A stretch of 64,000 nt of DNA from Octopus bimaculoides (Eukaryota), in the NCBI RefSeq assembly GCF_001194135.2, contig NC_068983.1, positions 142,004,186 to 142,068,185 on the forward strand. The letters run 5' to 3'. Below are positions 1 through 64,000 of the stretch, piece by piece. The notes beneath the pieces are model-generated. The model saw only the letters and a list, made by a program, of their open reading frames with translations, was not told the DNA's origin and ran no database searches. Every line of letters begins with the position of its first letter. The stretch's first letter is position 1. The position numbers and the translations under genes are program-made.

Positions 1-369
1 CATGTAAAAAACACCATTCGAGTGTGATTGTTGCCTTACCGGCACATGTGCCAGTGACACATGAAAAACAACATTTGAGTGTGATCGTTGCCAGTGCCGC
101 CGGACTGGCTCCTGTGCAGATAGCATATAAAAAACGCCTTTTGAGCATGGTCGTTGCCAGAACTGCCTGACTGGCCCTCATGCCAGCAGCATGTAAAAGC
201 ACCCACTACACTCTTGGAATGGTTGGTGTTAGGAAGGGCATCCAGCTGTGGAAACTTTGCCAGATCAGATTGAGCCTGGTGCAGCCTTCTGGCTCACCAG
301 TCCTCAGTCAAACTGTCCAACCCATGCCAGCATGGAAAGCGGATGTTAAACGACAATGATGACGATGAC
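1..369 (+). mobile_element. RTE LINE 3' end (family A)
   Basis: Same 3' UTR as the 8637-9208 copy: tandem units, CACCCACTACACTCT...AGGAAGGGCATCCAGCTG, CCATGC-CA-GCATGG hairpin, GAT-like tail. Confidence 0.85.
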
Positions 370-3300
370 ATTTGTTGTGTTTGCTGCAATGCTTGAAATA
401 ATATTGGCTACAGAGCAGATGTTGTTTTCTATTGATCATATGATGTAGTGGTTTGTTTCTGGTATTGTCATTTATTGCTCATCCCTAGCCAAGCTGTAGA
501 GTCATATATTTCTTATAGTGATTGAAACACACAAAAATACATATCCAATATGAATCATGAGATTACTGTTTAGAGAAGAAGTTATCCTCAGACTGGTGAT
601 CTAACCTGAATACTCACAGCAAAAACTCTGCTAAAAGCACCAAGAGACCAGGTGATAGTGTTAAGCATAAAAAAACAGGAGCAGTCTCTCTTATGGTCTT
701 TCATGTCTTTCCATTTACTGAATTTCCTTTGCAAGACTTTGTTTTACCTCAAGCTGTGGGAGCAGGCATGTCTGATAAATACTTTATCAATTGTGAGATG
801 GGAGATGCTATGCACTGGAATTGAACTTGAAACCATGTAGTTGTGAAGGGAATATTTTAACCTTACAGTTATGCCTGCTCCCCTAATTCTAATCTCAGAA
901 TCAATAAAGTGTATACCAGACATATACTAAGGTAAATTGGTCCCATAGTAGTGTGAGAAATGGTTATTAGTGAAACGTCAGGATTGATAGAATGAGGGAT
1001 GAAATATCTTGTACTCTTTAGCTATGTTACTTTATGTTTTGAATTGAAACTTGCTTGGCTTGATTTTGCCTTTCATCCTTTTGGAGTTGGTAAAAGAGCA
1101 GCCACGTAATTGTGGGTTGATTAAATTGATAACTCTTCAATATGTATTCTTGTAGAAAAACAGAGATCACTATCATTCTTTATTTTTCAAGTTGGGTTGG
1201 CTTTTATCCCTCTGGGATCATTAAAATAAGTACTTGGAGTCAACTGAAACTATTATTCTTATTCTTCATTATGCTTCACATATTGGTGGCATTGTGCCAA
1301 CTGTTTAAGAAACAACAATTATATTTTGAAGTTTTGCGAATGGATCTTCTTGAAGTTGACTCTACTCTCTACCCCTCGATGAAAGTCAATTGAATGACTA
1401 CTAGTGATATAATACATTAGAACCAAAAATAAAGTTTATGTAATGTTGATAAGTTTTACTTGTGTTTTTAATAAGTTGATAAGTTTTGTGTTTTACTTGT
1501 GTTAAAATTTTCTCTCCTCGCAATAATTCAACCGTAGCAACATTCCCCAAATTCTCTTTTGCATTATTTGTCAAAACAGACCCTTGCCAGATTACTCAGA
1601 TTGCATACTTTACTCTACAGGAGACTTGCTTGTTTGTTTATTTATCTTATGCCTGCTTTCCTATGTTAGCATGACTTGGACTGGTACTTATTCCAAGGTA
1701 GTATTTTCACAATCAGATGCTTTTCCTATTGCCAACTCTTTTCTGTTTTCCAAGTGAGTTTTTATTCCACCACTTTGATAATGAAGCTACAAGATGTAAT
1801 GTTCACTGGAAATGTAAACATGCCTACTGCTTTGTTTTCCTTCACAGTCTTATGTGAGACATGGAAATGCTAATTGTCATGCACACACTCACATGTACAT
1901 GCACGTGTGCATGTACATATATGTAGTATATGTATATATTAGTGTTACTCATCATCTGATGGGCTAACTTTGGAAGTATATTTATCTACAATGGATAATA
2001 ACAAGAAATATGGTATAAACAAAAATATTTATTAGTCATTGGCTCCCTCTTCCTCCTTTATCTCTATGATTCTTTCTTACTGTATATGTGTATAGCATTC
2101 CTTTACTCATTGCCTACCACTAAGCCTAGTGTGTGCACCCCTCCTACTTGTTATGTTAACTCTGTATCTCTCTTTTACTTTTCTCTCCTCTCTCTATATC
2201 ATGTAAAGCTTGACTTGAGAAATCAAATAGCCCACATTTTATATTGGTTATTAAATATACACACACACACACACACACACAATGGGTCTCCATGTAACTC
2301 ACAAGGTATTGGTCAACCTGAGGAAAATACTTGTCAAAGGAGTTGCACAGTAGGCCTGAATCTAAGGCCATGTGGTTGGAAAACAAACTTGTTAACCACA
2401 CAGCCATGCTTGCACCTATAAATCTTTATCCTTCCCTACAGACAGAAATTTTGTGCCTGCCTTGCCAGAAGTATCATCATATCTCTCCAGATGGCTATTG
2501 TTGGAATTATTTTGTAATGTTTAGACACTGGTGGAAGTTGTCTGATGCTATTGTTGTTTGCCCTCAGTGTATCTTGGACTACAGTCTTTCATGTGTCCTT
2601 TTTTGTAAAAAAAAAAAAAAAAAGAAAAGAAGTCTGACTTTGTTTCTGAAGTGTAACTTTGTTTCTGTTTCTGTTGTGTTGAGCAACCATGTACAGCAGG
2701 CATAAACAACCTCTTTCGAGAAGCAGGCTACATGAGTAATGGTTGATTATCAGGCATGCTTATAATATAATTTTCATTGGTGTGCCATTTAGAAAGTAAC
2801 GCTTGACTGATGTAGAGATTCCCTTTTAAACTCAAGCTTCATATTCTTTTCTACTCTAGGCACAAGGCCCGAAATTTTGGGGGATGGGGCTAGTCGATTA
2901 GATCGACCCCAGTACGCAACTGGTACTTAATTTATCGACCCCAAAAGGAGGAAAGGCAAAGCTGACCTCGGCGAAATTTGGCTCAAGTTTCATATTGTTT
3001 AAGCCTAGGTCAATATTGATCGTCAGATCTAAGATTATAGATGACCATCCTGTCAAAACCGTGTCTAGGATGACATTATTATCCTATGTTACCTTTCCTT
3101 TTCCAAAATATGTTGTGATTTGAGGAAGATTTGGCTATGTCCGAATGGAGGGTGATTGTACAAATTGTGCTCACCAAGGTCAACTTAATGTTGCAAACTC
3201 CTTGATTTGATTATATAAGTGATTGCATTTAAACGTCTACGCTTACGTGATTTCATTATGGCAGCTGCAATTTAAACCGTGTTGAAACAGTGTGGTTTAG

Positions 3301-5596
3301 AGCACGACATTGTATTGAACTTAAAAATAAGGATTCCTTATTTATTTATCATCCTGTCCGCCATCCTTCCTCTCTTACTCTCTTTTCAACAATGACAAGT
3401 GATTAAGTGTGCCTGGAAAGCAAATAAAATTGAACAGAACAAAGACATTGCAGATGAATGGCATCGACCATATCCACTATTAACATTTCAGCGCGTGTAT
3501 CTGTTGTCTCTTGCCTTTGCTAGAAATGGCAACCAAACTCTCAATCACATTGCACCGTTTTGTCTTATCAAAGAACATATCGAATAATGTAATCTGAAGT
3601 GCACGTTATATAAGAGTAAAAGATGGCATAGTCATGGCTGGAATGCAACTGATCATAGATCTGCTCTATTAAGACGAACTAAGGGTTAAAAAAGCAACAA
3701 AAATAAGCGGTGTATAAATAGACATTTAATAAAACTGGAATATGGCTGAAAAAAAAACAAGCAAAAAAAAAAAGCAGAATTAAAAACAAAAACACCTTAT
3801 GGTAGAAGAATTTAGAAAATGAATCTAGCTGAAAGTTTCAGTTTTAAATTGAAAGTAAATAGAAGTTTACTTTATAAAAGAATTTAAAAGCAGCAACGAC
3901 TCCAACGAAATCTCACCATTTTCAAAGAATAACTACACCAACGATATTTATTCAGAACCTATCACAGTTCTTTCTTCTCTCTTTCCTCTCTAGTGGCCTT
4001 TCTTTGAGAAACATTCAGAAATCTATCTCTAATGCCATTATCGGCATTTAACAAAAGAAAAGAATTTAACTCCCTCCCTCCCATTTCCACACTCTCTCTC
4101 TCCTCTCCCTCCCTCCCTCTCACCGCCTCTCATACCAACATTTCTTAATCTTGCTGCCTTCTTCTCATTTTCTGCTTCTGTCATTCCTCTTCCCCTTACT
4201 GTCTGGTTCTTTGTGTATATGTTATTTTTATCTCTTTGCCGTGCTTACTTCTCTTCTTAGCACTCTTTCTTATGTTTAGAACAAATGTGTTATGAGGCAT
4301 GCTTTCGTTATATATTTATTGCTCAAATCCTTAATTTTCTCAATTCAATTCATCATTGGTTCAGTTCTTTAGTACAATTAACAAATTTCATAAGTAATCG
4401 TATTTTTTCATCCATTTTTTTTTCTCTCTACAGCCTGCACACAATATAAAATTTTATGGATGAGTTCACGCATGCATGCACGCACACACAAACGCATACA
4501 TGAATGATCACACACAATGCATTTTTAAGAGAGCTCCCCTATTTTACTGATGTGTAATTCCTTACCTTCTGAACCTCTTTCCTCTCCCTTATATGTACCT
4601 ATTGGCACTAGTTCATCTTTCTACATAGTTATCTTATTTCTCATTATCATCACCCTCTCTTATTTATTTATTTGTGAAAGATTTATTTGCCTGTGAAAGT
4701 CTGCCCAGTTTGCCAGAAATCATCTCCCAATCCCTCAAAAGCTACTCCCTTCACACTCCCACCTCCGGCACATACTTTGTCACTACTCCCATCTCTATAC
4801 TTTATAAGCACCAACAAAAGGAGAAAATTATTATTTTTTTTATCTTTTTAAAAGCTATTGTCTGTATGTTTCTGTCTGTGCTATTTATTGACAATAACCA
4901 ATCAAAACGTACACAACACTGTAAGCTACACACAAAGCAAAGGGCTGCTGTAGTTAAAAGTATTGTTGTTATGTGACTCAGAAATCAAATGTCGGTTTGC
5001 ATTTGTAATAAAGCATTGCAAGGTACAGAATTTGCTCCAGTTTGCATGCAACTCCCAGCTCTGTCTAGAAACTAGTTATCTAATATAGGTTTTAAGATTA
5101 TAAGAATTGGTATTAGGAAGAGCTCTTTTAATGTGAAACACCTGCACCAAAGTAAAGCTAGAGAAAAAAAAATTATCTGCGTTATTAATTCTTTTCTTAA
5201 CTAGTAGAAGTGTGAAAATATTGAAACAGCAATACAATGTGATGTAATTCTTGGATATGTTGAAAACGTGTGCATGTATACTGTCTGTATATGTATGTGT
5301 ACATATATATATATACACACACATACAGAGTATCAATTAGAAAGAGACAAGTTTTAGGGTCGATAATACTTCTCATCAAAGCCAACATATATCTAAGCAC
5401 AGAGAGTATATATAAGCCATTATAGATATGTGAACATATATATATATACATATTATAGTGTAATTCCATGCCCAAATCAAAGTCAGATGGAGAATTGCTT
5501 AAAGACACAGACAAATCAAAAAGTCTCAAGCTGATGAGATGACAGTTTACAATAATCCAAAACGGAAGTCCTCAAACAAATCCAAAATCCAAAAGA

Positions 5597-5684
5597 ATCT
5601 TACAGCTGTTTCCAGGAATGTGCAAAGAAGTATGTAGGTAAATCCTTTTCATTTCAATAATTCACATTTCCTTCATCAGAGAAT
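5597..5684 (-). ncRNA. Minimal Penelope-type hammerhead motif (mirror copy)
   Basis: On the minus strand: TCT-CTGATGA-AGGAA(A)TGTG...CACATTCCT-G-GAAAC-AGCT-GTA-AGA. Confidence 0.6.
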
Positions 5685-6063
5685 ACACATGGATTCAGAA
5701 TTTTAAATAAGGTCTTAAAATTATTCATGATATTGTAAGAATATATTTAAGCTGTTGCAATTATATACAAGTATAACATTTTCATAAATTCCAAGATTCC
5801 AGGTCATTGGACAAACATTCATAGTGTACAACTACTAAGAAAATTACAGAAAAATTACAAAATTTATACATTTAGCAAGTCCATGAAATATGCACAAATG
5901 AGTTCAAAATTTGGTGGGGTAAGATAAATTAAAGTGTATAGATTAAATAATTATTATACTGAGAAGAATTGAAAAGTAGAAAAGTACTTTTGTCAGTTTA
6001 AAAATATTCTTACAATATCATGAATAATTTTATGATTTTATTTAAAATTCTGAATCCATGCAT

Positions 6064-6152
6064 ATTCTCTGATGATGGAAATGTGCATTACTGAAGCTGA
6101 AAAGGATTTACCTACACACTTCTTCGCACATTCCTGGAAACGGCCGTAAGAT
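6064..6152 (+). ncRNA. Minimal Penelope-type hammerhead motif
   Basis: CTGATGA 6069-6075, stem II GGAA(A)TGTGC/GCACATTCC, GAAAC 6137-6141, palindromic loop GGCC, GTA 6146-6148, 3 bp stem I TCT/AGA. There is one extra G before GAAA. Confidence 0.6.
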
Positions 6153-6329
6153 TCTTTTGTATTTTGGATTTATTTGAGGACTTTCCGTTTAGATTATTGT
6201 GAACTGTCATCTCATCAGCTTGAGACTTTTTGATTTGTCTATGTATTTATGCAATTCTTCATCCGACTTTATATAGATGTAGGTATGTACATATATGTAT
6301 GGATATATGCATATATCTATATATTTATA

Positions 6330-6336
6330 TTATTAT

Positions 6337-6414
<78 letters not shown>
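6330..6414. repeat. Compound (TTA)n(TA)n(TG)n microsatellite
   Basis: Read directly. Confidence 0.97.
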
Positions 6415-6444
6415 AAATGTGTGATGTATGTAGAAATGTCTGTA

Positions 6445-6950
6445 TGTGGCTGCATGGTTAAGGAGTTTGCTTCCAAATTACATGGCTTCAGGCTTAGTTC
6501 CACTGTGTAGCACCTTGTCAAGGTGTTAGTGTTAAGTGTTGGGATGATTTAATCAACCAACTCCGTCCTTCTTGTACCTATTGTCGTTGTCATTGTTTAA
6601 CGTCCGCTTTCCATGCTGGCATGGATTGGACTGTTTGACTGAGGGCTTGGGCAACCAAAATGGTGTGAGTGGATTTGGTAAACAGAAACTGAAAGAAACC
6701 AGTTGTGCACATGTGTGTGTGTATGTATTTGTGTCTTCTTGTTTTGACTTGATACTTATAAATGAATGTCATAGTCGTACAAGCAATGTCATTCATTTCC
6801 ATTATTCTGCAAAAAACATGTCATCCATAGGGAAATATTCCCTTCCTTGGAAACAGGTAAAGGTTGGCAACAGGAAGGCTGTCTAGCCATAGAAAATCTG
6901 CCTCCTCTGTTTGATCCATGCAACCATGGCAAACTAGACATTAAAACAAT
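6445..6950 (+). mobile_element. SINE with a family C head and an RTE-like 3' tail (family F). Other copies at ~690-870(-), 11790-12072(+), 46760-47040(+), 54130-54425(+)
   Basis: Shared body TGGAAACAGGTGAGGGTTGGC..CAGGAAGG.CATC.AGC.GTAGAAAA and tail CCATG-hairpin...TTAAAA.GATGATGAT, homologous to the family A end. Confidence 0.7.
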
Positions 6951-7490
6951 ATGTATGTATGTGTGTATGTCATGTTGATAGTAATGCTAACTGATGCCAT
7001 TTTTCAAAACTTCAGTGAATGTGAAATGGAACTACATAAGACTTTTATGTGAACTAAGATTAATGATTACAAGTAACAGTCTGAAGTTGATTGCCATCGG
7101 CTTGGATTCAGTTTAGAAATATAAACAAACATGTTTGCTGTTTAGTTCTAAACCAGCTCTGATTAAACTCTTCTATGATCAAATGTATTCTTGTTATGTA
7201 AGTTTGAAGAAACTATTTTCAAAAAAATCTTTTTATTTTATATCAACAGTTATTGGTATAATTTATTGCTACAAAGTCATGAATCAAAAACATTAGTTAT
7301 ATATTATTGGATCATCCCATAGATAATGCACTTTTTTTCAATTGCATGAACTAAAAGTTGGAGGAGGACAGTATAAACTACCTGCATCAACTTACTATAA
7401 AAGCAGGTTGTAATTTCATCTTGTCCTTATTCTTAGTGCAAGTTTTGAAGAGTGTAGTTCAATTTTAAAAGTTATATTTTCAAAGCTATA

Positions 7491-8619
7491 ATGGAAGTGA
7501 CAAAGGTGTATATTCAGCTTTATGAGTTTAATAAAGGCAACAACATAATGGAAAGTGTGAGGAATATTAATGCAGTATATGGGGATCGGACAATAAGTGT
7601 AAGCCAGTGTCAACAGTGATTCCAGAAATTCCAAGCTGGAAACTACAGCCTAGAAGATGGGCCTCATACTGGAAGATCTGTAGAGCTCGGCAAGGACATC
7701 CTGCAAACCCTGGTGGAACAAAATACCATTGTAACTGTTGAGGAACTAGCAAAGAAACTTGGATTTGGTCATTCAACTATTCATCAGCACCTGCATACCA
7801 TCAGAAAAGTCAGAAAATTGGGTCAATGAGTTGTTCACAAACTTTCTGAGTCTAATCGCATGCAGTAAGTGGATATGTGCTCTTCTTTGCTGTCATGTCT
7901 CACAAATGAACCCTTTTTTTGGGGGTGTNNNNNNNNNNNNNNNNNNNNNNNNNNNNNNNNNNNNNNNNNNNNNNNNNNNNNNNNNNNNNNNNNNNNNNNN
8001 NNNNNNNNNNNNNNNNNNNNNNNNNNNNGGGGGGGGAGACCAAATAGTGACTGGTGATGAGAAATGTGTTCTCTATAAAAATATCAAGCATCAAAGACAG
8101 TGGGTAGGTAAAGGAGACACACTGGCACCTCAAGCTTAAGAAGGTTTTCACCCACATAAAGTGTTGTTGTCTGTTTGGTGGGATATGAAAGGTTTAGTCC
8201 ACTTTGAACTTCTAAATTCAAACCAAATGATAACAAAGCAGATCTACTGTGAGCAGCTTAAGTCAACGCTAGAAAGAAAACGACCATTTTTGGTTTCAAG
8301 ACAAAAGGTGTTCTTCCATCAAAGTAATGCTCAGCCACATAAAATGAGAATGAAATTCCAAAGGCTGGAATAGTTTGAATGGGGACCTATGCTTCACCCA
8401 CTATATTTGCCGGACATTGCTCCATCTGATTATCATTTATTCTGCAATCTTCAAAATCATTTGGACAGAAAAAATATGAATTCTGTAGACAAGGTTAGAA
8501 CAGTACTGGAGAAGTATTTTTCATCACAGACAATTGAATTTTGGAAGAGGGACCTTGCAAGTCTACCAGATAGATGGAAGAGCAATATAAAAAATGAAGG
8601 AGAATATGTTTTAGATTAA
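7491..8619 (+). pseudogene. Mariner transposase pseudogene
   Basis: HTH region (RTISVSQCQQ*FQKFQAGNYSLED), WVPH motif mutated to *VVH, GDEK and YxPDIAPSDYHLF motifs, several stops and frameshifts, 100-N gap. Confidence 0.9.
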
Positions 8620-8636
8620 AAAAGGACTTTATCTTC

Positions 8637-10364
8637 TTCATCATCATCATCATTGTTTAACGTCCGCTTTCCATGCTAGCATAGTTTGGACGATTTGACT
8701 GAGGACTGGTGGACCAGATGGCTACATCAGGCTCCAATCTGATTTGGCAGAGTTTCTACAACTGGATGCCCTTCCTAACGCCAACCACTCTGAGAGTGTA
8801 GTGGGTGCTTTTACATGCCACCGGCATGAAGGCCAATCAGGCGGTACTGGCAACAGCCATGCTCAAAATGGTGTATTTTACGTACCACCTGCAGAGGAGC
8901 CAGTCCAGCGGCACTGGCAACGACCTTGCTCGAATGTCTTTTCACGTGCCACCGGCACAAGTGCCAGTAAGCCGATGCTGGTAATGATCATGCTCAAATG
9001 GTGCTATTTACGTGCTACTGGCATGGAAGCCAGACAGCTGCTCTGGCAACGATCACGCACGGACAGTACTCTTAGCGCTTCACTGGTACAGGTGCCATCA
9101 CGATTTTGCTTTCACTTTCCCCAACAGGTCTTCGCAAGCCAAGTTTAGTGTCCAATGAAGGAGAGGTTGGCATGGGTGCCAGTCATCGAATTTGGTTCGA
9201 TTTCGATTNNNNNNNNNNNNNNNNNNNNNNNNNNNNNNNNNNNNNNNNNNNNNNNNNNNNNNNNNNNNNNNNNNNNNNNNNNNNNNNNNNNNNNNNNNNN
9301 NNNNNNNNNNNNNNNNNNNNNNNNNNNNNNNNNNNNNNNNNNNNNNNNNNNNNNNNNNNNNNNNNNNNNNNNNNNNNNNNNNNNNNNNNNNNNNNNNNNN
9401 NNNNNNNNNNNNNNNNNNNNNNNNNNNNNNNNNNNNNNNNNNNNNNNNNNNNNNNNNNNNNNNNNNNNNNNNNNNNNNNNNNNNNNNNNNNNNNNNNNNN
9501 NNNNNNNNNNNNNNNNNNNNNNNNNNNNNNNNNNNNNNNNNNNNNNNNNNNNNNNNNNNNNNNNNNNNNNNNNNNNNNNNNNNNNNNNNNNNNNNNNNNN
9601 NNNNNNNNNNNNNNNNNNNNNNNNNNNNNNNNNNNNNNNNNNNNNNNNNNNNNNNNNNNNNNNNNNNNNNNNNNNNNNNNNNNNNNNNNNNNNNNNNNNN
9701 NNNNNNNNNNNNNNNNNNNNNNNNNNNNNNNNNNNNNNNNNNNNNNNNNNNNNNNNNNNNNNNNNNNNNNNNNNNNNNNNNNNNNNNNNNNNNNNNNNNN
9801 NNNNNNNNNNNNNNNNNNNNNNNNNNNNNNNNNNNNNNNNNNNNNNNNNNNNCTAGTTAGCCTTCCTTTGATATTGCTGCACTTCTTATGTGTCCAGAGC
9901 TTACACTGGGTAGAGTTTCTGCCTACGCCTTTTCTACAGATCGAACAGGGCCATCTACCTGAAGGGGTTTGTGTTTTGTCTACCTTCCTACTTATTAGGA
10001 CTTTGGTTTTAGCTAGGTTGACTCTAAGGCCCTTCGATTCTAGTCCTTGCTTCTACACCTGAAACTTTTCCTCTAGTTCTGATAGTGACTCAGCAATTAG
10101 CACAAGATCATCAGCATAGAGGAGCTCCCAGGGGCAGCCTGTCTTGAATTCCTGTGTTATTGCCTGGAGGACTATGATAAATAGGAGGGGGCTGAGGACT
10201 TGATGGACCCCTACCTCTACTCGGAATTCTTCACTGTACTCATTGCCAACCCTTACCTCTGTACATGACTCACACAGCTCTCACTATCCATTCTTCTATC
10301 CCTAGTTCCCTCATTGACCACCAGATAAGGGATCGGGGGACCCTATCAAAGGCTTTTTCCATGT
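8637..10364 (-). mobile_element. 5'-truncated RTE-clade LINE (RT fragment, Cys/His finger, 3' UTR, (GAT)n tail) inserted in the mariner
   Basis: Minus-strand translation of 9853-10364: MEKAFDRVPR...GVHQ..VLSPLLF...LLYADDLVL...KTKVL...WPCSICRKGVG...CKLWTHKKC. The 3' UTR and (CAT)n tail lie at 8637-9208, with an N gap between the two parts. Confidence 0.85.
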
Positions 10365-10670
10365 CATTTTGAAAAATAAAAGAAGTATAAAAAACTGCAT
10401 TATTTATGGGATGACCCATTACATATTTCTTATCATCATTATCATCATGGATTTTATTTATTTTGCCATGTCATGTGTTGAAGAAATGAAAAACATATTT
10501 CCATGTGTCATTTCTGCTCAGTCTATTTTTATGCAATTATAACAGATTATGGATTTTAATGATCATTCTTGTTGAGTTGGGTGTTGCCTGTGGTGATATT
10601 AGTGTGAGAGAAGTTGTCTTCCTAAATAGAAGTCTTTTTAAAAAAATTAAAAAAATATTAACTAGAGTGT

Positions 10671-11038
10671 TGTTGGCACTCCGTCACTTACGACGTCGAG
10701 GGTTCCAGTTGATCAGATCAACGGAACAGCCTGCTCGTGGAATTAACGTGCAAGTGGCTGAGCACTCCACAGACACGTGTACCCTTAACGTAGTTCTCGG
10801 GGATATTCAGCATGACACAGTGTGACAAGGCTGACCCTTTGTATTACAGGCACAACAGAAACAGGAAGTAAGAGTGAGAGAAAGTTGTGGTGAAAGAGTA
10901 CAGCAGGGTTCACCACCATCCCCTGCCGGAGCCTCGTGGAGCTTTAGGTGTTTTTGCTCAATAAACACTTACAACGCCCGGTCTGGGAATCGAAACCGCG
11001 AGTCCACTGCCCTAACCACTGGGCCATTGCGCCTCCAC
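10671..11038 (-). mobile_element. tRNA-derived SINE (family D1, (CAA)n tail)
   Basis: Head GTGGAGGCGCAATGGCCCAGTGGTTAGG...GGTTTCGATTCC (A/B boxes). 12 bp TSD TAACTAGAGTGT at 10659-10670 and 11039-11050. Confidence 0.9.
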
Positions 11039-11054
11039 TAACTAGAGTGTGACT

Positions 11055-11720
11055 GGGAGATAACAGTTTACTTAAAGTAACCACACTCAGCTTCCACCAC
11101 AACGTCATGATAGCTCCGGAATCTGATGCATGCATTCCTCACTGTGTCCTTGGGAAGATTTTCGAACACCTCCTTGATCTGGGTCACCAGCTTGACCTTG
11201 GTGTTGCAGGAAGAGCAGTTGGTTTCTTTCTCAGTCTTACACCATACATAGTAATCCCATGGGATTACAATCAGAAGAATTAGGTGGCCAGAGACTGAGG
11301 CTGGTGAAGTTATGGAAATTTTTTGACAACTACTTATGGCATTTTCTGGAGGTATGTCAAGGAGCTGAATCCTGCTACCACACATATGGAAGGATTCGAG
11401 CAGCAATCCTTTCCAGTCAGGGATTGATCAGTCTCTGGCAGCTTCACACAGCCATCTGAATTGAGCCTAAGGTCCTGCTCAAAGATCTGAGGATAAATTC
11501 CAGCATGCAGATGTAGCCAGAATGGCTGCTGTCTCCCTTCTTCATTGTCTCAGTTGCAGCAGTCTATGTATGTGTCATCTTACAGTTTTTACAGTGTTCA
11601 CAGAGCATTGAGCAGCAGTTATGATGTCAGCATTTTGATACACAACATGAATCATCATGTTAGAGGTATCTCTTTTTCAATATTCAGATAGCTTCCACCC
11701 TTCCCTCTCAGTTAATTTTT
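11055..11720 (-). mobile_element. Internally deleted maT-type (DD37D) Tc1/mariner relic
   Basis: Minus-strand translation PYVW*QDSAP*HTSRK...WPPNSSDCNPMDYYVW has 37 positions between the two D residues. C-terminal RNACIRFRS...VVEAECGYF. N-terminal ADIITAAQCSVNTVKTVR lies at ~11.6 kb. Confidence 0.75.
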
Positions 11721-12088
11721 TCTCAACCGCAACTTTAATTTTTATGCTCTCCAATGCTGTTGACTGTTCCTGGAAAAAAAACGGAGACATAAAAAAAAAT
11801 CATCAAATTTAGTCTGAACACTTTGTATGTATTTGTTTTTCCCTGTCTTGACACTGCAATAGTTGGAAATAAGTGTCATTGTTGTACAAGCAGTGTTATT
11901 CATCTCCAATATTCTGCAAAAACATGTCTGGTTATTGGAAAGTATTACTTTACTTGGAAACAGGTGAGGGTTGGCAATAGGAGGGACATGTGGCCATAGA
12001 GTATCTGCCTCAAAAAACTCCATCTAACCAATTGCAGAATCAAAAAGTGGACAGTAAAATGATGATGATGATACTCTCTTCTTCCTAG

Positions 12089-12306
12089 CATCATCATCAT
12101 CATCATCATCATCATCGTTTAACATCCGCTTTCCATGCTAGCATGGGTTGGACGATTTGACTGAGGACTGGTGAAACCAGATGGCAACACCAGGCTCCAA
12201 TCTAATTTGGCAGAGTTTCTACAGCTGGATGCCCTTCCTAACACCAACCACTCAGAGAGTGTAGTGGGTGCTTTTACGTGTCACCCCTACGAACGTGTCA
12301 CCCGCA
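12089..12306 (-). mobile_element. RTE LINE 3' end (family A)
   Basis: (CAT)n tail followed by family A 3' UTR. Nearly identical to the copies at 44240 and 57855-58336. Confidence 0.88.
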
Positions 12307-15300
12307 CGAATAGCATAATATATAAATTTAAGATCTTAATTTCTCATGAGATTTTAAATAAATGAATAAAAATATGACTACCACTTCAAATTTTAAAAAA
12401 AAGGATAAAGTAGAATTAATATAATTTCAAATTGCACATTTGAGGAATGAATTTTTGTTTACTTTTGTTGTTGCATTGGTAGCAAGTTTGATAACTTCTA
12501 GATTGTTATCAATACAAACCATTTTCTTGAGGAAGCCTATCCTACAGAAAAATCTTTCCAGCATTTGAGGCACAATCTATTGGCCAAACATCATTTCTTC
12601 TGTTCTGTTGCCACAGTTCTCTCCCATTAATACTGTAGGATTAGGTTTGTCTTAGGATTAAAAAAAAAAAATGAGAAATTTGAGATATTTTCTAAAGTTT
12701 TGGTTGAATTGCAGTAATAATAATTTCCATTTGACTAGATACAGTGAATGTGAATTTTGTGAATGTGTAATAAGTGTTACAGTAGAAATACAACTGGATT
12801 AAATTCTGTAAAGTTTGTTATCTAGTTTTATTATATGTGCCATGTCTATGACCGTGTTATAAGCAACTAAAACTTGAATATGAACTCTTAGTTATAAGTA
12901 TTACCTATACTATTATTATTAAGGTGGTGAGCTGGCAGAATCATTAGCACACTGGGAAAAATGCTTAGTGGCATTTTGTCCATCTGCATGTCCTGGGTTC
13001 AAATGCTGCCAGGGCCAACTTGATTTAATTGACTGTTCTTTCCTCTCAACTGCTTTTGCCTATGTTAAAAACAAAAAATTATATTGAATGAATATTGGTG
13101 AGTTGGCAACACAGCAAATAAAATACTGTCTTTTGTTGAATTTATATCAATCAATATCAATGTTACCATTCTTGTTTTTTCACTGGATTAAATTAATGCC
13201 ATTTCAGAATTAATTTGACTGCTATCATTCTTAAAACCCTTGCACATCAGCATCAATGCCCCTTCCCCACCTTTGTCCACCTCTCACTGTATCCACCCCA
13301 TCGCTCATTCAAATTTTAATCTCATACTTAACAAAACCAAATTGTCCTACTGAGATACACACAGTTGAACAATTTAATTTTTTTTTTCTGCTTTAGAAAT
13401 TTTATTGTTACTGAACAAGATGTTTGATTTTATTTGCTTGAGACATTTTGTTAACTCAAAAAAAGAAAAAAGAAAAGTCTATGTGGTTGAATATATGCCA
13501 CTACTTATGTTTCATAGTTTAGTGACAGCTTTTAAACATGTCAGATAAGTAAGGTTAAAATAAGCAAAAAAAAAAAACTACACTTGCTGGTCTAATCCAA
13601 TGATTCATACAAATGAGCAATTTGTCAGCTGATTCTTTCAAGGTCTGTGTTTTTATTGTCTGTCTCCTCTTGTGAACGCACCTAGTCACGAATTTGTAAA
13701 AGGTGTGATCAGATATATTTTCTCACGATATGAAATCTGAAGCTTTGAAGTAGTCAAGAACTGGAATATATTACCTTGTAGTGTGTAATTTCTTGTCTCT
13801 GCTCCTGGTAGTTAGCTATCATAGGGAAGACAAACCCCTCTAGATTAAGTTAAGACTGGATTGGAAGTTTGAATTTTAAATCCGAGTAAAGAAGGTGCAC
13901 AGAGTATACACACCTAATATTTCTTTTTCCTACACACTATTAGGTTTTAAAATACCCAGTCATTGGTAACCATGTATAATCCCATTTCATTGCTATTTGG
14001 AATCATTAGCAAAGTAATATCTGATGCAAATAAATTATGCTAAATTAAACATTTCATGAAGCTAGACAATTCTTATAGAGAGAAAATAGCTTACTATTTA
14101 AAAGACATTCCATCAGATTAATCTTGACTTTGATCCTTCTTGGGTTGCTAAGATGATAAAATAAGGATAAGAACAATAATAATCTAAGAGTCAGTTCAGT
14201 GGACTGTCTGTCTCCATCTGCATGGAAATCAAACTTGGGGCAAGTTAAAAAGACAACAATTTCTAGAATAGAGATGAGAATTGAAGGCAAGGGCTTGCTA
14301 TCATGTATAACAATTGTCATTTTTCTGCATTGTTTACATTTTTTTTTTCTATTCCAATCCACAAATTATTAAACATTAAATCAGTTGGTCCTTTTATAGA
14401 CATAGAAGATTATCTCTCTATACTGTAAAAATACATTTTTTTCTTGGGTTTTATTTGACATTTTGCTTTGAAAAAGTGATGCCTGGAGAGAGTTTATAGT
14501 TAGCTGTGTTCTAATTGTGTTGGAGGAAGAGAAACAGTGTTCATGACCTGTGCAGATTGTCCAGCAGAGGTTGATGTCAATGATGTTCAGCTTGAATTAA
14601 GTAAATTGACACTTGTCAGGAAGATATGGGCAGGAAGGGAATTTAAGAAGACTAATGTTCTGTGTAGACAGAATTGGGAAAACTTGTTTAGTATTTGGTT
14701 TGGTAGCTACACAATCAGTGGAGAAGTGGGTGTATTTGAGGGCGATGGTGTCATGCTAGTTCAGAGTAACTGAAGCCATTATTGTTACAGATGAAAATGA
14801 TGATAAAAGGAGAAAGTGTGTTAATGGTCAAGTAGTTGCTGTGTATTAGTGAGTGAAGTTTGCCAATTAGCTAGATGACCTTTTTTTGAGTTGTTTAGAT
14901 ATATGAACAGTATTTAATGTGGGTTGCACTTGACATTTTTGCCTCTGAAGAGGAAGCCTTATCTTTGAGAGGTGGTTTTGATAATGTTGTAGATATGAGA
15001 AGACAATGAAAGATCACCAGAAGAGAATGTGAAATTTGGCATTTGTAGCAAATTTGAGGATTTATGACTAGGGTGGGGTGTTAGGAGTTACAAGATTATT
15101 TTCTTGATCTGGGTGTGGTAATTGCATTGTGCCTTTGAGGAAGATGCTTTGTTCTGAATTTTCATGGAAATCAACCAAACATGCACACACACACACACAC
15201 TCTAAATGTTACCAGGATCTGATGAGCCAGAGGACTGCATTGTGCTCCAAGATCTGCTTTGGCATATTTTCTGCAGCTGAATGTCCTTCCTAACACCAAC

Positions 15301-15915
15301 TGCTTTACAGAGTGATTTGGGTGCTTTCTGCATAGCACTTGTGAGGTAAGCAAGTAACCAACAAGACCAAGTCCCCCCCACCACCATCACCTTCGATAGA
15401 GTGGGGGTGTTGTAATTCTGCTCTCATATGATTATAGTAATTCAATAGTTTTCTAGTTAGAAGAAGTAAGTGTTAGGAAAGTAAAATGTTCAGAAAGCTT
15501 GACAGGGATAGATTGGGCAAAGGGGTGGGCTCAGTGAGTTTATAAACATAAATATGATGCTTTTAAGACCTCAATTTTGTCTTGATGGACAGTCGTCTGG
15601 AACACAGTGAATTCCAATCATCTCAGTCTTGTCATCTCCTCTGTGGAGCTCATCATTTTGAGATCAGCCTTCCAGAAGCTTCACATATGTTAAGTGGTTG
15701 ATTCTCCTTTATGGAGCTTTCTTCATCCATAGGCAGCACATGACTGTACTTGTAGTGTTCTCTCTTGCATACTTTATCTAATTCCTTTTTATGCCCAATT
15801 TTGCTCAACATATTTGTACTTTGTACATGCACATTGGCATGGCACAGCCAACAAAGGATATGAGCTTCAACCCATGCTAGCATAGAAAGTGGACGTTGAA
15901 CGATGATGATGATGA

Positions 15916-15944
<29 letters not shown>

Positions 15945-15946
<2 letters not shown>

Positions 15947-16359
15947 CATCATCATCATCATCTGCTGTAGCCATCTGGTTCGCCTGTCCACTTTCCATGC
16001 TAGCATGGGTTGGGCAATTTGACTGGGGACTGGCGAACCAGATGGCTACAGCAGACTCCAATCTGATCTGGTAGAGTTTTTACAGCTGGATGCCCTTCCT
16101 AACGCCAACCACTCTGAAGTGTAGTGGGCGCTTTTTACGTGCCACCAGCACGAGGGCCAGTCTGGCAGTACTGGCAGTGGCCATGCTCAAATGGTGATTT
16201 TTTTTACGTGCCACCTGCACAGGAGTCAGTCCAATGTTTTGTTCACATGCCACTGGCACAGAAGCGAGACTGCTGCTCTGGCAGTGATCCCGCTCGGATG
16301 GTGCTGCTAGTGCTCTACTGGCATGGGTGCCAGTCATCGAATTTGGTTCAGTTTCGATC
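15945..16359 (-). mobile_element. RTE LINE 3' end (family A), tail-to-tail with a short + copy at 15866-15915
   Basis: Family A 3' UTR. The two tails are separated by (TA)n. Confidence 0.85.
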
Positions 16360-16454
16360 TATATATATATATAATGCAATAGCTGTATGGAGTGCAGTAT
16401 TACATGTATTCTCCATACTGTCCAGTCTATTTTTGTTTGTTGTTTGCCACTAGA

Positions 16455-16620
16455 TTAGACTTGATCAAAGACTTTCAATCTGAAATGTTCCAGTTGTGAC
16501 CATCTTGTTTTTTTGTGTATCTATACTATATTGTCCAGTGAATCTTCTTTTTTTTTTTTGAAGATGGCTGGGTACAGTTTGAGAGATTTAGCTGCTGTTT
16601 TTAGCAAGTGAGCAACTGCT
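16455..16620 (+). repeat. Unclassified interspersed repeat (family E). Similar copies at ~3000-3140, 27345-27530, 52370-52550, 53860-54010
   Basis: Recurrent GACC(T/A)TGATCAAAG..ATT...GTGACCATC...TTT...GATTTGAG.GAGATTTGGCTG pattern. No TIR or tail resolved. Confidence 0.55.
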
Positions 16621-17428
16621 TAAAGGATGATCGCAATGAAGGAGGCAAAGTGGTCAGTGTGACAATTGCTCTTCTTACACTTCCTGTGATTGTGTTTTTA
16701 GGATAGTGTTGTAGATGTATGTCTATTTCGAGATATCCATTTGGAATCCTGGTTGGGAAATGCTGGTATATCTGAGTGGATTGCAAATATTTTATAAACA
16801 TTCAATTGTATAATGTAATGTTTATTTTAGACAAGACGGCACGAAGTTATGTGTAACTATACTAAATTGTTACTATGAAGATTGTTTTAGGTTAAAACCA
16901 ATGTTAGTGAGAGTATGTAATTAAAAACTGAACTCTGATTCCAAGACACTTATAAAAATGTTGCTATTTGGTGTTACTTTGACCAAAAGAGACTGCATTT
17001 AATTGTTCATCACATTATATAATACAGAGAATAACCTATTTTGTGTGTTTGTAAACTGCCATGAAAACTGTTCTAGAGTTCATAAAAATATGAGATTGCT
17101 GATCATGTAGTTGTGAAAATTTTCCCTAACCCTGTACATTTTCAGAGCAAGACTAAATATCTTATGGTTATCTCTTTCATCCAGTGTCTAGTACAAAATT
17201 TCATAGATCTTGTATGCAGACTAGGTCAGTTACTTGAAATTTGGGATATGTATAGGTGTTTCTGGATGTTTCTACAAGTGAAAACATGGTTAAGTGGATA
17301 ATGTATTTGTCCTTCATTTTAGTAATTCATTACTGAGGAAAACTATAATGATTTCCTGATAATGTGTCAATTAATTTTGAAAATAATCAAGAATTTGGAA
17401 ATATTAAGAAAAACAAAACAAAACATTA

Positions 17429-17835
17429 GGTGCAGGAGTGGCTGTGTGGTAAGTAGCTTGCTTACTAACCACATGGTCCCGGGTTCAGTCCCATTGCATG
17501 GCACCTTGGGCAAGTGTCTTCTACTATAGCCTCGGGCCGACCAAAGCCTTGTGAGTGGATTTGGTAGATGGAAACTGAAAGAAGACCATCGTATATATGT
17601 ATATGTATATATAAATGTGTGTGTGTTTGTGTGTCTGTGTTTGTCCCCCAACATCGCTTGACAACCGATGCTGGTGTGTTTACATCCCCATAACTTAGCA
17701 GTTCAGCAAAAGAGACCGATAGAATAAGTACTAGGCTTACAAAGAATAAGCTCTGGGGTCGATTTGCTCGACTATAAAGCTGGTGCTCCAGCATGGCCGC
17801 AGTCACATGACTGAAACAAGTAAAAGAGTAAAGAG
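17429..17835 (+). mobile_element. tRNA-derived SINE (family C) with an internal microsatellite. Partial copies at ~2217-2418(-), 25395-25590(+), 47290-47460(-), 54480-54640(-)
   Basis: Head GGTGCAGGAGTGGCTGTGTGGTAAG...GGGTTCAGTCCC, CORE-like CCTTGGGCAAGTG block, tail (GTAAAAGA)-like. Confidence 0.85.
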
Positions 17836-18560
17836 TATTAGCCTTTTCATTATCATTAAACTGGTTTGTGGAATATAGTTTAACAAAAGGTTCTTATATA
17901 ATATTATCGTGAAGGTTTATTTTAAATCTGAACTGGAATCCATCTCAGGTAGATTGCTATCAAAACTTGTTTATATGAAGCTACTCTTCTGTCACATTGA
18001 GACATTCACTGCTTTTATTAAACACTTTTAATACCTCTTTCTACATCTTGCTTTTCTTGTTGGTTTTTACACACATTTTGATTTACCCTCATCTCTTTCA
18101 ATATCTTTTGGCTCACTCTCTCTCTCTCTCTCTGCTCTTCCTCTCCCTCACCTTTCTATCTTTCTGTCTCTCACTCTTTCTTTATTCAACTCTTTTCTTC
18201 CATGCATTTTCTATTTCCTATCAATTGCTCTTTTATACTTTTGTGTTCTTAGCTTTTACTCTCTCCCTCACAGTATTCTTATCATCCCTTCTCTTACATA
18301 TTTTCATCTTCCATCTCTCTTACACTCAGGCTTGGCTTCTCTCCTCCCCCCTCTCTCTCTCCCTTCCTTTCTCTTCTAGTCATATCCATTCTCTTATTAG
18401 TTTTCTCTTTCTCCTTTCCCCACTACCTCACATGCCTTCTCTCTCACATTTCTACCATTCCTGAATCATGACATCTCAAAGCTAAATAATCTATTGTAGT
18501 CTTATCCTTCTAGCCATTTTATTTCTTGATGTGTGGGATGTGGGAAAATATTGGTTTATC

Positions 18561-19175
18561 GGATCTATTTCAAAATGGGGGCACCAGTATTTTCTTAACG
18601 AAACACTAACGAAACACTTTGAAACTTGGGACACTGGTAGAATGTGTCATATAAAACATCTTTTACTCTTAGTCTTCTTAACAAAAAAACGTACATCGCA
18701 AGTTATTCCATGTTAAAGTTGTCGTATTTCTGTAATTTCAACCAATCACTGACGTCTATTCAGCTGAATAGAGTTACTGCTGGGCGGTCATAAAAATGTT
18801 ATTCCCTGTGACATATTTCATCTGGTTTAATCGTAATTTATACGCATATATTGTTTATAGAATAAATTACGCTGTGCGTATCTATGTGTGTAACAATTTT
18901 AGAGTTTGGATTCTAGAGTTAGGGTTAGTTTTAGGGTTAGGGTTAACAGTCTAGTTAGGGTTAGGGGATTAATACGATATACACCGTTACAGCGCTAACT
19001 GTTTTCAACTGAATAGACGTCAGTGATTAGTAGAAATTATCGAAATAAGACAATTTTTTACATGAAATAAATTCAAATACAAAAATTTTTTTCTGTTCTA
19101 TAACACAAAATAGATAAGATAAAACACTACATAAAACATAAATGAAAACTGGTGCCCCCATTTTGAAATAGATCC
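18561..19175. mobile_element. Non-autonomous DNA transposon (MITE) with an 8 bp TSD, Merlin-like
   Basis: Perfect 27 bp TIR GGATCTATTTCAAAATGGGGGCACCAG, TSD GGTTTATC (18553-18560 and 19176-19183), and a second subterminal inverted block (~18702-18778 vs ~18994-19070). Confidence 0.85.
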
Positions 19176-19728
19176 GGTTTATCTTTTCCAGATAAATTTG
19201 CTACTTAGTTAAATACATTACTAGGTTAAAAAACTAAATATTTCTTTTCATTCAATTACATGTTCTCTTTTTGTTTTTCCATTGTAGACCAAAACCCAGT
19301 ATCAGAACAATTATTATTAATATTAGAAACATTATTTCTTCTAAGGGTTATTAAGTAAAACTCAGAGCCAACAACTTGAAATATGATAGGAGCTTTTCTA
19401 TAAACAGTAACTTTTCTTTCTATGGACAGTAGCTTTTGTTTTTGTACTATCCACTTAGCTATGATTAGTCTCAGACACACAGAACCCCCCCCCCACACAC
19501 ACACACACACAATTTAAAAGTGTTCATAACCACATCAAAATTTTATGAAAGAACCATTTACTAGAATAATTGAAACAACTATTTTATAAGTTATTTTATT
19601 AAATTCCTCCAAATGTTTAATTATTCTTAAAGTTAATTAAAACATTTAAGTGGTATTTTGTTGTGTCTTGAGTCATTATGCCAATAATAGTAACACTTAC
19701 ACCTTTTTATTATTAGTCAATTGGTTAA

Positions 19729-19943
19729 GGTGGCGAGCTGGCAGAATCGTTAGCACGCCAGACGAAATGCTTAGCGGTATTTTGTCTGCCACTACATTCT
19801 GAGTTCAAATTCCGCCAAGGTTGATTTTGCCTTTCATCCTTTCGGGGTCCATAAATTAAGTACCAGTCAAGTACTGGGGTCGAAGTAATCGACTAGTCCC
19901 CTCCCCCAAAACCCCCTGCCCTGTGCCTATAGTAGAAAGGCTT
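19729..19943 (+). mobile_element. tRNA-derived SINE (family B). Other copies at ~2849-2990(-), 12920-13030(+), 27620-27812(+), 32852-33030(-), 38958-39150(+), 51125-51332(+), 58442-58632(+)
   Basis: A-box TGGCAGAATCG, B-box GAGTTCAAATTCC, central TTGCCTTTCATCCTTTCGGGGTC.ATAAATTAAGTACC block. TSD ATTGGTTAA (19720-19728, 19944-19952). Confidence 0.88.
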
Positions 19944-21075
19944 ATTGGTTAAATATCTAACCAACTAAGTAATCAGTCATTTGTTTAATGTTCTAGTTAA
20001 ACGATCAATTGGTTGTTTGTTAGTCAAAGTTCTTTCATTGCCCCTTTCAGTGTGACTAAATGACTTCCTCTCTCACTCCAAGGATTGCATATTAAACAAA
20101 CAATCGATTAGTTGGTTAGATATTTAACCAACTGATTAACAATAAAGAAATAGAATTGAACTGGTGCATGTATTATTATTATTGACAGAGTGACTCTCCC
20201 CAAACACAACAAAATTTGTTTCTATGCATAAATTCACATCAAGAATCTTGCATACCAAATACGAAAACTTAAATGGTATATTCCATTAAAAATATGGTCA
20301 CAAAATAGTTAATAAATGAACAAATTTAATTAACCTAATTTTTTCCCCAAATTATGACACAAGATAGTAAAAAATACACAATTTTAACATATAATGCATA
20401 ATATTATTGCAGATAGGTTTGGTTTGGTTTGTTTATATATGGCCAATATATAATAGTGTGTGTGTGTGTACCCATGCTAGCATGTGTTGCACAGGAGTCT
20501 TATTTTGAGACAGGATTTTTTGCCTTTAGTTTCTTTCTTGCCAAGGACATTATAATCTCTGTTACTGGGGCCATGATAAAATGAACCCAATACATTCTGT
20601 ATTGTGTTTATTGATAGGAAGCAGAAACTTATAAGCAAAACACGGTCCTCTGACTCCTCTGCAAGACTCGCAGCTCCCAATAATAAAAAAAAAAAGGCAA
20701 ATTTGGATCATGACAGCCTGTCTAACCCGTGCCAATGTGAAAAGTGGATGTAAAAAGATGATGGTGACAATGATATATATTTCGTTTTTTTCTCTTTGTT
20801 TTACATTTATTTTTCCATCTAATATAGATTGCATAAATATATTATTGAGGCATTATTTTACAGCCAGATGCCCTGCATGTTTACACACACTCACATACAC
20901 ACATATATATGCTAAATTAGTTGACAGAGACACTTACCCAAGTTGCAATGCAGTGGGATCAAACAGACATTAAATGATAATGGCAATGTATATATATATA
21001 TATATACTAGCAGAAAATACTCATCAACTGGATTGAAAAATACTACCAAAATTGTACTATGAATATTGAAAGTTA

Positions 21076-21790
21076 TTCACTTAGATTGTATTGAACATGA
21101 GGGCCACTATGAATAGCAGTGGCTGCAGGACAGGCCCCTGTGGAACACCACTCATTATTTGTGTTTTCTTGGAGGTGGCCCCACTGACCACCACTACCTA
21201 ACTTCTATCTCCAAGTTTTCCAAATATGCCAAGATTTTGGAGCTTGTGACAAATCATACCATGGTCGACTTTGTCAAAGGCTTTTGCAAAGTTGAAGTAT
21301 ATCACTTCCACATTTGAGTTGTTGAGCAGCTGCTTTAGCACCCAGTTGTAATGCTGCAAGAGCTGTGTCAGGCAGTTTGTACCTGGTCAAAAACTATGTT
21401 TAGTGTCAGTCAGTAAGTCATTCTCTTCAAGGAATGCAATTAATTTCCTTCAGACTATTCATTCCATGACTTTGCTGATGTGTGAGGTCAGAGAGATAGG
21501 CCTATAGTTTTTAGCATCTGCTTCCTCCTATTATTCCCTCCTTTTTTTTTTGTCCAGGAGCTTAACATTTGTGAGGAAGCTCTCAAAAAGTAGCTGCAAT
21601 AGTTTTGCAAGGACTCGTTTACATGGCTTGAGGAGGATTGTTGAGAATCCATCAAGGCCAGTAGCTGAGTCTGCGTCTATATCATCTATTGCTAGCATTA
21701 CATCCTTTTCTTCGATGTTGATGTAATCAATTCTTATTGCCTCCTCTTCAGCTTCTGTAGAAGTAAAGAATTCTATATGTTTGTGCATAT
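21076..21790 (-). mobile_element. CR1-clade LINE reverse transcriptase fragment
   Basis: Minus strand: SATGLDGFSTILLKPCK, KNYRPISLTSHISKVME, IYFNFAKAFDKVDHG, SGVPQGPVL, with stops and frameshifts. Confidence 0.85.
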
Positions 21791-21810
21791 AAACTTCTAA
21801 TCTATGATCT

Positions 21811-22847
21811 CTAGTATTTCAGCCTGTAAATGAAGCAAACATCACACAGACTTTGGCTTATGTCTAGTACAAGATAACTAAATATAAGTTCATGGAAACG
21901 TAAAAATATATGTACCATAATTTATTGAACTTAAGTACTACAACAAACAAAAATACAAATAGCTTTTCTTAGATGAATATGATGAGTGTGACGTTGACAA
22001 TATCAATTCAAAGATATTCATTCTTCAAATTTTAGTTTGTTGATCCCATGCTAAAAACTTCCTAATAGACAGTTTTGGGTTTTATCAGTTGGGGCGAAAA
22101 GGAAAAGATTGTCCTTGCACCCCACTCTGGAACCCCAACATAAAACTGACTGTGTGAAAAGCAGTCCTCTTCTAATTGCAAAGCAGTAACCTTAAAAGTC
22201 TGATGTTGGGACTTACTAATGGACATTGCCAAAGACGGATGTATTGGAAATTGAAGTTGTTTGGATTGGAAGGTATTAAAATTAAGTGAGGAATAAAAAC
22301 ATTTTTGCCTTTTCCACAGACAGAAATTATTGTGACCTCTATGACATTTCTCATTAAGTTCTTCACAAGTCTTGTGCCATTGCACAACTTTGGTTGAGGA
22401 AAGTTCTGCAGAGGTATGATTGGAGCACCTATTTTTAATGGAAAGCAATGAGTTTAAGGCTTGTGGCTCCAGTGAGTTTAAGGAGTCAATGGGGTAATTG
22501 ACAATTTCTGAATCATCAACAACAGAGTTTATAGATTTGTGAGTATATTCATTTCCTGGTAAAACTTTCTCAAGTCTTTCATTTAAATTATTCCCAGTAA
22601 TGTTCTTTAGTGCCAAAGTTTTATTTAGTCATCTCCCATAGACCGTTCATATATTTGGGGACTGTGATATGTACATGTTGGAAAAGGGCCAGTAGTTCCT
22701 TTTGGAGGGCCACTAGGGACTTGGGGACTACTTCCATTGTCTTCAGCATAAAATTTTACACAAGAACTAGTTTTTACATAGATGCTTTAGCCTTTCTTGC
22801 TATAGATGGACAGACACGCACACAGATGTTCATTTTTATTATATAAA
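21811..22847 (-). mobile_element. Helitron deletion derivative retaining the C-terminal Pif1-like helicase fragment
   Basis: Frameshifted [13 protein letters not shown] / [19 protein letters not shown] / [19 protein letters not shown]...[10 protein letters not shown]. Putative 5' end T(T)TATATAATAAAAATG at 22847 and CTAG at 21811-21814. Confidence 0.75.
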
Positions 22848-24439
22848 TATATTTATATACAATTTGCGCTGTCACTGGCACCAGGCTGTATTGGCCTTTG
22901 CCTTTCTCTTGGATAACATTGGTGGTGTGGCGAATGGAGGCTGGTATGCATAGGCAACTGCTGATCTTCCATAAACAACCTTGCCCAGACTTGTGCCTTG
23001 GAGGGGAACTTTCTAGGTGCAATCTCATGGTCATTCATGACTGAAGGGGATCTTTACCCTTTTATATGTGTGTGTGTGTGTAAATATTAACATACACACA
23101 CTCACACCCACACATTGTTTCCATTTATTTTATGGTACAGAAACAATTGATCAATACACTTTGTAGTGGTACAAGGGTGTCAAGTCTGAAATGTTTGTCA
23201 TTTCCTAAACAGAATGTACTCATCAGTATATTTGTATATATTCTACTCAATTTTTTGAATTTTCATGGTGAGATGTATTTATTCAAAGGGTGATAAGTTC
23301 TAACTTTAGTGAGTGTGAAATAGTAGTAGTAGTAGTAGTAATAATAAAAGCTACATTCAGTTTTAGTTTCAGTAATTAAATTTGGGTCATAGATTTGGTT
23401 CACTAGGAGACTTGCAGTTGACCACCTCTGCTTCAGAGTAATTCTGATCAATATATTGAACATAGACTTACTTGATAAGTGTCTCTGAGACCAAAACTAA
23501 CAACACTATCTAACACCTTAAAAAAATGTTCAAAATTTATGACCTGGGATTTTTTCTTTTATTTTCTTCTGGCAGAATGGTTCTGAAAAATATATTAAAT
23601 AACTTAAGAGGTAGATGAGTGTCACAGTTTGCAAGAAAGTATTGCATTCATGTTTGTTTTGATGCAGTTATTTTAGTTATTTTCCCCGCATGCTTTTTGG
23701 AACAATTTGGGAATGGTTCCGCATAACTGCTCATCTCTTTGTACCACATCTGTATTTTCTGCATTACTGTATGTGCGTTCATGTGTTTGTATGTGTGAGT
23801 TTACATTGGATATATTTGTAAATCTGTATATGAGTCTATATGTGTCAGCATGTGTGTTAGTATGTTTGTCTGAGAAAGGTGGATAGATGTGTAGAATGTT
23901 TGTTCCTTAAATATTTTGTGGAAAAAGTGTACATATTGATCATAATGCCAGAGCCTCACTTTTAGCTCAAACAATTGAATGGTTGAATGAAGTTGGATTT
24001 GATTAATATGGAGTTTGATGAAAAAATTTTATGTGAAACGTGGATTGTTGCTATATCTATAGCTGAGTCTCTGGACAGCCATCATCCTCAGACATTCTGA
24101 ATGACTTGCAAAGTTGGTTGACCATGCAGACAGCTAGAAGACTACTGTTATATATATATATATATATATATATAAGTTCAAAAAAGGAAAAAGACAAAAA
24201 AACAACAAAAAACAACAACATGAGGACGTGATACAGATTGTGTTACTAGACGCTCGGGAAATATTATATATATATATGCACACACACACACACATGATGT
24301 TTACTTTGTATTATATTATACTCATTTATTGTATTGTTAATTATTAATTTTTCTATATGTGACAGTGGATTTTCATCGATGAGTTCATGAACCTTGGTTC
24401 TTTTCCCTAAAACTATATATATATATATATTTATATATA

Positions 24440-25200
24440 TACATATACACATAAGATATACAAACAAGTGCTTATATACATACATGCAAATACACACATT
24501 TATACAAGCATGTTAGATACCTACACAAATAAAAATGTATATAACACACATCTCAGATTTATTCCCAATATTATTGTCAACTACTTTTCCACCTTCCTAA
24601 ATCTCACCAAGATACATCTCAAATTTATTCCTATCATTTGCAATCCAGCCACCCCTACTGTTTCCTGAACTTCTTGCCCTCTTCAAACAACACTTATCAA
24701 AATTCCACTACTTTGAAAAATACCATCCCAATTCCTCCTCCCATGAACAACAATATTAACCAACCGTCACACCCCTGTTCTGCTATCCAACGATTTAATT
24801 CTGTAATAACCATCCTTTTTCACTAATTTAACCTTTAACTACTTATATATTACCTAAACCACTTTTCTCCTCCTCCTACCACTCTCCAGCTTTACTCCTA
24901 TCAATGGTCTCATTATGATCGTGAAATAAATTTCCTCCATCCTTCTGCTACTCTCTATCTAAACACCTCCAGCTAGCTACCTAATAGATGTAGCTCTCTA
25001 TAAACTCATTCAATCTTTAACCTCCATCATGCCATCATTGCAAATTAAAAATGTTTTGATACAAAATTTTTACCCTGAAGAAGGAGGCAGTGTCATCCAA
25101 TAAGGGACCCTAATATCATATATCAGGACTACCAAGCCCCCTGAAACAGATGTAGGACTTCTGAAAACTCTACCTATTTTATTTGGATTATCATTTTTTT
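24440..25200 (+). mobile_element. Decayed Penelope-like element 3' end/pseudo-LTR with a hammerhead-like motif
   Basis: C/T/A-skewed segment ending in CC-CTGAAGA-AGGAGGC...GCCCCCT-GAAAC-AGAT-GTA-GG (25073-25156). No intact ORF. Confidence 0.45.
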
Positions 25201-25338
25201 TTTTTTGTAAGTTGGACTATGTATTCTTAATATCCACACTCTTTTACAGTTTTCTCTTCAATTAAATGTAACTTTATGTGTAAATAGATGTACCTAGCTT
25301 GTTTGTCATTGTTTTACTTGTATATATATATATATATG

Positions 25339-25380
<42 letters not shown>

Positions 25381-25589
25381 TATTCATATTCATGTGTTTG
25401 TCCCCCCCCCCATAGCTTGATAACTGATGTTGGTGTGTTTACGTCCCCGTAATTTAGCAGTTTGGCAAAAGAGACTGATAGAATAAGTACTAGGTTTACA
25501 AAGAATGAGTCCTGGAGTCAATTTCGTCGACTAAAAGGTGATGCTCTAGCATGGCCACAGTCAATCGACTGAAACAAATAAAAGAAAAT

Positions 25590-25642
<53 letters not shown>

Positions 25643-28272
25643 CTCTGGAAGAAAGGTCTGTACTCATGGCTTTCACAGGTTCTTCTAGACTGGTGAAATC
25701 AGATGAGAGACAGAGAAAATATAGTAAGGCCTTGAGAAGCACTAATCCTCCGAGGATGATAATAATAAAAGTAAAGATTTTTTTAATTAATCAGTGAATT
25801 ATGGGTGTCTTGTTAGAAATTTGTCTGTCTTTGTACTCTATGCACCAACACCACCACTGTATGTGATCATTAAAAATAACGGAGTTAATTATATCTTTAG
25901 CTTGTGTAAAAGAGAGTTGTCAAGAGAATTAAGTGCTATTGGCAGGGTTGCTATTAAAAATACTTGGCACAAGTATTGTTATTCTTAAAACACTTATGCA
26001 TACACACACAAATCTGCTTGACTGTCTCACTGAATTAGTAAATACCAATCTGTGAATGAAAAGTTAATCTGAGACAGATCAGTGTCCTATCCACTAGGAA
26101 TTTTTGTCTCATTTACTTGACTATGGAAGCTTGAAAAAAATTACTGAAACACTTGGGAAAAAGTTATTGAAACTCTTATGTAATATTGAGTTTTTTTTTG
26201 TTTTTTTTTTCGTTTTTTTTTTTCAAATTTATTTTAATGAGAGGGGACCATGAAAAATATCCATAATGGGGTTGTTCATCATCATCATCTTGTTATTGTT
26301 CCTCTTTAAAAAGGATAAGACACAAATTATGATGATTTTAAAATGTAACTTTTGAACCTCTTCTGGGAAAACTGTTGAAATACCAGGGTGACACCTTGTA
26401 AGGAATAGGTATGCTTTATGTTTGTGTGTGGTGAGCTTGTTCATCTTAGTTAAAAATCACCTCAACGTTGTCTCAATGAAAACACCAGTTGGTGGTAGTA
26501 AACTTTACACTATACATGTGATGCAGTTGACACGTACATTGTATCAGTTATTTTTGAAACGATAAGATTTCATAACTAATTACACCAAGGTTCAAATAGC
26601 TCAGGGGAAAATTGCAGGATTGTGAGGTGTATGGGGAGAAAGCAGATCATGAAATGAATGCATAAGGAATAAGTAGTGGATTCTTTGAGAATTCTAAATG
26701 CACAAGTACATCATTTCCAGCAGTAACAGATAAATTTCTCTTATCACTCATTCATTTGCAAACAAGTGCTAAGTGCTGGTCTTTAAGAACACTCTAAGAC
26801 TGCAAGAGACATTCACAATTCATTGCTTAAGACATGACACTATTTTGTATTAACTGCACTCAAGTAGGTATGCTTTACTATTGTTATGGTTGGTTTCTTA
26901 TATAGTTCATTGGCTGTTAGATTGAAATTTGTATTTTCATTCAGTTGGATAAATCATTGAGCATACTTATTCTTTATTTAGTGTTCTATATTGTCCTTGT
27001 TACTATCGCTAATTATGATCTCTATGAAAAACAAGCATGTGTGGGTGAGGTTGAATGGGGTAGGAGCAAAAGCATTGATAAGTGAGTATATATGTGCATG
27101 AACATACTGGTGTGTATGTATTGAAAATGTGTGTACAAATGGGAGAAAGAGTACTTAATTATAACAAGAAAACTTTTGCAGACATAATGTATTTAATGTA
27201 TAAGGAAATCAGCCTTAGTTTCATAAAGTTTTAAAGATTATGTGAAATTTAAACAATATCTCAGCTGTGTTATTGAAAATATACACATATGGAATGTATC
27301 AATTTTGTGCTCGAAATAAATGTTATTTCTATTTAACCACAAGTCAAACTTTATTGATCAACCTATGATTAAAGGCATTTCAATCATGATCAACCCATTC
27401 TTTTTCTAGACATTTGTCTATCTAGGACTACATTCGTCAAATGTGTTCTTTTTTTTTATGATGGAAGGAGTGATTTGATTTGAGAGAGAATTGGATGCTA
27501 TTTCTAGTAGATTGAGCTATCTCATATAGAGGTTTTGTCACTGTTTTGTGCTATCATTTTAATTTCTACTACTTTTGATGGTGTTGCTTGAGATTAAACT
27601 TATTTTATATTTAGGCAGTAAAATGACAGAATCATTAGTGATAGGAAAAATGCTTTGCTGTATTTGTTCAGGCTCTGTACATTCTGAATTCAAATCTTCC
27701 TGAAGCCAACTTTGCCTTTCATCTTTTCAGTGTTGATAAAAAAGAGTACCAGTCAAGTACTGGGGTTGAAGACATTGTCTCATCTCCTCTTCTGGGAGCT
27801 TTGTGCATAAATTAGAAATCATTATCAGCCAACTTTAACATGGGAAGAATATTCTTGAGTGGTTTACTGTTAGCTACTCCAGGTTTATGGAAAGACTTGA
27901 ACACAGCACTTTATACCAATGAAATTGTTAGTGAACTGTCACTATTTATCCATCATGTTTTTACAATTACAACTATGTGGTTTGAATCTCTGAGAATTGT
28001 GTCATCATGAACTCAGTGTTGACAAATGATCTACAAATCATTGACTCATGTGGTCAATGACTTGTTTCAGGAGTTCAATTCCTGCCAAGGTTGACTTCAC
28101 CTTTCATCCTTTCAATGTTGATAAAGTAGCCATAGAGTATAACAGAGGTCTGTATAATCAGACTGATGTATGTCACCTGCACATAGTGGACTGGCAAGGT
28201 GGCCAGTTACCAAACAACATACATCTATGAAGACCTATATTTGAAAGGATGTGCAACATAAATGCCTGTAGG

Positions 28273-28590
28273 TGTCATCATCATCATCATCATCGTCATT
28301 TAGCGTCCATTATCCATGCTGGCATGGGTTGGATGATTTGGCTGAGCTAGCACGCTGGAAGACTGCACCAGGATCCAGTCTGATTTGGCATGATTTTCTA
28401 CGGCTGGATGTCCTTCCTAATGCCAACCACTCTGAGAGTGTAATGGGTGCTTTTGTGTGACACTGGTATCTGCCACAACTGCAATTTTGCTCGTCTTGAT
28501 GGGTCTCCTTCTCAAGCATGACATAATGCCAAAGGTCTTGGTCATTGCCTCCATGAGGCCCAACACTCAAAAGGAGCTCAGCCACTTTAC
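28273..28590 (-). mobile_element. RTE LINE 3' end (family A variant)
   Basis: (CAT)n tail and family A terminal ~190 bp, then a different upstream segment. Confidence 0.75.
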
Positions 28591-29088
28591 CTTTATGAGG
28601 CCCAAAAGATTATGCATGTAAAAAGAAAAGCAGTAATGCTTTTCCTTACAAAATTTATATCTTAGAATTCATTATATCCTCATTTTTAAAGACAGTAGCA
28701 AGTAGTGATGGATATTTTACTGATGAAGCAACTGGTTACATGCAACTTTAGTTATTTCTGCTTCAAAAGATTTATAGAATGAGAAAGAAGAGAGAGAGCA
28801 GGTTTATCAAGAAGTTATTCAGTATTTTCTACTTGAGGGCCAACCTATCTTTATCGTGTGGCATGCTCTCATCTTAGCTGTAGCATTTAAAATGTCATTC
28901 CCATATTAAGGATGGTAGGGATCTTGTTTCACATGTATAAGTACTCATCTGTTTGCATCTCTCAGTGCACAACTGATTGATACTATGTGTGTGTGTGTGT
29001 GCAAAGCATTAGGAGCATTTTCTCTACCATCCTTAATATGAAGTCATTTTTATTGTTTTTCTGCACCCCTTGGTGTTACATGCATGCA

Positions 29089-29091
<3 letters not shown>

Positions 29092-29143
<52 letters not shown>
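29092..29143. repeat. (CT)n microsatellite
   Basis: Read directly. Confidence 0.97.
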
Positions 29144-29147
<4 letters not shown>

Positions 29148-29393
29148 ATGTGTGCACAAACATAAATCTTACAAAAACATCTGTTCCTACATGCTGTGCT
29201 TTTTGAGCAAGTTTACCTCTTCACTTCACTTCATTTCTTTTTGAAGCTATTGAAAACTGATATTCCAGAAAAAAAACTAAATAAATTTAGAACTTAGATT
29301 ACATACCCCATGATATTTGCTACTATTAAATTTAAAAGTCTTTCTTTTTCTAATAGTTTTTTTTTCTTCCTCTCCAAGATTTACATCAATAGT

Positions 29394-29759
29394 TGTTGTT
29401 GGCACTCCGTCACCTACGACGTCGAGGGTTCCAGTTGATCCGATCAACGGAACAGCCTGCTCGTGAAATTAACGTGCAAGTGGCTGAGCACTCCACAGAC
29501 AAGTGTACCCTTAACGTAGTTCTCGGGGATATTCAGCGTGACACAGTGTGACAAGGCTGACCCTTTGAATTACAGGCACAACAGAAACAGGAAGTAAGAG
29601 TGAGAGAAAGTTGTGTTGGAAGAGTACAGTAGGGTTCGCCACCATCCCCTGCCGGAGCCTCGTGGAGCTTTAGGTGTTTTCGCTCAATAAACAATCACAA
29701 CGCCCGGTCTGGGAATCGAAACCGCGATCCTATGACCGCGAATCCGCTGCCCTAACCAC
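29394..29759 (-). mobile_element. tRNA-derived SINE (family D1), missing ~20 nt of the head
   Basis: Close match to 10671-11038. 11 bp TSD ACATCAATAGT at 29383-29393 and 29760-29770. Confidence 0.9.
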
Positions 29760-30736
29760 ACATCAATAGTAGAACAATACATATATCACATAAACTTATT
29801 CGATTATCACAACCATCTAAAGTGCTTATTTGGATGTTTTGCAGCAGTATCTCCCTCCCTATCAACCCCCTTTTTTTATTCACACAAATCCCACATATAA
29901 AATATATGCACATATATATATTTGTACATGTTTTCATATTAATTTCGTTCTTTAACTTGTGCCCACTTTACCTTCCCCTCCTGCACTACCTGTCGTCAAT
30001 AATCCTGTCTCACTGTCACATTCTTATTTCTTTCCTCTCATACATCCTGTTACTTTGTGTCCTGAGTACCATGAACTTTTGCCACACCTCCCTATCCTGT
30101 CCTATCGCATATCTCGAAATACTGACTATTTCTATCATTAATTCCACTCATTAATTCCACTCATACATCCTTCTCATTATTGTCATCCATGCTATGCTGT
30201 GAAGAGGTGGACAAGTGAACAGAGGCATGGGATGTAAAATCCCATTAATTACAATGAGGACGTGACCACATGTCTAGCGCTGATATGAAAAAAAAAAAAA
30301 AAAAAACACTCAGTACACTTTTTAAAACGGTTGATGTTAAGAAGAACCCAAACGAAGCTGAAACACGAGCAAGTTGATTGAGGACCCGTCAAGGTGAGCT
30401 GACCCGTTCAATTCATGCCAACATGCACAGTAGACATACAGACTCATATATTCATAACGAAGAAAAAAAATCTGCTGATAGTAACAAATGTACTCCGTAC
30501 ACGACGTATGCAGAATGGAAGTTTTTTTTTTTTCTTTTTGATAAAATCATCTGGATGAGTTTGGTGCGCCACTATTTATAATAGAAAGTTAATGGCAAAA
30601 TTAGTTCAAAAATCGTCTTCCTCAATCCTCAAACGACTATGCACGAGTTATATTTATGTTTAATTTTTTGACAAATTATATACATATATATTTACATAAC
30701 GATGTGTATATGTTTGTATGTGTATACACACACGTA

Positions 30737-30948
30737 CACGAGAGAGTGCTGAAAAGTTTCTGGCTTTGGGTAAAAAAAAAAGAAAAATACAGGAGGATCA
30801 GTTAATTATGATTATATTCAACATATTACTCTTATTGCAGCGGTCCTTCAGCTTTTCTGAGCCTTGTAAAAGAACTCTGAAGGTTGAGCCTCCAACCAGG
30901 CCTTTCGCGACACCCTAAACGCCAGGAATCTTTCACCCCCACCTCCAT
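30737..30948. mobile_element. Mariner-type MITE (~210 bp)
   Basis: TA-flanked, imperfect TIRs CACGAGAGAGTGCTGAAAAGTTTCTGGCTTT / AACGCCAGGAATCTTTCACCCCCACCTC. Confidence 0.65.
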
Positions 30949-32490
30949 TATGTGTATGTATATCATTATTCAGCTTTGTTTCAAGATTTGCCAATAGAGA
31001 AAGAGCCAGTTTCTAACCTAGATCCAAAGCTCCTCCATTGGAATTTCAACATCAACAACAGGGTATGTATGTATGTATGTATGTATGTATACATACGTGC
31101 AGATTTGTATGTTTTGTTTTATAAAGGAACTTCTATAGATACTAGTTGTTAAAGGCGTCGAAGTGTCTCAATGTGTTAACTGTATGACTTATGTTGTAAC
31201 AAACCCCCGAAGCCTTTAACATCTACTGTATGCAGTACAACCTTCTATCCTCAACAGTCATTGCCTGCTTGGAAGGACAGAGATGATTCAAAGACTAACT
31301 GAAGACTGCTTTGAAGGAAAGAGTAGCGTCAATCCTTTTAATGAAAAGCACCAGTGTTAGCCATTCATTCTAACGCTCTTACTATTGGAGTGGGGATTTA
31401 AAATATGGAAGAGAAACGCGCTCAGCATTACCAGGACAAGCGAGAGAAGAGATATACACAGAGATAAATAACTAGCTTTTCCAGCTTCGTATGTTTCTAG
31501 TGCACTAAGAACTGTATATCAAGTGTTTTGGAAGGTACAGTCATCAGAGGGTCACCGAATTCGATGGACAGCCACAATCAAGAAATATATATATATATAT
31601 ATATATATANNNNNNNNNNNNNNNNNNNNNNNNNNNNNNNNNNNNNNNNNNNNNNNNNNNNNNNNNNNNNNNNNNNNNNNNNNNNNNNNNNNNNNNNNNN
31701 NNNNNNNNNNNNNNNNNNNNNNNNNNNNNNNNNNNNNNNNNNNNNNNNNNNNNNNNNNNNNNNNNNNNNNNNNNNNNNNNNNNNNNNNNNNNNNNNNNNN
31801 NNNNNNNNNNNNNNNNNNNNNNNNNNNNNNNNNNNNNNNNNNNNNNNNNNNNNNNNNNNNNNNNNNNNNNNNNNNNNNNNNNNNNNNNNNNNNNNNNNNN
31901 NNNNNNNNNNNNNNNNNNNNNNNNNNNNNNNNNNNNNNNNNNNNNNNNNNNNNNNNNNNNNNNNNNNNNNNNNNNNNNNNNNNNNNNNNNNNNNNNNNNN
32001 NNNNNNNNNNNNNNNNNNNNNNNNNNNNNNNNNNNNNNNNNNNNNNNNNNNNNNNNNNNNNNNNNNNNNNNNNNNNNNNNNNNNNNNNNNNNNNNNNNNN
32101 NNNNNNNNNNNNNNNNNNNNNNNNNNNNNNNNNNNNNNNNNNNNNNNNNNNNNNNNNNNNNNNNNNNNNNNNNNNNNNNNNNNNNNNNNNNNNNNNNNNN
32201 NNNNNNNNNNNNNNNTATATATAACGAGTGTTTATGAAGTTTCGAATGGAAAGAGGTTGCTGTTTCACAGGCATGTATTTTATTCAAGCGTACACCGGTT
32301 TAGCTCCATATCGATTAATATACTTGGAATTCATTAATTTGTGTTAGTATTAGTGTTGACACTCATGAAGTTCTGTTAGTAGTTACAGATATTTTCGTCT
32401 ATTCGATATAGAACAGAAATTTGATAATATAATATAAGGAAAATGGAGAGTTTGAACACAGAAAAAAAAATCAATTTATTTATACAATAG

Positions 32491-32524
<34 letters not shown>

Positions 32525-34487
32525 TTTGGGCTCACAATCGTTATGTTAAGGGTTCGATTCTGTGACCAGGCAACACGTTGTCCTTGGGCAAGGCACTTAC
32601 TTTCACGGTACTTCAGTCTACTCAGCTAAAATGAGTACCAGTGACAGGTGGGACTTATCCTACGAAGAACTGGCATCCCAATCTAGTGGAGAGTCTTATA
32701 CTCGCTATTGTAAGTGTGTTTAAGCTTCCTCTTGTCTAGATTTTGCTTTATAGTTTTAAATACAAATATCTGGTATATTAGACTTATCTCTACTAGCGTG
32801 ACTGTAACTCTCTTTAAAAATAGACACCATATTATACAAAATAATATTCTTTTCTACTCTAGGCACAAGGCCTGAAATTTTGCAGGGAGGGGACCAGACG
32901 ATTAGATCGATTTCAGTACACAACTGGTACTTAATTTATCGACCCCGGCGGAATTTGAACGTAAAGGTAGACGAAATACTGCTGAGCATTTCGCCCGGCG
33001 TGCTAACAGTTCTGCCAGCTCGCCGTCTTTACACAAAATAATATTAACTCATCTATGCAATGGTAAAATGGCTAAGGCGGTAGGGTTAAAGTAATCAAGC
33101 ATACCCTTCTCTCTTAACGAGCAGCTTTATGCCTAAATTAGATATATTGAACGTTGCATATTAAAGAAACGAAGCGGCATTATTTAATTACATCCGTTTT
33201 CATTTTGAGTTGAGATCCTATTTAGATCGATATTGAATTTCCTCTGTCATCGATTTAGTATTATGTACCGAAAGTTGATTCATAGTTAGGAATCATATTA
33301 CTACATAGTTGTAGTCAAATTGTTCTAGTTTCAATCTTATGCGCAGAACCTTGGGGACAGTTTCTGTTTTTACGCTTAGTTAATGGAAACTGTGTGGAAT
33401 GTGTTGGTTGGACTGAATCTGTAATTCAAATAGCCGATCCTGTTACACACTATTAAGCTGCTTCCACTGAAAGATTGCGTTATGTATGTATCTGTGGAAT
33501 ACTCAACCACAGATAGTAATACAGTATGTAAGTAGTTTCAATGATTTGAGCACCTAGAACGCTCCCCCATTCATCGAAACTACCGCAACATCTATTCCTT
33601 TTAGCCAGATTGTATTGGACATCTTTCGTAATTTTGTAACTTGATCTCTATTATCATTGTTCGTAAGTTTTGTTTACACATATTTCAATCCTAAATATTG
33701 ATAACTTATTTATTTTACTAGTTTCTTAACAATAATAATTTCGTGAGTCTTCTCCCCTACATAAAAAAAAAAATCATGGGAAGATAACTCTTTTGTTGCT
33801 ATTCCTGAATAGAAAATTAAATCACATTCAAAATGTTTTACCTGTATACATAGTTACCAACGTTATTGTATTCTTCTTAGACGAATAAAATGTACCGCGT
33901 TTCACTTTTCTCTTCCTTCGAAGAGTAATCAATAAATATTAATATCGATAAAAGAAAAAATAGTACGGTCTTAATGCTGTTTTCCTAATACGATTAAAAT
34001 TCCCACTTTTTGCACGTGTGTATTGTCATTGTTGCTACAACAAAACCCCTTAACTAAGATACCGCTCATTTTTAATATTCGTTTTTTTTTCTTTTAATTT
34101 TTTTTGTATGTCACAAATTTTCTTTTCTTCATTCCCGATAACTTTTCTTATCTCGTGGAGAAATGAAATACTGAAATTTAAAATGAATTCGATGCAATCT
34201 GCAGATTGTTTGTGGTAGTCATTATATTTCAGTAAAGTATAACATTGGTTTTATCTCTCTTTTAATTGTTGTCATGCAAATATTCTGCCTTCTATGTCTG
34301 TTATCTGGAGTCTGAGAGAAGATGAGCTAATTGCACTTGATGCGTTGATAGAAATTGATCTATTGGGTCTCTGGTTAACTCGTGTTTGGCGTCGAGGTAA
34401 TCTGTTTTTCACTATTGTTGTAGTCTTCGTAAGGTACGACAATCGGATTAAGCTTATACAGCAACAGCCAATCTGCACACTTCTTTA

Positions 34488-34546
34488 ATGGCCCACAACT
34501 CTAAAACATGACGGCACAGACAATTGGAAAGGTTATGAGGTAGTCG
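34488..34546 (+). other. Phtf: Probable 3' part of a non-coding first exon of the PHTF homolog (5' boundary/TSS unknown)
   Basis: Donor TCG|GTGAGT at 34546/34547, 204 nt upstream of the acceptor TTTTACAG at 34750. The region 33.9-34.55 kb is locally CpG-richer, with CCAAT at 34468-34472. Two short overlapping uORFs (34488-34511, 34508-34543). Confidence 0.45.
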
Positions 34547-34799
34547 GTGAGTATATGTATTTAGTGTGAGTGAGTGAGAGAGGGAGAGAGAGAGAGATAT
34601 CGTTATTTTTGTATATTTTTATATATTAAAAAGATATTTCATATAACTTTTGTTTTTAATGAACAAAATTACTTTTGAAACACAACTTCTAAATATTTCA
34701 CGAAGTTTTTTCAGAAAATGTTATTTTTAATTTTTATTATTATTTTACAGGGAAAGTAAAAATTACTGAAAATTTTGGAGAAAAAGAGGAATTTTCCCC

Positions 34800-34862
34800 A
34801 TGGTACCCAAACTGGGAGCCATGCTTAAGATCCATGATATAATAGCCTGTTATCAAAAAAGG
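34800..34862 (+). CDS. Phtf: PHTF homolog, coding exon 1 (MVPKLGAMLKIHDIIACYQKR); exon starts at 34751
   Basis: Acceptor at 34750, in-frame TGA at 34767 upstream of ATG 34800, second ATG at 34821, donor AGG|GTAAGA at 34862/34863. Resembles the PHTF N-terminus (AISWYQKK in human PHTF1, from memory). Confidence 0.85.
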
Positions 34863-35588
34863 GTAAGATTATGCTCTCTTTTCTTTTACCTGTTCTACAA
34901 GTAGTTTACCAAACTGCACTACGTTGTTGGTACCAATTTGGCTTTGAGATTTAACCCCTGATGAAAACTATGTAATAGCTAATCTTACACCTTATTACTA
35001 AACGGTCAGGTTGTAGAGTGGTGTTTGACTGCTAGATACTCACAATAACCCCAGTTTCATGATATAAGTCTACTGTTACAATTTACATGTGATAAATGTA
35101 TCCCATTATTTTGATTACCATATTTATTAAGTTTTGTAATGTGTTGATAGTAACTAGTAAGAAGTTTACAATGGTTTATTGGTACTGGTAACAGAACACC
35201 ATTTGGTTTGTTTAGCTACCAGTGTCATGCAAATTGGTACCCGTGCTGGTGGCACATAAAAGCACTCCGGTGTCACTCAAATGTCACCTATGCTGGTGGC
35301 ATGTAAAAGCACCCATTACACTCTTGGAGTGGTTAGCATTAGGAAGGGCATCCAGCTGCAGAAAACCATGCCAGCCCAGTTAAACTGTTCAACCCATGGG
35401 CAACAGATGTTAGATGATCTACATAATAATGCTCATTTTAATCAATTTAAAGAAATTTATTTAATTAATCATAAAGAAATACTATTAACACAAATATATT
35501 ACAAAATATCAATAAAGAAAAAATATTAATTCAACTTTAATCGACCATTTAACATCAAACAACCTCTCACAATCTATATATGAAGCTT

Positions 35589-35909
35589 TAAAAAAAACGA
35601 TAATCGTCGCCCTTTTAAAGCCTAGCCAGGCTCATGGGCCCGGTTTCCCAGTTTCTATGGTGTATGTGTTCCCTCCAGCTGGACAGGACGCCAGTCCATC
35701 GCAGCGTTACTCAAGAAACAGGAAGAAAGAATGAGAGAAAGTTGGGGCGAAAGAGTACAACAGGGGTTGCCACCACCCCCTGCCGGAGCCTTGTGGAACT
35801 TAGGTGTTTTTGCTCAATAAGCACTCACAACGCCCGGTTTGGGAATCGAAACAGCGATCCTCCAACCGCGAGTCCGCTGCCCTAACCACTGGGCCATTGC
35901 GCCTCCACC
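35589..35909 (-). mobile_element. tRNA-derived SINE (family D2: D1 head, different 3' half)
   Basis: 5' ~170 nt shared with D1. 12 bp TSD TATATGAAGCTT at 35577-35588 and 35910-35921. Confidence 0.88.
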
Positions 35910-36399
35910 TATATGAAGCTTATCCCCCAATATTTGAATTTTAAAAAAAACTACTGATGATGGTGAATTGACAATGATGATGTCTTAATATACTTTGTTG
36001 ACAAGTAGAAGTGTCATTGGAGTAGGTGCCATCTATTAGCAATCAGTTGAGTTATTTGGTTGATAATCCTCCTCTTCAACGATGCACGATGATAACTTAG
36101 CAGAAAAGACAGACTTTCACAGTGAGTTACTAGCTTCAATTTATTGACTATGCCACTAAGATAAACTGTTAAGTGGTTGTATGGATCACTGTTAACTGGG
36201 AAAAAAAATACAGGGGATGAGAAAACATGAATTTCATCATAATGAAGCAAAATCACACAGTTGGAGAAAGCTAATAAAATATGGATACACAGTCGATGAT
36301 AAATCGGCATACACAATCTCAAAGACAATAAAATGCTGAGCAAGGGCAAAGAGATAAGCAGAAAGGGGAAATATATTAGCAGATGTTTGTTGGATTTTC

Positions 36400-37060
36400 A
36401 TCTTTGTGCTACCATTTCATAAAGACCAGGATTGCACAGACATAATTTCATAAGTTATGAACTAGGACAAATAGGTAATAGGGATGATGAATCAATAATA
36501 TTCATTGTATTGTCAGACAAAGCTATTGAAAACAAGGTGAGCAGATGGTGACTATTATGACAGATGGACATGAAAATCCTGCTGTATGGTTGTTTTGGTT
36601 TCTTGTGTATATGACATAAAGCTCTCACTTTTACTAATTTCTAAACCAAAAGAATATTGCCAAGGAAAATATTACATCCAAAATTATGTCCATTATAAAA
36701 GGAGATTGGATGAAGGTGGTGTGAAAATGGGTGGTAAAATAGTAAACAGAGATGATTTGTTGAATAAACCAGCTTTACCAGAGTGGGCATGATTCTAAAC
36801 CCACAAAACACAAGCAACAAAGAAAAATAAAAGCTTACGCAATAAAAAACTGAACAAACAGTTATAAATTGCAAACACTTGATATTTCAGTAAGCAACCA
36901 ACTATTCAGTTGTTTTAGGCCAGAAGACTGGAACAAATGGATAACCTTTGGAAATTTATTAAACCCAACAGGATAACTGAAATGACTTTCTATTGTACAG
37001 TTATGTCACAAGGTGGCTGTGGATTTAGAAGTAATACTAAAGGCATTTAAAAAAATGTTG
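36400..37060 (+). mobile_element. Possible pogo/Tigger-like transposase relic
   Basis: DIKLSLLLISKPKEYCQGK...NYVHYK loosely resembles pogo KLPLLVIGKSKKPRCF...PVHY. Otherwise degraded. Confidence 0.3.
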
Positions 37061-38285
37061 AACCAGTAAACTAATGGATGGAAGAGAAGATGAAATTCTC
37101 TATGATAAAAATAATAATAATGAAATTGTATATAGTGCTCAGGTGCACTACAACTTATCAAAGGTGCCCATATGATAGCAATGACCCAGCAGTAACTAGC
37201 TGTATTATTGACCAGTGGTAATAATGGTATTGATTAATTGGTTAAAAGATATATTTAAAAGACAGTAAGACAAAGTCTTCAGCTGTCTTAAGTCTCAAGA
37301 GATTTATTTCCAGTTAAAGATTAATAGTCTTAAAGTAGAAAGGTGAGATATTTTTTTTATTTTGATGATGATGTTGATAACTCTTTTTCTGCATTACACA
37401 CACATACACACTCTGTCTTTGAATGTAATGGTGTTGTGGGTGTAACTGATTTTCACATTATGCAGTGCGCATGTAATGCAATAGTTGAGACTTTGCAATG
37501 TCTAGGAAACTGGTAATTGGAATTTGAACAAGCCTTATGGATAAATCATAGCAAACATGTTAGGTAGTGATGTAATTGATTTTGTTAATGCACGACTATT
37601 TTACTTTAGATTAAATAATTTTACAAAATAGTCTTTGATAATAATCGTCCAACCCATGCTAGCATGGAAAGCGGACGTTAAACGATGATGATGATGATGA
37701 TGACATCACCAAAAAAACTTTTTCATCAAAATATACCTTGCTATTTTATTGTGGTTTATGTGCTAGGAAATATAGTAAGTTCATCATCATCATCATCATC
37801 GTTTAGTGTCTGCCTTCCATGCTAGCATGGGTTGGAGTTTCTTATTTCTAAGGAAACGGACAAAAAAGTAAAAAAAACTTTTTTTAATACTCTTCAAATG
37901 TTTCTAACTGTTATGTTTACTGTTTATATAAATATCAGTAAGGTAGTGGAATATATTTGATAAATTTTTTCCCTTAATAAAATTTTGATTGTTAACCTCG
38001 TCTTAAGAATGAAAACTGACTACTTTTCAGTTGGTTTGATTTCTGATCATCATCAGAGCTGTATCATTTTCATGGATGTGTTCTTAGTACCAAACTGGAT
38101 TTGAATTTGAAACCTTTCCCCTTTCTCCAAAAAATAAAAGAATAAAAGAAAGAAAAATTAGCTTTGTGGAAACAAGTTTTATTATACCACATATTTCTGA
38201 TCAGCTTCTGAATTTTTATATATAGATACTTTTTATTTGTTATGGCAGATAGAAATTAGATGAATGGTCATTTAATAAAAGGTAA

Positions 38286-38690
38286 TTATCATCATCATCA
38301 TCATCATCATCATCGTTTAACATCTGTTTTCCATGCTGGCATGGGCTGGATGGTTTGACTGAGGTCTGGAGAGCCAGCAGCTGCAAAAGGCTCCAATCTG
38401 ATCTGGCAATTATTCTACAGCTGGATGTCCTTCCTAACGCCAACCATTCCAAGAGTGTAGTGGGTGCTTTTTGTGCCACTGACACATGAGCCAGCAATGA
38501 TGGCGTTCAGATGGTCCTTTTTACGTGCCACCAGTATGGGAGCCAGTCTGGGGGTACAGGCATCAGCCACATTCAGTTGGTGCTTTTTACGTGCCACCGG
38601 TACGAGAGCCAGTCAGGGGCACCGGCCCCAGCTACGATATTGGTTTTACTTGACTCAGTAGATCTTCTCAAGCATATCATATCACCCGAC
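38286..38690 (-). mobile_element. RTE LINE 3' end (family A), intronic
   Basis: (CAT)n tail, CCATGCTGGCATGG hairpin, tandem TTTTACGTGCCACC units. Confidence 0.82.
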
Positions 38691-39185
38691 ACATCTGGGG
38701 TATTCTTAAAAGGACATGTGTGGCTGCAATCTCACTTTAGTGACTGTATACACATTAAATATTGTATCGGCTAACTTGATATGGAAGGTCATTTTGTAAC
38801 CAGTGTTCTCAAAATAATACCATGTGTTGTGCACCTAGTTTAATCAGATTTATTAATTACTCTGGTCTTCAAATTTTTCTTCGTTACCTCCTTAAAAATT
38901 TCATCATAAATATCCATGTGTTTTCTTAAACATAATGCTGGTATGTTTTGCATATTAAAAGGTGGGTGGATGGCAGAATCAGTAGTGCTCTCAAAATGCC
39001 TTTCTATTACATCTTTGTACTTTGAGTTCAAATTCCACTCTGGTTGATTTTGCTTTTTATTCTTCTGGTGGGAAGGAGTCAGCAAAAAATATGCACCAGT
39101 CAAGTATTGCTCCCTCTTTCAAAATTTGTAGCTTTGTGCCTGTATTAGAAATTCTGATGTGTGTACTAATCTTTTCTTCATCCAG

Positions 39186-39242
39186 ATTGGCTCCTATGAT
39201 AAGCAGCTGTGGGAACAATCAGTAGAAAAAAAACTTTATAAG
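39186..39242 (+). CDS. Phtf: PHTF homolog, coding exon 2 (IGSYDKQLWEQSVEKKLYK)
   Basis: TCCAG acceptor, AAG|GTATGT donor, 57 nt, phase 0/0. Matches the PHTF motif IGAYDQQIWEKSIEQ. Confidence 0.93.
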
Positions 39243-39339
39243 GTATGTATTTAACATAGTTCTTTAAACTGATCATTCTAAAATGTTGTTATTAATGTTT
39301 GGCCTATAATAAAGCATTTGCAGCAGTAGTATACCTGAC

Positions 39340-39376
<37 letters not shown>

Positions 39377-39386
39377 NNNNNNNNNN

Positions 39387-39422
<36 letters not shown>

Positions 39423-40489
39423 AAAATAGAATTAAAAACATGAGCACATATATGTTTATTATTAATAGCCAGTAGAAGTTACAGAGCAACTCAAGAGCCA
39501 AGAGTTACATGTGTTGCCAACACATTTATCTCTCACCCCTTGAGTTACTCTGTAACTTTTGTTGATTATTAAAACTAAAATGTATGTAATATATACACAG
39601 TGCTTGCACACACACATATACATACAAACATAGATATTACTGTAACTATTTCTATACTTAAAGTGCTCTTGGTTATAATTTTGCCAGAGTTAAATTTTTT
39701 TATCTTTTTACATCAGCGTAAGATTAATTCAATGGACTACTTTAACCCAGAGAAAAAAATTTCTCTATTATCTCTCATCCAGACTTGATTCTTGTATTTG
39801 TTATTTCAGTGACAATGCAGTTGAGATGGCTTTTATTTTTAGTTATTCTTTTTTAAATATTGTTTCCATCCATTTTAATATTGGTGATGTATTTTGATAT
39901 ATTTGTACATACTGTTTAAAGAATTGTTCGCAGAAAACATTCTCATTTATTTATTAACCCTTGGTCTCTGCTTAGAATTCTGAAGTGCAACTAGTTGTAA
40001 AATCTAGCTTTGCCATACATATTCCTGCCTTTCTATAGATGATGTGAGGAGATCAGTCAAGTAGATTTGCTTAACCAATACAAAATAGAAAATTAGCCAT
40101 TAAATGAAATGATAAAAAAAATGATATCATGTCTGTCAAATTGGGCCATTCTCTAACAAAAAGGGCTTCATTTAGAAAGTGCTTTTGCATTCAGAAAATG
40201 GAGAAAATGACATTGACCAAAACAGAAGATTTGCTAAAACTGAAATCATGTAGAATGTTATTGGCTGTAAAACATTGCTGTCATTTTTATATAAATTTGT
40301 TTCATGATAATAATTGGACATGTTAACCTAATCTTCGACAGCACAAAAACAGAATTGCTAAACATATCAAGAAAACAGTCTTATACCATCAGTAAATTAT
40401 TGGTATGCTGACAGGAGAAGGCCTGCAACATGACTATTAATGAACATCATACAAATGTTAGGCCTCATAATCAGTAATATTGTTAAAAC

Positions 40490-40830
40490 TTCACCCCGCA
40501 AACCATTCTTCTTCTTTAGGGTCACGAAATATTTCAGTTCTGATCAGTTGCTGACTCTCTATAAAGCACAAATAAGATTCACATTAGAGTATAACTCATA
40601 TATCTGGAACAGTGTCTTCTGCAATAGTTCCAGGTTAACCAACCTTATGACTGAAATTTGGTTGATGGAAACTGCATGACAGCACATCACAGTTCTTATT
40701 CTCAGACTATATTCAAAAGGAAGACTTTTAAGTGATTGGCTATGATTTCATTACCAACAGGATTCAACAATGAGCCCTTAGATGTTTCTTTTCTCTCTTT
40801 CTAACCACATGCCAATGACTTTTGCTTTTT
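40490..40830 (+). mobile_element. CR1-like LINE ORF2 C-terminal fragment
   Basis: FFFRVTKYFSSDQLLTLYKAQIRFTLEYNSYIW matches the CR1 LLxLYKAQIRPxLEYxxxxW motif. Confidence 0.7.
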
Positions 40831-41370
40831 TTTTTTTTAATCTAGCTATGTGTGTACGCTATCAACTCGAGTTTACTTGATTGGGTATTTCTCTCCCTTT
40901 CATCTTTGTGTTTTTCTTCTCTGGCCCTTTCATTGAATGCTGCCTCAGTCTGGAAATCCCACCCCATGCATGTTTTCATCAGGATATCAACCTGCAGAAG
41001 TTCAAACTGAATGCCAATCTCATAAGTCAGAGAAGACCAGCGAAAACCATGAGTTCTTACTCTGTCTTCCTTTCACCTGCTGCTGCTGATGATAAGTTAG
41101 GCCCATGGCCAACAATTTTAGTGGAATGGGGTTAGTCAGTTAGATTGACTCCAGTAAATTGCTCTTAGCTGAGTTCTATTAGTCTAATTTGACTGAGCAA
41201 TTTCCAAGATGTTTGATTGGCTTAATGAAACTTCTTAGGAATAACTCACAAGTCTGGTACTCTGTATATGCTACCATATTTCATGTGTGTTTCAGTCAAC
41301 TTTTTTTGGATTAACATTCTTATTCTACCAGCTGTTTTTTTTTTTTATCAGTAGGCTGTTTTAAAGTTAA

Positions 41371-41620
41371 TCATCATCATCATCATCATTTAACGTCTGC
41401 TTTCCATGCTAGCATGGGTTGGATGATTTGACTGAGGACTGGTGAACCAGGTGGCTACACCAGGCTCCAATCTGATTTGGCAGAGTTTCTACAGCTGGAT
41501 GCCCTTCCTAACGCCAACCACTCTGAGAGTGTAGTGGGTGCCTTTACGTGCCACCGGCACGAAGGCCAGTCAGGCGGTACTGGCAATGGCCATGCTCAAA
41601 ATGGTGTATTTTACGTGTGC
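41371..41620 (-). mobile_element. RTE LINE 3' end (family A), intronic
   Basis: Near-identical to 8637-8880. Confidence 0.88.
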
Positions 41621-42954
41621 AAATGGAAGTTGTTTTGAAATAGTTCTTGGCGTCCCTTATATAAGGTTTAGATGCTATAATGTGCCTTCAGTAATATTCT
41701 CACTCATACAAGAAAACCAATGTATTTCCCGCTGCTAGTCACATACAGACCTGTAATTGAAGTTTCTCTCTGTTTTGCAACCTTGACACTGGTTTTTATC
41801 TGATTAATTACAACTACTGCAACCTGATACCAGTAATTATCTTCAGATATTTTTTATCATTTCATATCTTTATCATTCAACATCTGATCAGAAGCTATTC
41901 TCTTGCAGATGGTTTTGGAAAGAGAGCAATGTATGTAGCCTGCTAGTCTTAAACTCAGTTGAAATGCTTTAAAGAAAAAAAGATAAAACAAAAAAAAAAA
42001 AACAAGTAATTAAAACGAGACAGTTTATCAAACATTACTGCTATGATTTGGCTAGTCTACCTTAGAAGTGACATAATAAGAAAGGGGTCAAGTATAGGAT
42101 GTCTGTATGCTTATGTATGTGTTTGTGTAAATATTGATGTATACATGTATCTTATGACAGTAGATTTAACCTCAGCTGACGTCTTTTTTGCTAGATATAT
42201 TTGCTATACACTCCTTGTAGTTTTGTAAATAACTCTCTCATTCCAATTTCTTGATATCCCTCCCTCCCTACCACTGTCTGTTGGTCTCTCTCTGTATATC
42301 CCACTTATTCTCTCTTCCTTCCGTTCTCATTTTACGTTATTCTCTTGACACTTGTTGAATCCTTACAGGAACTAGGAAGGCTAAATATTCAGAGCCAAAT
42401 ATTAGCCATGTCCTATTTATGGCCACCACTTACCTAAATTGTTTAGTGTGTTTTTTTTTGTTTATTAGTTAGTTAATAATACCAATGATATAAATGTAAG
42501 TTAAAAGAAATGTCTTAAATATGAAGATGCAGGCTTTCATGGTAGGTTAGCATTTCTCGATTTCATTTTCAGTTAAGAAAAAAATCAAATAAAAACTAAA
42601 AAAGAAAAAGCCATTTCTAAATTGTCTACATTATTTTATGCTTTGTATAAGTGTGCATGCTTCTTTTTCTTTAACACTTTATGTAGAATATGTTTTTTTT
42701 GTTTATAGTTACATGTATATATGTTAATGTACACATGCAAGTCACGTTAACTATTCTTATTTTCGTAACTCTCAAGGATAAATTTTATTACATAAGTTTT
42801 ATTTAATCTAGATTTACTCTGTTGCTTGTCTACATGAACTACGTGGTTCATTTTTAGTTTGACGGCAAATTATGATTTCTTTAAAAATAATAATGTTTAT
42901 TGATATCTAATAAAATTTATTTGTGATTAAAAAATTAGTTAGCTCTGTACAACT

Positions 42955-43030
42955 CTTCTTCTTCTTCTTCTTCTTCTTTTTCTTCTTTTTCTTCTTCTTC
43001 TTCTTCTTCTTCTTCTTCTTCTTCTTCTTC
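42955..43030. repeat. (CTT)n microsatellite
   Basis: Read directly. Explains the poly-Phe pseudo-ORF. Confidence 0.97.
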
Positions 43031-43799
43031 ATTAATAATGACAGTAATTTACAGTTAAGTTTAATCCGTTACTACATAATGCTATCTATCTGTTCAACGC
43101 TGTCTACCATATATAGAAACAGTTCTTCAAAATATGGAGCTTGTTTCTGTTTAGATTTTAACATTTCTCAGTTTTATTTCATTTCTGCTGATTTCAATCT
43201 CATTGCATTTATGAGTGTCGTTAATTTTTATTTTTGGTCATTATCATATTTGTGATTGGTATTACCGCCAAGCATAGACACACATACATGTATACACACA
43301 CATACATGTATAGACACACACACAAACTTGTTTTACAGAACTTATTTCTTACATGTCTCTCCTACATCTAAAAAGCAAAATAAGATTTGAACCAGTGTGT
43401 GTGCATCTATATGTATGTGTCATTATCATTTAACATCCATGTTCCATGCTATATAATGTATGTGTATCTGTATGTATATATATATATATGTGTGTGTGTG
43501 TGAGTGTATAAAAAGGTTGAATTAGATTTGTCCTTTAATTTGGAGGTTTCCAAAAATGATTTCTAGTATGCTGATAGCTTACCGGCATAAATTTGTGAAT
43601 ATGAAAATAATACTTGTATATGATGTGTTGTGAATTTATGGAAAGAAATCCTGTAAAACTCAATGATTTTGTTAAAAATGGAGATGTTAAAATATATAAG
43701 AGAACTTATATATTTTAACATTTTCTCTTCTCCATTTAAAAAAAAAATTGTTGAGTTTTATGGGATTTCTTTCCATAAATTCACAACACACCATATACA

Positions 43800-43855
<56 letters not shown>

Positions 43856-44052
43856 GGTTATGAGAGGTAATGGTGTCAGTAAGACCCAAAGGTATCAGGT
43901 AATGTTGAGTAAGTGCTATGGATAGACCATAGTTAAGCTCCAGGTTCGGTGATTATGCGAATAAGGAGTCCAACGTAGGTCATATATCAGCGTGCGTATA
44001 TATAAAAAATTTTTTTCAGAATGAGATAAAAAAATCAAGGTTGTGAAGAAGG

Positions 44053-44473
44053 ACCCACTACACTCTCGGAGTGGTTGGCATTAGGAAGGGCATCTAACTA
44101 TAGAATCCTTGCTAGATCAGATTGGAGCCTGGTGCAGCCTCCCGGCTTTCCAGTCCTCAGTCAGACTGTCCAACCCATGCCGGCATGGAAAGCAGGCATT
44201 AAACAATGAAGATATATATAATGTATGGGTGTGTGTGTATATCATCATCATCATCATCATCGTTTAACATCCGCTTTCCATGCTCGCATGGGTTGGACGA
44301 TTTGACTGAGGACTGGTGAAACCGGATGGCAACACCAGGCTCCAGTCTAATTTGGCAGAGTTTCTACAGCTGGATGCCCTTCCTAACGCCAACCACTCAG
44401 AGAGTGTAGTGGGTGCTTTTACGTGTCACCCGCACGAAAACGGCCACGCTCGAAATGATGTCTTTTATGTGCC
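44053..44473. mobile_element. Tail-to-tail pair of RTE family A 3' ends (+ 44053-44212, - 44240-44473)
   Basis: Two ~160 bp homologous arms in inverted orientation, separated by ~30 nt of TA/GT microsatellite. Confidence 0.88.
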
Positions 44474-45039
44474 NNNNNNNNNNNNNNNNNNNNNNNNNNN
44501 NNNNNNNNNNNNNNNNNNNNNNNNNNNNNNNNNNNNNNNNNNNNNNNNNNNNNNNNNNNNNNNNNNNNNNNNNNNNNNNNNNNNNNNNNNNNNNNNNNNN
44601 NNNNNNNNNNNNNNNNNNNNNNNNNNNNNNNNNNNNNNNNNNNNNNNNNNNNNNNNNNNNNNNNNNNNNNNNNNNNNNNNNNATGATATGATATATATAT
44701 ATATATATATGTATAACGTGAGAGAGTTAGGGGTTGGGGGTTCGACCCACTAAGGGATAGTATCTATCCAGTATACTGCTGGGAGGGTACCCAATTATTG
44801 CTACACTAGTGCTATACTAAGTGCAATCAATGGGAGCAGGTAAAAGTGGAGGTTTTACCCCAAATTTGTATAACAATTAGAAAATGGAGGATAATATGCT
44901 GAACCCAACTACTTGCAGACGATGTAACCCGTTGAATTCATTAATTTAATTCATAGCAAAAGTGACAAAAAAAAGAAAGAAAAAGAAAGAAAGAACCAAA
45001 GCACAGGTGTCTATGGCAGACTATGTTATTTTGCCAACC

Positions 45040-45570
45040 TATCTGAGAAAAAGTTATTGAAAATCACCTGGCAAGACAAGGTCCCAGACACAGGTCTTCT
45101 CTCAAGCTAATCTGCCAAGCATTTATACACTGCTGACGATTGCAGGTCAGGTGGGCAGTCTACCTTGTTTGAATGTATGACACATGACTACCCAAAAGAC
45201 TGTTTTACAGTGAATTGGCAGATGGCAGATGATAAGGTTGGCAAAAAAATCACTTCAAAGTTACACTAAAGCTTCACTGAAGTGCTTTCTGTTCAACCTC
45301 GGCATCTGGGAACTGCATGGCATAGCTGCACCAACAGAGGTGTCACCTCTCATGAACAGAATAGGACCACAGAAGCACAAAAAAAAAAAAACGTGAGCTG
45401 CACATGTCCAAAGCCAACTCTTTGCCCTCATTCCCAGCCAACCACCAGAGCTCAACCTTCAACAAAACCTTCTGAGCACATATCGGCCTGATCAGCCACA
45501 GCCAGATGCACCGTAACTCATCTTCTCCCATTTGATGTTCTTGGTCATCATTGGGAACAACAAATGAACA
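45040..45570 (+). mobile_element. RTE-BovB-like LINE 3' end with a terminal C2H2-type finger relic
   Basis: Broken frames give LLKITWQDKVPDT, ANLPSIYTLL, LPKRLFYSELADG, TLKASLKCF, STFNKTF*AHIGLISHSQMH. Confidence 0.75.
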
Positions 45571-45580
45571 TTATTATATA

Positions 45581-45629
<49 letters not shown>

Positions 45630-45748
45630 TCAAAAAGGGATAAAAATCTTTTACAAGAATTTTATCAGGAAGCCAGTGTGTAAAAAAAATTCATACGGGA
45701 AATTTCTATTCCCAAGAATATAATTATTCGTTTAATACTATGAACAAT

Positions 45749-45810
45749 ACTATGCTGATGAGCGGAGTCTAGATTAATTCTAGTAATCGCGAAATCGGTC
45801 GATACATAGT
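45749..45810 (+). ncRNA. Type I hammerhead ribozyme motif (intronic, sense strand of Phtf)
   Basis: Stem I ACTATG/CATAGT (6 bp), core CTGATGA 45755-45761, stem II GCG/CGC with inner CTAGA/TCTAG, GAAA 45791-45794, stem III (A)TCG/CGA(T), cleavage triplet ATA 45802-45804. Confidence 0.85.
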
Positions 45811-46289
45811 TTAATACTAAATGTGTTTATTTTAGGAAGTCCAGTGTGTGGCATTATTCTGTAGTAATGCCCCTTATATAAATATAAACGAATATATATA
45901 TATGAATCATAAGGATTCAATAGAACCATGGCACATTAACATGTAGGATGCTTGAAATGGCTAGGTACAATAACATAAAGTTCACAGTGAGGTAAACAAC
46001 TCAGTTGAAAATAATGAGAAACAAAGACTCTAATCAGGGAGATGGTACATATGTTTAGCTAGTTAAAAAAATATAAGCAACGCAACAAACTAACCTTCTC
46101 CATGGTAGTTATGGTAAAAACTGCATGCTGGGATCAGGTGCCCTTTTCTCTCCATGCTGTCAGACATGCCTACAATAGCAATCCCCAACAGATCCTTGGT
46201 GCTGTGACACCACTTCCCAGCACAAATCCTCAGATGCAAGTTTTGAGCTTTCAAGTCAAGGAGGTCATATCATGTTAGAGGTGGAGAAT

Positions 46290-46600
46290 CACATAGTTCT
46301 CTCAGGTCTTACCTAATATGGACTGCCATTTCCTCATCACATAGAACTTGTATTTGATGTTTATCATTCACTGTATTGCTGATAGGGGATTCTGCTACTA
46401 GAGCTTGGTGATGGTCCTCATCAACTTGCTGGGTTTGTCACTGATGATGTTTTGGACCTGCTGGACAAACCCAGCCATCCTAAAGACATCTGATTACTAA
46501 GAATTTTTGTCTTGGCCATGGGTAAGCCATCCTTGCCAGAGGTCTTCAGCTCTTTCCTGATCCTTGGCACAAAGGACCTTCCCATGTTCAAAAAGTTGGC
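46290..46600 (-). mobile_element. maT/Tc1-like transposase N-terminal relic
   Basis: Minus-strand GFVQQVQNIISDKPSKLMRTITKL and IKYKFYVMRKWQ resemble the maT HTH region. Heavily broken. Confidence 0.5.
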
Positions 46601-47814
46601 AGTCTCTGAATTGATTTAACAGACTGTTGGAGCTGTAACCTCTGTGTATCTCTTTGCTTTATTGATGCTGCTGATATAGCTGAAAGAGAAATGAGTGAGT
46701 TAAAACTTGGTACATGTCATGGCAAATTACGTGAGATTGTCTCTCACTTATGGCCTGTTAAGGTTTTTTCAGCCTCAGGCTGACTAAAGCTTTGTGAGTA
46801 AATTTAGTTGACAAAAACTGTACAGGAGTCTGCTGAATGTGTGTGTGTAGGTGTGTGCTTGTACACCCTTGTCCTGACATCTTGTAAACAAACATCACTG
46901 TTATGTAAAGCATATTTGGCCATGGAAAATATACAGTTCCTTACTTGGCAACAGGAAGGGCATCTGGGTGTAGAAAAGTTATCTCAACAAATTTTGTCTG
47001 ACCCATGGAAGCATGAAAATGGGGGCATTAAATGATTATGATATATTACATATATAAATTACAATTTTTTTTTTTTCCATCATCATTTTTCTATTCTTTT
47101 CTATCCTGGTGCGGATTAGATAAGACTTCTTGAGCAATATTTCACAGTACATGGCCTTTCTGATGCCAACCCTTACTTGATTTCAAGTTAGGTATTTTAT
47201 TTTAGAGCTGTTTGCATATCAAAGTGCTGAACAAGATGTTTTGTTTATGGGCGTTGTAGACAAAGATTATCACTGCCCGAGTGAAGACCAACATGCACAG
47301 GTACACGCAAACACACAAACTCACAATTTACTTCAGTGGTTTCCACTGACTAAATTTCACTCACAAGACATTGGTTAACCAAAGACCATATTAGAAAACA
47401 CTTTTTCAAGGTGCTCTTCATTTAGATCAAACACAAAACCATTTGCTTATGAAGCCATACCTTTTTCTACCGCATATGCATATGTGTGTATAAAACCCTA
47501 TTTGTAAATTGAGAGAAAAACACATGGGCTCAATGTGTTATAAAGTAGTACATACATCTAGTAATCATGAGATATGTGGTTCAGTTTCCATCAGTAGGTG
47601 CATTGTTTTACATACACATTTCCAACTAAAGCAGGTTAATTTTTTTCATGTAAATTTTGCATTTGTTCTCAGTTGGAAATATTTTATGGTACATCTTTAT
47701 ACCTTTGGAAAGTGCATGACCAAGAAACATTGCCTTTTATTGATTTGTTTTTTTTTTTTACAATTCCTAAATTTCTTGCCTATATAAGATTTATTTTTCT
47801 CTGTCTTTTTTTAG

Positions 47815-47884
47815 TCAATAAATAATGTTCCTCGTAGAATTGGTCGGATGAAGACAGAATTCATAGATGTTGACTTGGTGCGAG
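47815..47884 (+). CDS. Phtf: PHTF homolog, coding exon 3 (SINNVPRRIGRMKTEFIDVDLVRG)
   Basis: Poly-T TTAG acceptor, GAG|GTAAGA donor, 70 nt, phase 0/1. Matches the PHTF motif DLIDVDLIRG. Confidence 0.95.
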
Positions 47885-48499
47885 GTAAGAGTAATTAAAT
47901 GCTAAGAGAAATGAATTTTATTGTGTCAGTAGCAGAACTCTCTGTAAAGGCTTTGGTTATTTTGTGCATGCTACATAGCTGAAATATTAAACAAAGATTT
48001 GAACATTTAGCTTTTCTCAGATCAGCAAATAAAATCTTTTCTGTCAGTTCTACTGTCTAAACAGCCTAGTTAACAACTGGGGTGTCACAGCCAGGCACTG
48101 AGAATGCTGCAGTATATTACTCTAGATATATCTCATCTGACTTGAAACCATTGTTCTTCTTTCACTTGTCATTCTTATTCTGGTTGAATACTGCTGTAGA
48201 ATATGCCAGAGACTTAATCCCTTACATAAAAAAGACTATGCAGTTTGTTTGTGACTGGATTCTTTCTAATGAAAGTGTTAAAAAATGTCATAGTTGTCTT
48301 TACTATTTACCTTATTGCTTTGCTGGTGTTTGGAGTACAATAAAGCAGGGTTGTAGAGCATCACTAATTTCTAAAGACTTAAATTGGTTTTTTTTTTATC
48401 TAAGTATTTATGTCAATTAAATGTAAATCAATTTTCATCTTTAAATATAAAGTTAATCATCCCCTAAGTCATTATTGTTTAATTTTCTGTTTCATTCAG

Positions 48500-48596
48500 G
48501 CTCTACATTCACTAAAGCTAAGCCCCAAGTTCCTTGGACAAGGATTACTCAACGTGCTGTGTTACGAGTAATGTTTTTCCCACTCTATTACAAATG
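48500..48596 (+). CDS. Phtf: PHTF homolog, coding exon 4 (GSTFTKAKPQVPWTRITQRAVLRVMFFPLYYKW)
   Basis: TTCAG acceptor, ATG|GTGAGT donor, 97 nt, phase 1/2. Matches GSTFAKAKPEIPW...RVVFFPLF. Confidence 0.95.
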
Positions 48597-49607
48597 GTGA
48601 GTTTTTTCGGTATCTATTTTCATGACACAAGATACATTTTAGTTTATCATCCTCTCTGGACAAAGTCACCAGCTTCATTTTTCTGTATTCAAAGCAATAC
48701 ACGGGTTGGCATGGTACCTTGATCATCTTTAAAGTATTCCAAGTTTTTGTTCTTTCCAATTTTATCTTGTTTAAGAGCTGCAGCTGGCCAATTATCAGCT
48801 GATGTGTCAATGGTTTGTATCTCATGTTTGACCTGCTGTATCTGTCATAAATACACTCAGTGCTGAAATGCCTCACTTCAATTGTTATAATATAGATATC
48901 TTCAATATAGCATGACATAATTCTGTAAGTAGTGAGTGTATTGTTTAATTGAAGAGTGTAGTACTGAGTTGAAATTCTCAGAGTGTAGCTTGGAAAGCAA
49001 GGCACTCTTCACACTGATTTTTCTTGGGTACATCAAATGAAAACAATCCTCACGTTATACCCTACCATCTCAAAATTGGTTAAAGATATCCCTTAAGTGA
49101 TTGACTTACTATGATTGATATAATGCATCATTCTGTCGCTTTTCTGTATGATTAAAACTCTTGTACACTTCAGATTATCTTTCAATTATATTGTGTGTAA
49201 TCCATTTTTCTCATAGGGTAAACAAAACAGTCTGTAATAAAATCAGAACCAGGAAATAAAAGTTGAGAGTACTCAAGGAAAGAAAATGAAATCTGCTGTG
49301 GTTAGATTGTTAAAAAAAATTAAGGCTTTTGATAAAGTTAGTAGATAGAAAGCCAGAGTTTTCTGATGGATCTAACCTTGGTAGAGAACAATAGTTGATT
49401 AGTAAAGTTTATATAAGCTTAGTTAATTTTTATACTACTTTAGCAATATTCATGATAGATCCTGTTGAGGGCTATAGAACAAGTGGCCATCTCAGGATAA
49501 ACTAAGCCTGTGACTCAAGTAGGAAGCTTATTCATGTCACATACGCAGCCACCATGTTTGTCATGCCAAATGTTTGTAACAGATTTTTTAACATTTTTTT
49601 TTTTCAG

Positions 49608-49722
49608 GTGGATACAGCAAACATCCAGATCCTTTTGGCTTGCAATGCTTGTTTTGTACACATTCCAACTTGTAGCAATAGTACTTTACATCAGTAATGT
49701 TGGCGAGTACCTGAAAACTGAG
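49608..49722 (+). CDS. Phtf: PHTF homolog, coding exon 5 (WIQQTSRSFWLAMLVLYTFQLVAIVLYISNVGEYLKTE), hydrophobic segment
   Basis: TTTTCAG acceptor, GAG|GTAAGA donor, 115 nt, phase 2/0. Matches WWIQVTS...LLLLYFMQVIAIVLY. Confidence 0.95.
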
Positions 49723-51332
49723 GTAAGAATAGATTGATTTTGGTTTAGTTGTAATAATTGACACAATAAACTTTAAAACAAAATCAAGAAAGAATAACCC
49801 TAATAAAAGTATATAAAAGAAAGAAATCAGATATGAGTCTGAATTTTTCTACAGGAGCAGATATTTTACAGTATTATATACTGCAAAAGATCTGATTCTG
49901 TAGAAAAATTCAGACTATCAATTTCAGCATTCATGTCCAAAAATGTGATTGTTGGTTCAACCAATAGATTATGTTAAACAAGGATTATTTTATATGATTA
50001 TAGCTTTATTCAGGAATTAGTACATCTTTGTCAATGGATCAATAAGCCCCTTTTATATGAGAGACTCAATTCAACTGAAAGATAATAGTTAGAAGAAACT
50101 CTTGAGAACTGTAAGAAAATTGTTTTAGATTTATCTTCAGAATATAAGTGTTCCAATAGCATAGGGGTTCCCACTAAGAGCTGGGGTATGAGATAGCATA
50201 TCAGGAGTGCAACAAAGTGGTAAAGTATATATTTTACTAAAGTCATTTTTCAGAATGAAATTGGTAACTAACTCTTAAAAATAACTATTCTTCTATGCAC
50301 CCCAAAAGCTTTGTTATTCTATATATGTAGATTTAACCATTAATAGATTATTATCTAAAAGTGTGTCCTCATTGTATTCGTAATGACAGATTTGTGAAGT
50401 GGTTGACATTAGAAAGGTCATCCAACCTCAAAAACCATGCCAAAGCAGATATCAGAGCTTGGCACAATCTTTTGACTTCTCAGTTCTGTCAAACAGTCCA
50501 ACCCATACCAGTATGGAAAATAAACGTTAAAGGATGATGATGATACTTGTATAATTCTGGTTTCAGTATTTTTATCAACAAGATAAAATCTAGGAATCAC
50601 CTGAATTCCTTGGAAGATCGGCTAACTGCAATCAGCAAGGAAGTTCCATGTTTTGATAAAGTCTTGAATGAAAATCAGAAACAAAATCACTGATTTCTTT
50701 CATTCATAACATTGAGTGATTTAATAATTTATAGTTGTTTCTGTTCAATTTACATTAGCATTTTATGCACTGAGTCTGAAGCAGTTAATCTTTTAGTTCA
50801 GTATGTTCACCCACAGTTCTCTGTGGGTGGTTTAATTTAAAAAAAAAAATTAAATTTGGCATTAGAAAAGTGATATTTTTGTTTTGAAATGCAATATTAC
50901 TTTTGTAAGGGTGCAAAAATTAATCAAACATTACATAAAGATGCAGACAATAGGAAAAGTTGGCTACTGCTGCTATAAACCAACAACCTCTTTATATTCA
51001 GCCAAACCAAAAACTGGGTGGAAAGAAAAGATGATTCTTTGATGTCTATAATGATGGAAAAGTAGATGTTAGGTAGTGCACCTGAACACTGTATCCAATA
51101 GACTCATCATATTATTATTAATGCACCATGCTGGCAGAGTTGTTAGCATGCCAGGCAAAATACTTAGCGATACTTCATCTGCCACTACATTCTGAGTTCA
51201 AATTCTGCTGATGAAACTTTGCTTTTCATCCTTTCAGGGTCATTAAATTAAGTACCAGTGAAATTCTGGGATCGATGTAATCAACTAGTCCCCTACCCAA
51301 AAACTTCAGGCCTTGTACCTATAATAGAAAGG

Positions 51333-51351
51333 ATTATTATTATTATTGTTG

Positions 51352-51423
<72 letters not shown>
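51333..51423. repeat. (TTA)n microsatellite grown from the tail of a family B SINE
   Basis: Starts directly at the SINE 3' end (AGAAAGG-ATTATT...). Confidence 0.95.
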
Positions 51424-51427
<4 letters not shown>

Positions 51428-51931
51428 ACTGTTAAAAATATCTGATTTCTGAAAATGGCAGGTCTTTAGGGTAAATATTTATTTTAAAGAAATTTTTTTT
51501 AAGAGAACAGTACATAATGATATATTTTCCATTTTCTGGTGAATAAATGCTAAATTCTAGAACTTTTCAAGCAGTCCTTACTTGTATTATATGCATTTAA
51601 AGAATGCTGGAAGGATTTATTGTGCTACTTTAACAAATCCAAATGCTTGCTATTATAAGTTTGAACTTGTGTTTTGAGCTTTTTGTATTGCTAAAAAAAA
51701 AATAGAATGGATCAAGCTATTTTTTAAATGCATTTTTATATAATTTACACATTTTTTGCTTTAAAATATATTTATATATATTTGATGAATGTGATATTCA
51801 AATTTAAATAACTTTGATTGTTCATGTAGCAATTAGTTCTTGTTCTTTATGTAGTGAAAAGTGTCAGAATAGTTTGACTATAGAAGAATTGTTAGAAGGT
51901 ACCTATTTCAGTATTTAATCTTCTATTTCAG

Positions 51932-52059
51932 AGTGTAACCATTAGTGAGGTATCATTTCCTGCCTTGTTAATGTTAATTCTGGGTTTAATGCACTCTCAA
52001 ACAGTCTTAGCTCACTTTTCTCATAAACCTACCAGCAGAGATGGCTTGCTTTTACAAAG
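51932..52059 (+). CDS. Phtf: PHTF homolog, coding exon 6 (SVTISEVSFPALLMLILGLMHSQTVLAHFSHKPTSRDGLLLQR)
   Basis: TTTCAG acceptor, AAG|GTATGA donor, 128 nt, phase 0/2. Matches [22 protein letters not shown]. Confidence 0.92.
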
Positions 52060-52744
52060 GTATGATTTAACTAGCTTCTTTTTCTTCCTTTGTTTTTTCT
52101 GTTCTATGTGTTTCTGTGAGGACTCAGTAGCTGATATAGCTGCAGAATAATTATTCAGTTGTTGATGCATAGCTCTGGTCATCCTTCATCAACCTATGGC
52201 CTGTAGGTAGCGTTTTAACAACTGGGTATAGTCTTCAGAGTCAAGTACTGCAGGTACACTATATCTTCGGTTGATCAACGACCTTACTACACACACTCTC
52301 AAAATGTAGTAAGTTACTGGAAAGAGTACAGTAAGTCAATTAGTCACATATTATGTTCCTTTATGCCTGTTGTTAAGCTCTTGAGCAGCCTTAATCAAGC
52401 AGACCTGTGATCAATGATGTATCAGCTGCAACCATTCCATCTTCTTTTTTCCGGTCATAGTGTATCTATCTGCATTCATTCCTTCCTTTAAGATAATAGA
52501 GAGTGTGAGTTGAGGGAGATTTGACTGATATTTTTTGCAAATCAAGTGACCATGTGGTTATCACAAGCCCAGGCTATAGGGACTTGTGATAATTGCTGCT
52601 CTTTTTCACTTATTTCTAAAGGTGTGAATTCCAACAATGTTATTGTGTATTTTCATCATCTGGAATTTCTTTCATATTTGCACTTGTTATTGGTTTGAAT
52701 TGTCAAGTTCAATTTGGTCTATTTTTGCTTCTATTCTAATATAG

Positions 52745-53693
52745 AGAGAGCAGTAAAAGCTGTCGGAAGAGATCCAGTAAGATTGTTCCAGAAAGGAAAC
52801 CCAGCTTTGAAACCACCCACAAATTATCCTATAGCAAAAAATGTGATGGTAGAAAACGGAGGGAATATAATTTGAATTCAAGGAAAAACTCCAACAGCCG
52901 GTGGAATAGTCATAGTCAACCAGATGCTGATAGTAATTCTGCTTCTGATGAAGATAAAGAGTGCATGAACCTTAGATTAAGCCAGTGCAGCAGCAGTAGT
53001 AGCAGCTGTAAAAGTGAACCTGTCACACATTCTGATTGTCTGCTTCCTAATATCTTAACGAATGACCCTTATGCTAACAAAAATTCCAACAACAAAGTCC
53101 TCTCACAGAGGAATGTTGAGGCAGTCAACCGGACTTATGTGGTACTTGGTAACTGTATCTACAGTCGCAAACTGGAAGATGTCAACATACAACAGACCAA
53201 GGTTGAAAGCCTATCTGCAATTGATACTGATGGCACCTGTAAAAACAATTCTAGAATGAACAATACTCCCAAAGTAGTGTTTCAACTGAACAAGAACAGA
53301 CAATTGCATCGTAGCCGGAGTTTGGATGACTTGCACTCTTCCTCTGATATCATGGATCTCATGAAATCTGAACCAAGTCATAATAAAAAAAGCAACCAAC
53401 CTGATGACCATGAGCTGACGTCACGTAAATGTTCTCTCAAGGATAAAATGCAGTGGTCTCTGTATCATTCTGAAGAAGACTATACTCTTTCATCTAAAAT
53501 TGCAGGAGATAATATTCAAGAATGGAAAGGTTGTTTAGAAAATGGTGGACTTAGACAGCGCCATGGCAAAAGTAAGCGCAAAAGTCACACAAGGAATGTG
53601 AGTCCTCTTTCCTATGCCACACCCCTACTTAAGTCTAGCCTGCCCCCAAGTTCATCTGATGGAGAAACTGTTGAAACACTAGGATATAGAAAG
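52745..53693 (+). CDS. Phtf: PHTF homolog, coding exon 7 (949 nt, Ser/Asn/Lys-rich low-complexity middle region)
   Basis: Acceptor TTCTAATATAG at 52744 gives the phase 2 needed after exon 6. The frame is open to donor AAG|GTAAGA at 53693/53694. This is the longest real ORF in the window. Confidence 0.88.
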
Positions 53694-56600
53694 GTAAGAA
53701 AATATCCCATTGAAGTATGCATGAGTATGTGTGATATTTTATAAACATTTAGAAAGGTTTTAGTTGTACCATTTGTAAGTGCAAGTCTATATGTCTGTAT
53801 GTGTGTTAATGAGACCCTGTTTTTGTGGACCCTGTATTTGTGTTGTTATTGTTTAACTGTAGATCAGCTCTAATTAATCTGGCTGGTCATCAGCTGTGAC
53901 TACAATCCCATTTTATAAGTGTATAAACAACTACATTTTCTTATTTTCCTTATTTCTTTTTTAAGATGATAGAGTTTGATTTGATGGAGAGCACCTTTGT
54001 AGAGAACCTCTCCATGTTACCTGTGATTCTACATTCATTTATTTGGATAAGATTGCATGCATGTATTTAAGGTGTAGAATGGTTCTAAGTTGAATTTCAT
54101 TAGAATCAATTTTTAAACGCAAAATTAAGCACAGGTAGGGTTGTTTGGTTAAGAAATTTTGCTTTGGAATCACATGGTTTGGAGTTCATTTCTACTGTGT
54201 AGATGTTTTTGATTAATATCCTTTGCTCCAGCTGTGGGTTGCCCAATACCTTGTGAGTGAAATTTGGAAGATGGAAGTCAAATTATTTATTGGTCAATAG
54301 ACTAGGGAAAATATTACTTTTCTTGAAAGCATGTGAAGGCTGGTGACAGGAGAAGCATCCAGCTGTAAAAAGTTTTGCTTCAACTAAACCTCAACTGACC
54401 ATTCAAACATGGAGTAGATGTTAAAACATGCACGCACACACACATGCACATACACACACATACAAACAAGCATATAATATAGGCTTCAGTACAGTTTTCA
54501 TGAATCAAATTTCACTTACAAGTTATTGATTGACCAGAAGCTGTAGCAGAAGACACTTAAATAATTTGCCGTATATTGGGATGGTATCTGAAACCATAGG
54601 GTTGCAAAGTGAACATCTTAACCATATAGCCATACCTGCAGCTACAAAGCTATGCTAATACATGTGCTACATACTCTAATGTGTCTTACTTGAGAACTGA
54701 AGTAAGATAGGTTGGGTATGGTATTTATTACATCCATTCTTAAAAGATTACAAAAGGTGCAGTACTTTACTGTCAAGGACTTTCAGAGGGAAGATATAGG
54801 TTTCTTATTGCATTCTGTAGGACTGTGGCTGGGTTTCAAAATAACAAGATGCTTATCAATTATTGAGTAGGCCTTATGAACTGTGGCTCCCCATAGTTTT
54901 TTTTTCCGTATATTTACAAGCTGGACATAAACATTGCACTTTGCCAGTAATAAAACATTTACATATCTCTATTTTAGCTAGTAAACTGACACCTTACTGT
55001 CAGAGGTGGTCGTGACTTTCAGTAAATCAATAAGACTTGAAAATGATATATACTAGACATATATGAAACTGAAGCTTATCTGTGAAAGCATGAACAAAAT
55101 TGTGGGCAGGATATTGTTAGAAATACCAGAAATAATAATAAATATTCCAGCTTTGGTGGAAATATTTGTGAGGTTAATATAATTTATAAGTTTTAGTGTT
55201 CAAACAGAAAACCTTATTTTCAGTTCAGTGGGCTTTTATTAGAGTGGAGAAAGGTACAGAGAAATGGGATACATATTTGCAAGATATATACCTCCATAGA
55301 ACTTGATGTTTTTACACTTTTGTTCTTCTTACACTCAGTGAGATATTTCCTGTAGTATGGCCAACTGATTTTCCAATAAAATTCTTTCTGTAAGAATTGT
55401 TGCTTGCTTGATTTTGAAAGTGTTGAAGGTCTTGCAATGCCTGTCTGTGAGTCATACTCTGTATTCTTGTTCAGGATATTCCTTAATGATCTATGAAGGA
55501 AATAACTATACATTAACTTATCTCACATTTCACTGGAGTTACCTGTTCTGCAGACAAAGATCAGAGAATCCAACACTCAAACAATAACATAATATTAGAA
55601 ATAGACTCAGACTCACCCAAGATCTGTTTTCTTAGACTGCTGAACGTCTCCAGATTTTTCATTACAGGCTGAGCTACATGCAGATTTCCCTGCCCCACCC
55701 CCTGCAAATAAAAATATATATTTTCCCTTGTGTACCCACATTGTCATGTTCTCAACAGGACTAAATGGTCCTCTCAACCCATGTTGTCTCTGCTTATTTG
55801 CTCGTTACGTTACAGAATGTGCTGGGTGCATTTTTAAAGATACCAGCAGCTGTAAGCTTGCTTTGTATCTTGTAAGATTAACAAGTCCTCACTGCTCTAT
55901 CATATGTTTGTCCATGATGTGTTACACTTCATTGAAAATCTGAATCTCAACTTGAGTTCCCGAAAGAGTTGGAGTCCTTGATATTTGTTAAATTTATTAA
56001 TTGGGTAACACAAAGCAGATACATACAATGCATTTCCGTGTCTCTTTCAACTCCAGCAAGGAGCTTTTTGTCTAAAGATTTAACCATGAAAACATTAACA
56101 AACAATACATATGCAATTATATTGATGTAACAAGATTAACAGTTACTATTTCAACTGTTTCTTTATAATCTATTCTATATAATGTACACTGCACACCAAT
56201 ACATCATAAAACTGATTAATGAAATTATTTAACAACAGTTTTTTTTTTTTGTCGTGGAGTATTTTTTTTGCTTGCTTTCTTTTTATTTTTACAATAATTC
56301 AAGATTAAACTTTATGAATATTTCTTATCATTTCTACATATTTCTTAGAATTGATTGTTACTTGTAAAATAAAATAGATTTGCCTGTTGCTAATATAGTT
56401 TTATTGGGTAGAGATAGATAAAATATTAACAGCTGTGTGATACTGTAATATTTTTTTATTGTGTATGTGTGAGTTTAATATAGTGTAGCATGAAAATGTG
56501 TATTGTTAGTGTTTGGAGTGAGATTTCCAATACTTCTTTTACTCAAGTTGGTGTTAGTTTATGTCTGAAGACCACATTTATTTGAATATTCTTACATTTT

Positions 56601-57062
56601 TATACTAACTGTTTAGATGGTTCTATTCGCAATAACTTCATATTAATGTTTGGTAGTGCTTGGAGATAGGGACATTACCTGGAAACAAAATAGCTATCTT
56701 CACTTACCTTAGTTTTACTAGCTAAAAATCAGTAACATAATTAACAATTTGTCTAGGAAGTTAAACTCTGAATGATTTGTGCTCTGTTGAGATCCTAATA
56801 ATTAATAAACATAAACAAAACCACTTTTCAGTTCCTCAGAGTGGTAGTAGAGAGTTATCAAATGTTAGACTTACTCACTAGTTCAAGTTAAACATCACTC
56901 AAACTGTAGCTGCAGTGTTTGAATGAGAGAGAGAGGGGGGGGAGTGAGAGAGAACTGGACTTGTTTGGTTATATTATATAATGTGTAAGTGCTTCAACAA
57001 TACTGGTGTTTTGTTTTCAACCCGAGTGCTGCCTTATTCATGTATGGTTTCTTATGTTGCAG

Positions 57063-57242
57063 CCTATGCTCAGCTCTGAGGAGTGGGATGATCGAATGCA
57101 CTCTGACATTGTGACATCCAGCTTTGAGACCAGTAGCTGTACATCAGAAGCTGAACTTTCCAAATCACATGGCCAGTCCGATGAATTCCAGATTCCTGAC
57201 TGGAATGTCAATAACCTGAATGTCATAAATCTTCTACAATCA
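57063..57242 (+). CDS. Phtf: PHTF homolog, coding exon 8 (PMLSSEEWDDRMHSDIVTSSFETSSCTSEAE...NVINLLQS)
   Basis: TTGCAG acceptor, TCA|GTATGA donor, 180 nt, phase 0/0. WDD...SS.TS.E resembles PHTF1 LWDDLL...SSVTSDSE. Confidence 0.85.
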
Positions 57243-57854
57243 GTATGAGTTAACGAACTTAATTCATTTTCATTCATCTCTCACATCACTTTTCCATGCT
57301 TTATCTAATTAAATAACTTTACGTTTTCCCTTTCATGTGAAATCTGCATAACACTATTTTTCATTTACTAATTATTAACACTAATGCATCTTCCCACTTG
57401 TTTTGCTCTCTCTCTCTTTCTCTCTCTCCCTCTCTCTTTTTCTCCTTCTCGCTAGCTGTTTGCCTAACCTATCAATCTATCTATATCTTTATGTAATATA
57501 TATATATATATATATAGGATGATTGAAAAGTTCATTTAGTGTTAACTGGCCAACAACTGAGGTCAGCTGAGTTTGTTAATGTGTGTTCTTATCTTCCCAT
57601 TTCTATTTCTCTCCCTCCTGCCTCACCAGAACCTTCACCCACCTCTCTACCCCATTCATTAAACCCTCCTGACCCCAGTTTGCTTGTTGACTGTTATGGC
57701 CCAAGGATTTCAGCATAGCTGGTCTAGGCCTTACCATTCATACTGCCAGCATACCTGAACAGTTGAACTAGGTATATCCAGACAATTGAACAGGATTTAT
57801 ATTGTGCCATTCTTAAGATTATGAAAATTCTCATATCTTGACAATGAAAATTTA

Positions 57855-58336
57855 TATCTCACCGAGGCGATGACTACTGACCGAGACCTTTGGAAATGTG
57901 CTGTGCGTGAGAAGACCCGGCAAGCCAAGTAAGATCGTTGCCAGTGCCCCTGGACTGGCTCTTGTGCGGGTGGCACATAGGATGCACCATTTTGAGCGTG
58001 GCCGTTGCCGTTGCCAGTACCGCCTGACTGGCTTCTGTAGGATTTTCGAGCGAGATTGTTGCCAGTGCCCCTGGACTGGCTTGTGCGCGTGGCACATAAA
58101 AGACACCATTTTGAGCGTGGCCATTGCCAGTATCGCCTGACTGGCCTTCATGCAGGTGACACATAAAAGCACCTACTACACTCTCTGAGTGGTTGGCGTT
58201 AGGAAGGGCATCCAGCTGTAGAAACTCTGCCAAATTTAGATTGGAGCCTGGTGTTGCCATCCGGTTTCACCAGTCCTCAGTCAAGTCGTCCAACCCATGC
58301 TAGCATGGAAAGCGGACGTTAAACGATGATGATGAT
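57855..58336 (+). mobile_element. RTE LINE 3' end (family A), intronic
   Basis: Several tandem ~60-70 nt units, then the terminal region and a (GAT)4 tail. Confidence 0.88.
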
Positions 58337-61300
58337 CATCATACTTGATTTCAGATATTTATCATTCAATTGCCTTATAAATATTGTAAATGCTGTCTCT
58401 ATAACAGGCTGCAATTTTGTTTCATTTCTTATCTCTCAATTAAGGTGATGAAATGGCAGAATCATTAGCACACTGAGCAAAATACTTTACATTCTATGTT
58501 CAAATTCTGCTGAAGTCAACTTTGCCTTTCATCCTTTCAGAGTCAATGAAATAAGTACCAGTTATTTGCTGGGGTTGATGTAATCGACTAGCTTCCACTC
58601 CAAAATTTCAGGCCTTGTGCGTTTAGTAGAAAGGCTTGTTTATCTGTTAATTGTCTTATGAGTGATATATATGTTGTGTGGATGATAGCTTGCCTTTGAT
58701 TTTATTCAACAATTAAACTTTTACATATGCAGACTGTAGTAGAATAGTATTATGCTATAGAATAATATCACTGAATACTTACCAAAGGTACTTATTCAGT
58801 GATATAAGCAATAATATCCCGAATAGTTGTCATGTTTTTGTTACCTTATACAGTTGCATTCCTTCCTCAGGAAAATCTTGGTATAATCTGGCATCATATT
58901 CAGTTGCTTTTAGCTTAGCATCACAGAATTTGGTAATATGTGTTTAAAGGCTGCCTTTGATATATATTAGAATTCACTATTTCAACTGATGAATCCGAAT
59001 AGAGGATTGTGTCCTTTTGTTTAGTTGTACTCTTTTTTTTTATAAGTTGAAAAAAAATGTTAAATCTTTCATCACTTCAGAAATCTGTAGCCAATTAGTC
59101 TAATCATCTACTCATAACTAGAAATTTTGTAAATATATTTACCAAATCTTAATTTATTATAGAGACATTCCTATTAGCAACTGTTGTCTTTAACAAAAAT
59201 ATGCAGAGAAAAGAATAAAAGTTTTCTTTCTTTTCTATTAAGATCTAGTTGTGTTGGCTTTTATCTTGAAACTCCATTTAGAACCACTCATGAGAGTTGA
59301 GTCATTGAATGATCCTCTATATTGTTTCTTAACATGCTAAAAATTGCAGCCGAATCTCCTTCAAATCATACCTCATCATCTTGAAAAGAAAATTATAATG
59401 TTCTAGATACACTATTCATGAAAAAATGGAAATCTGAGTATGTTTTCATCCTTTAGTATTTAAACTGGTCATATTCTGCCCAAAAATTCTGTCAGTTTTA
59501 TGTTAAAACTAGTCAGATCTGACCTCTCACACCTATTCTACAATGTCTTTCTAAAAATAAACAATCACATCTTAAAAATTTCGAAGCTACAAAATAGTGC
59601 CGGATTAATGTCAGTAAATAAGCATTACATTTGACAATAATCTGGATACTAAAGGGTTGATCAGAGCTAACTCTGACTAAACGGTAACAGAAACTCTTGG
59701 TAAGTAAGATAAATAAGTAAAGTACCATTTGCTATTATTTTCAGCTCATCATCACTGAGACAAGAAGACAGTGGTAGGGCTTCAATCAATTTTTAACTTG
59801 CTTGATTGCAGTTATCAAATTGTGTTTAAATTGTATCTGAACAGAGTAAGATCGAATCATGTTTGTTCTTCATCTGCTTCAAACAGAAGATACGAGATTG
59901 CTAATGGGAATTGCGATCAGTCTGGGACAGTTTTGCAGTTTGACACCCAAATCTAACCATGAAGATATTGTGTGACAACTGTCTAATTACAATCTTCTCT
60001 TAAGAAACTAAATCTTACACAAACTGAACCAAGCCATTAGTATTGTTTATGTTTAATGCAGTAGAAGTTTCAGATACAGATAGTAATTTTGAAAAGAATC
60101 TGTTAAAGCATCAATAAGGTTTACTCTAAAAGATAAATTAGTTTATGTTGATATGATTCTCTATCCAGGAGTTATAATTGTATCAATTGCTTATATGTGA
60201 GACGATGCAAGCTACCAGTGTATGGGTTGTGAATTTAAATCAATCAGAGTTAGGCATTTGGAGAGAGACCTTAATTCCATGTGCTTCAGTTCCTTCAGAT
60301 CTTTTAGGACCGTCATCTGGGATACATATTGTCCATGAGATTTCTCTCTTGACTACTTAATGCAATGAAACTGGCATTCAGGGTTACTCCTATTGTTCTT
60401 GTTGTATCCCTCAGCTGAAAGCATAAAACCTTGAGTGTTCTCTCTCGAAGCCTGGTTCTATCACTCAAGAAGCTGGGTTGCTGTTACACCATCAAGAATA
60501 TGTATCTAATTGTGTGTGTGTGTATGTGTGGGATGATTTGGCTCATGGTGCTCTTGTTAACCCTTTGAGAATTTTGAGAACATAGAGCAAAGCTATGAGA
60601 GAGAGAGAGAGAGAGAGAGAGTTAGATGTGGGCATGTAACAGAAAGGGAATGTCTGAAGGCAGGTATAATATTGTTCTGATTGAATCTTGTATGAGGTCT
60701 TATAAAGTCAAATATACAAGAGTATATATTACATGGGTATAATGCCCTATGATAGAAAAGCTATAGGAAGAGCCTTAGAAATCTTATTAAAGGAGTTCCT
60801 ATTAATCTGGAAATGAAACCAGATCAGTAGAGTAGTTTATTAAGTATTTACTACCACATTAAATACATTGGATACTACTGTAAAACTAGAAATTTTCATT
60901 TAACCACTGTAGGGATATTGTAGGAGACTAGAGACAATATTTAGTGTCATCAATTGGCTCTAAAGCTTTTCAAGTGGATGAAATAAGTTTCAGCAGTATG
61001 TATTCTAGTACCGTATTGATCAACCATACCGTCTCCTACATAACTTGGTATAATGCCTGGTCTAAAGAAATTAATATTATTGATTTGGTATCTGATATAA
61101 TGTACGCTTGATTCACAACTATCCATAGAGTTTTATTGTCTGCATAAGCTTCAGTTAGAAAGGCAAATGTATTCTACTCTCAGAAGGATGTTCTTAAGAG
61201 TCACTAATTCACTTCAGTTCTATGGCATAAAAGAAATGATTGATAAATATATTTTGGCTAGAATGTCAGTCTAGTGAATATAACATTCCCAGGTAGTCTT

Positions 61301-61712
61301 TCTAGTATCTATTTCAACTGCTACATAGCAAAAAAAATTGCATTATTAGTCCAATACCGCATCTATACAGTCACCTTCCTCTCCTTTACTTCAATTTCAT
61401 AAAATGAAACAATTGGAGTAATGTCACATGCATAGACACGTGACATGACATGCAATGCTTGCCTCAGAATTCAAACTAATTTTCTTTGTAGTAGTAGAAC
61501 AGCAATTGAATCAGTTTTGTTGTAATGTACCACAAACAGGTGTGGAATCTAAGATTTGCCATCTGTTATGTTTGCTGGTAAATATTATGAATCAGTATTT
61601 CTCTCACTTCTCTCTTTGTCTACTCACACACATACAGAGCTACATATAGTAACAATTACTATATAGTCCATTTCTTTTCTGTCCTAAATTGTCTTCTGAT
61701 TTGTTTTTTCAG

Positions 61713-61764
61713 CCTGGTAACTTAGCTGCTGGCCATGGAAGTCATATACCACCTCCTGATAAAG
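61713..61764 (+). CDS. Phtf: PHTF homolog, coding exon 9 (PGNLAAGHGSHIPPPDK-V), GC donor; gene continues beyond the window
   Basis: TTTTTTCAG acceptor, AAG|GCAAGT donor, 52 nt, phase 0/1. PPPDK(V) aligns with the PHTF PSSDRV motif that precedes the conserved C-terminal domain. Confidence 0.72.
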
Positions 61765-63190
61765 GCAAGTTACTCTTGTATTTTATCAAACAGTACAAAT
61801 ACAACACATTGCACTCACACACACACACACACACATAATTATCATGCTGAGATGGTTTGGATGATATTTTATGATCCAAGTCAATTCTAATTGGATGCCA
61901 CTGCTCTTACAGATGAACTGGAGGAAGACATCTTGCTTGTATGTTTCATTTTTGTCTTGGTTTCTACAGCTAAATGCCTTTCCTATCACCGGCTACTTTA
62001 CAAAGTGTACTGGCCACCATGTGCAAAGTGTACTGGGAGTGATGTCAGAAGAACAGCCAGAATACTTTGAAAAAGGGAACAAAGGTATGATGGTAGAAAC
62101 AGAATGATGGGTTGAGAGAAAAAAAGGGAGTCATGGGTGATAGTAAAGATAGATAATGGTTAGAGTGAGTGATGAATGACAGTAACAAGTGCCCTTGGGA
62201 GAGTGAATGATGACCAGCAATACAGAAAAGGGTGAGGGTAGAGTGTGTTGGGTACAAACAGGTCCAATGAAGTCTCATATGTCAGTCATATGATGGGTAA
62301 GAGAGGTGGAGTTACAGTGATGATAGTAGGGGTATAGAATGGAGTTATGCCCATACCATCCTTTGTGAAATGGATGGCAAGATTGATAGGGAGATGAGAA
62401 GAAGTCAAAGATGTGGAAGGGCAACAAATGCAGACTTCACAGGATGTGTGTGTGTGTGTATTTTAATATTTTGTATTGGCATAACAAGATTGATAACCTG
62501 GCGTTGAACTCATTATACATATATGGTCCAGAATACAATGTTAGGTTATCTTGTACAATACATCTGACTCCTCTTGTACCCGTTTTTTCTCTCAGCCCAT
62601 TGGTACTCCAGTGCTAACATGACGTATTCAGTGAAGTTGTTTGCTTCGTTTCTTTCTAGCTTCTGTAAGTTCTCTACATTGATAATCATTTCTCACTATC
62701 ATGCAGCTTTGTAGTTTCAATACAAGCATCACTCAGTCTACTTTTCACTCTGGGAGAGAACTCTCTTGCCAGCACAAGTAATATCCCCCCTTGGACTTTT
62801 TTTTTGCAATCCTTTTTCATTCTGGTTCCTGTACTTTTGAAACAACACTTTTGTTGACTATGTCACATAGATAACAGAAGCTATCGACCAACTCTAGAGA
62901 GCCCTGTGCTCTTAGTACTTATTGCCTTCATTGCATCTGTTACCTACTAAGTTTACCTTCTGTATTAATCTACTGGTAATCCCTCTATACTTCTTGTGTA
63001 TCGTAATTTACAGTGACAGCAATATATGTAATATTTACTTATTTCTTTTCTGTATATAAGCAAAACTATTTTTCTGATGGTAACTAGTTCCTGTCTTCTT
63101 CCCTACTTTCTAATACTTTAGACTTTGTTTACTTCAATACCTTTGATTCTAGGTCTTGTTTACATGCCTGCTATTTCAGTTTTAATTCTA

Positions 63191-64000
63191 TTGGGTCATC
63201 CCATAAATAATGCGGTTTTTCTACACTATTTTTCAAAGTTAAGATAAACAGAGTTTTTTTTAATCTATAATATACTCTCCTTCATTTTCTACTATGTTCT
63301 TCCATCTATCTGGTAGACTTGCAAGGCCCCTCTTTCAAAATTCACTTGTCCGTGACTAAAAATACTCCTCCAGTACTGATATGACCTTGTCTACAGAATT
63401 CAAATTTTTTCTGCCCAAATGATTTTGAAGACTGCGGAATAAACAGTAATCAGATGGGGCAATGTCTTGTGAATATAGTGGGTGGGTCATCGTTTTTCAT
63501 TCAAACTGTTCCAGCCTTTGGAATATCATCCTCACTGTATGTGGCTGAGCATTATCCTAATGGAAGAACACCTTTTGTCTTGAAACCAAAAATGGTCGTT
63601 TTCTTTCTAGCGTTGACTTAAGCTGCTCGCAGTAGATCTCCTTTATTATCGTTTGGTTTTGGTTTAAAAGTTCAAAGTGGACAAAATCTTTCTTATCCCA
63701 TCAAATAGATAACAACACCTTACATGGGTGAAGACCTTTAGCCTGGGGTGCCAGTGTTTCTCTTTTCCCTACTCACTATCTTTGATCCTTAATATTTTTA
63801 TAGAGAACCCATTTCTCATCACCAGTCAATATTTGGTCCCCCAAAAAAAGGTTCATTTGTGAGACATGACAGCAAAGAAGAGCACATATCCACTCACTGC
63901 ATGCGATTAGACTCGGAAAGTTTGTGAACAACTCATTGACCCAATTTTCTGACTTTTCCGACGGCTCGCAGATGTCGATGAATGGTTGAACGACCAAATC
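63191..64000 (-). mobile_element. Second copy of the same mariner family (3' part, runs off the window)
   Basis: TA then TIR TTGGGTCATCCCATAAATAATGCGG at 63191. Minus-strand transposase relic ILTGDEKWVLY...*DNAQPH...YSQDIAPSDY with 34 residues between the 2nd and 3rd D; stop at 63260-63262. Confidence 0.92.

What the first reader, a model, noticed from the sequence alone, without database searches (positions are those of the whole stretch)
45749..45810. Apparently intact hammerhead ribozyme on the sense strand of a Phtf intron
Seen: every element of a type I hammerhead is present and pairs. These are stem I ACTATG/CATAGT, core CTGATGA, stem II closed by a canonical G-C (GCG/CGC, extended by CTAGA/TCTAG), GAAA, a short stem III (ATCG-gt-CGAT) and an AUA cleavage triplet (cut after 45804). 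CpGs in the stems are retained although most repeats nearby have lost theirs. Established: type I hammerheads occur in Penelope-like elements and non-LTR retrozymes, and intronic self-cleaving ribozymes are known in vertebrates (hammerhead in RECK, HDV-like in CPEB3). Inference: the Phtf pre-mRNA could self-cleave inside the 8.6 kb intron between coding exons 2 and 3, affecting splicing or output. The very tight stem III loop suggests that cleavage may need dimerisation.
Basis: partly seen in the sequence, partly recalled or inferred. Interest (0 to 1): 0.8.

Follow-up and report, generated by a model that had tools for sequence, protein, structure and literature searches.

The report
Retroelement-type hammerhead ribozyme motif in octopus intron
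A complete hammerhead self-cleaving RNA motif really sits in an intron of the octopus Phtf gene, but it looks like one stray copy of a ribozyme-carrying mobile element common in animal genomes, not a device the gene evolved to control itself.

Summary
Positions 45749-45810 (+) carry every element of a type I hammerhead: a 6-bp helix I, CUGAUGA, a G-C-closed helix II, GAAA, a palindromic helix III and A17, with the cut after 45804. It lies on the sense strand of the 8.57-kb Phtf intron. A loose descriptor expects about 5e-4 such motifs per window by chance.

Rfam gives no hammerhead hit. A covariance model I built from four experimentally studied animal retrozyme hammerheads ranks it first in the window, but only marginally (18.6 bits, E about 0.004).

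The design matches invertebrate retrozyme hammerheads, except that helix II is long and interrupted. The motif sits in a roughly 265-nt, CpG-rich, strongly folding segment. This segment is bounded by (TA)n tracts and contains two nested direct repeats.

In only 81 kb of random Octopus vulgaris DNA I found a second hammerhead with the same unusual design. It too lies between (TA)n tracts, inside a kinase gene model and antisense to it.

Best reading: a solo copy of a non-autonomous element of the Penelope-like or retrozyme kind. Self-cleavage is plausible but untested, and a role in Phtf expression is unsupported. It is a new member of a known kind, of modest interest.

The parts
45749..45754 (+). 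Helix I, 5' strand (ACTATG)
   Evidence: Pairs with 45805-45810 through 6 Watson-Crick pairs.
45755..45761 (+). Catalytic core box C3-A9 (CTGATGA)
   Evidence: Exact consensus. Aligned to the core of model R1.
45762..45790 (+). Helix II, long and interrupted. Basal GCGG/TCGC (45762-65 / 45787-90), internal loop AGT/TAA, distal stem CTAGA/TCTAG (45769-73 / 45779-83), loop TTAAT (45774-78).
   Evidence: Sequence. This hairpin is present in every predicted fold. The validated retrozyme hammerheads have 4 bp plus a 5-6-nt loop here.
45791..45793 (+). Core G12 A13 A14
   Evidence: Exact consensus.
45794..45803 (+). Helix III: A15.1...U16.1, a 10-nt near-palindrome ATCGGTCGAT. It can form 3 bp plus tetraloop GGUC within one molecule, or 10 pairs between two molecules.
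   Evidence: Same design as the coral retrozyme helix III ACAGTACTGT.
45804..45805 (+). A17 and the predicted scissile bond (cut between 45804 and 45805)
   Evidence: Position follows from the hammerhead numbering applied to the sequence. Not tested experimentally.
45805..45810 (+). Helix I, 3' strand (CATAGT)
45730..45740 (+). Inner direct repeat, left copy (GTTTAATACTA). The right copy is 45809-45819.
   Evidence: Exact 11/11 match at 79-nt spacing. Only 21 non-simple direct repeats of this kind occur in the 64-kb window. Possibly a target-site duplication around a 68-nt insert; this is inference.
45809..45819 (+). Inner direct repeat, right copy. Overlaps the last 2 nt of helix I.
45667..45681 (+). 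Outer direct repeat, left copy (AGGAAGCCAGTGTGT). The right copy is 45834-45849 (AGGAAGTCCAGTGTGT).
   Evidence: 15 of 16 positions match at 167-nt spacing. It is one of only 4 such repeats in the window, and the other 3 lie inside a SINE-like repeat.
45834..45849 (+). Outer direct repeat, right copy
45627..45891 (+). Putative solo element (about 265 nt) carrying the hammerhead, lying between two (TA)n tracts
   Evidence: - The + strand folds at -60.7 kcal/mol, z = -3.5, with 0 of 200 shuffles as stable. The - strand has z = -1.6.
- CpG observed/expected is 1.35 against a window median of 0.22, top 1.2%.
- No second copy in the window.
- The boundaries are inferred from the flanking microsatellite.
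45593..45626 (.). (TA)17 tract bounding the element on the left
   Evidence: TRF.
45892..45903 (.). (AT)6 tract bounding the element on the right
   Evidence: Sequence. Only 1.3% of 62-nt segments in the window are bracketed by such tracts within 200 nt on both sides.
39186..39242 (+). Phtf coding exon upstream of the host intron (IGSYDKQLWEQSVEKKLYK)
   Evidence: Pfam PF12129 match, tblastn lead, AG/GT boundaries read.
47815..47884 (+). Phtf coding exon downstream of the host intron (…RRIGRMKTEFIDVDLVR)
   Evidence: The intron is 39243-47814, 8,572 nt.

Best explanation
The motif is a genuine hammerhead of the animal retroelement lineage. It is carried by a solo copy, about 265 nt long, of a non-autonomous element of the non-LTR retrozyme or Penelope-like (PLE) kind. 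The element landed, probably recently, in a (TA)n microsatellite inside the 8.57-kb Phtf intron, and it happens to be in sense.

In its native setting the ribozyme cuts longer or multimeric element transcripts after H17. This yields unit-length RNAs with 5'-OH and 2',3'-cyclic phosphate ends, which a tRNA ligase circularises and a PLE reverse transcriptase copies back into DNA.

Here a single copy rides in the Phtf pre-mRNA. It may cleave at 45804|45805 to some extent. That would be a by-product of the insertion, not an evolved control of Phtf.

Shown: the motif, its improbability by chance, its intronic sense position, its insertion-like surroundings, and a second hammerhead of the same design in another Octopus genome.

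Inferred: the element class, its mobilisation mechanism, its young age, and any catalytic activity.
For: 1. All core and helix requirements are met. Chance expectation is about 5e-4 per window with a loose descriptor.
2. A covariance model built only from four experimentally studied retrozyme hammerheads (coral, mussel, two axolotl; sequences from the PMC7229834 supplement) puts 45749-45810 first in the window. It covers the full model at 18.6 bits, E about 0.004.
3. The architecture equals the published 'canonical metazoan type I' design: helix I 6 bp, helix II 4 bp at its base, and a short palindromic helix III (PMC4209133).
4. The surroundings look like an insertion:
   - (TA)n tracts lie on both sides, a context with a 1.3% background.
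   - Two nested direct repeats of rare kinds bracket the motif.
   - CpG observed/expected is 1.35-2.07 in a window at 0.32.
   - The + strand has a fold z-score of -3.5.
5. 81 kb of unrelated O. vulgaris loci hold a second intact-core hammerhead, L059 4599-4664 (-), with the same rare design:
   - helix II of 3 bp, an internal loop and a 5-bp distal hairpin (26 nt inserted);
   - a 10-nt palindromic helix III;
   - A17;
   - (TA)n tracts on both sides, a context with a 3.4% background there.
   Its roughly 380-nt element folds with z = -8.8.
6. Between the two Octopus hammerheads, helices I and III keep 95.5% of cells paired, and 3 pairs change on both sides. Slid controls give 20-38%.
7. [quoted passage not shown] The literature describes both as usual for PLE hammerheads (PMC4209133).
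8. PLEs insert preferentially into microsatellites, including (TA)n for some clades. They are heavily 5'-truncated and carry hammerheads near their 3' ends (PMC8557442).
9. Two further decayed canonical-size hammerhead relics turned up in the same 81 kb. Hammerhead-derived sequence is therefore frequent in Octopus DNA.
Against: - No Rfam hammerhead model reports the motif.
- My own model separates it only marginally from a spurious hit at 17.2 bits.
- There is no second copy of the 265-nt segment in the window or in any fetched cephalopod locus.
- Outside the hammerhead, the window element and the O. vulgaris element are not significantly similar (z about 0 and -0.5). One shared family is therefore not shown; only a shared ribozyme design and insertion context are.
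- No PLE reverse transcriptase motif was seen in the window or in L001.
- The element boundaries, and which direct repeat if any is the target-site duplication, remain unresolved.
- Pattern scans of the metagenome and viral collections gave no relatives.
Confidence: 0.72

Rival explanations
1. Domesticated intronic ribozyme. The hammerhead cleaves nascent Phtf pre-mRNA in the 8.6-kb intron and thereby tunes splicing or mRNA output. This would parallel the conserved intronic hammerheads of amniote RECK, CTCL and DTNB, or the CPEB3 HDV-like ribozyme. It is the first reader's inference.
For: - Sense orientation, an intact core and all helices.
- Retained CpGs.
- Precedents exist. Intronic hammerheads are conserved in amniotes (PMC6155905). 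Inhibiting the Cpeb3 ribozyme raises CPEB3 expression (PMC10919898 abstract).
- The motif is 2.0 kb upstream of the acceptor. By inference, a ribozyme cutting at 0.1-0.8 per min could compete with intron completion.
Against: - There is no evidence of conservation. The only cephalopod orthologue reached (L001) does not include this intron.
- Perfect flanking direct repeats and undecayed CpGs in a CpG-poor genome fit a young insertion at least as well as selection.
- A like hammerhead lies antisense within another gene model's range, so genic location is not special.
- In Xenopus 42-44% of retrozyme copies overlap introns, and such copies are under-represented rather than favoured there.
Confidence: 0.05
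2. Catalytically dead relic. The motif descends from a retroelement hammerhead, but this copy does not cleave at physiological Mg2+. The long interrupted helix II removes the usual loop 1 - loop 2 contact, helices I and III are weak, and a competing fold sequesters the core.
For: - Beyond the 6 bp of helix I there is no closing stem or recognisable loop 1.
- Loop 2 is replaced by a 21-nt irregular hairpin.
- The nearest-neighbour minimum-energy fold (-18.4 kcal/mol) pairs CUGAU of the core with AUCGG of helix III, whereas the hammerhead fold is -12.7. The hammerhead-compatible fraction is 4.6e-5.
- PLE minimal hammerheads cleave poorly in vitro (PMC4209133).
- Only 1 of 9 Xenopus retrozyme dimers cleaved in vitro.
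Against: - The competing-fold argument fails its control. The four studied retrozyme hammerheads, including efficient self-cleavers, also have hammerhead-compatible fractions of only 1e-2 to 1.6e-5 in the same calculation.
- The mussel hammerhead lacks most conserved tertiary-contact nucleotides and still cleaves at about 0.1 per min.
- No core position is mutated.
Confidence: 0.4
3. Chance look-alike. An AT-rich intron happens to contain CTGATGA, GAAA and three short complementary stretches in the right order.
For: - With a loose descriptor, about 20 such matches are expected per 2.7-Gb genome.
- No curated Rfam model reports the motif.
- The custom model's E-value is only about 0.004, and that model also scores spurious sites at 17.2 and 13 bits.
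Against: - The per-window expectation is 5e-4.
- Helix I is all Watson-Crick, and helix II has an extra 5-bp distal stem.
- The motif coincides with three independent oddities of its surroundings: a (TA)n bracket, nested direct repeats and a CpG excess, each at roughly the 1% level.
- A second hammerhead of the same unusual design and context appears in only 81 kb of O. vulgaris DNA.
Confidence: 0.05

Closest known systems
Type I hammerheads of metazoan non-LTR retrozymes (Cervera & de la Peña 2020, PMC7229834; e.g. coral Acropora millepora Amil224, mussel Mg353)
   Same: - Open helix I of 6 bp, CUGAUGA, a 4-bp base of helix II closed by G-C, and GAAA.
- A short palindromic helix III. The coral ACAGUACUGU and this AUCGGUCGAU are both 10-nt palindromes that can form 3 bp plus a tetraloop.
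- The carrier is about 265 nt, within the published 170-400 nt range.
- The carrier RNA is strongly self-paired.
   Different: - Loop 2 (5-6 nt in the studied examples) is replaced by an internal loop plus a 5-bp distal hairpin, 21 nt in all.
- There is no tandem array; this is a single copy.
- No loop 1 or closing stem is recognisable.
- No circular RNA or cleavage data exist.
- The Rfam hammerhead models do not report it.
Hammerheads in the pseudo-LTRs of Penelope-like elements (Cervera & de la Peña 2014, PMC4209133; Craig et al. 2021, PMC8557442)
   Same: - A large helix II.
[quoted passage not shown]
- A small palindromic helix III.
- Insertion into microsatellites, including (TA)n.
- Short 5'-truncated copies, with inverted or direct partial copies at the ends.
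   Different: - Typical PLE 'min-HHRs' lack helix III altogether, whereas this one has a full helix III.
- No PLE reverse transcriptase or GIY-YIG coding sequence is nearby.
Conserved intronic hammerheads of amniotes (RECK, CTCL, DTNB; de la Peña & García-Robles 2010, reviewed in PMC6155905)
   Same: A type I hammerhead in sense orientation inside an intron of a protein-coding gene. These are themselves thought to derive from retroelement hammerheads.
   Different: The amniote motifs are defined by deep sequence conservation at orthologous positions and by canonical loop-loop contacts. Here conservation is untested, the surroundings look like a young insertion, and loop 2 is atypical.
Newt/salamander satellite 2 and axolotl retrozyme hammerheads
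   Same: Type I with a palindromic helix III.
   Different: The amphibian motifs have a 1-2-bp helix III and need tandem copies to act as dimers. This motif has a longer helix III of the invertebrate type and no neighbouring copy.

Membership tests
Hammerhead ribozyme (any type) | Conserved core C3 U4 G5 A6 N7 G8 A9 / G12 A13 A14 / A15.1-U16.1 / H17 (not G) | tested here: met
   CTGATGA 45755-61, GAA 45791-93, A 45794 paired with T 45803, A 45804.
Hammerhead ribozyme (any type) | Three helices radiating from the core, with the 10.1-11.1 pair closing helix II | tested here: met
   Helix I has 6 bp. Helix II has G-C, C-G, G-C, G.U plus a distal 5 bp. Helix III has 3-4 bp.
Hammerhead ribozyme (any type) | Significant match to a curated covariance model (Rfam Hammerhead_1, _3, _II, HH9, HH10) | tested here: not met
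   No hit at gathering score over the window. No hammerhead hit at E<=10 in 601 nt or in 91 nt. The 21-nt expansion of loop 2 is the likely cause; that is inference.
Hammerhead ribozyme (any type) | Site-specific, Mg2+-dependent self-cleavage after position 17 that is abolished by core mutation | not testable with these tools
   Needs in vitro transcription or RNA end mapping.
Metazoan type I hammerhead of non-LTR retrozymes | Type I topology with helix I about 6 bp, helix II about 4 bp and a short palindromic helix III | tested here: met
   Side-by-side with four studied examples. Top hit of model R1, built from them, at 18.6 bits and E about 0.004, which is marginal. Helix II has a 4-bp base but continues into an extra hairpin.
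Metazoan type I hammerhead of non-LTR retrozymes | Conserved loop 1 - loop 2 tertiary contact | tested here: inconclusive
   No canonical 5-6-nt loop 2, and no closed loop 1 is visible. The mussel retrozyme hammerheads also lack most of these nucleotides and still cleave.
Metazoan type I hammerhead of non-LTR retrozymes | Carried by 170-400-bp units arranged in tandem (dimers to multimers), with solo monomers also occurring | tested here: inconclusive
   There is one roughly 265-nt candidate unit and no tandem copy. A 15/16-nt terminal redundancy at 167-nt spacing could be a partial second unit. Solo monomers are a recognised class.
Metazoan type I hammerhead of non-LTR retrozymes | [quoted passage not shown] | tested here: inconclusive
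   One further hammerhead of the same design was found in 81 kb of O. vulgaris, but the flanks are not significantly similar. Whole cephalopod genomes and RNA data were not searchable here.
Penelope-like element (autonomous copy) | ORF with a telomerase-like reverse transcriptase and a GIY-YIG endonuclease, flanked by pseudo-LTRs | tested here: not met
   No ORF adjoins the motif. No PLE-type RT or GIY-YIG motif was found by pattern in the six-frame translation of the window. At most it is a non-autonomous or extremely truncated derivative.
Conserved (domesticated) intronic hammerhead | Presence at the orthologous intron position across distant species | not tested
   - The related-cephalopod locus L001 begins downstream of this intron.
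- The exon query found no homologue.

The most novel reading that the evidence does not exclude
Octopus genomes harbour an undescribed, abundant subclass of retrozyme- or PLE-type hammerheads. It would be marked by a long, interrupted helix II and by insertion into (TA)n microsatellites. The copy in the Phtf intron would be catalytically active in sense and would measurably truncate or delay a fraction of Phtf pre-mRNA. That would be a young, not yet domesticated example of how intronic ribozymes such as those of RECK begin.
Probability: 0.1. Interest if true: 0.55.

Novelty: new member of a known kind. Interest (0 to 1): 0.3.

Why it matters
Hammerheads of mobile-element origin are known across animals. 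However, the held literature contains no report of them in cephalopods: five papers mention both terms and none is on this topic. Two intact motifs with an unusual interrupted helix II, in two Octopus species, point to a cephalopod lineage of ribozyme-bearing elements worth cataloguing.

For Phtf itself the practical message is caution. A perfect-looking ribozyme in sense inside an intron is what a random retrozyme or PLE-derived insertion looks like. It is not by itself evidence of gene regulation.

If the copy proved active, it would be a convenient natural case for asking how much intronic self-cleavage a gene tolerates.

Tried and rejected
1. Rfam scans at gathering and at permissive thresholds gave no hammerhead hit.
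2. Sensitive blastn of the motif and its flanks against the window found only microsatellite matches and no second copy.
3. Exact-pattern scans of the collections:
   - A specific pattern gave 0 hits in the metagenome collection.
   - A looser pattern gave 0 hits in the viral collection.
   - A relaxed pattern gave 54 metagenome hits. On inspection these are GC-rich chance matches without hammerhead helices.
4. Attempts to reach the orthologous intron failed:
   - The 290-aa Phtf exon found one related-cephalopod contig (L001), but that locus starts downstream of the intron.
   - The exon just downstream gave no homologue.
   - O. bimaculoides proteins are not in the positional index.
5. I first read the competing fold, with the core paired to helix III, as evidence against activity. 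I dropped this after the same calculation on four studied retrozyme hammerheads gave equally low hammerhead-compatible fractions.
6. By eye the 5' leaders of the window element and the O. vulgaris element looked alike. A shuffle test showed no significant similarity outside the hammerhead, so I do not claim one sequence family.
7. The 16-nt inverted repeat 45719-34 / 45885-900 is AT-rich and within chance expectation.
8. The lower-ranking R1 hits in the window (62605-62637, 46656-46696) lack the core on inspection and are spurious.
9. A pattern search for PLE RT or GIY-YIG motifs found nothing.
10. No stop-free frame covers the element, so a protein-level proxy search was not possible.

Full report
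**The observation**

- Helix I: ACTATG (45749-54) pairs with CATAGT (45805-10), six Watson-Crick pairs.
- Core: CTGATGA (45755-61).
- Helix II base: GCGG/TCGC (45762-65 / 45787-90), with the canonical G10.1-C11.1 pair.
- Helix II interior: a 3+3-nt internal loop, then a distal stem CTAGA/TCTAG capped by TTAAT.
- GAA: 45791-93.
- Helix III: the 10-nt near-palindrome ATCGGTCGAT (45794-803).
- A17 at 45804, so the predicted cut is 45804|45805.

A hammerhead descriptor run on both strands of the window finds nothing comparable elsewhere. In 1.2 Gb of first-order Markov sequence with the window's composition, motifs with helices of at least 6/4/4 pairs occur at 5e-4 per window. At that loose stringency a 2.7-Gb genome would still hold about 20 by chance. 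The motif alone is therefore strong but not conclusive evidence.

**Gene context**

Pfam PHTF1-2_N matches the + strand exons. Together with inspection of the splice sites, this gives an intron of 8,572 nt at 39243-47814. The motif lies in it, in sense, 2.0 kb upstream of the acceptor.

**Covariance models**

There was no hit at gathering thresholds. There was no hammerhead hit at E<=10 when only 601 nt or 91 nt were given.

I then took the hammerheads of four experimentally studied animal retrozymes from the supplement of PMC7229834 (coral Amil224, mussel Mg353, axolotl Ax353 and Ax330). I aligned them and built model R1 without the candidate. With filters off, R1 ranks 45749-45810 first in the window, end to end, at 18.6 bits and E about 0.004.

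This support is marginal. A 17.2-bit hit and a 13-bit hit prove spurious on inspection. The cost comes from the 25-nt insertion the model must open in helix II.

**What kind of hammerhead**

Set beside the four studied ribozymes, the candidate has the published 'canonical metazoan type I' design: helix I of 6 bp, helix II with a 4-bp base, and a short palindromic helix III (PMC4209133).

Its helix III matches the coral design. The coral ACAGUACUGU and this AUCGGUCGAU are both 10-nt palindromes that can fold as 3 bp plus a tetraloop. The coral retrozyme cleaves efficiently as a single copy, at about 0.8 per min. Dimer dependence is described for amphibian motifs, which have a 1-2-bp helix III.

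The real departure is helix II. An internal loop and a 5-bp distal hairpin replace the usual 5-6-nt loop 2.

**Folding**

The nearest-neighbour minimum-energy fold (-18.4 kcal/mol) pairs CUGAU of the core with AUCGG of helix III. The hammerhead fold is -12.7 kcal/mol, and the hammerhead-compatible fraction is 4.6e-5.

I first read this as evidence against activity. The same calculation on the four studied ribozymes gives fractions of 1e-2 to 1.6e-5. The argument does not discriminate, and I withdrew it.

**Surroundings**

The motif sits in a roughly 265-nt segment (45627-45891) between a (TA)17 tract and an (AT)6 tract. Only 1.3% of 62-nt segments in the window are bracketed in this way.

Two nested direct repeats enclose the motif:
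- An exact 11-mer, GTTTAATACTA, at 45730 and 45809. Only 21 comparable repeats occur in 64 kb.
- A 15/16-nt repeat, AGGAAG(T)CCAGTGTGT, at 45667 and 45834. Only four such repeats occur in the window, and the other three lie inside a SINE-like element.

The segment is CpG-rich: observed/expected is 1.35 for the segment and 2.07 for the motif, in a window at 0.32. Its + strand folds with z = -3.5, against -1.6 for the - strand.

These are the marks of a fairly recent insertion of a structured RNA-derived element. I cannot say which repeat is the target-site duplication, or whether the outer one is a terminal redundancy from copying a roughly 167-nt circle for more than one round.

**Relatives elsewhere**

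No copy exists in the window. Pattern scans of the metagenome and viral collections returned only chance matches.

The collections do not allow DNA searches of cephalopod genomes. I therefore used a SINE-like ORF of the window to reach Octopus proteins and fetched four unrelated O. vulgaris loci, 81 kb in total.

Model R1 found a second intact-core hammerhead there, at L059 4599-4664 on the minus strand:

GCCAUG CUGAUGA a GGC-[26 nt]-GCC GAAA CUGAUCAGU A CAUGGA

It shares these features with the candidate:
- An interrupted long helix II: a 3-bp base, an internal loop, and a 5-bp distal hairpin UAUCC/GGAUA.
- A 10-nt palindromic helix III.
- A17.
- Helix I ending in AUG/CAU.

It also lies between (TA)n tracts, a context with a 3.4% background in that locus. 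Its element is about 380 nt, has 46-bp terminal inverted repeats and folds with z = -8.8.

Between the two Octopus motifs, helices I and III keep 95.5% of cells paired, with three pairs changed on both sides. Slid controls give 20-38%.

[quoted passage not shown] Heavy 5' truncation, inverted partial copies and microsatellite targets, including (TA)n, are PLE traits (PMC8557442).

The L059 copy lies within the range of a protein-kinase gene model, antisense to it. Genic location and orientation therefore look incidental.

One caveat applies. Outside the hammerhead the two elements are not significantly similar. What I have shown is a shared ribozyme design and insertion context, not one sequence family.

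The same 81 kb also contain two mutually homologous, canonical-size hammerhead relics with mutated cores. Hammerhead-derived sequence thus appears common in Octopus DNA.

**Interpretation**

The best-supported reading is a solo copy of a non-autonomous retroelement of the retrozyme or PLE kind, carrying its processing ribozyme. It inserted into a (TA)n tract that happens to lie in a Phtf intron.

Self-cleavage of the Phtf pre-mRNA is possible. The core is intact, and the helix III design is one that works in coral. I put in vitro activity at roughly 0.4-0.5, given three published results:
- PLE minimal hammerheads cleave poorly in vitro.
- One of nine Xenopus retrozyme dimers cleaved in vitro.
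- The mussel motif cleaves at about 0.1 per min despite lacking the usual tertiary-contact nucleotides.

An evolved role in Phtf expression has no support. The precedents are the intronic hammerheads of RECK, CTCL and DTNB (PMC6155905) and the Cpeb3 ribozyme (PMC10919898). The amniote hammerheads rest on deep conservation, which could not be tested here and which the young-insertion signs argue against. In Xenopus, retrozyme copies commonly overlap introns yet are depleted there relative to intergenic DNA.

**Novelty**

This is a new member of a known kind. The held literature has no report of cephalopod hammerheads, and the interrupted helix II is a minor architectural variant.

The decisive steps are a whole-genome census in Octopus assemblies, an empty-site comparison of the orthologous intron, and a cleavage assay.

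Noticed in passing
L059 4420-4850 (minus strand), Octopus vulgaris OX597840.1: A second intact-core type I hammerhead (4599-4664) with the same interrupted long helix II and 10-nt palindromic helix III. It sits in a roughly 380-nt element with 46-bp terminal inverted repeats between two (TA)n tracts. It lies antisense within the range of a protein-kinase gene model.
   Followed up: yes
L059 10622-10668 (+) and L056 10390-10433 (+), Octopus vulgaris: Two mutually homologous, canonical-size hammerhead relics: helix I CCAYUA/UGGUGG, helix II of 4 bp plus a 6-nt loop. Their cores are mutated (CUGAAGU; UUGACAA with GAAA changed to AAAA). Each lies just downstream of a SINE-like repeat copy. No counterpart exists in the window.
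   Followed up: partly
window 8744-9148, 16080-16453, 38240-38774, 44316-44470, 57874-58260 and others: A high-copy SINE-like repeat with an internal 120-130-nt duplication. Its chance ORFs (…AEFLQLDALPNANHSESVVGAFTCH…) match database entries annotated as hypothetical or C2H2/WD40 proteins of O. bimaculoides and O. vulgaris. Those annotations are probably repeat-derived.
   Followed up: partly
window 18917-18966: A short interstitial run of TTAGGG telomere-type repeats.
   Followed up: no
window 8161-8619: Remnant of a mariner-type transposase (Pfam Transposase_1, E 7.7e-12), interrupted by a stop codon.
   Followed up: no
window 10280-10460 (-) and 21500-21800 (-): Fragments of non-LTR (LINE-type) reverse transcriptase coding sequence (…MEKAFDRVPRSLIWW…; …FAKAFDKVDHG…). 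No Penelope-type RT motif was seen anywhere in the window.
   Followed up: no
window 44049-44418: A large inverted repeat (arms of 100 nt and 64 nt, 82-83% complementary) about 1.3 kb upstream of the hammerhead, next to an assembly gap at about 44470-44680. It is probably two SINE-like copies head to head.
   Followed up: no
window ~7.9 kb, 9.2-9.86 kb, 31.6-32.2 kb, 44.47-44.68 kb: Runs of N (assembly gaps). The window comes from a draft scaffold, so repeat content near the gaps is incomplete.
   Followed up: no
L001 (ENA ERZ21867824 ctg117542l): A syntenic Phtf locus of a more distant cephalopod. One downstream exon is 89% identical in protein and the large serine-rich exon 36%. Introns there are longer, and the N-terminal exons lie beyond the fetched 10 kb.
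   Followed up: partly
L012, L017, L028, L039, L041, L044 (soil/peat metagenome contigs): Six contigs share a near-identical stretch, CTGATGAGCACGCCCTAGGGCCGCCCGGAGACCCAAGATGACGAAATCGATCGAT, picked up by the relaxed pattern. It lacks helix II pairing, so it is not a hammerhead. It is probably a conserved bacterial sequence.
   Followed up: no
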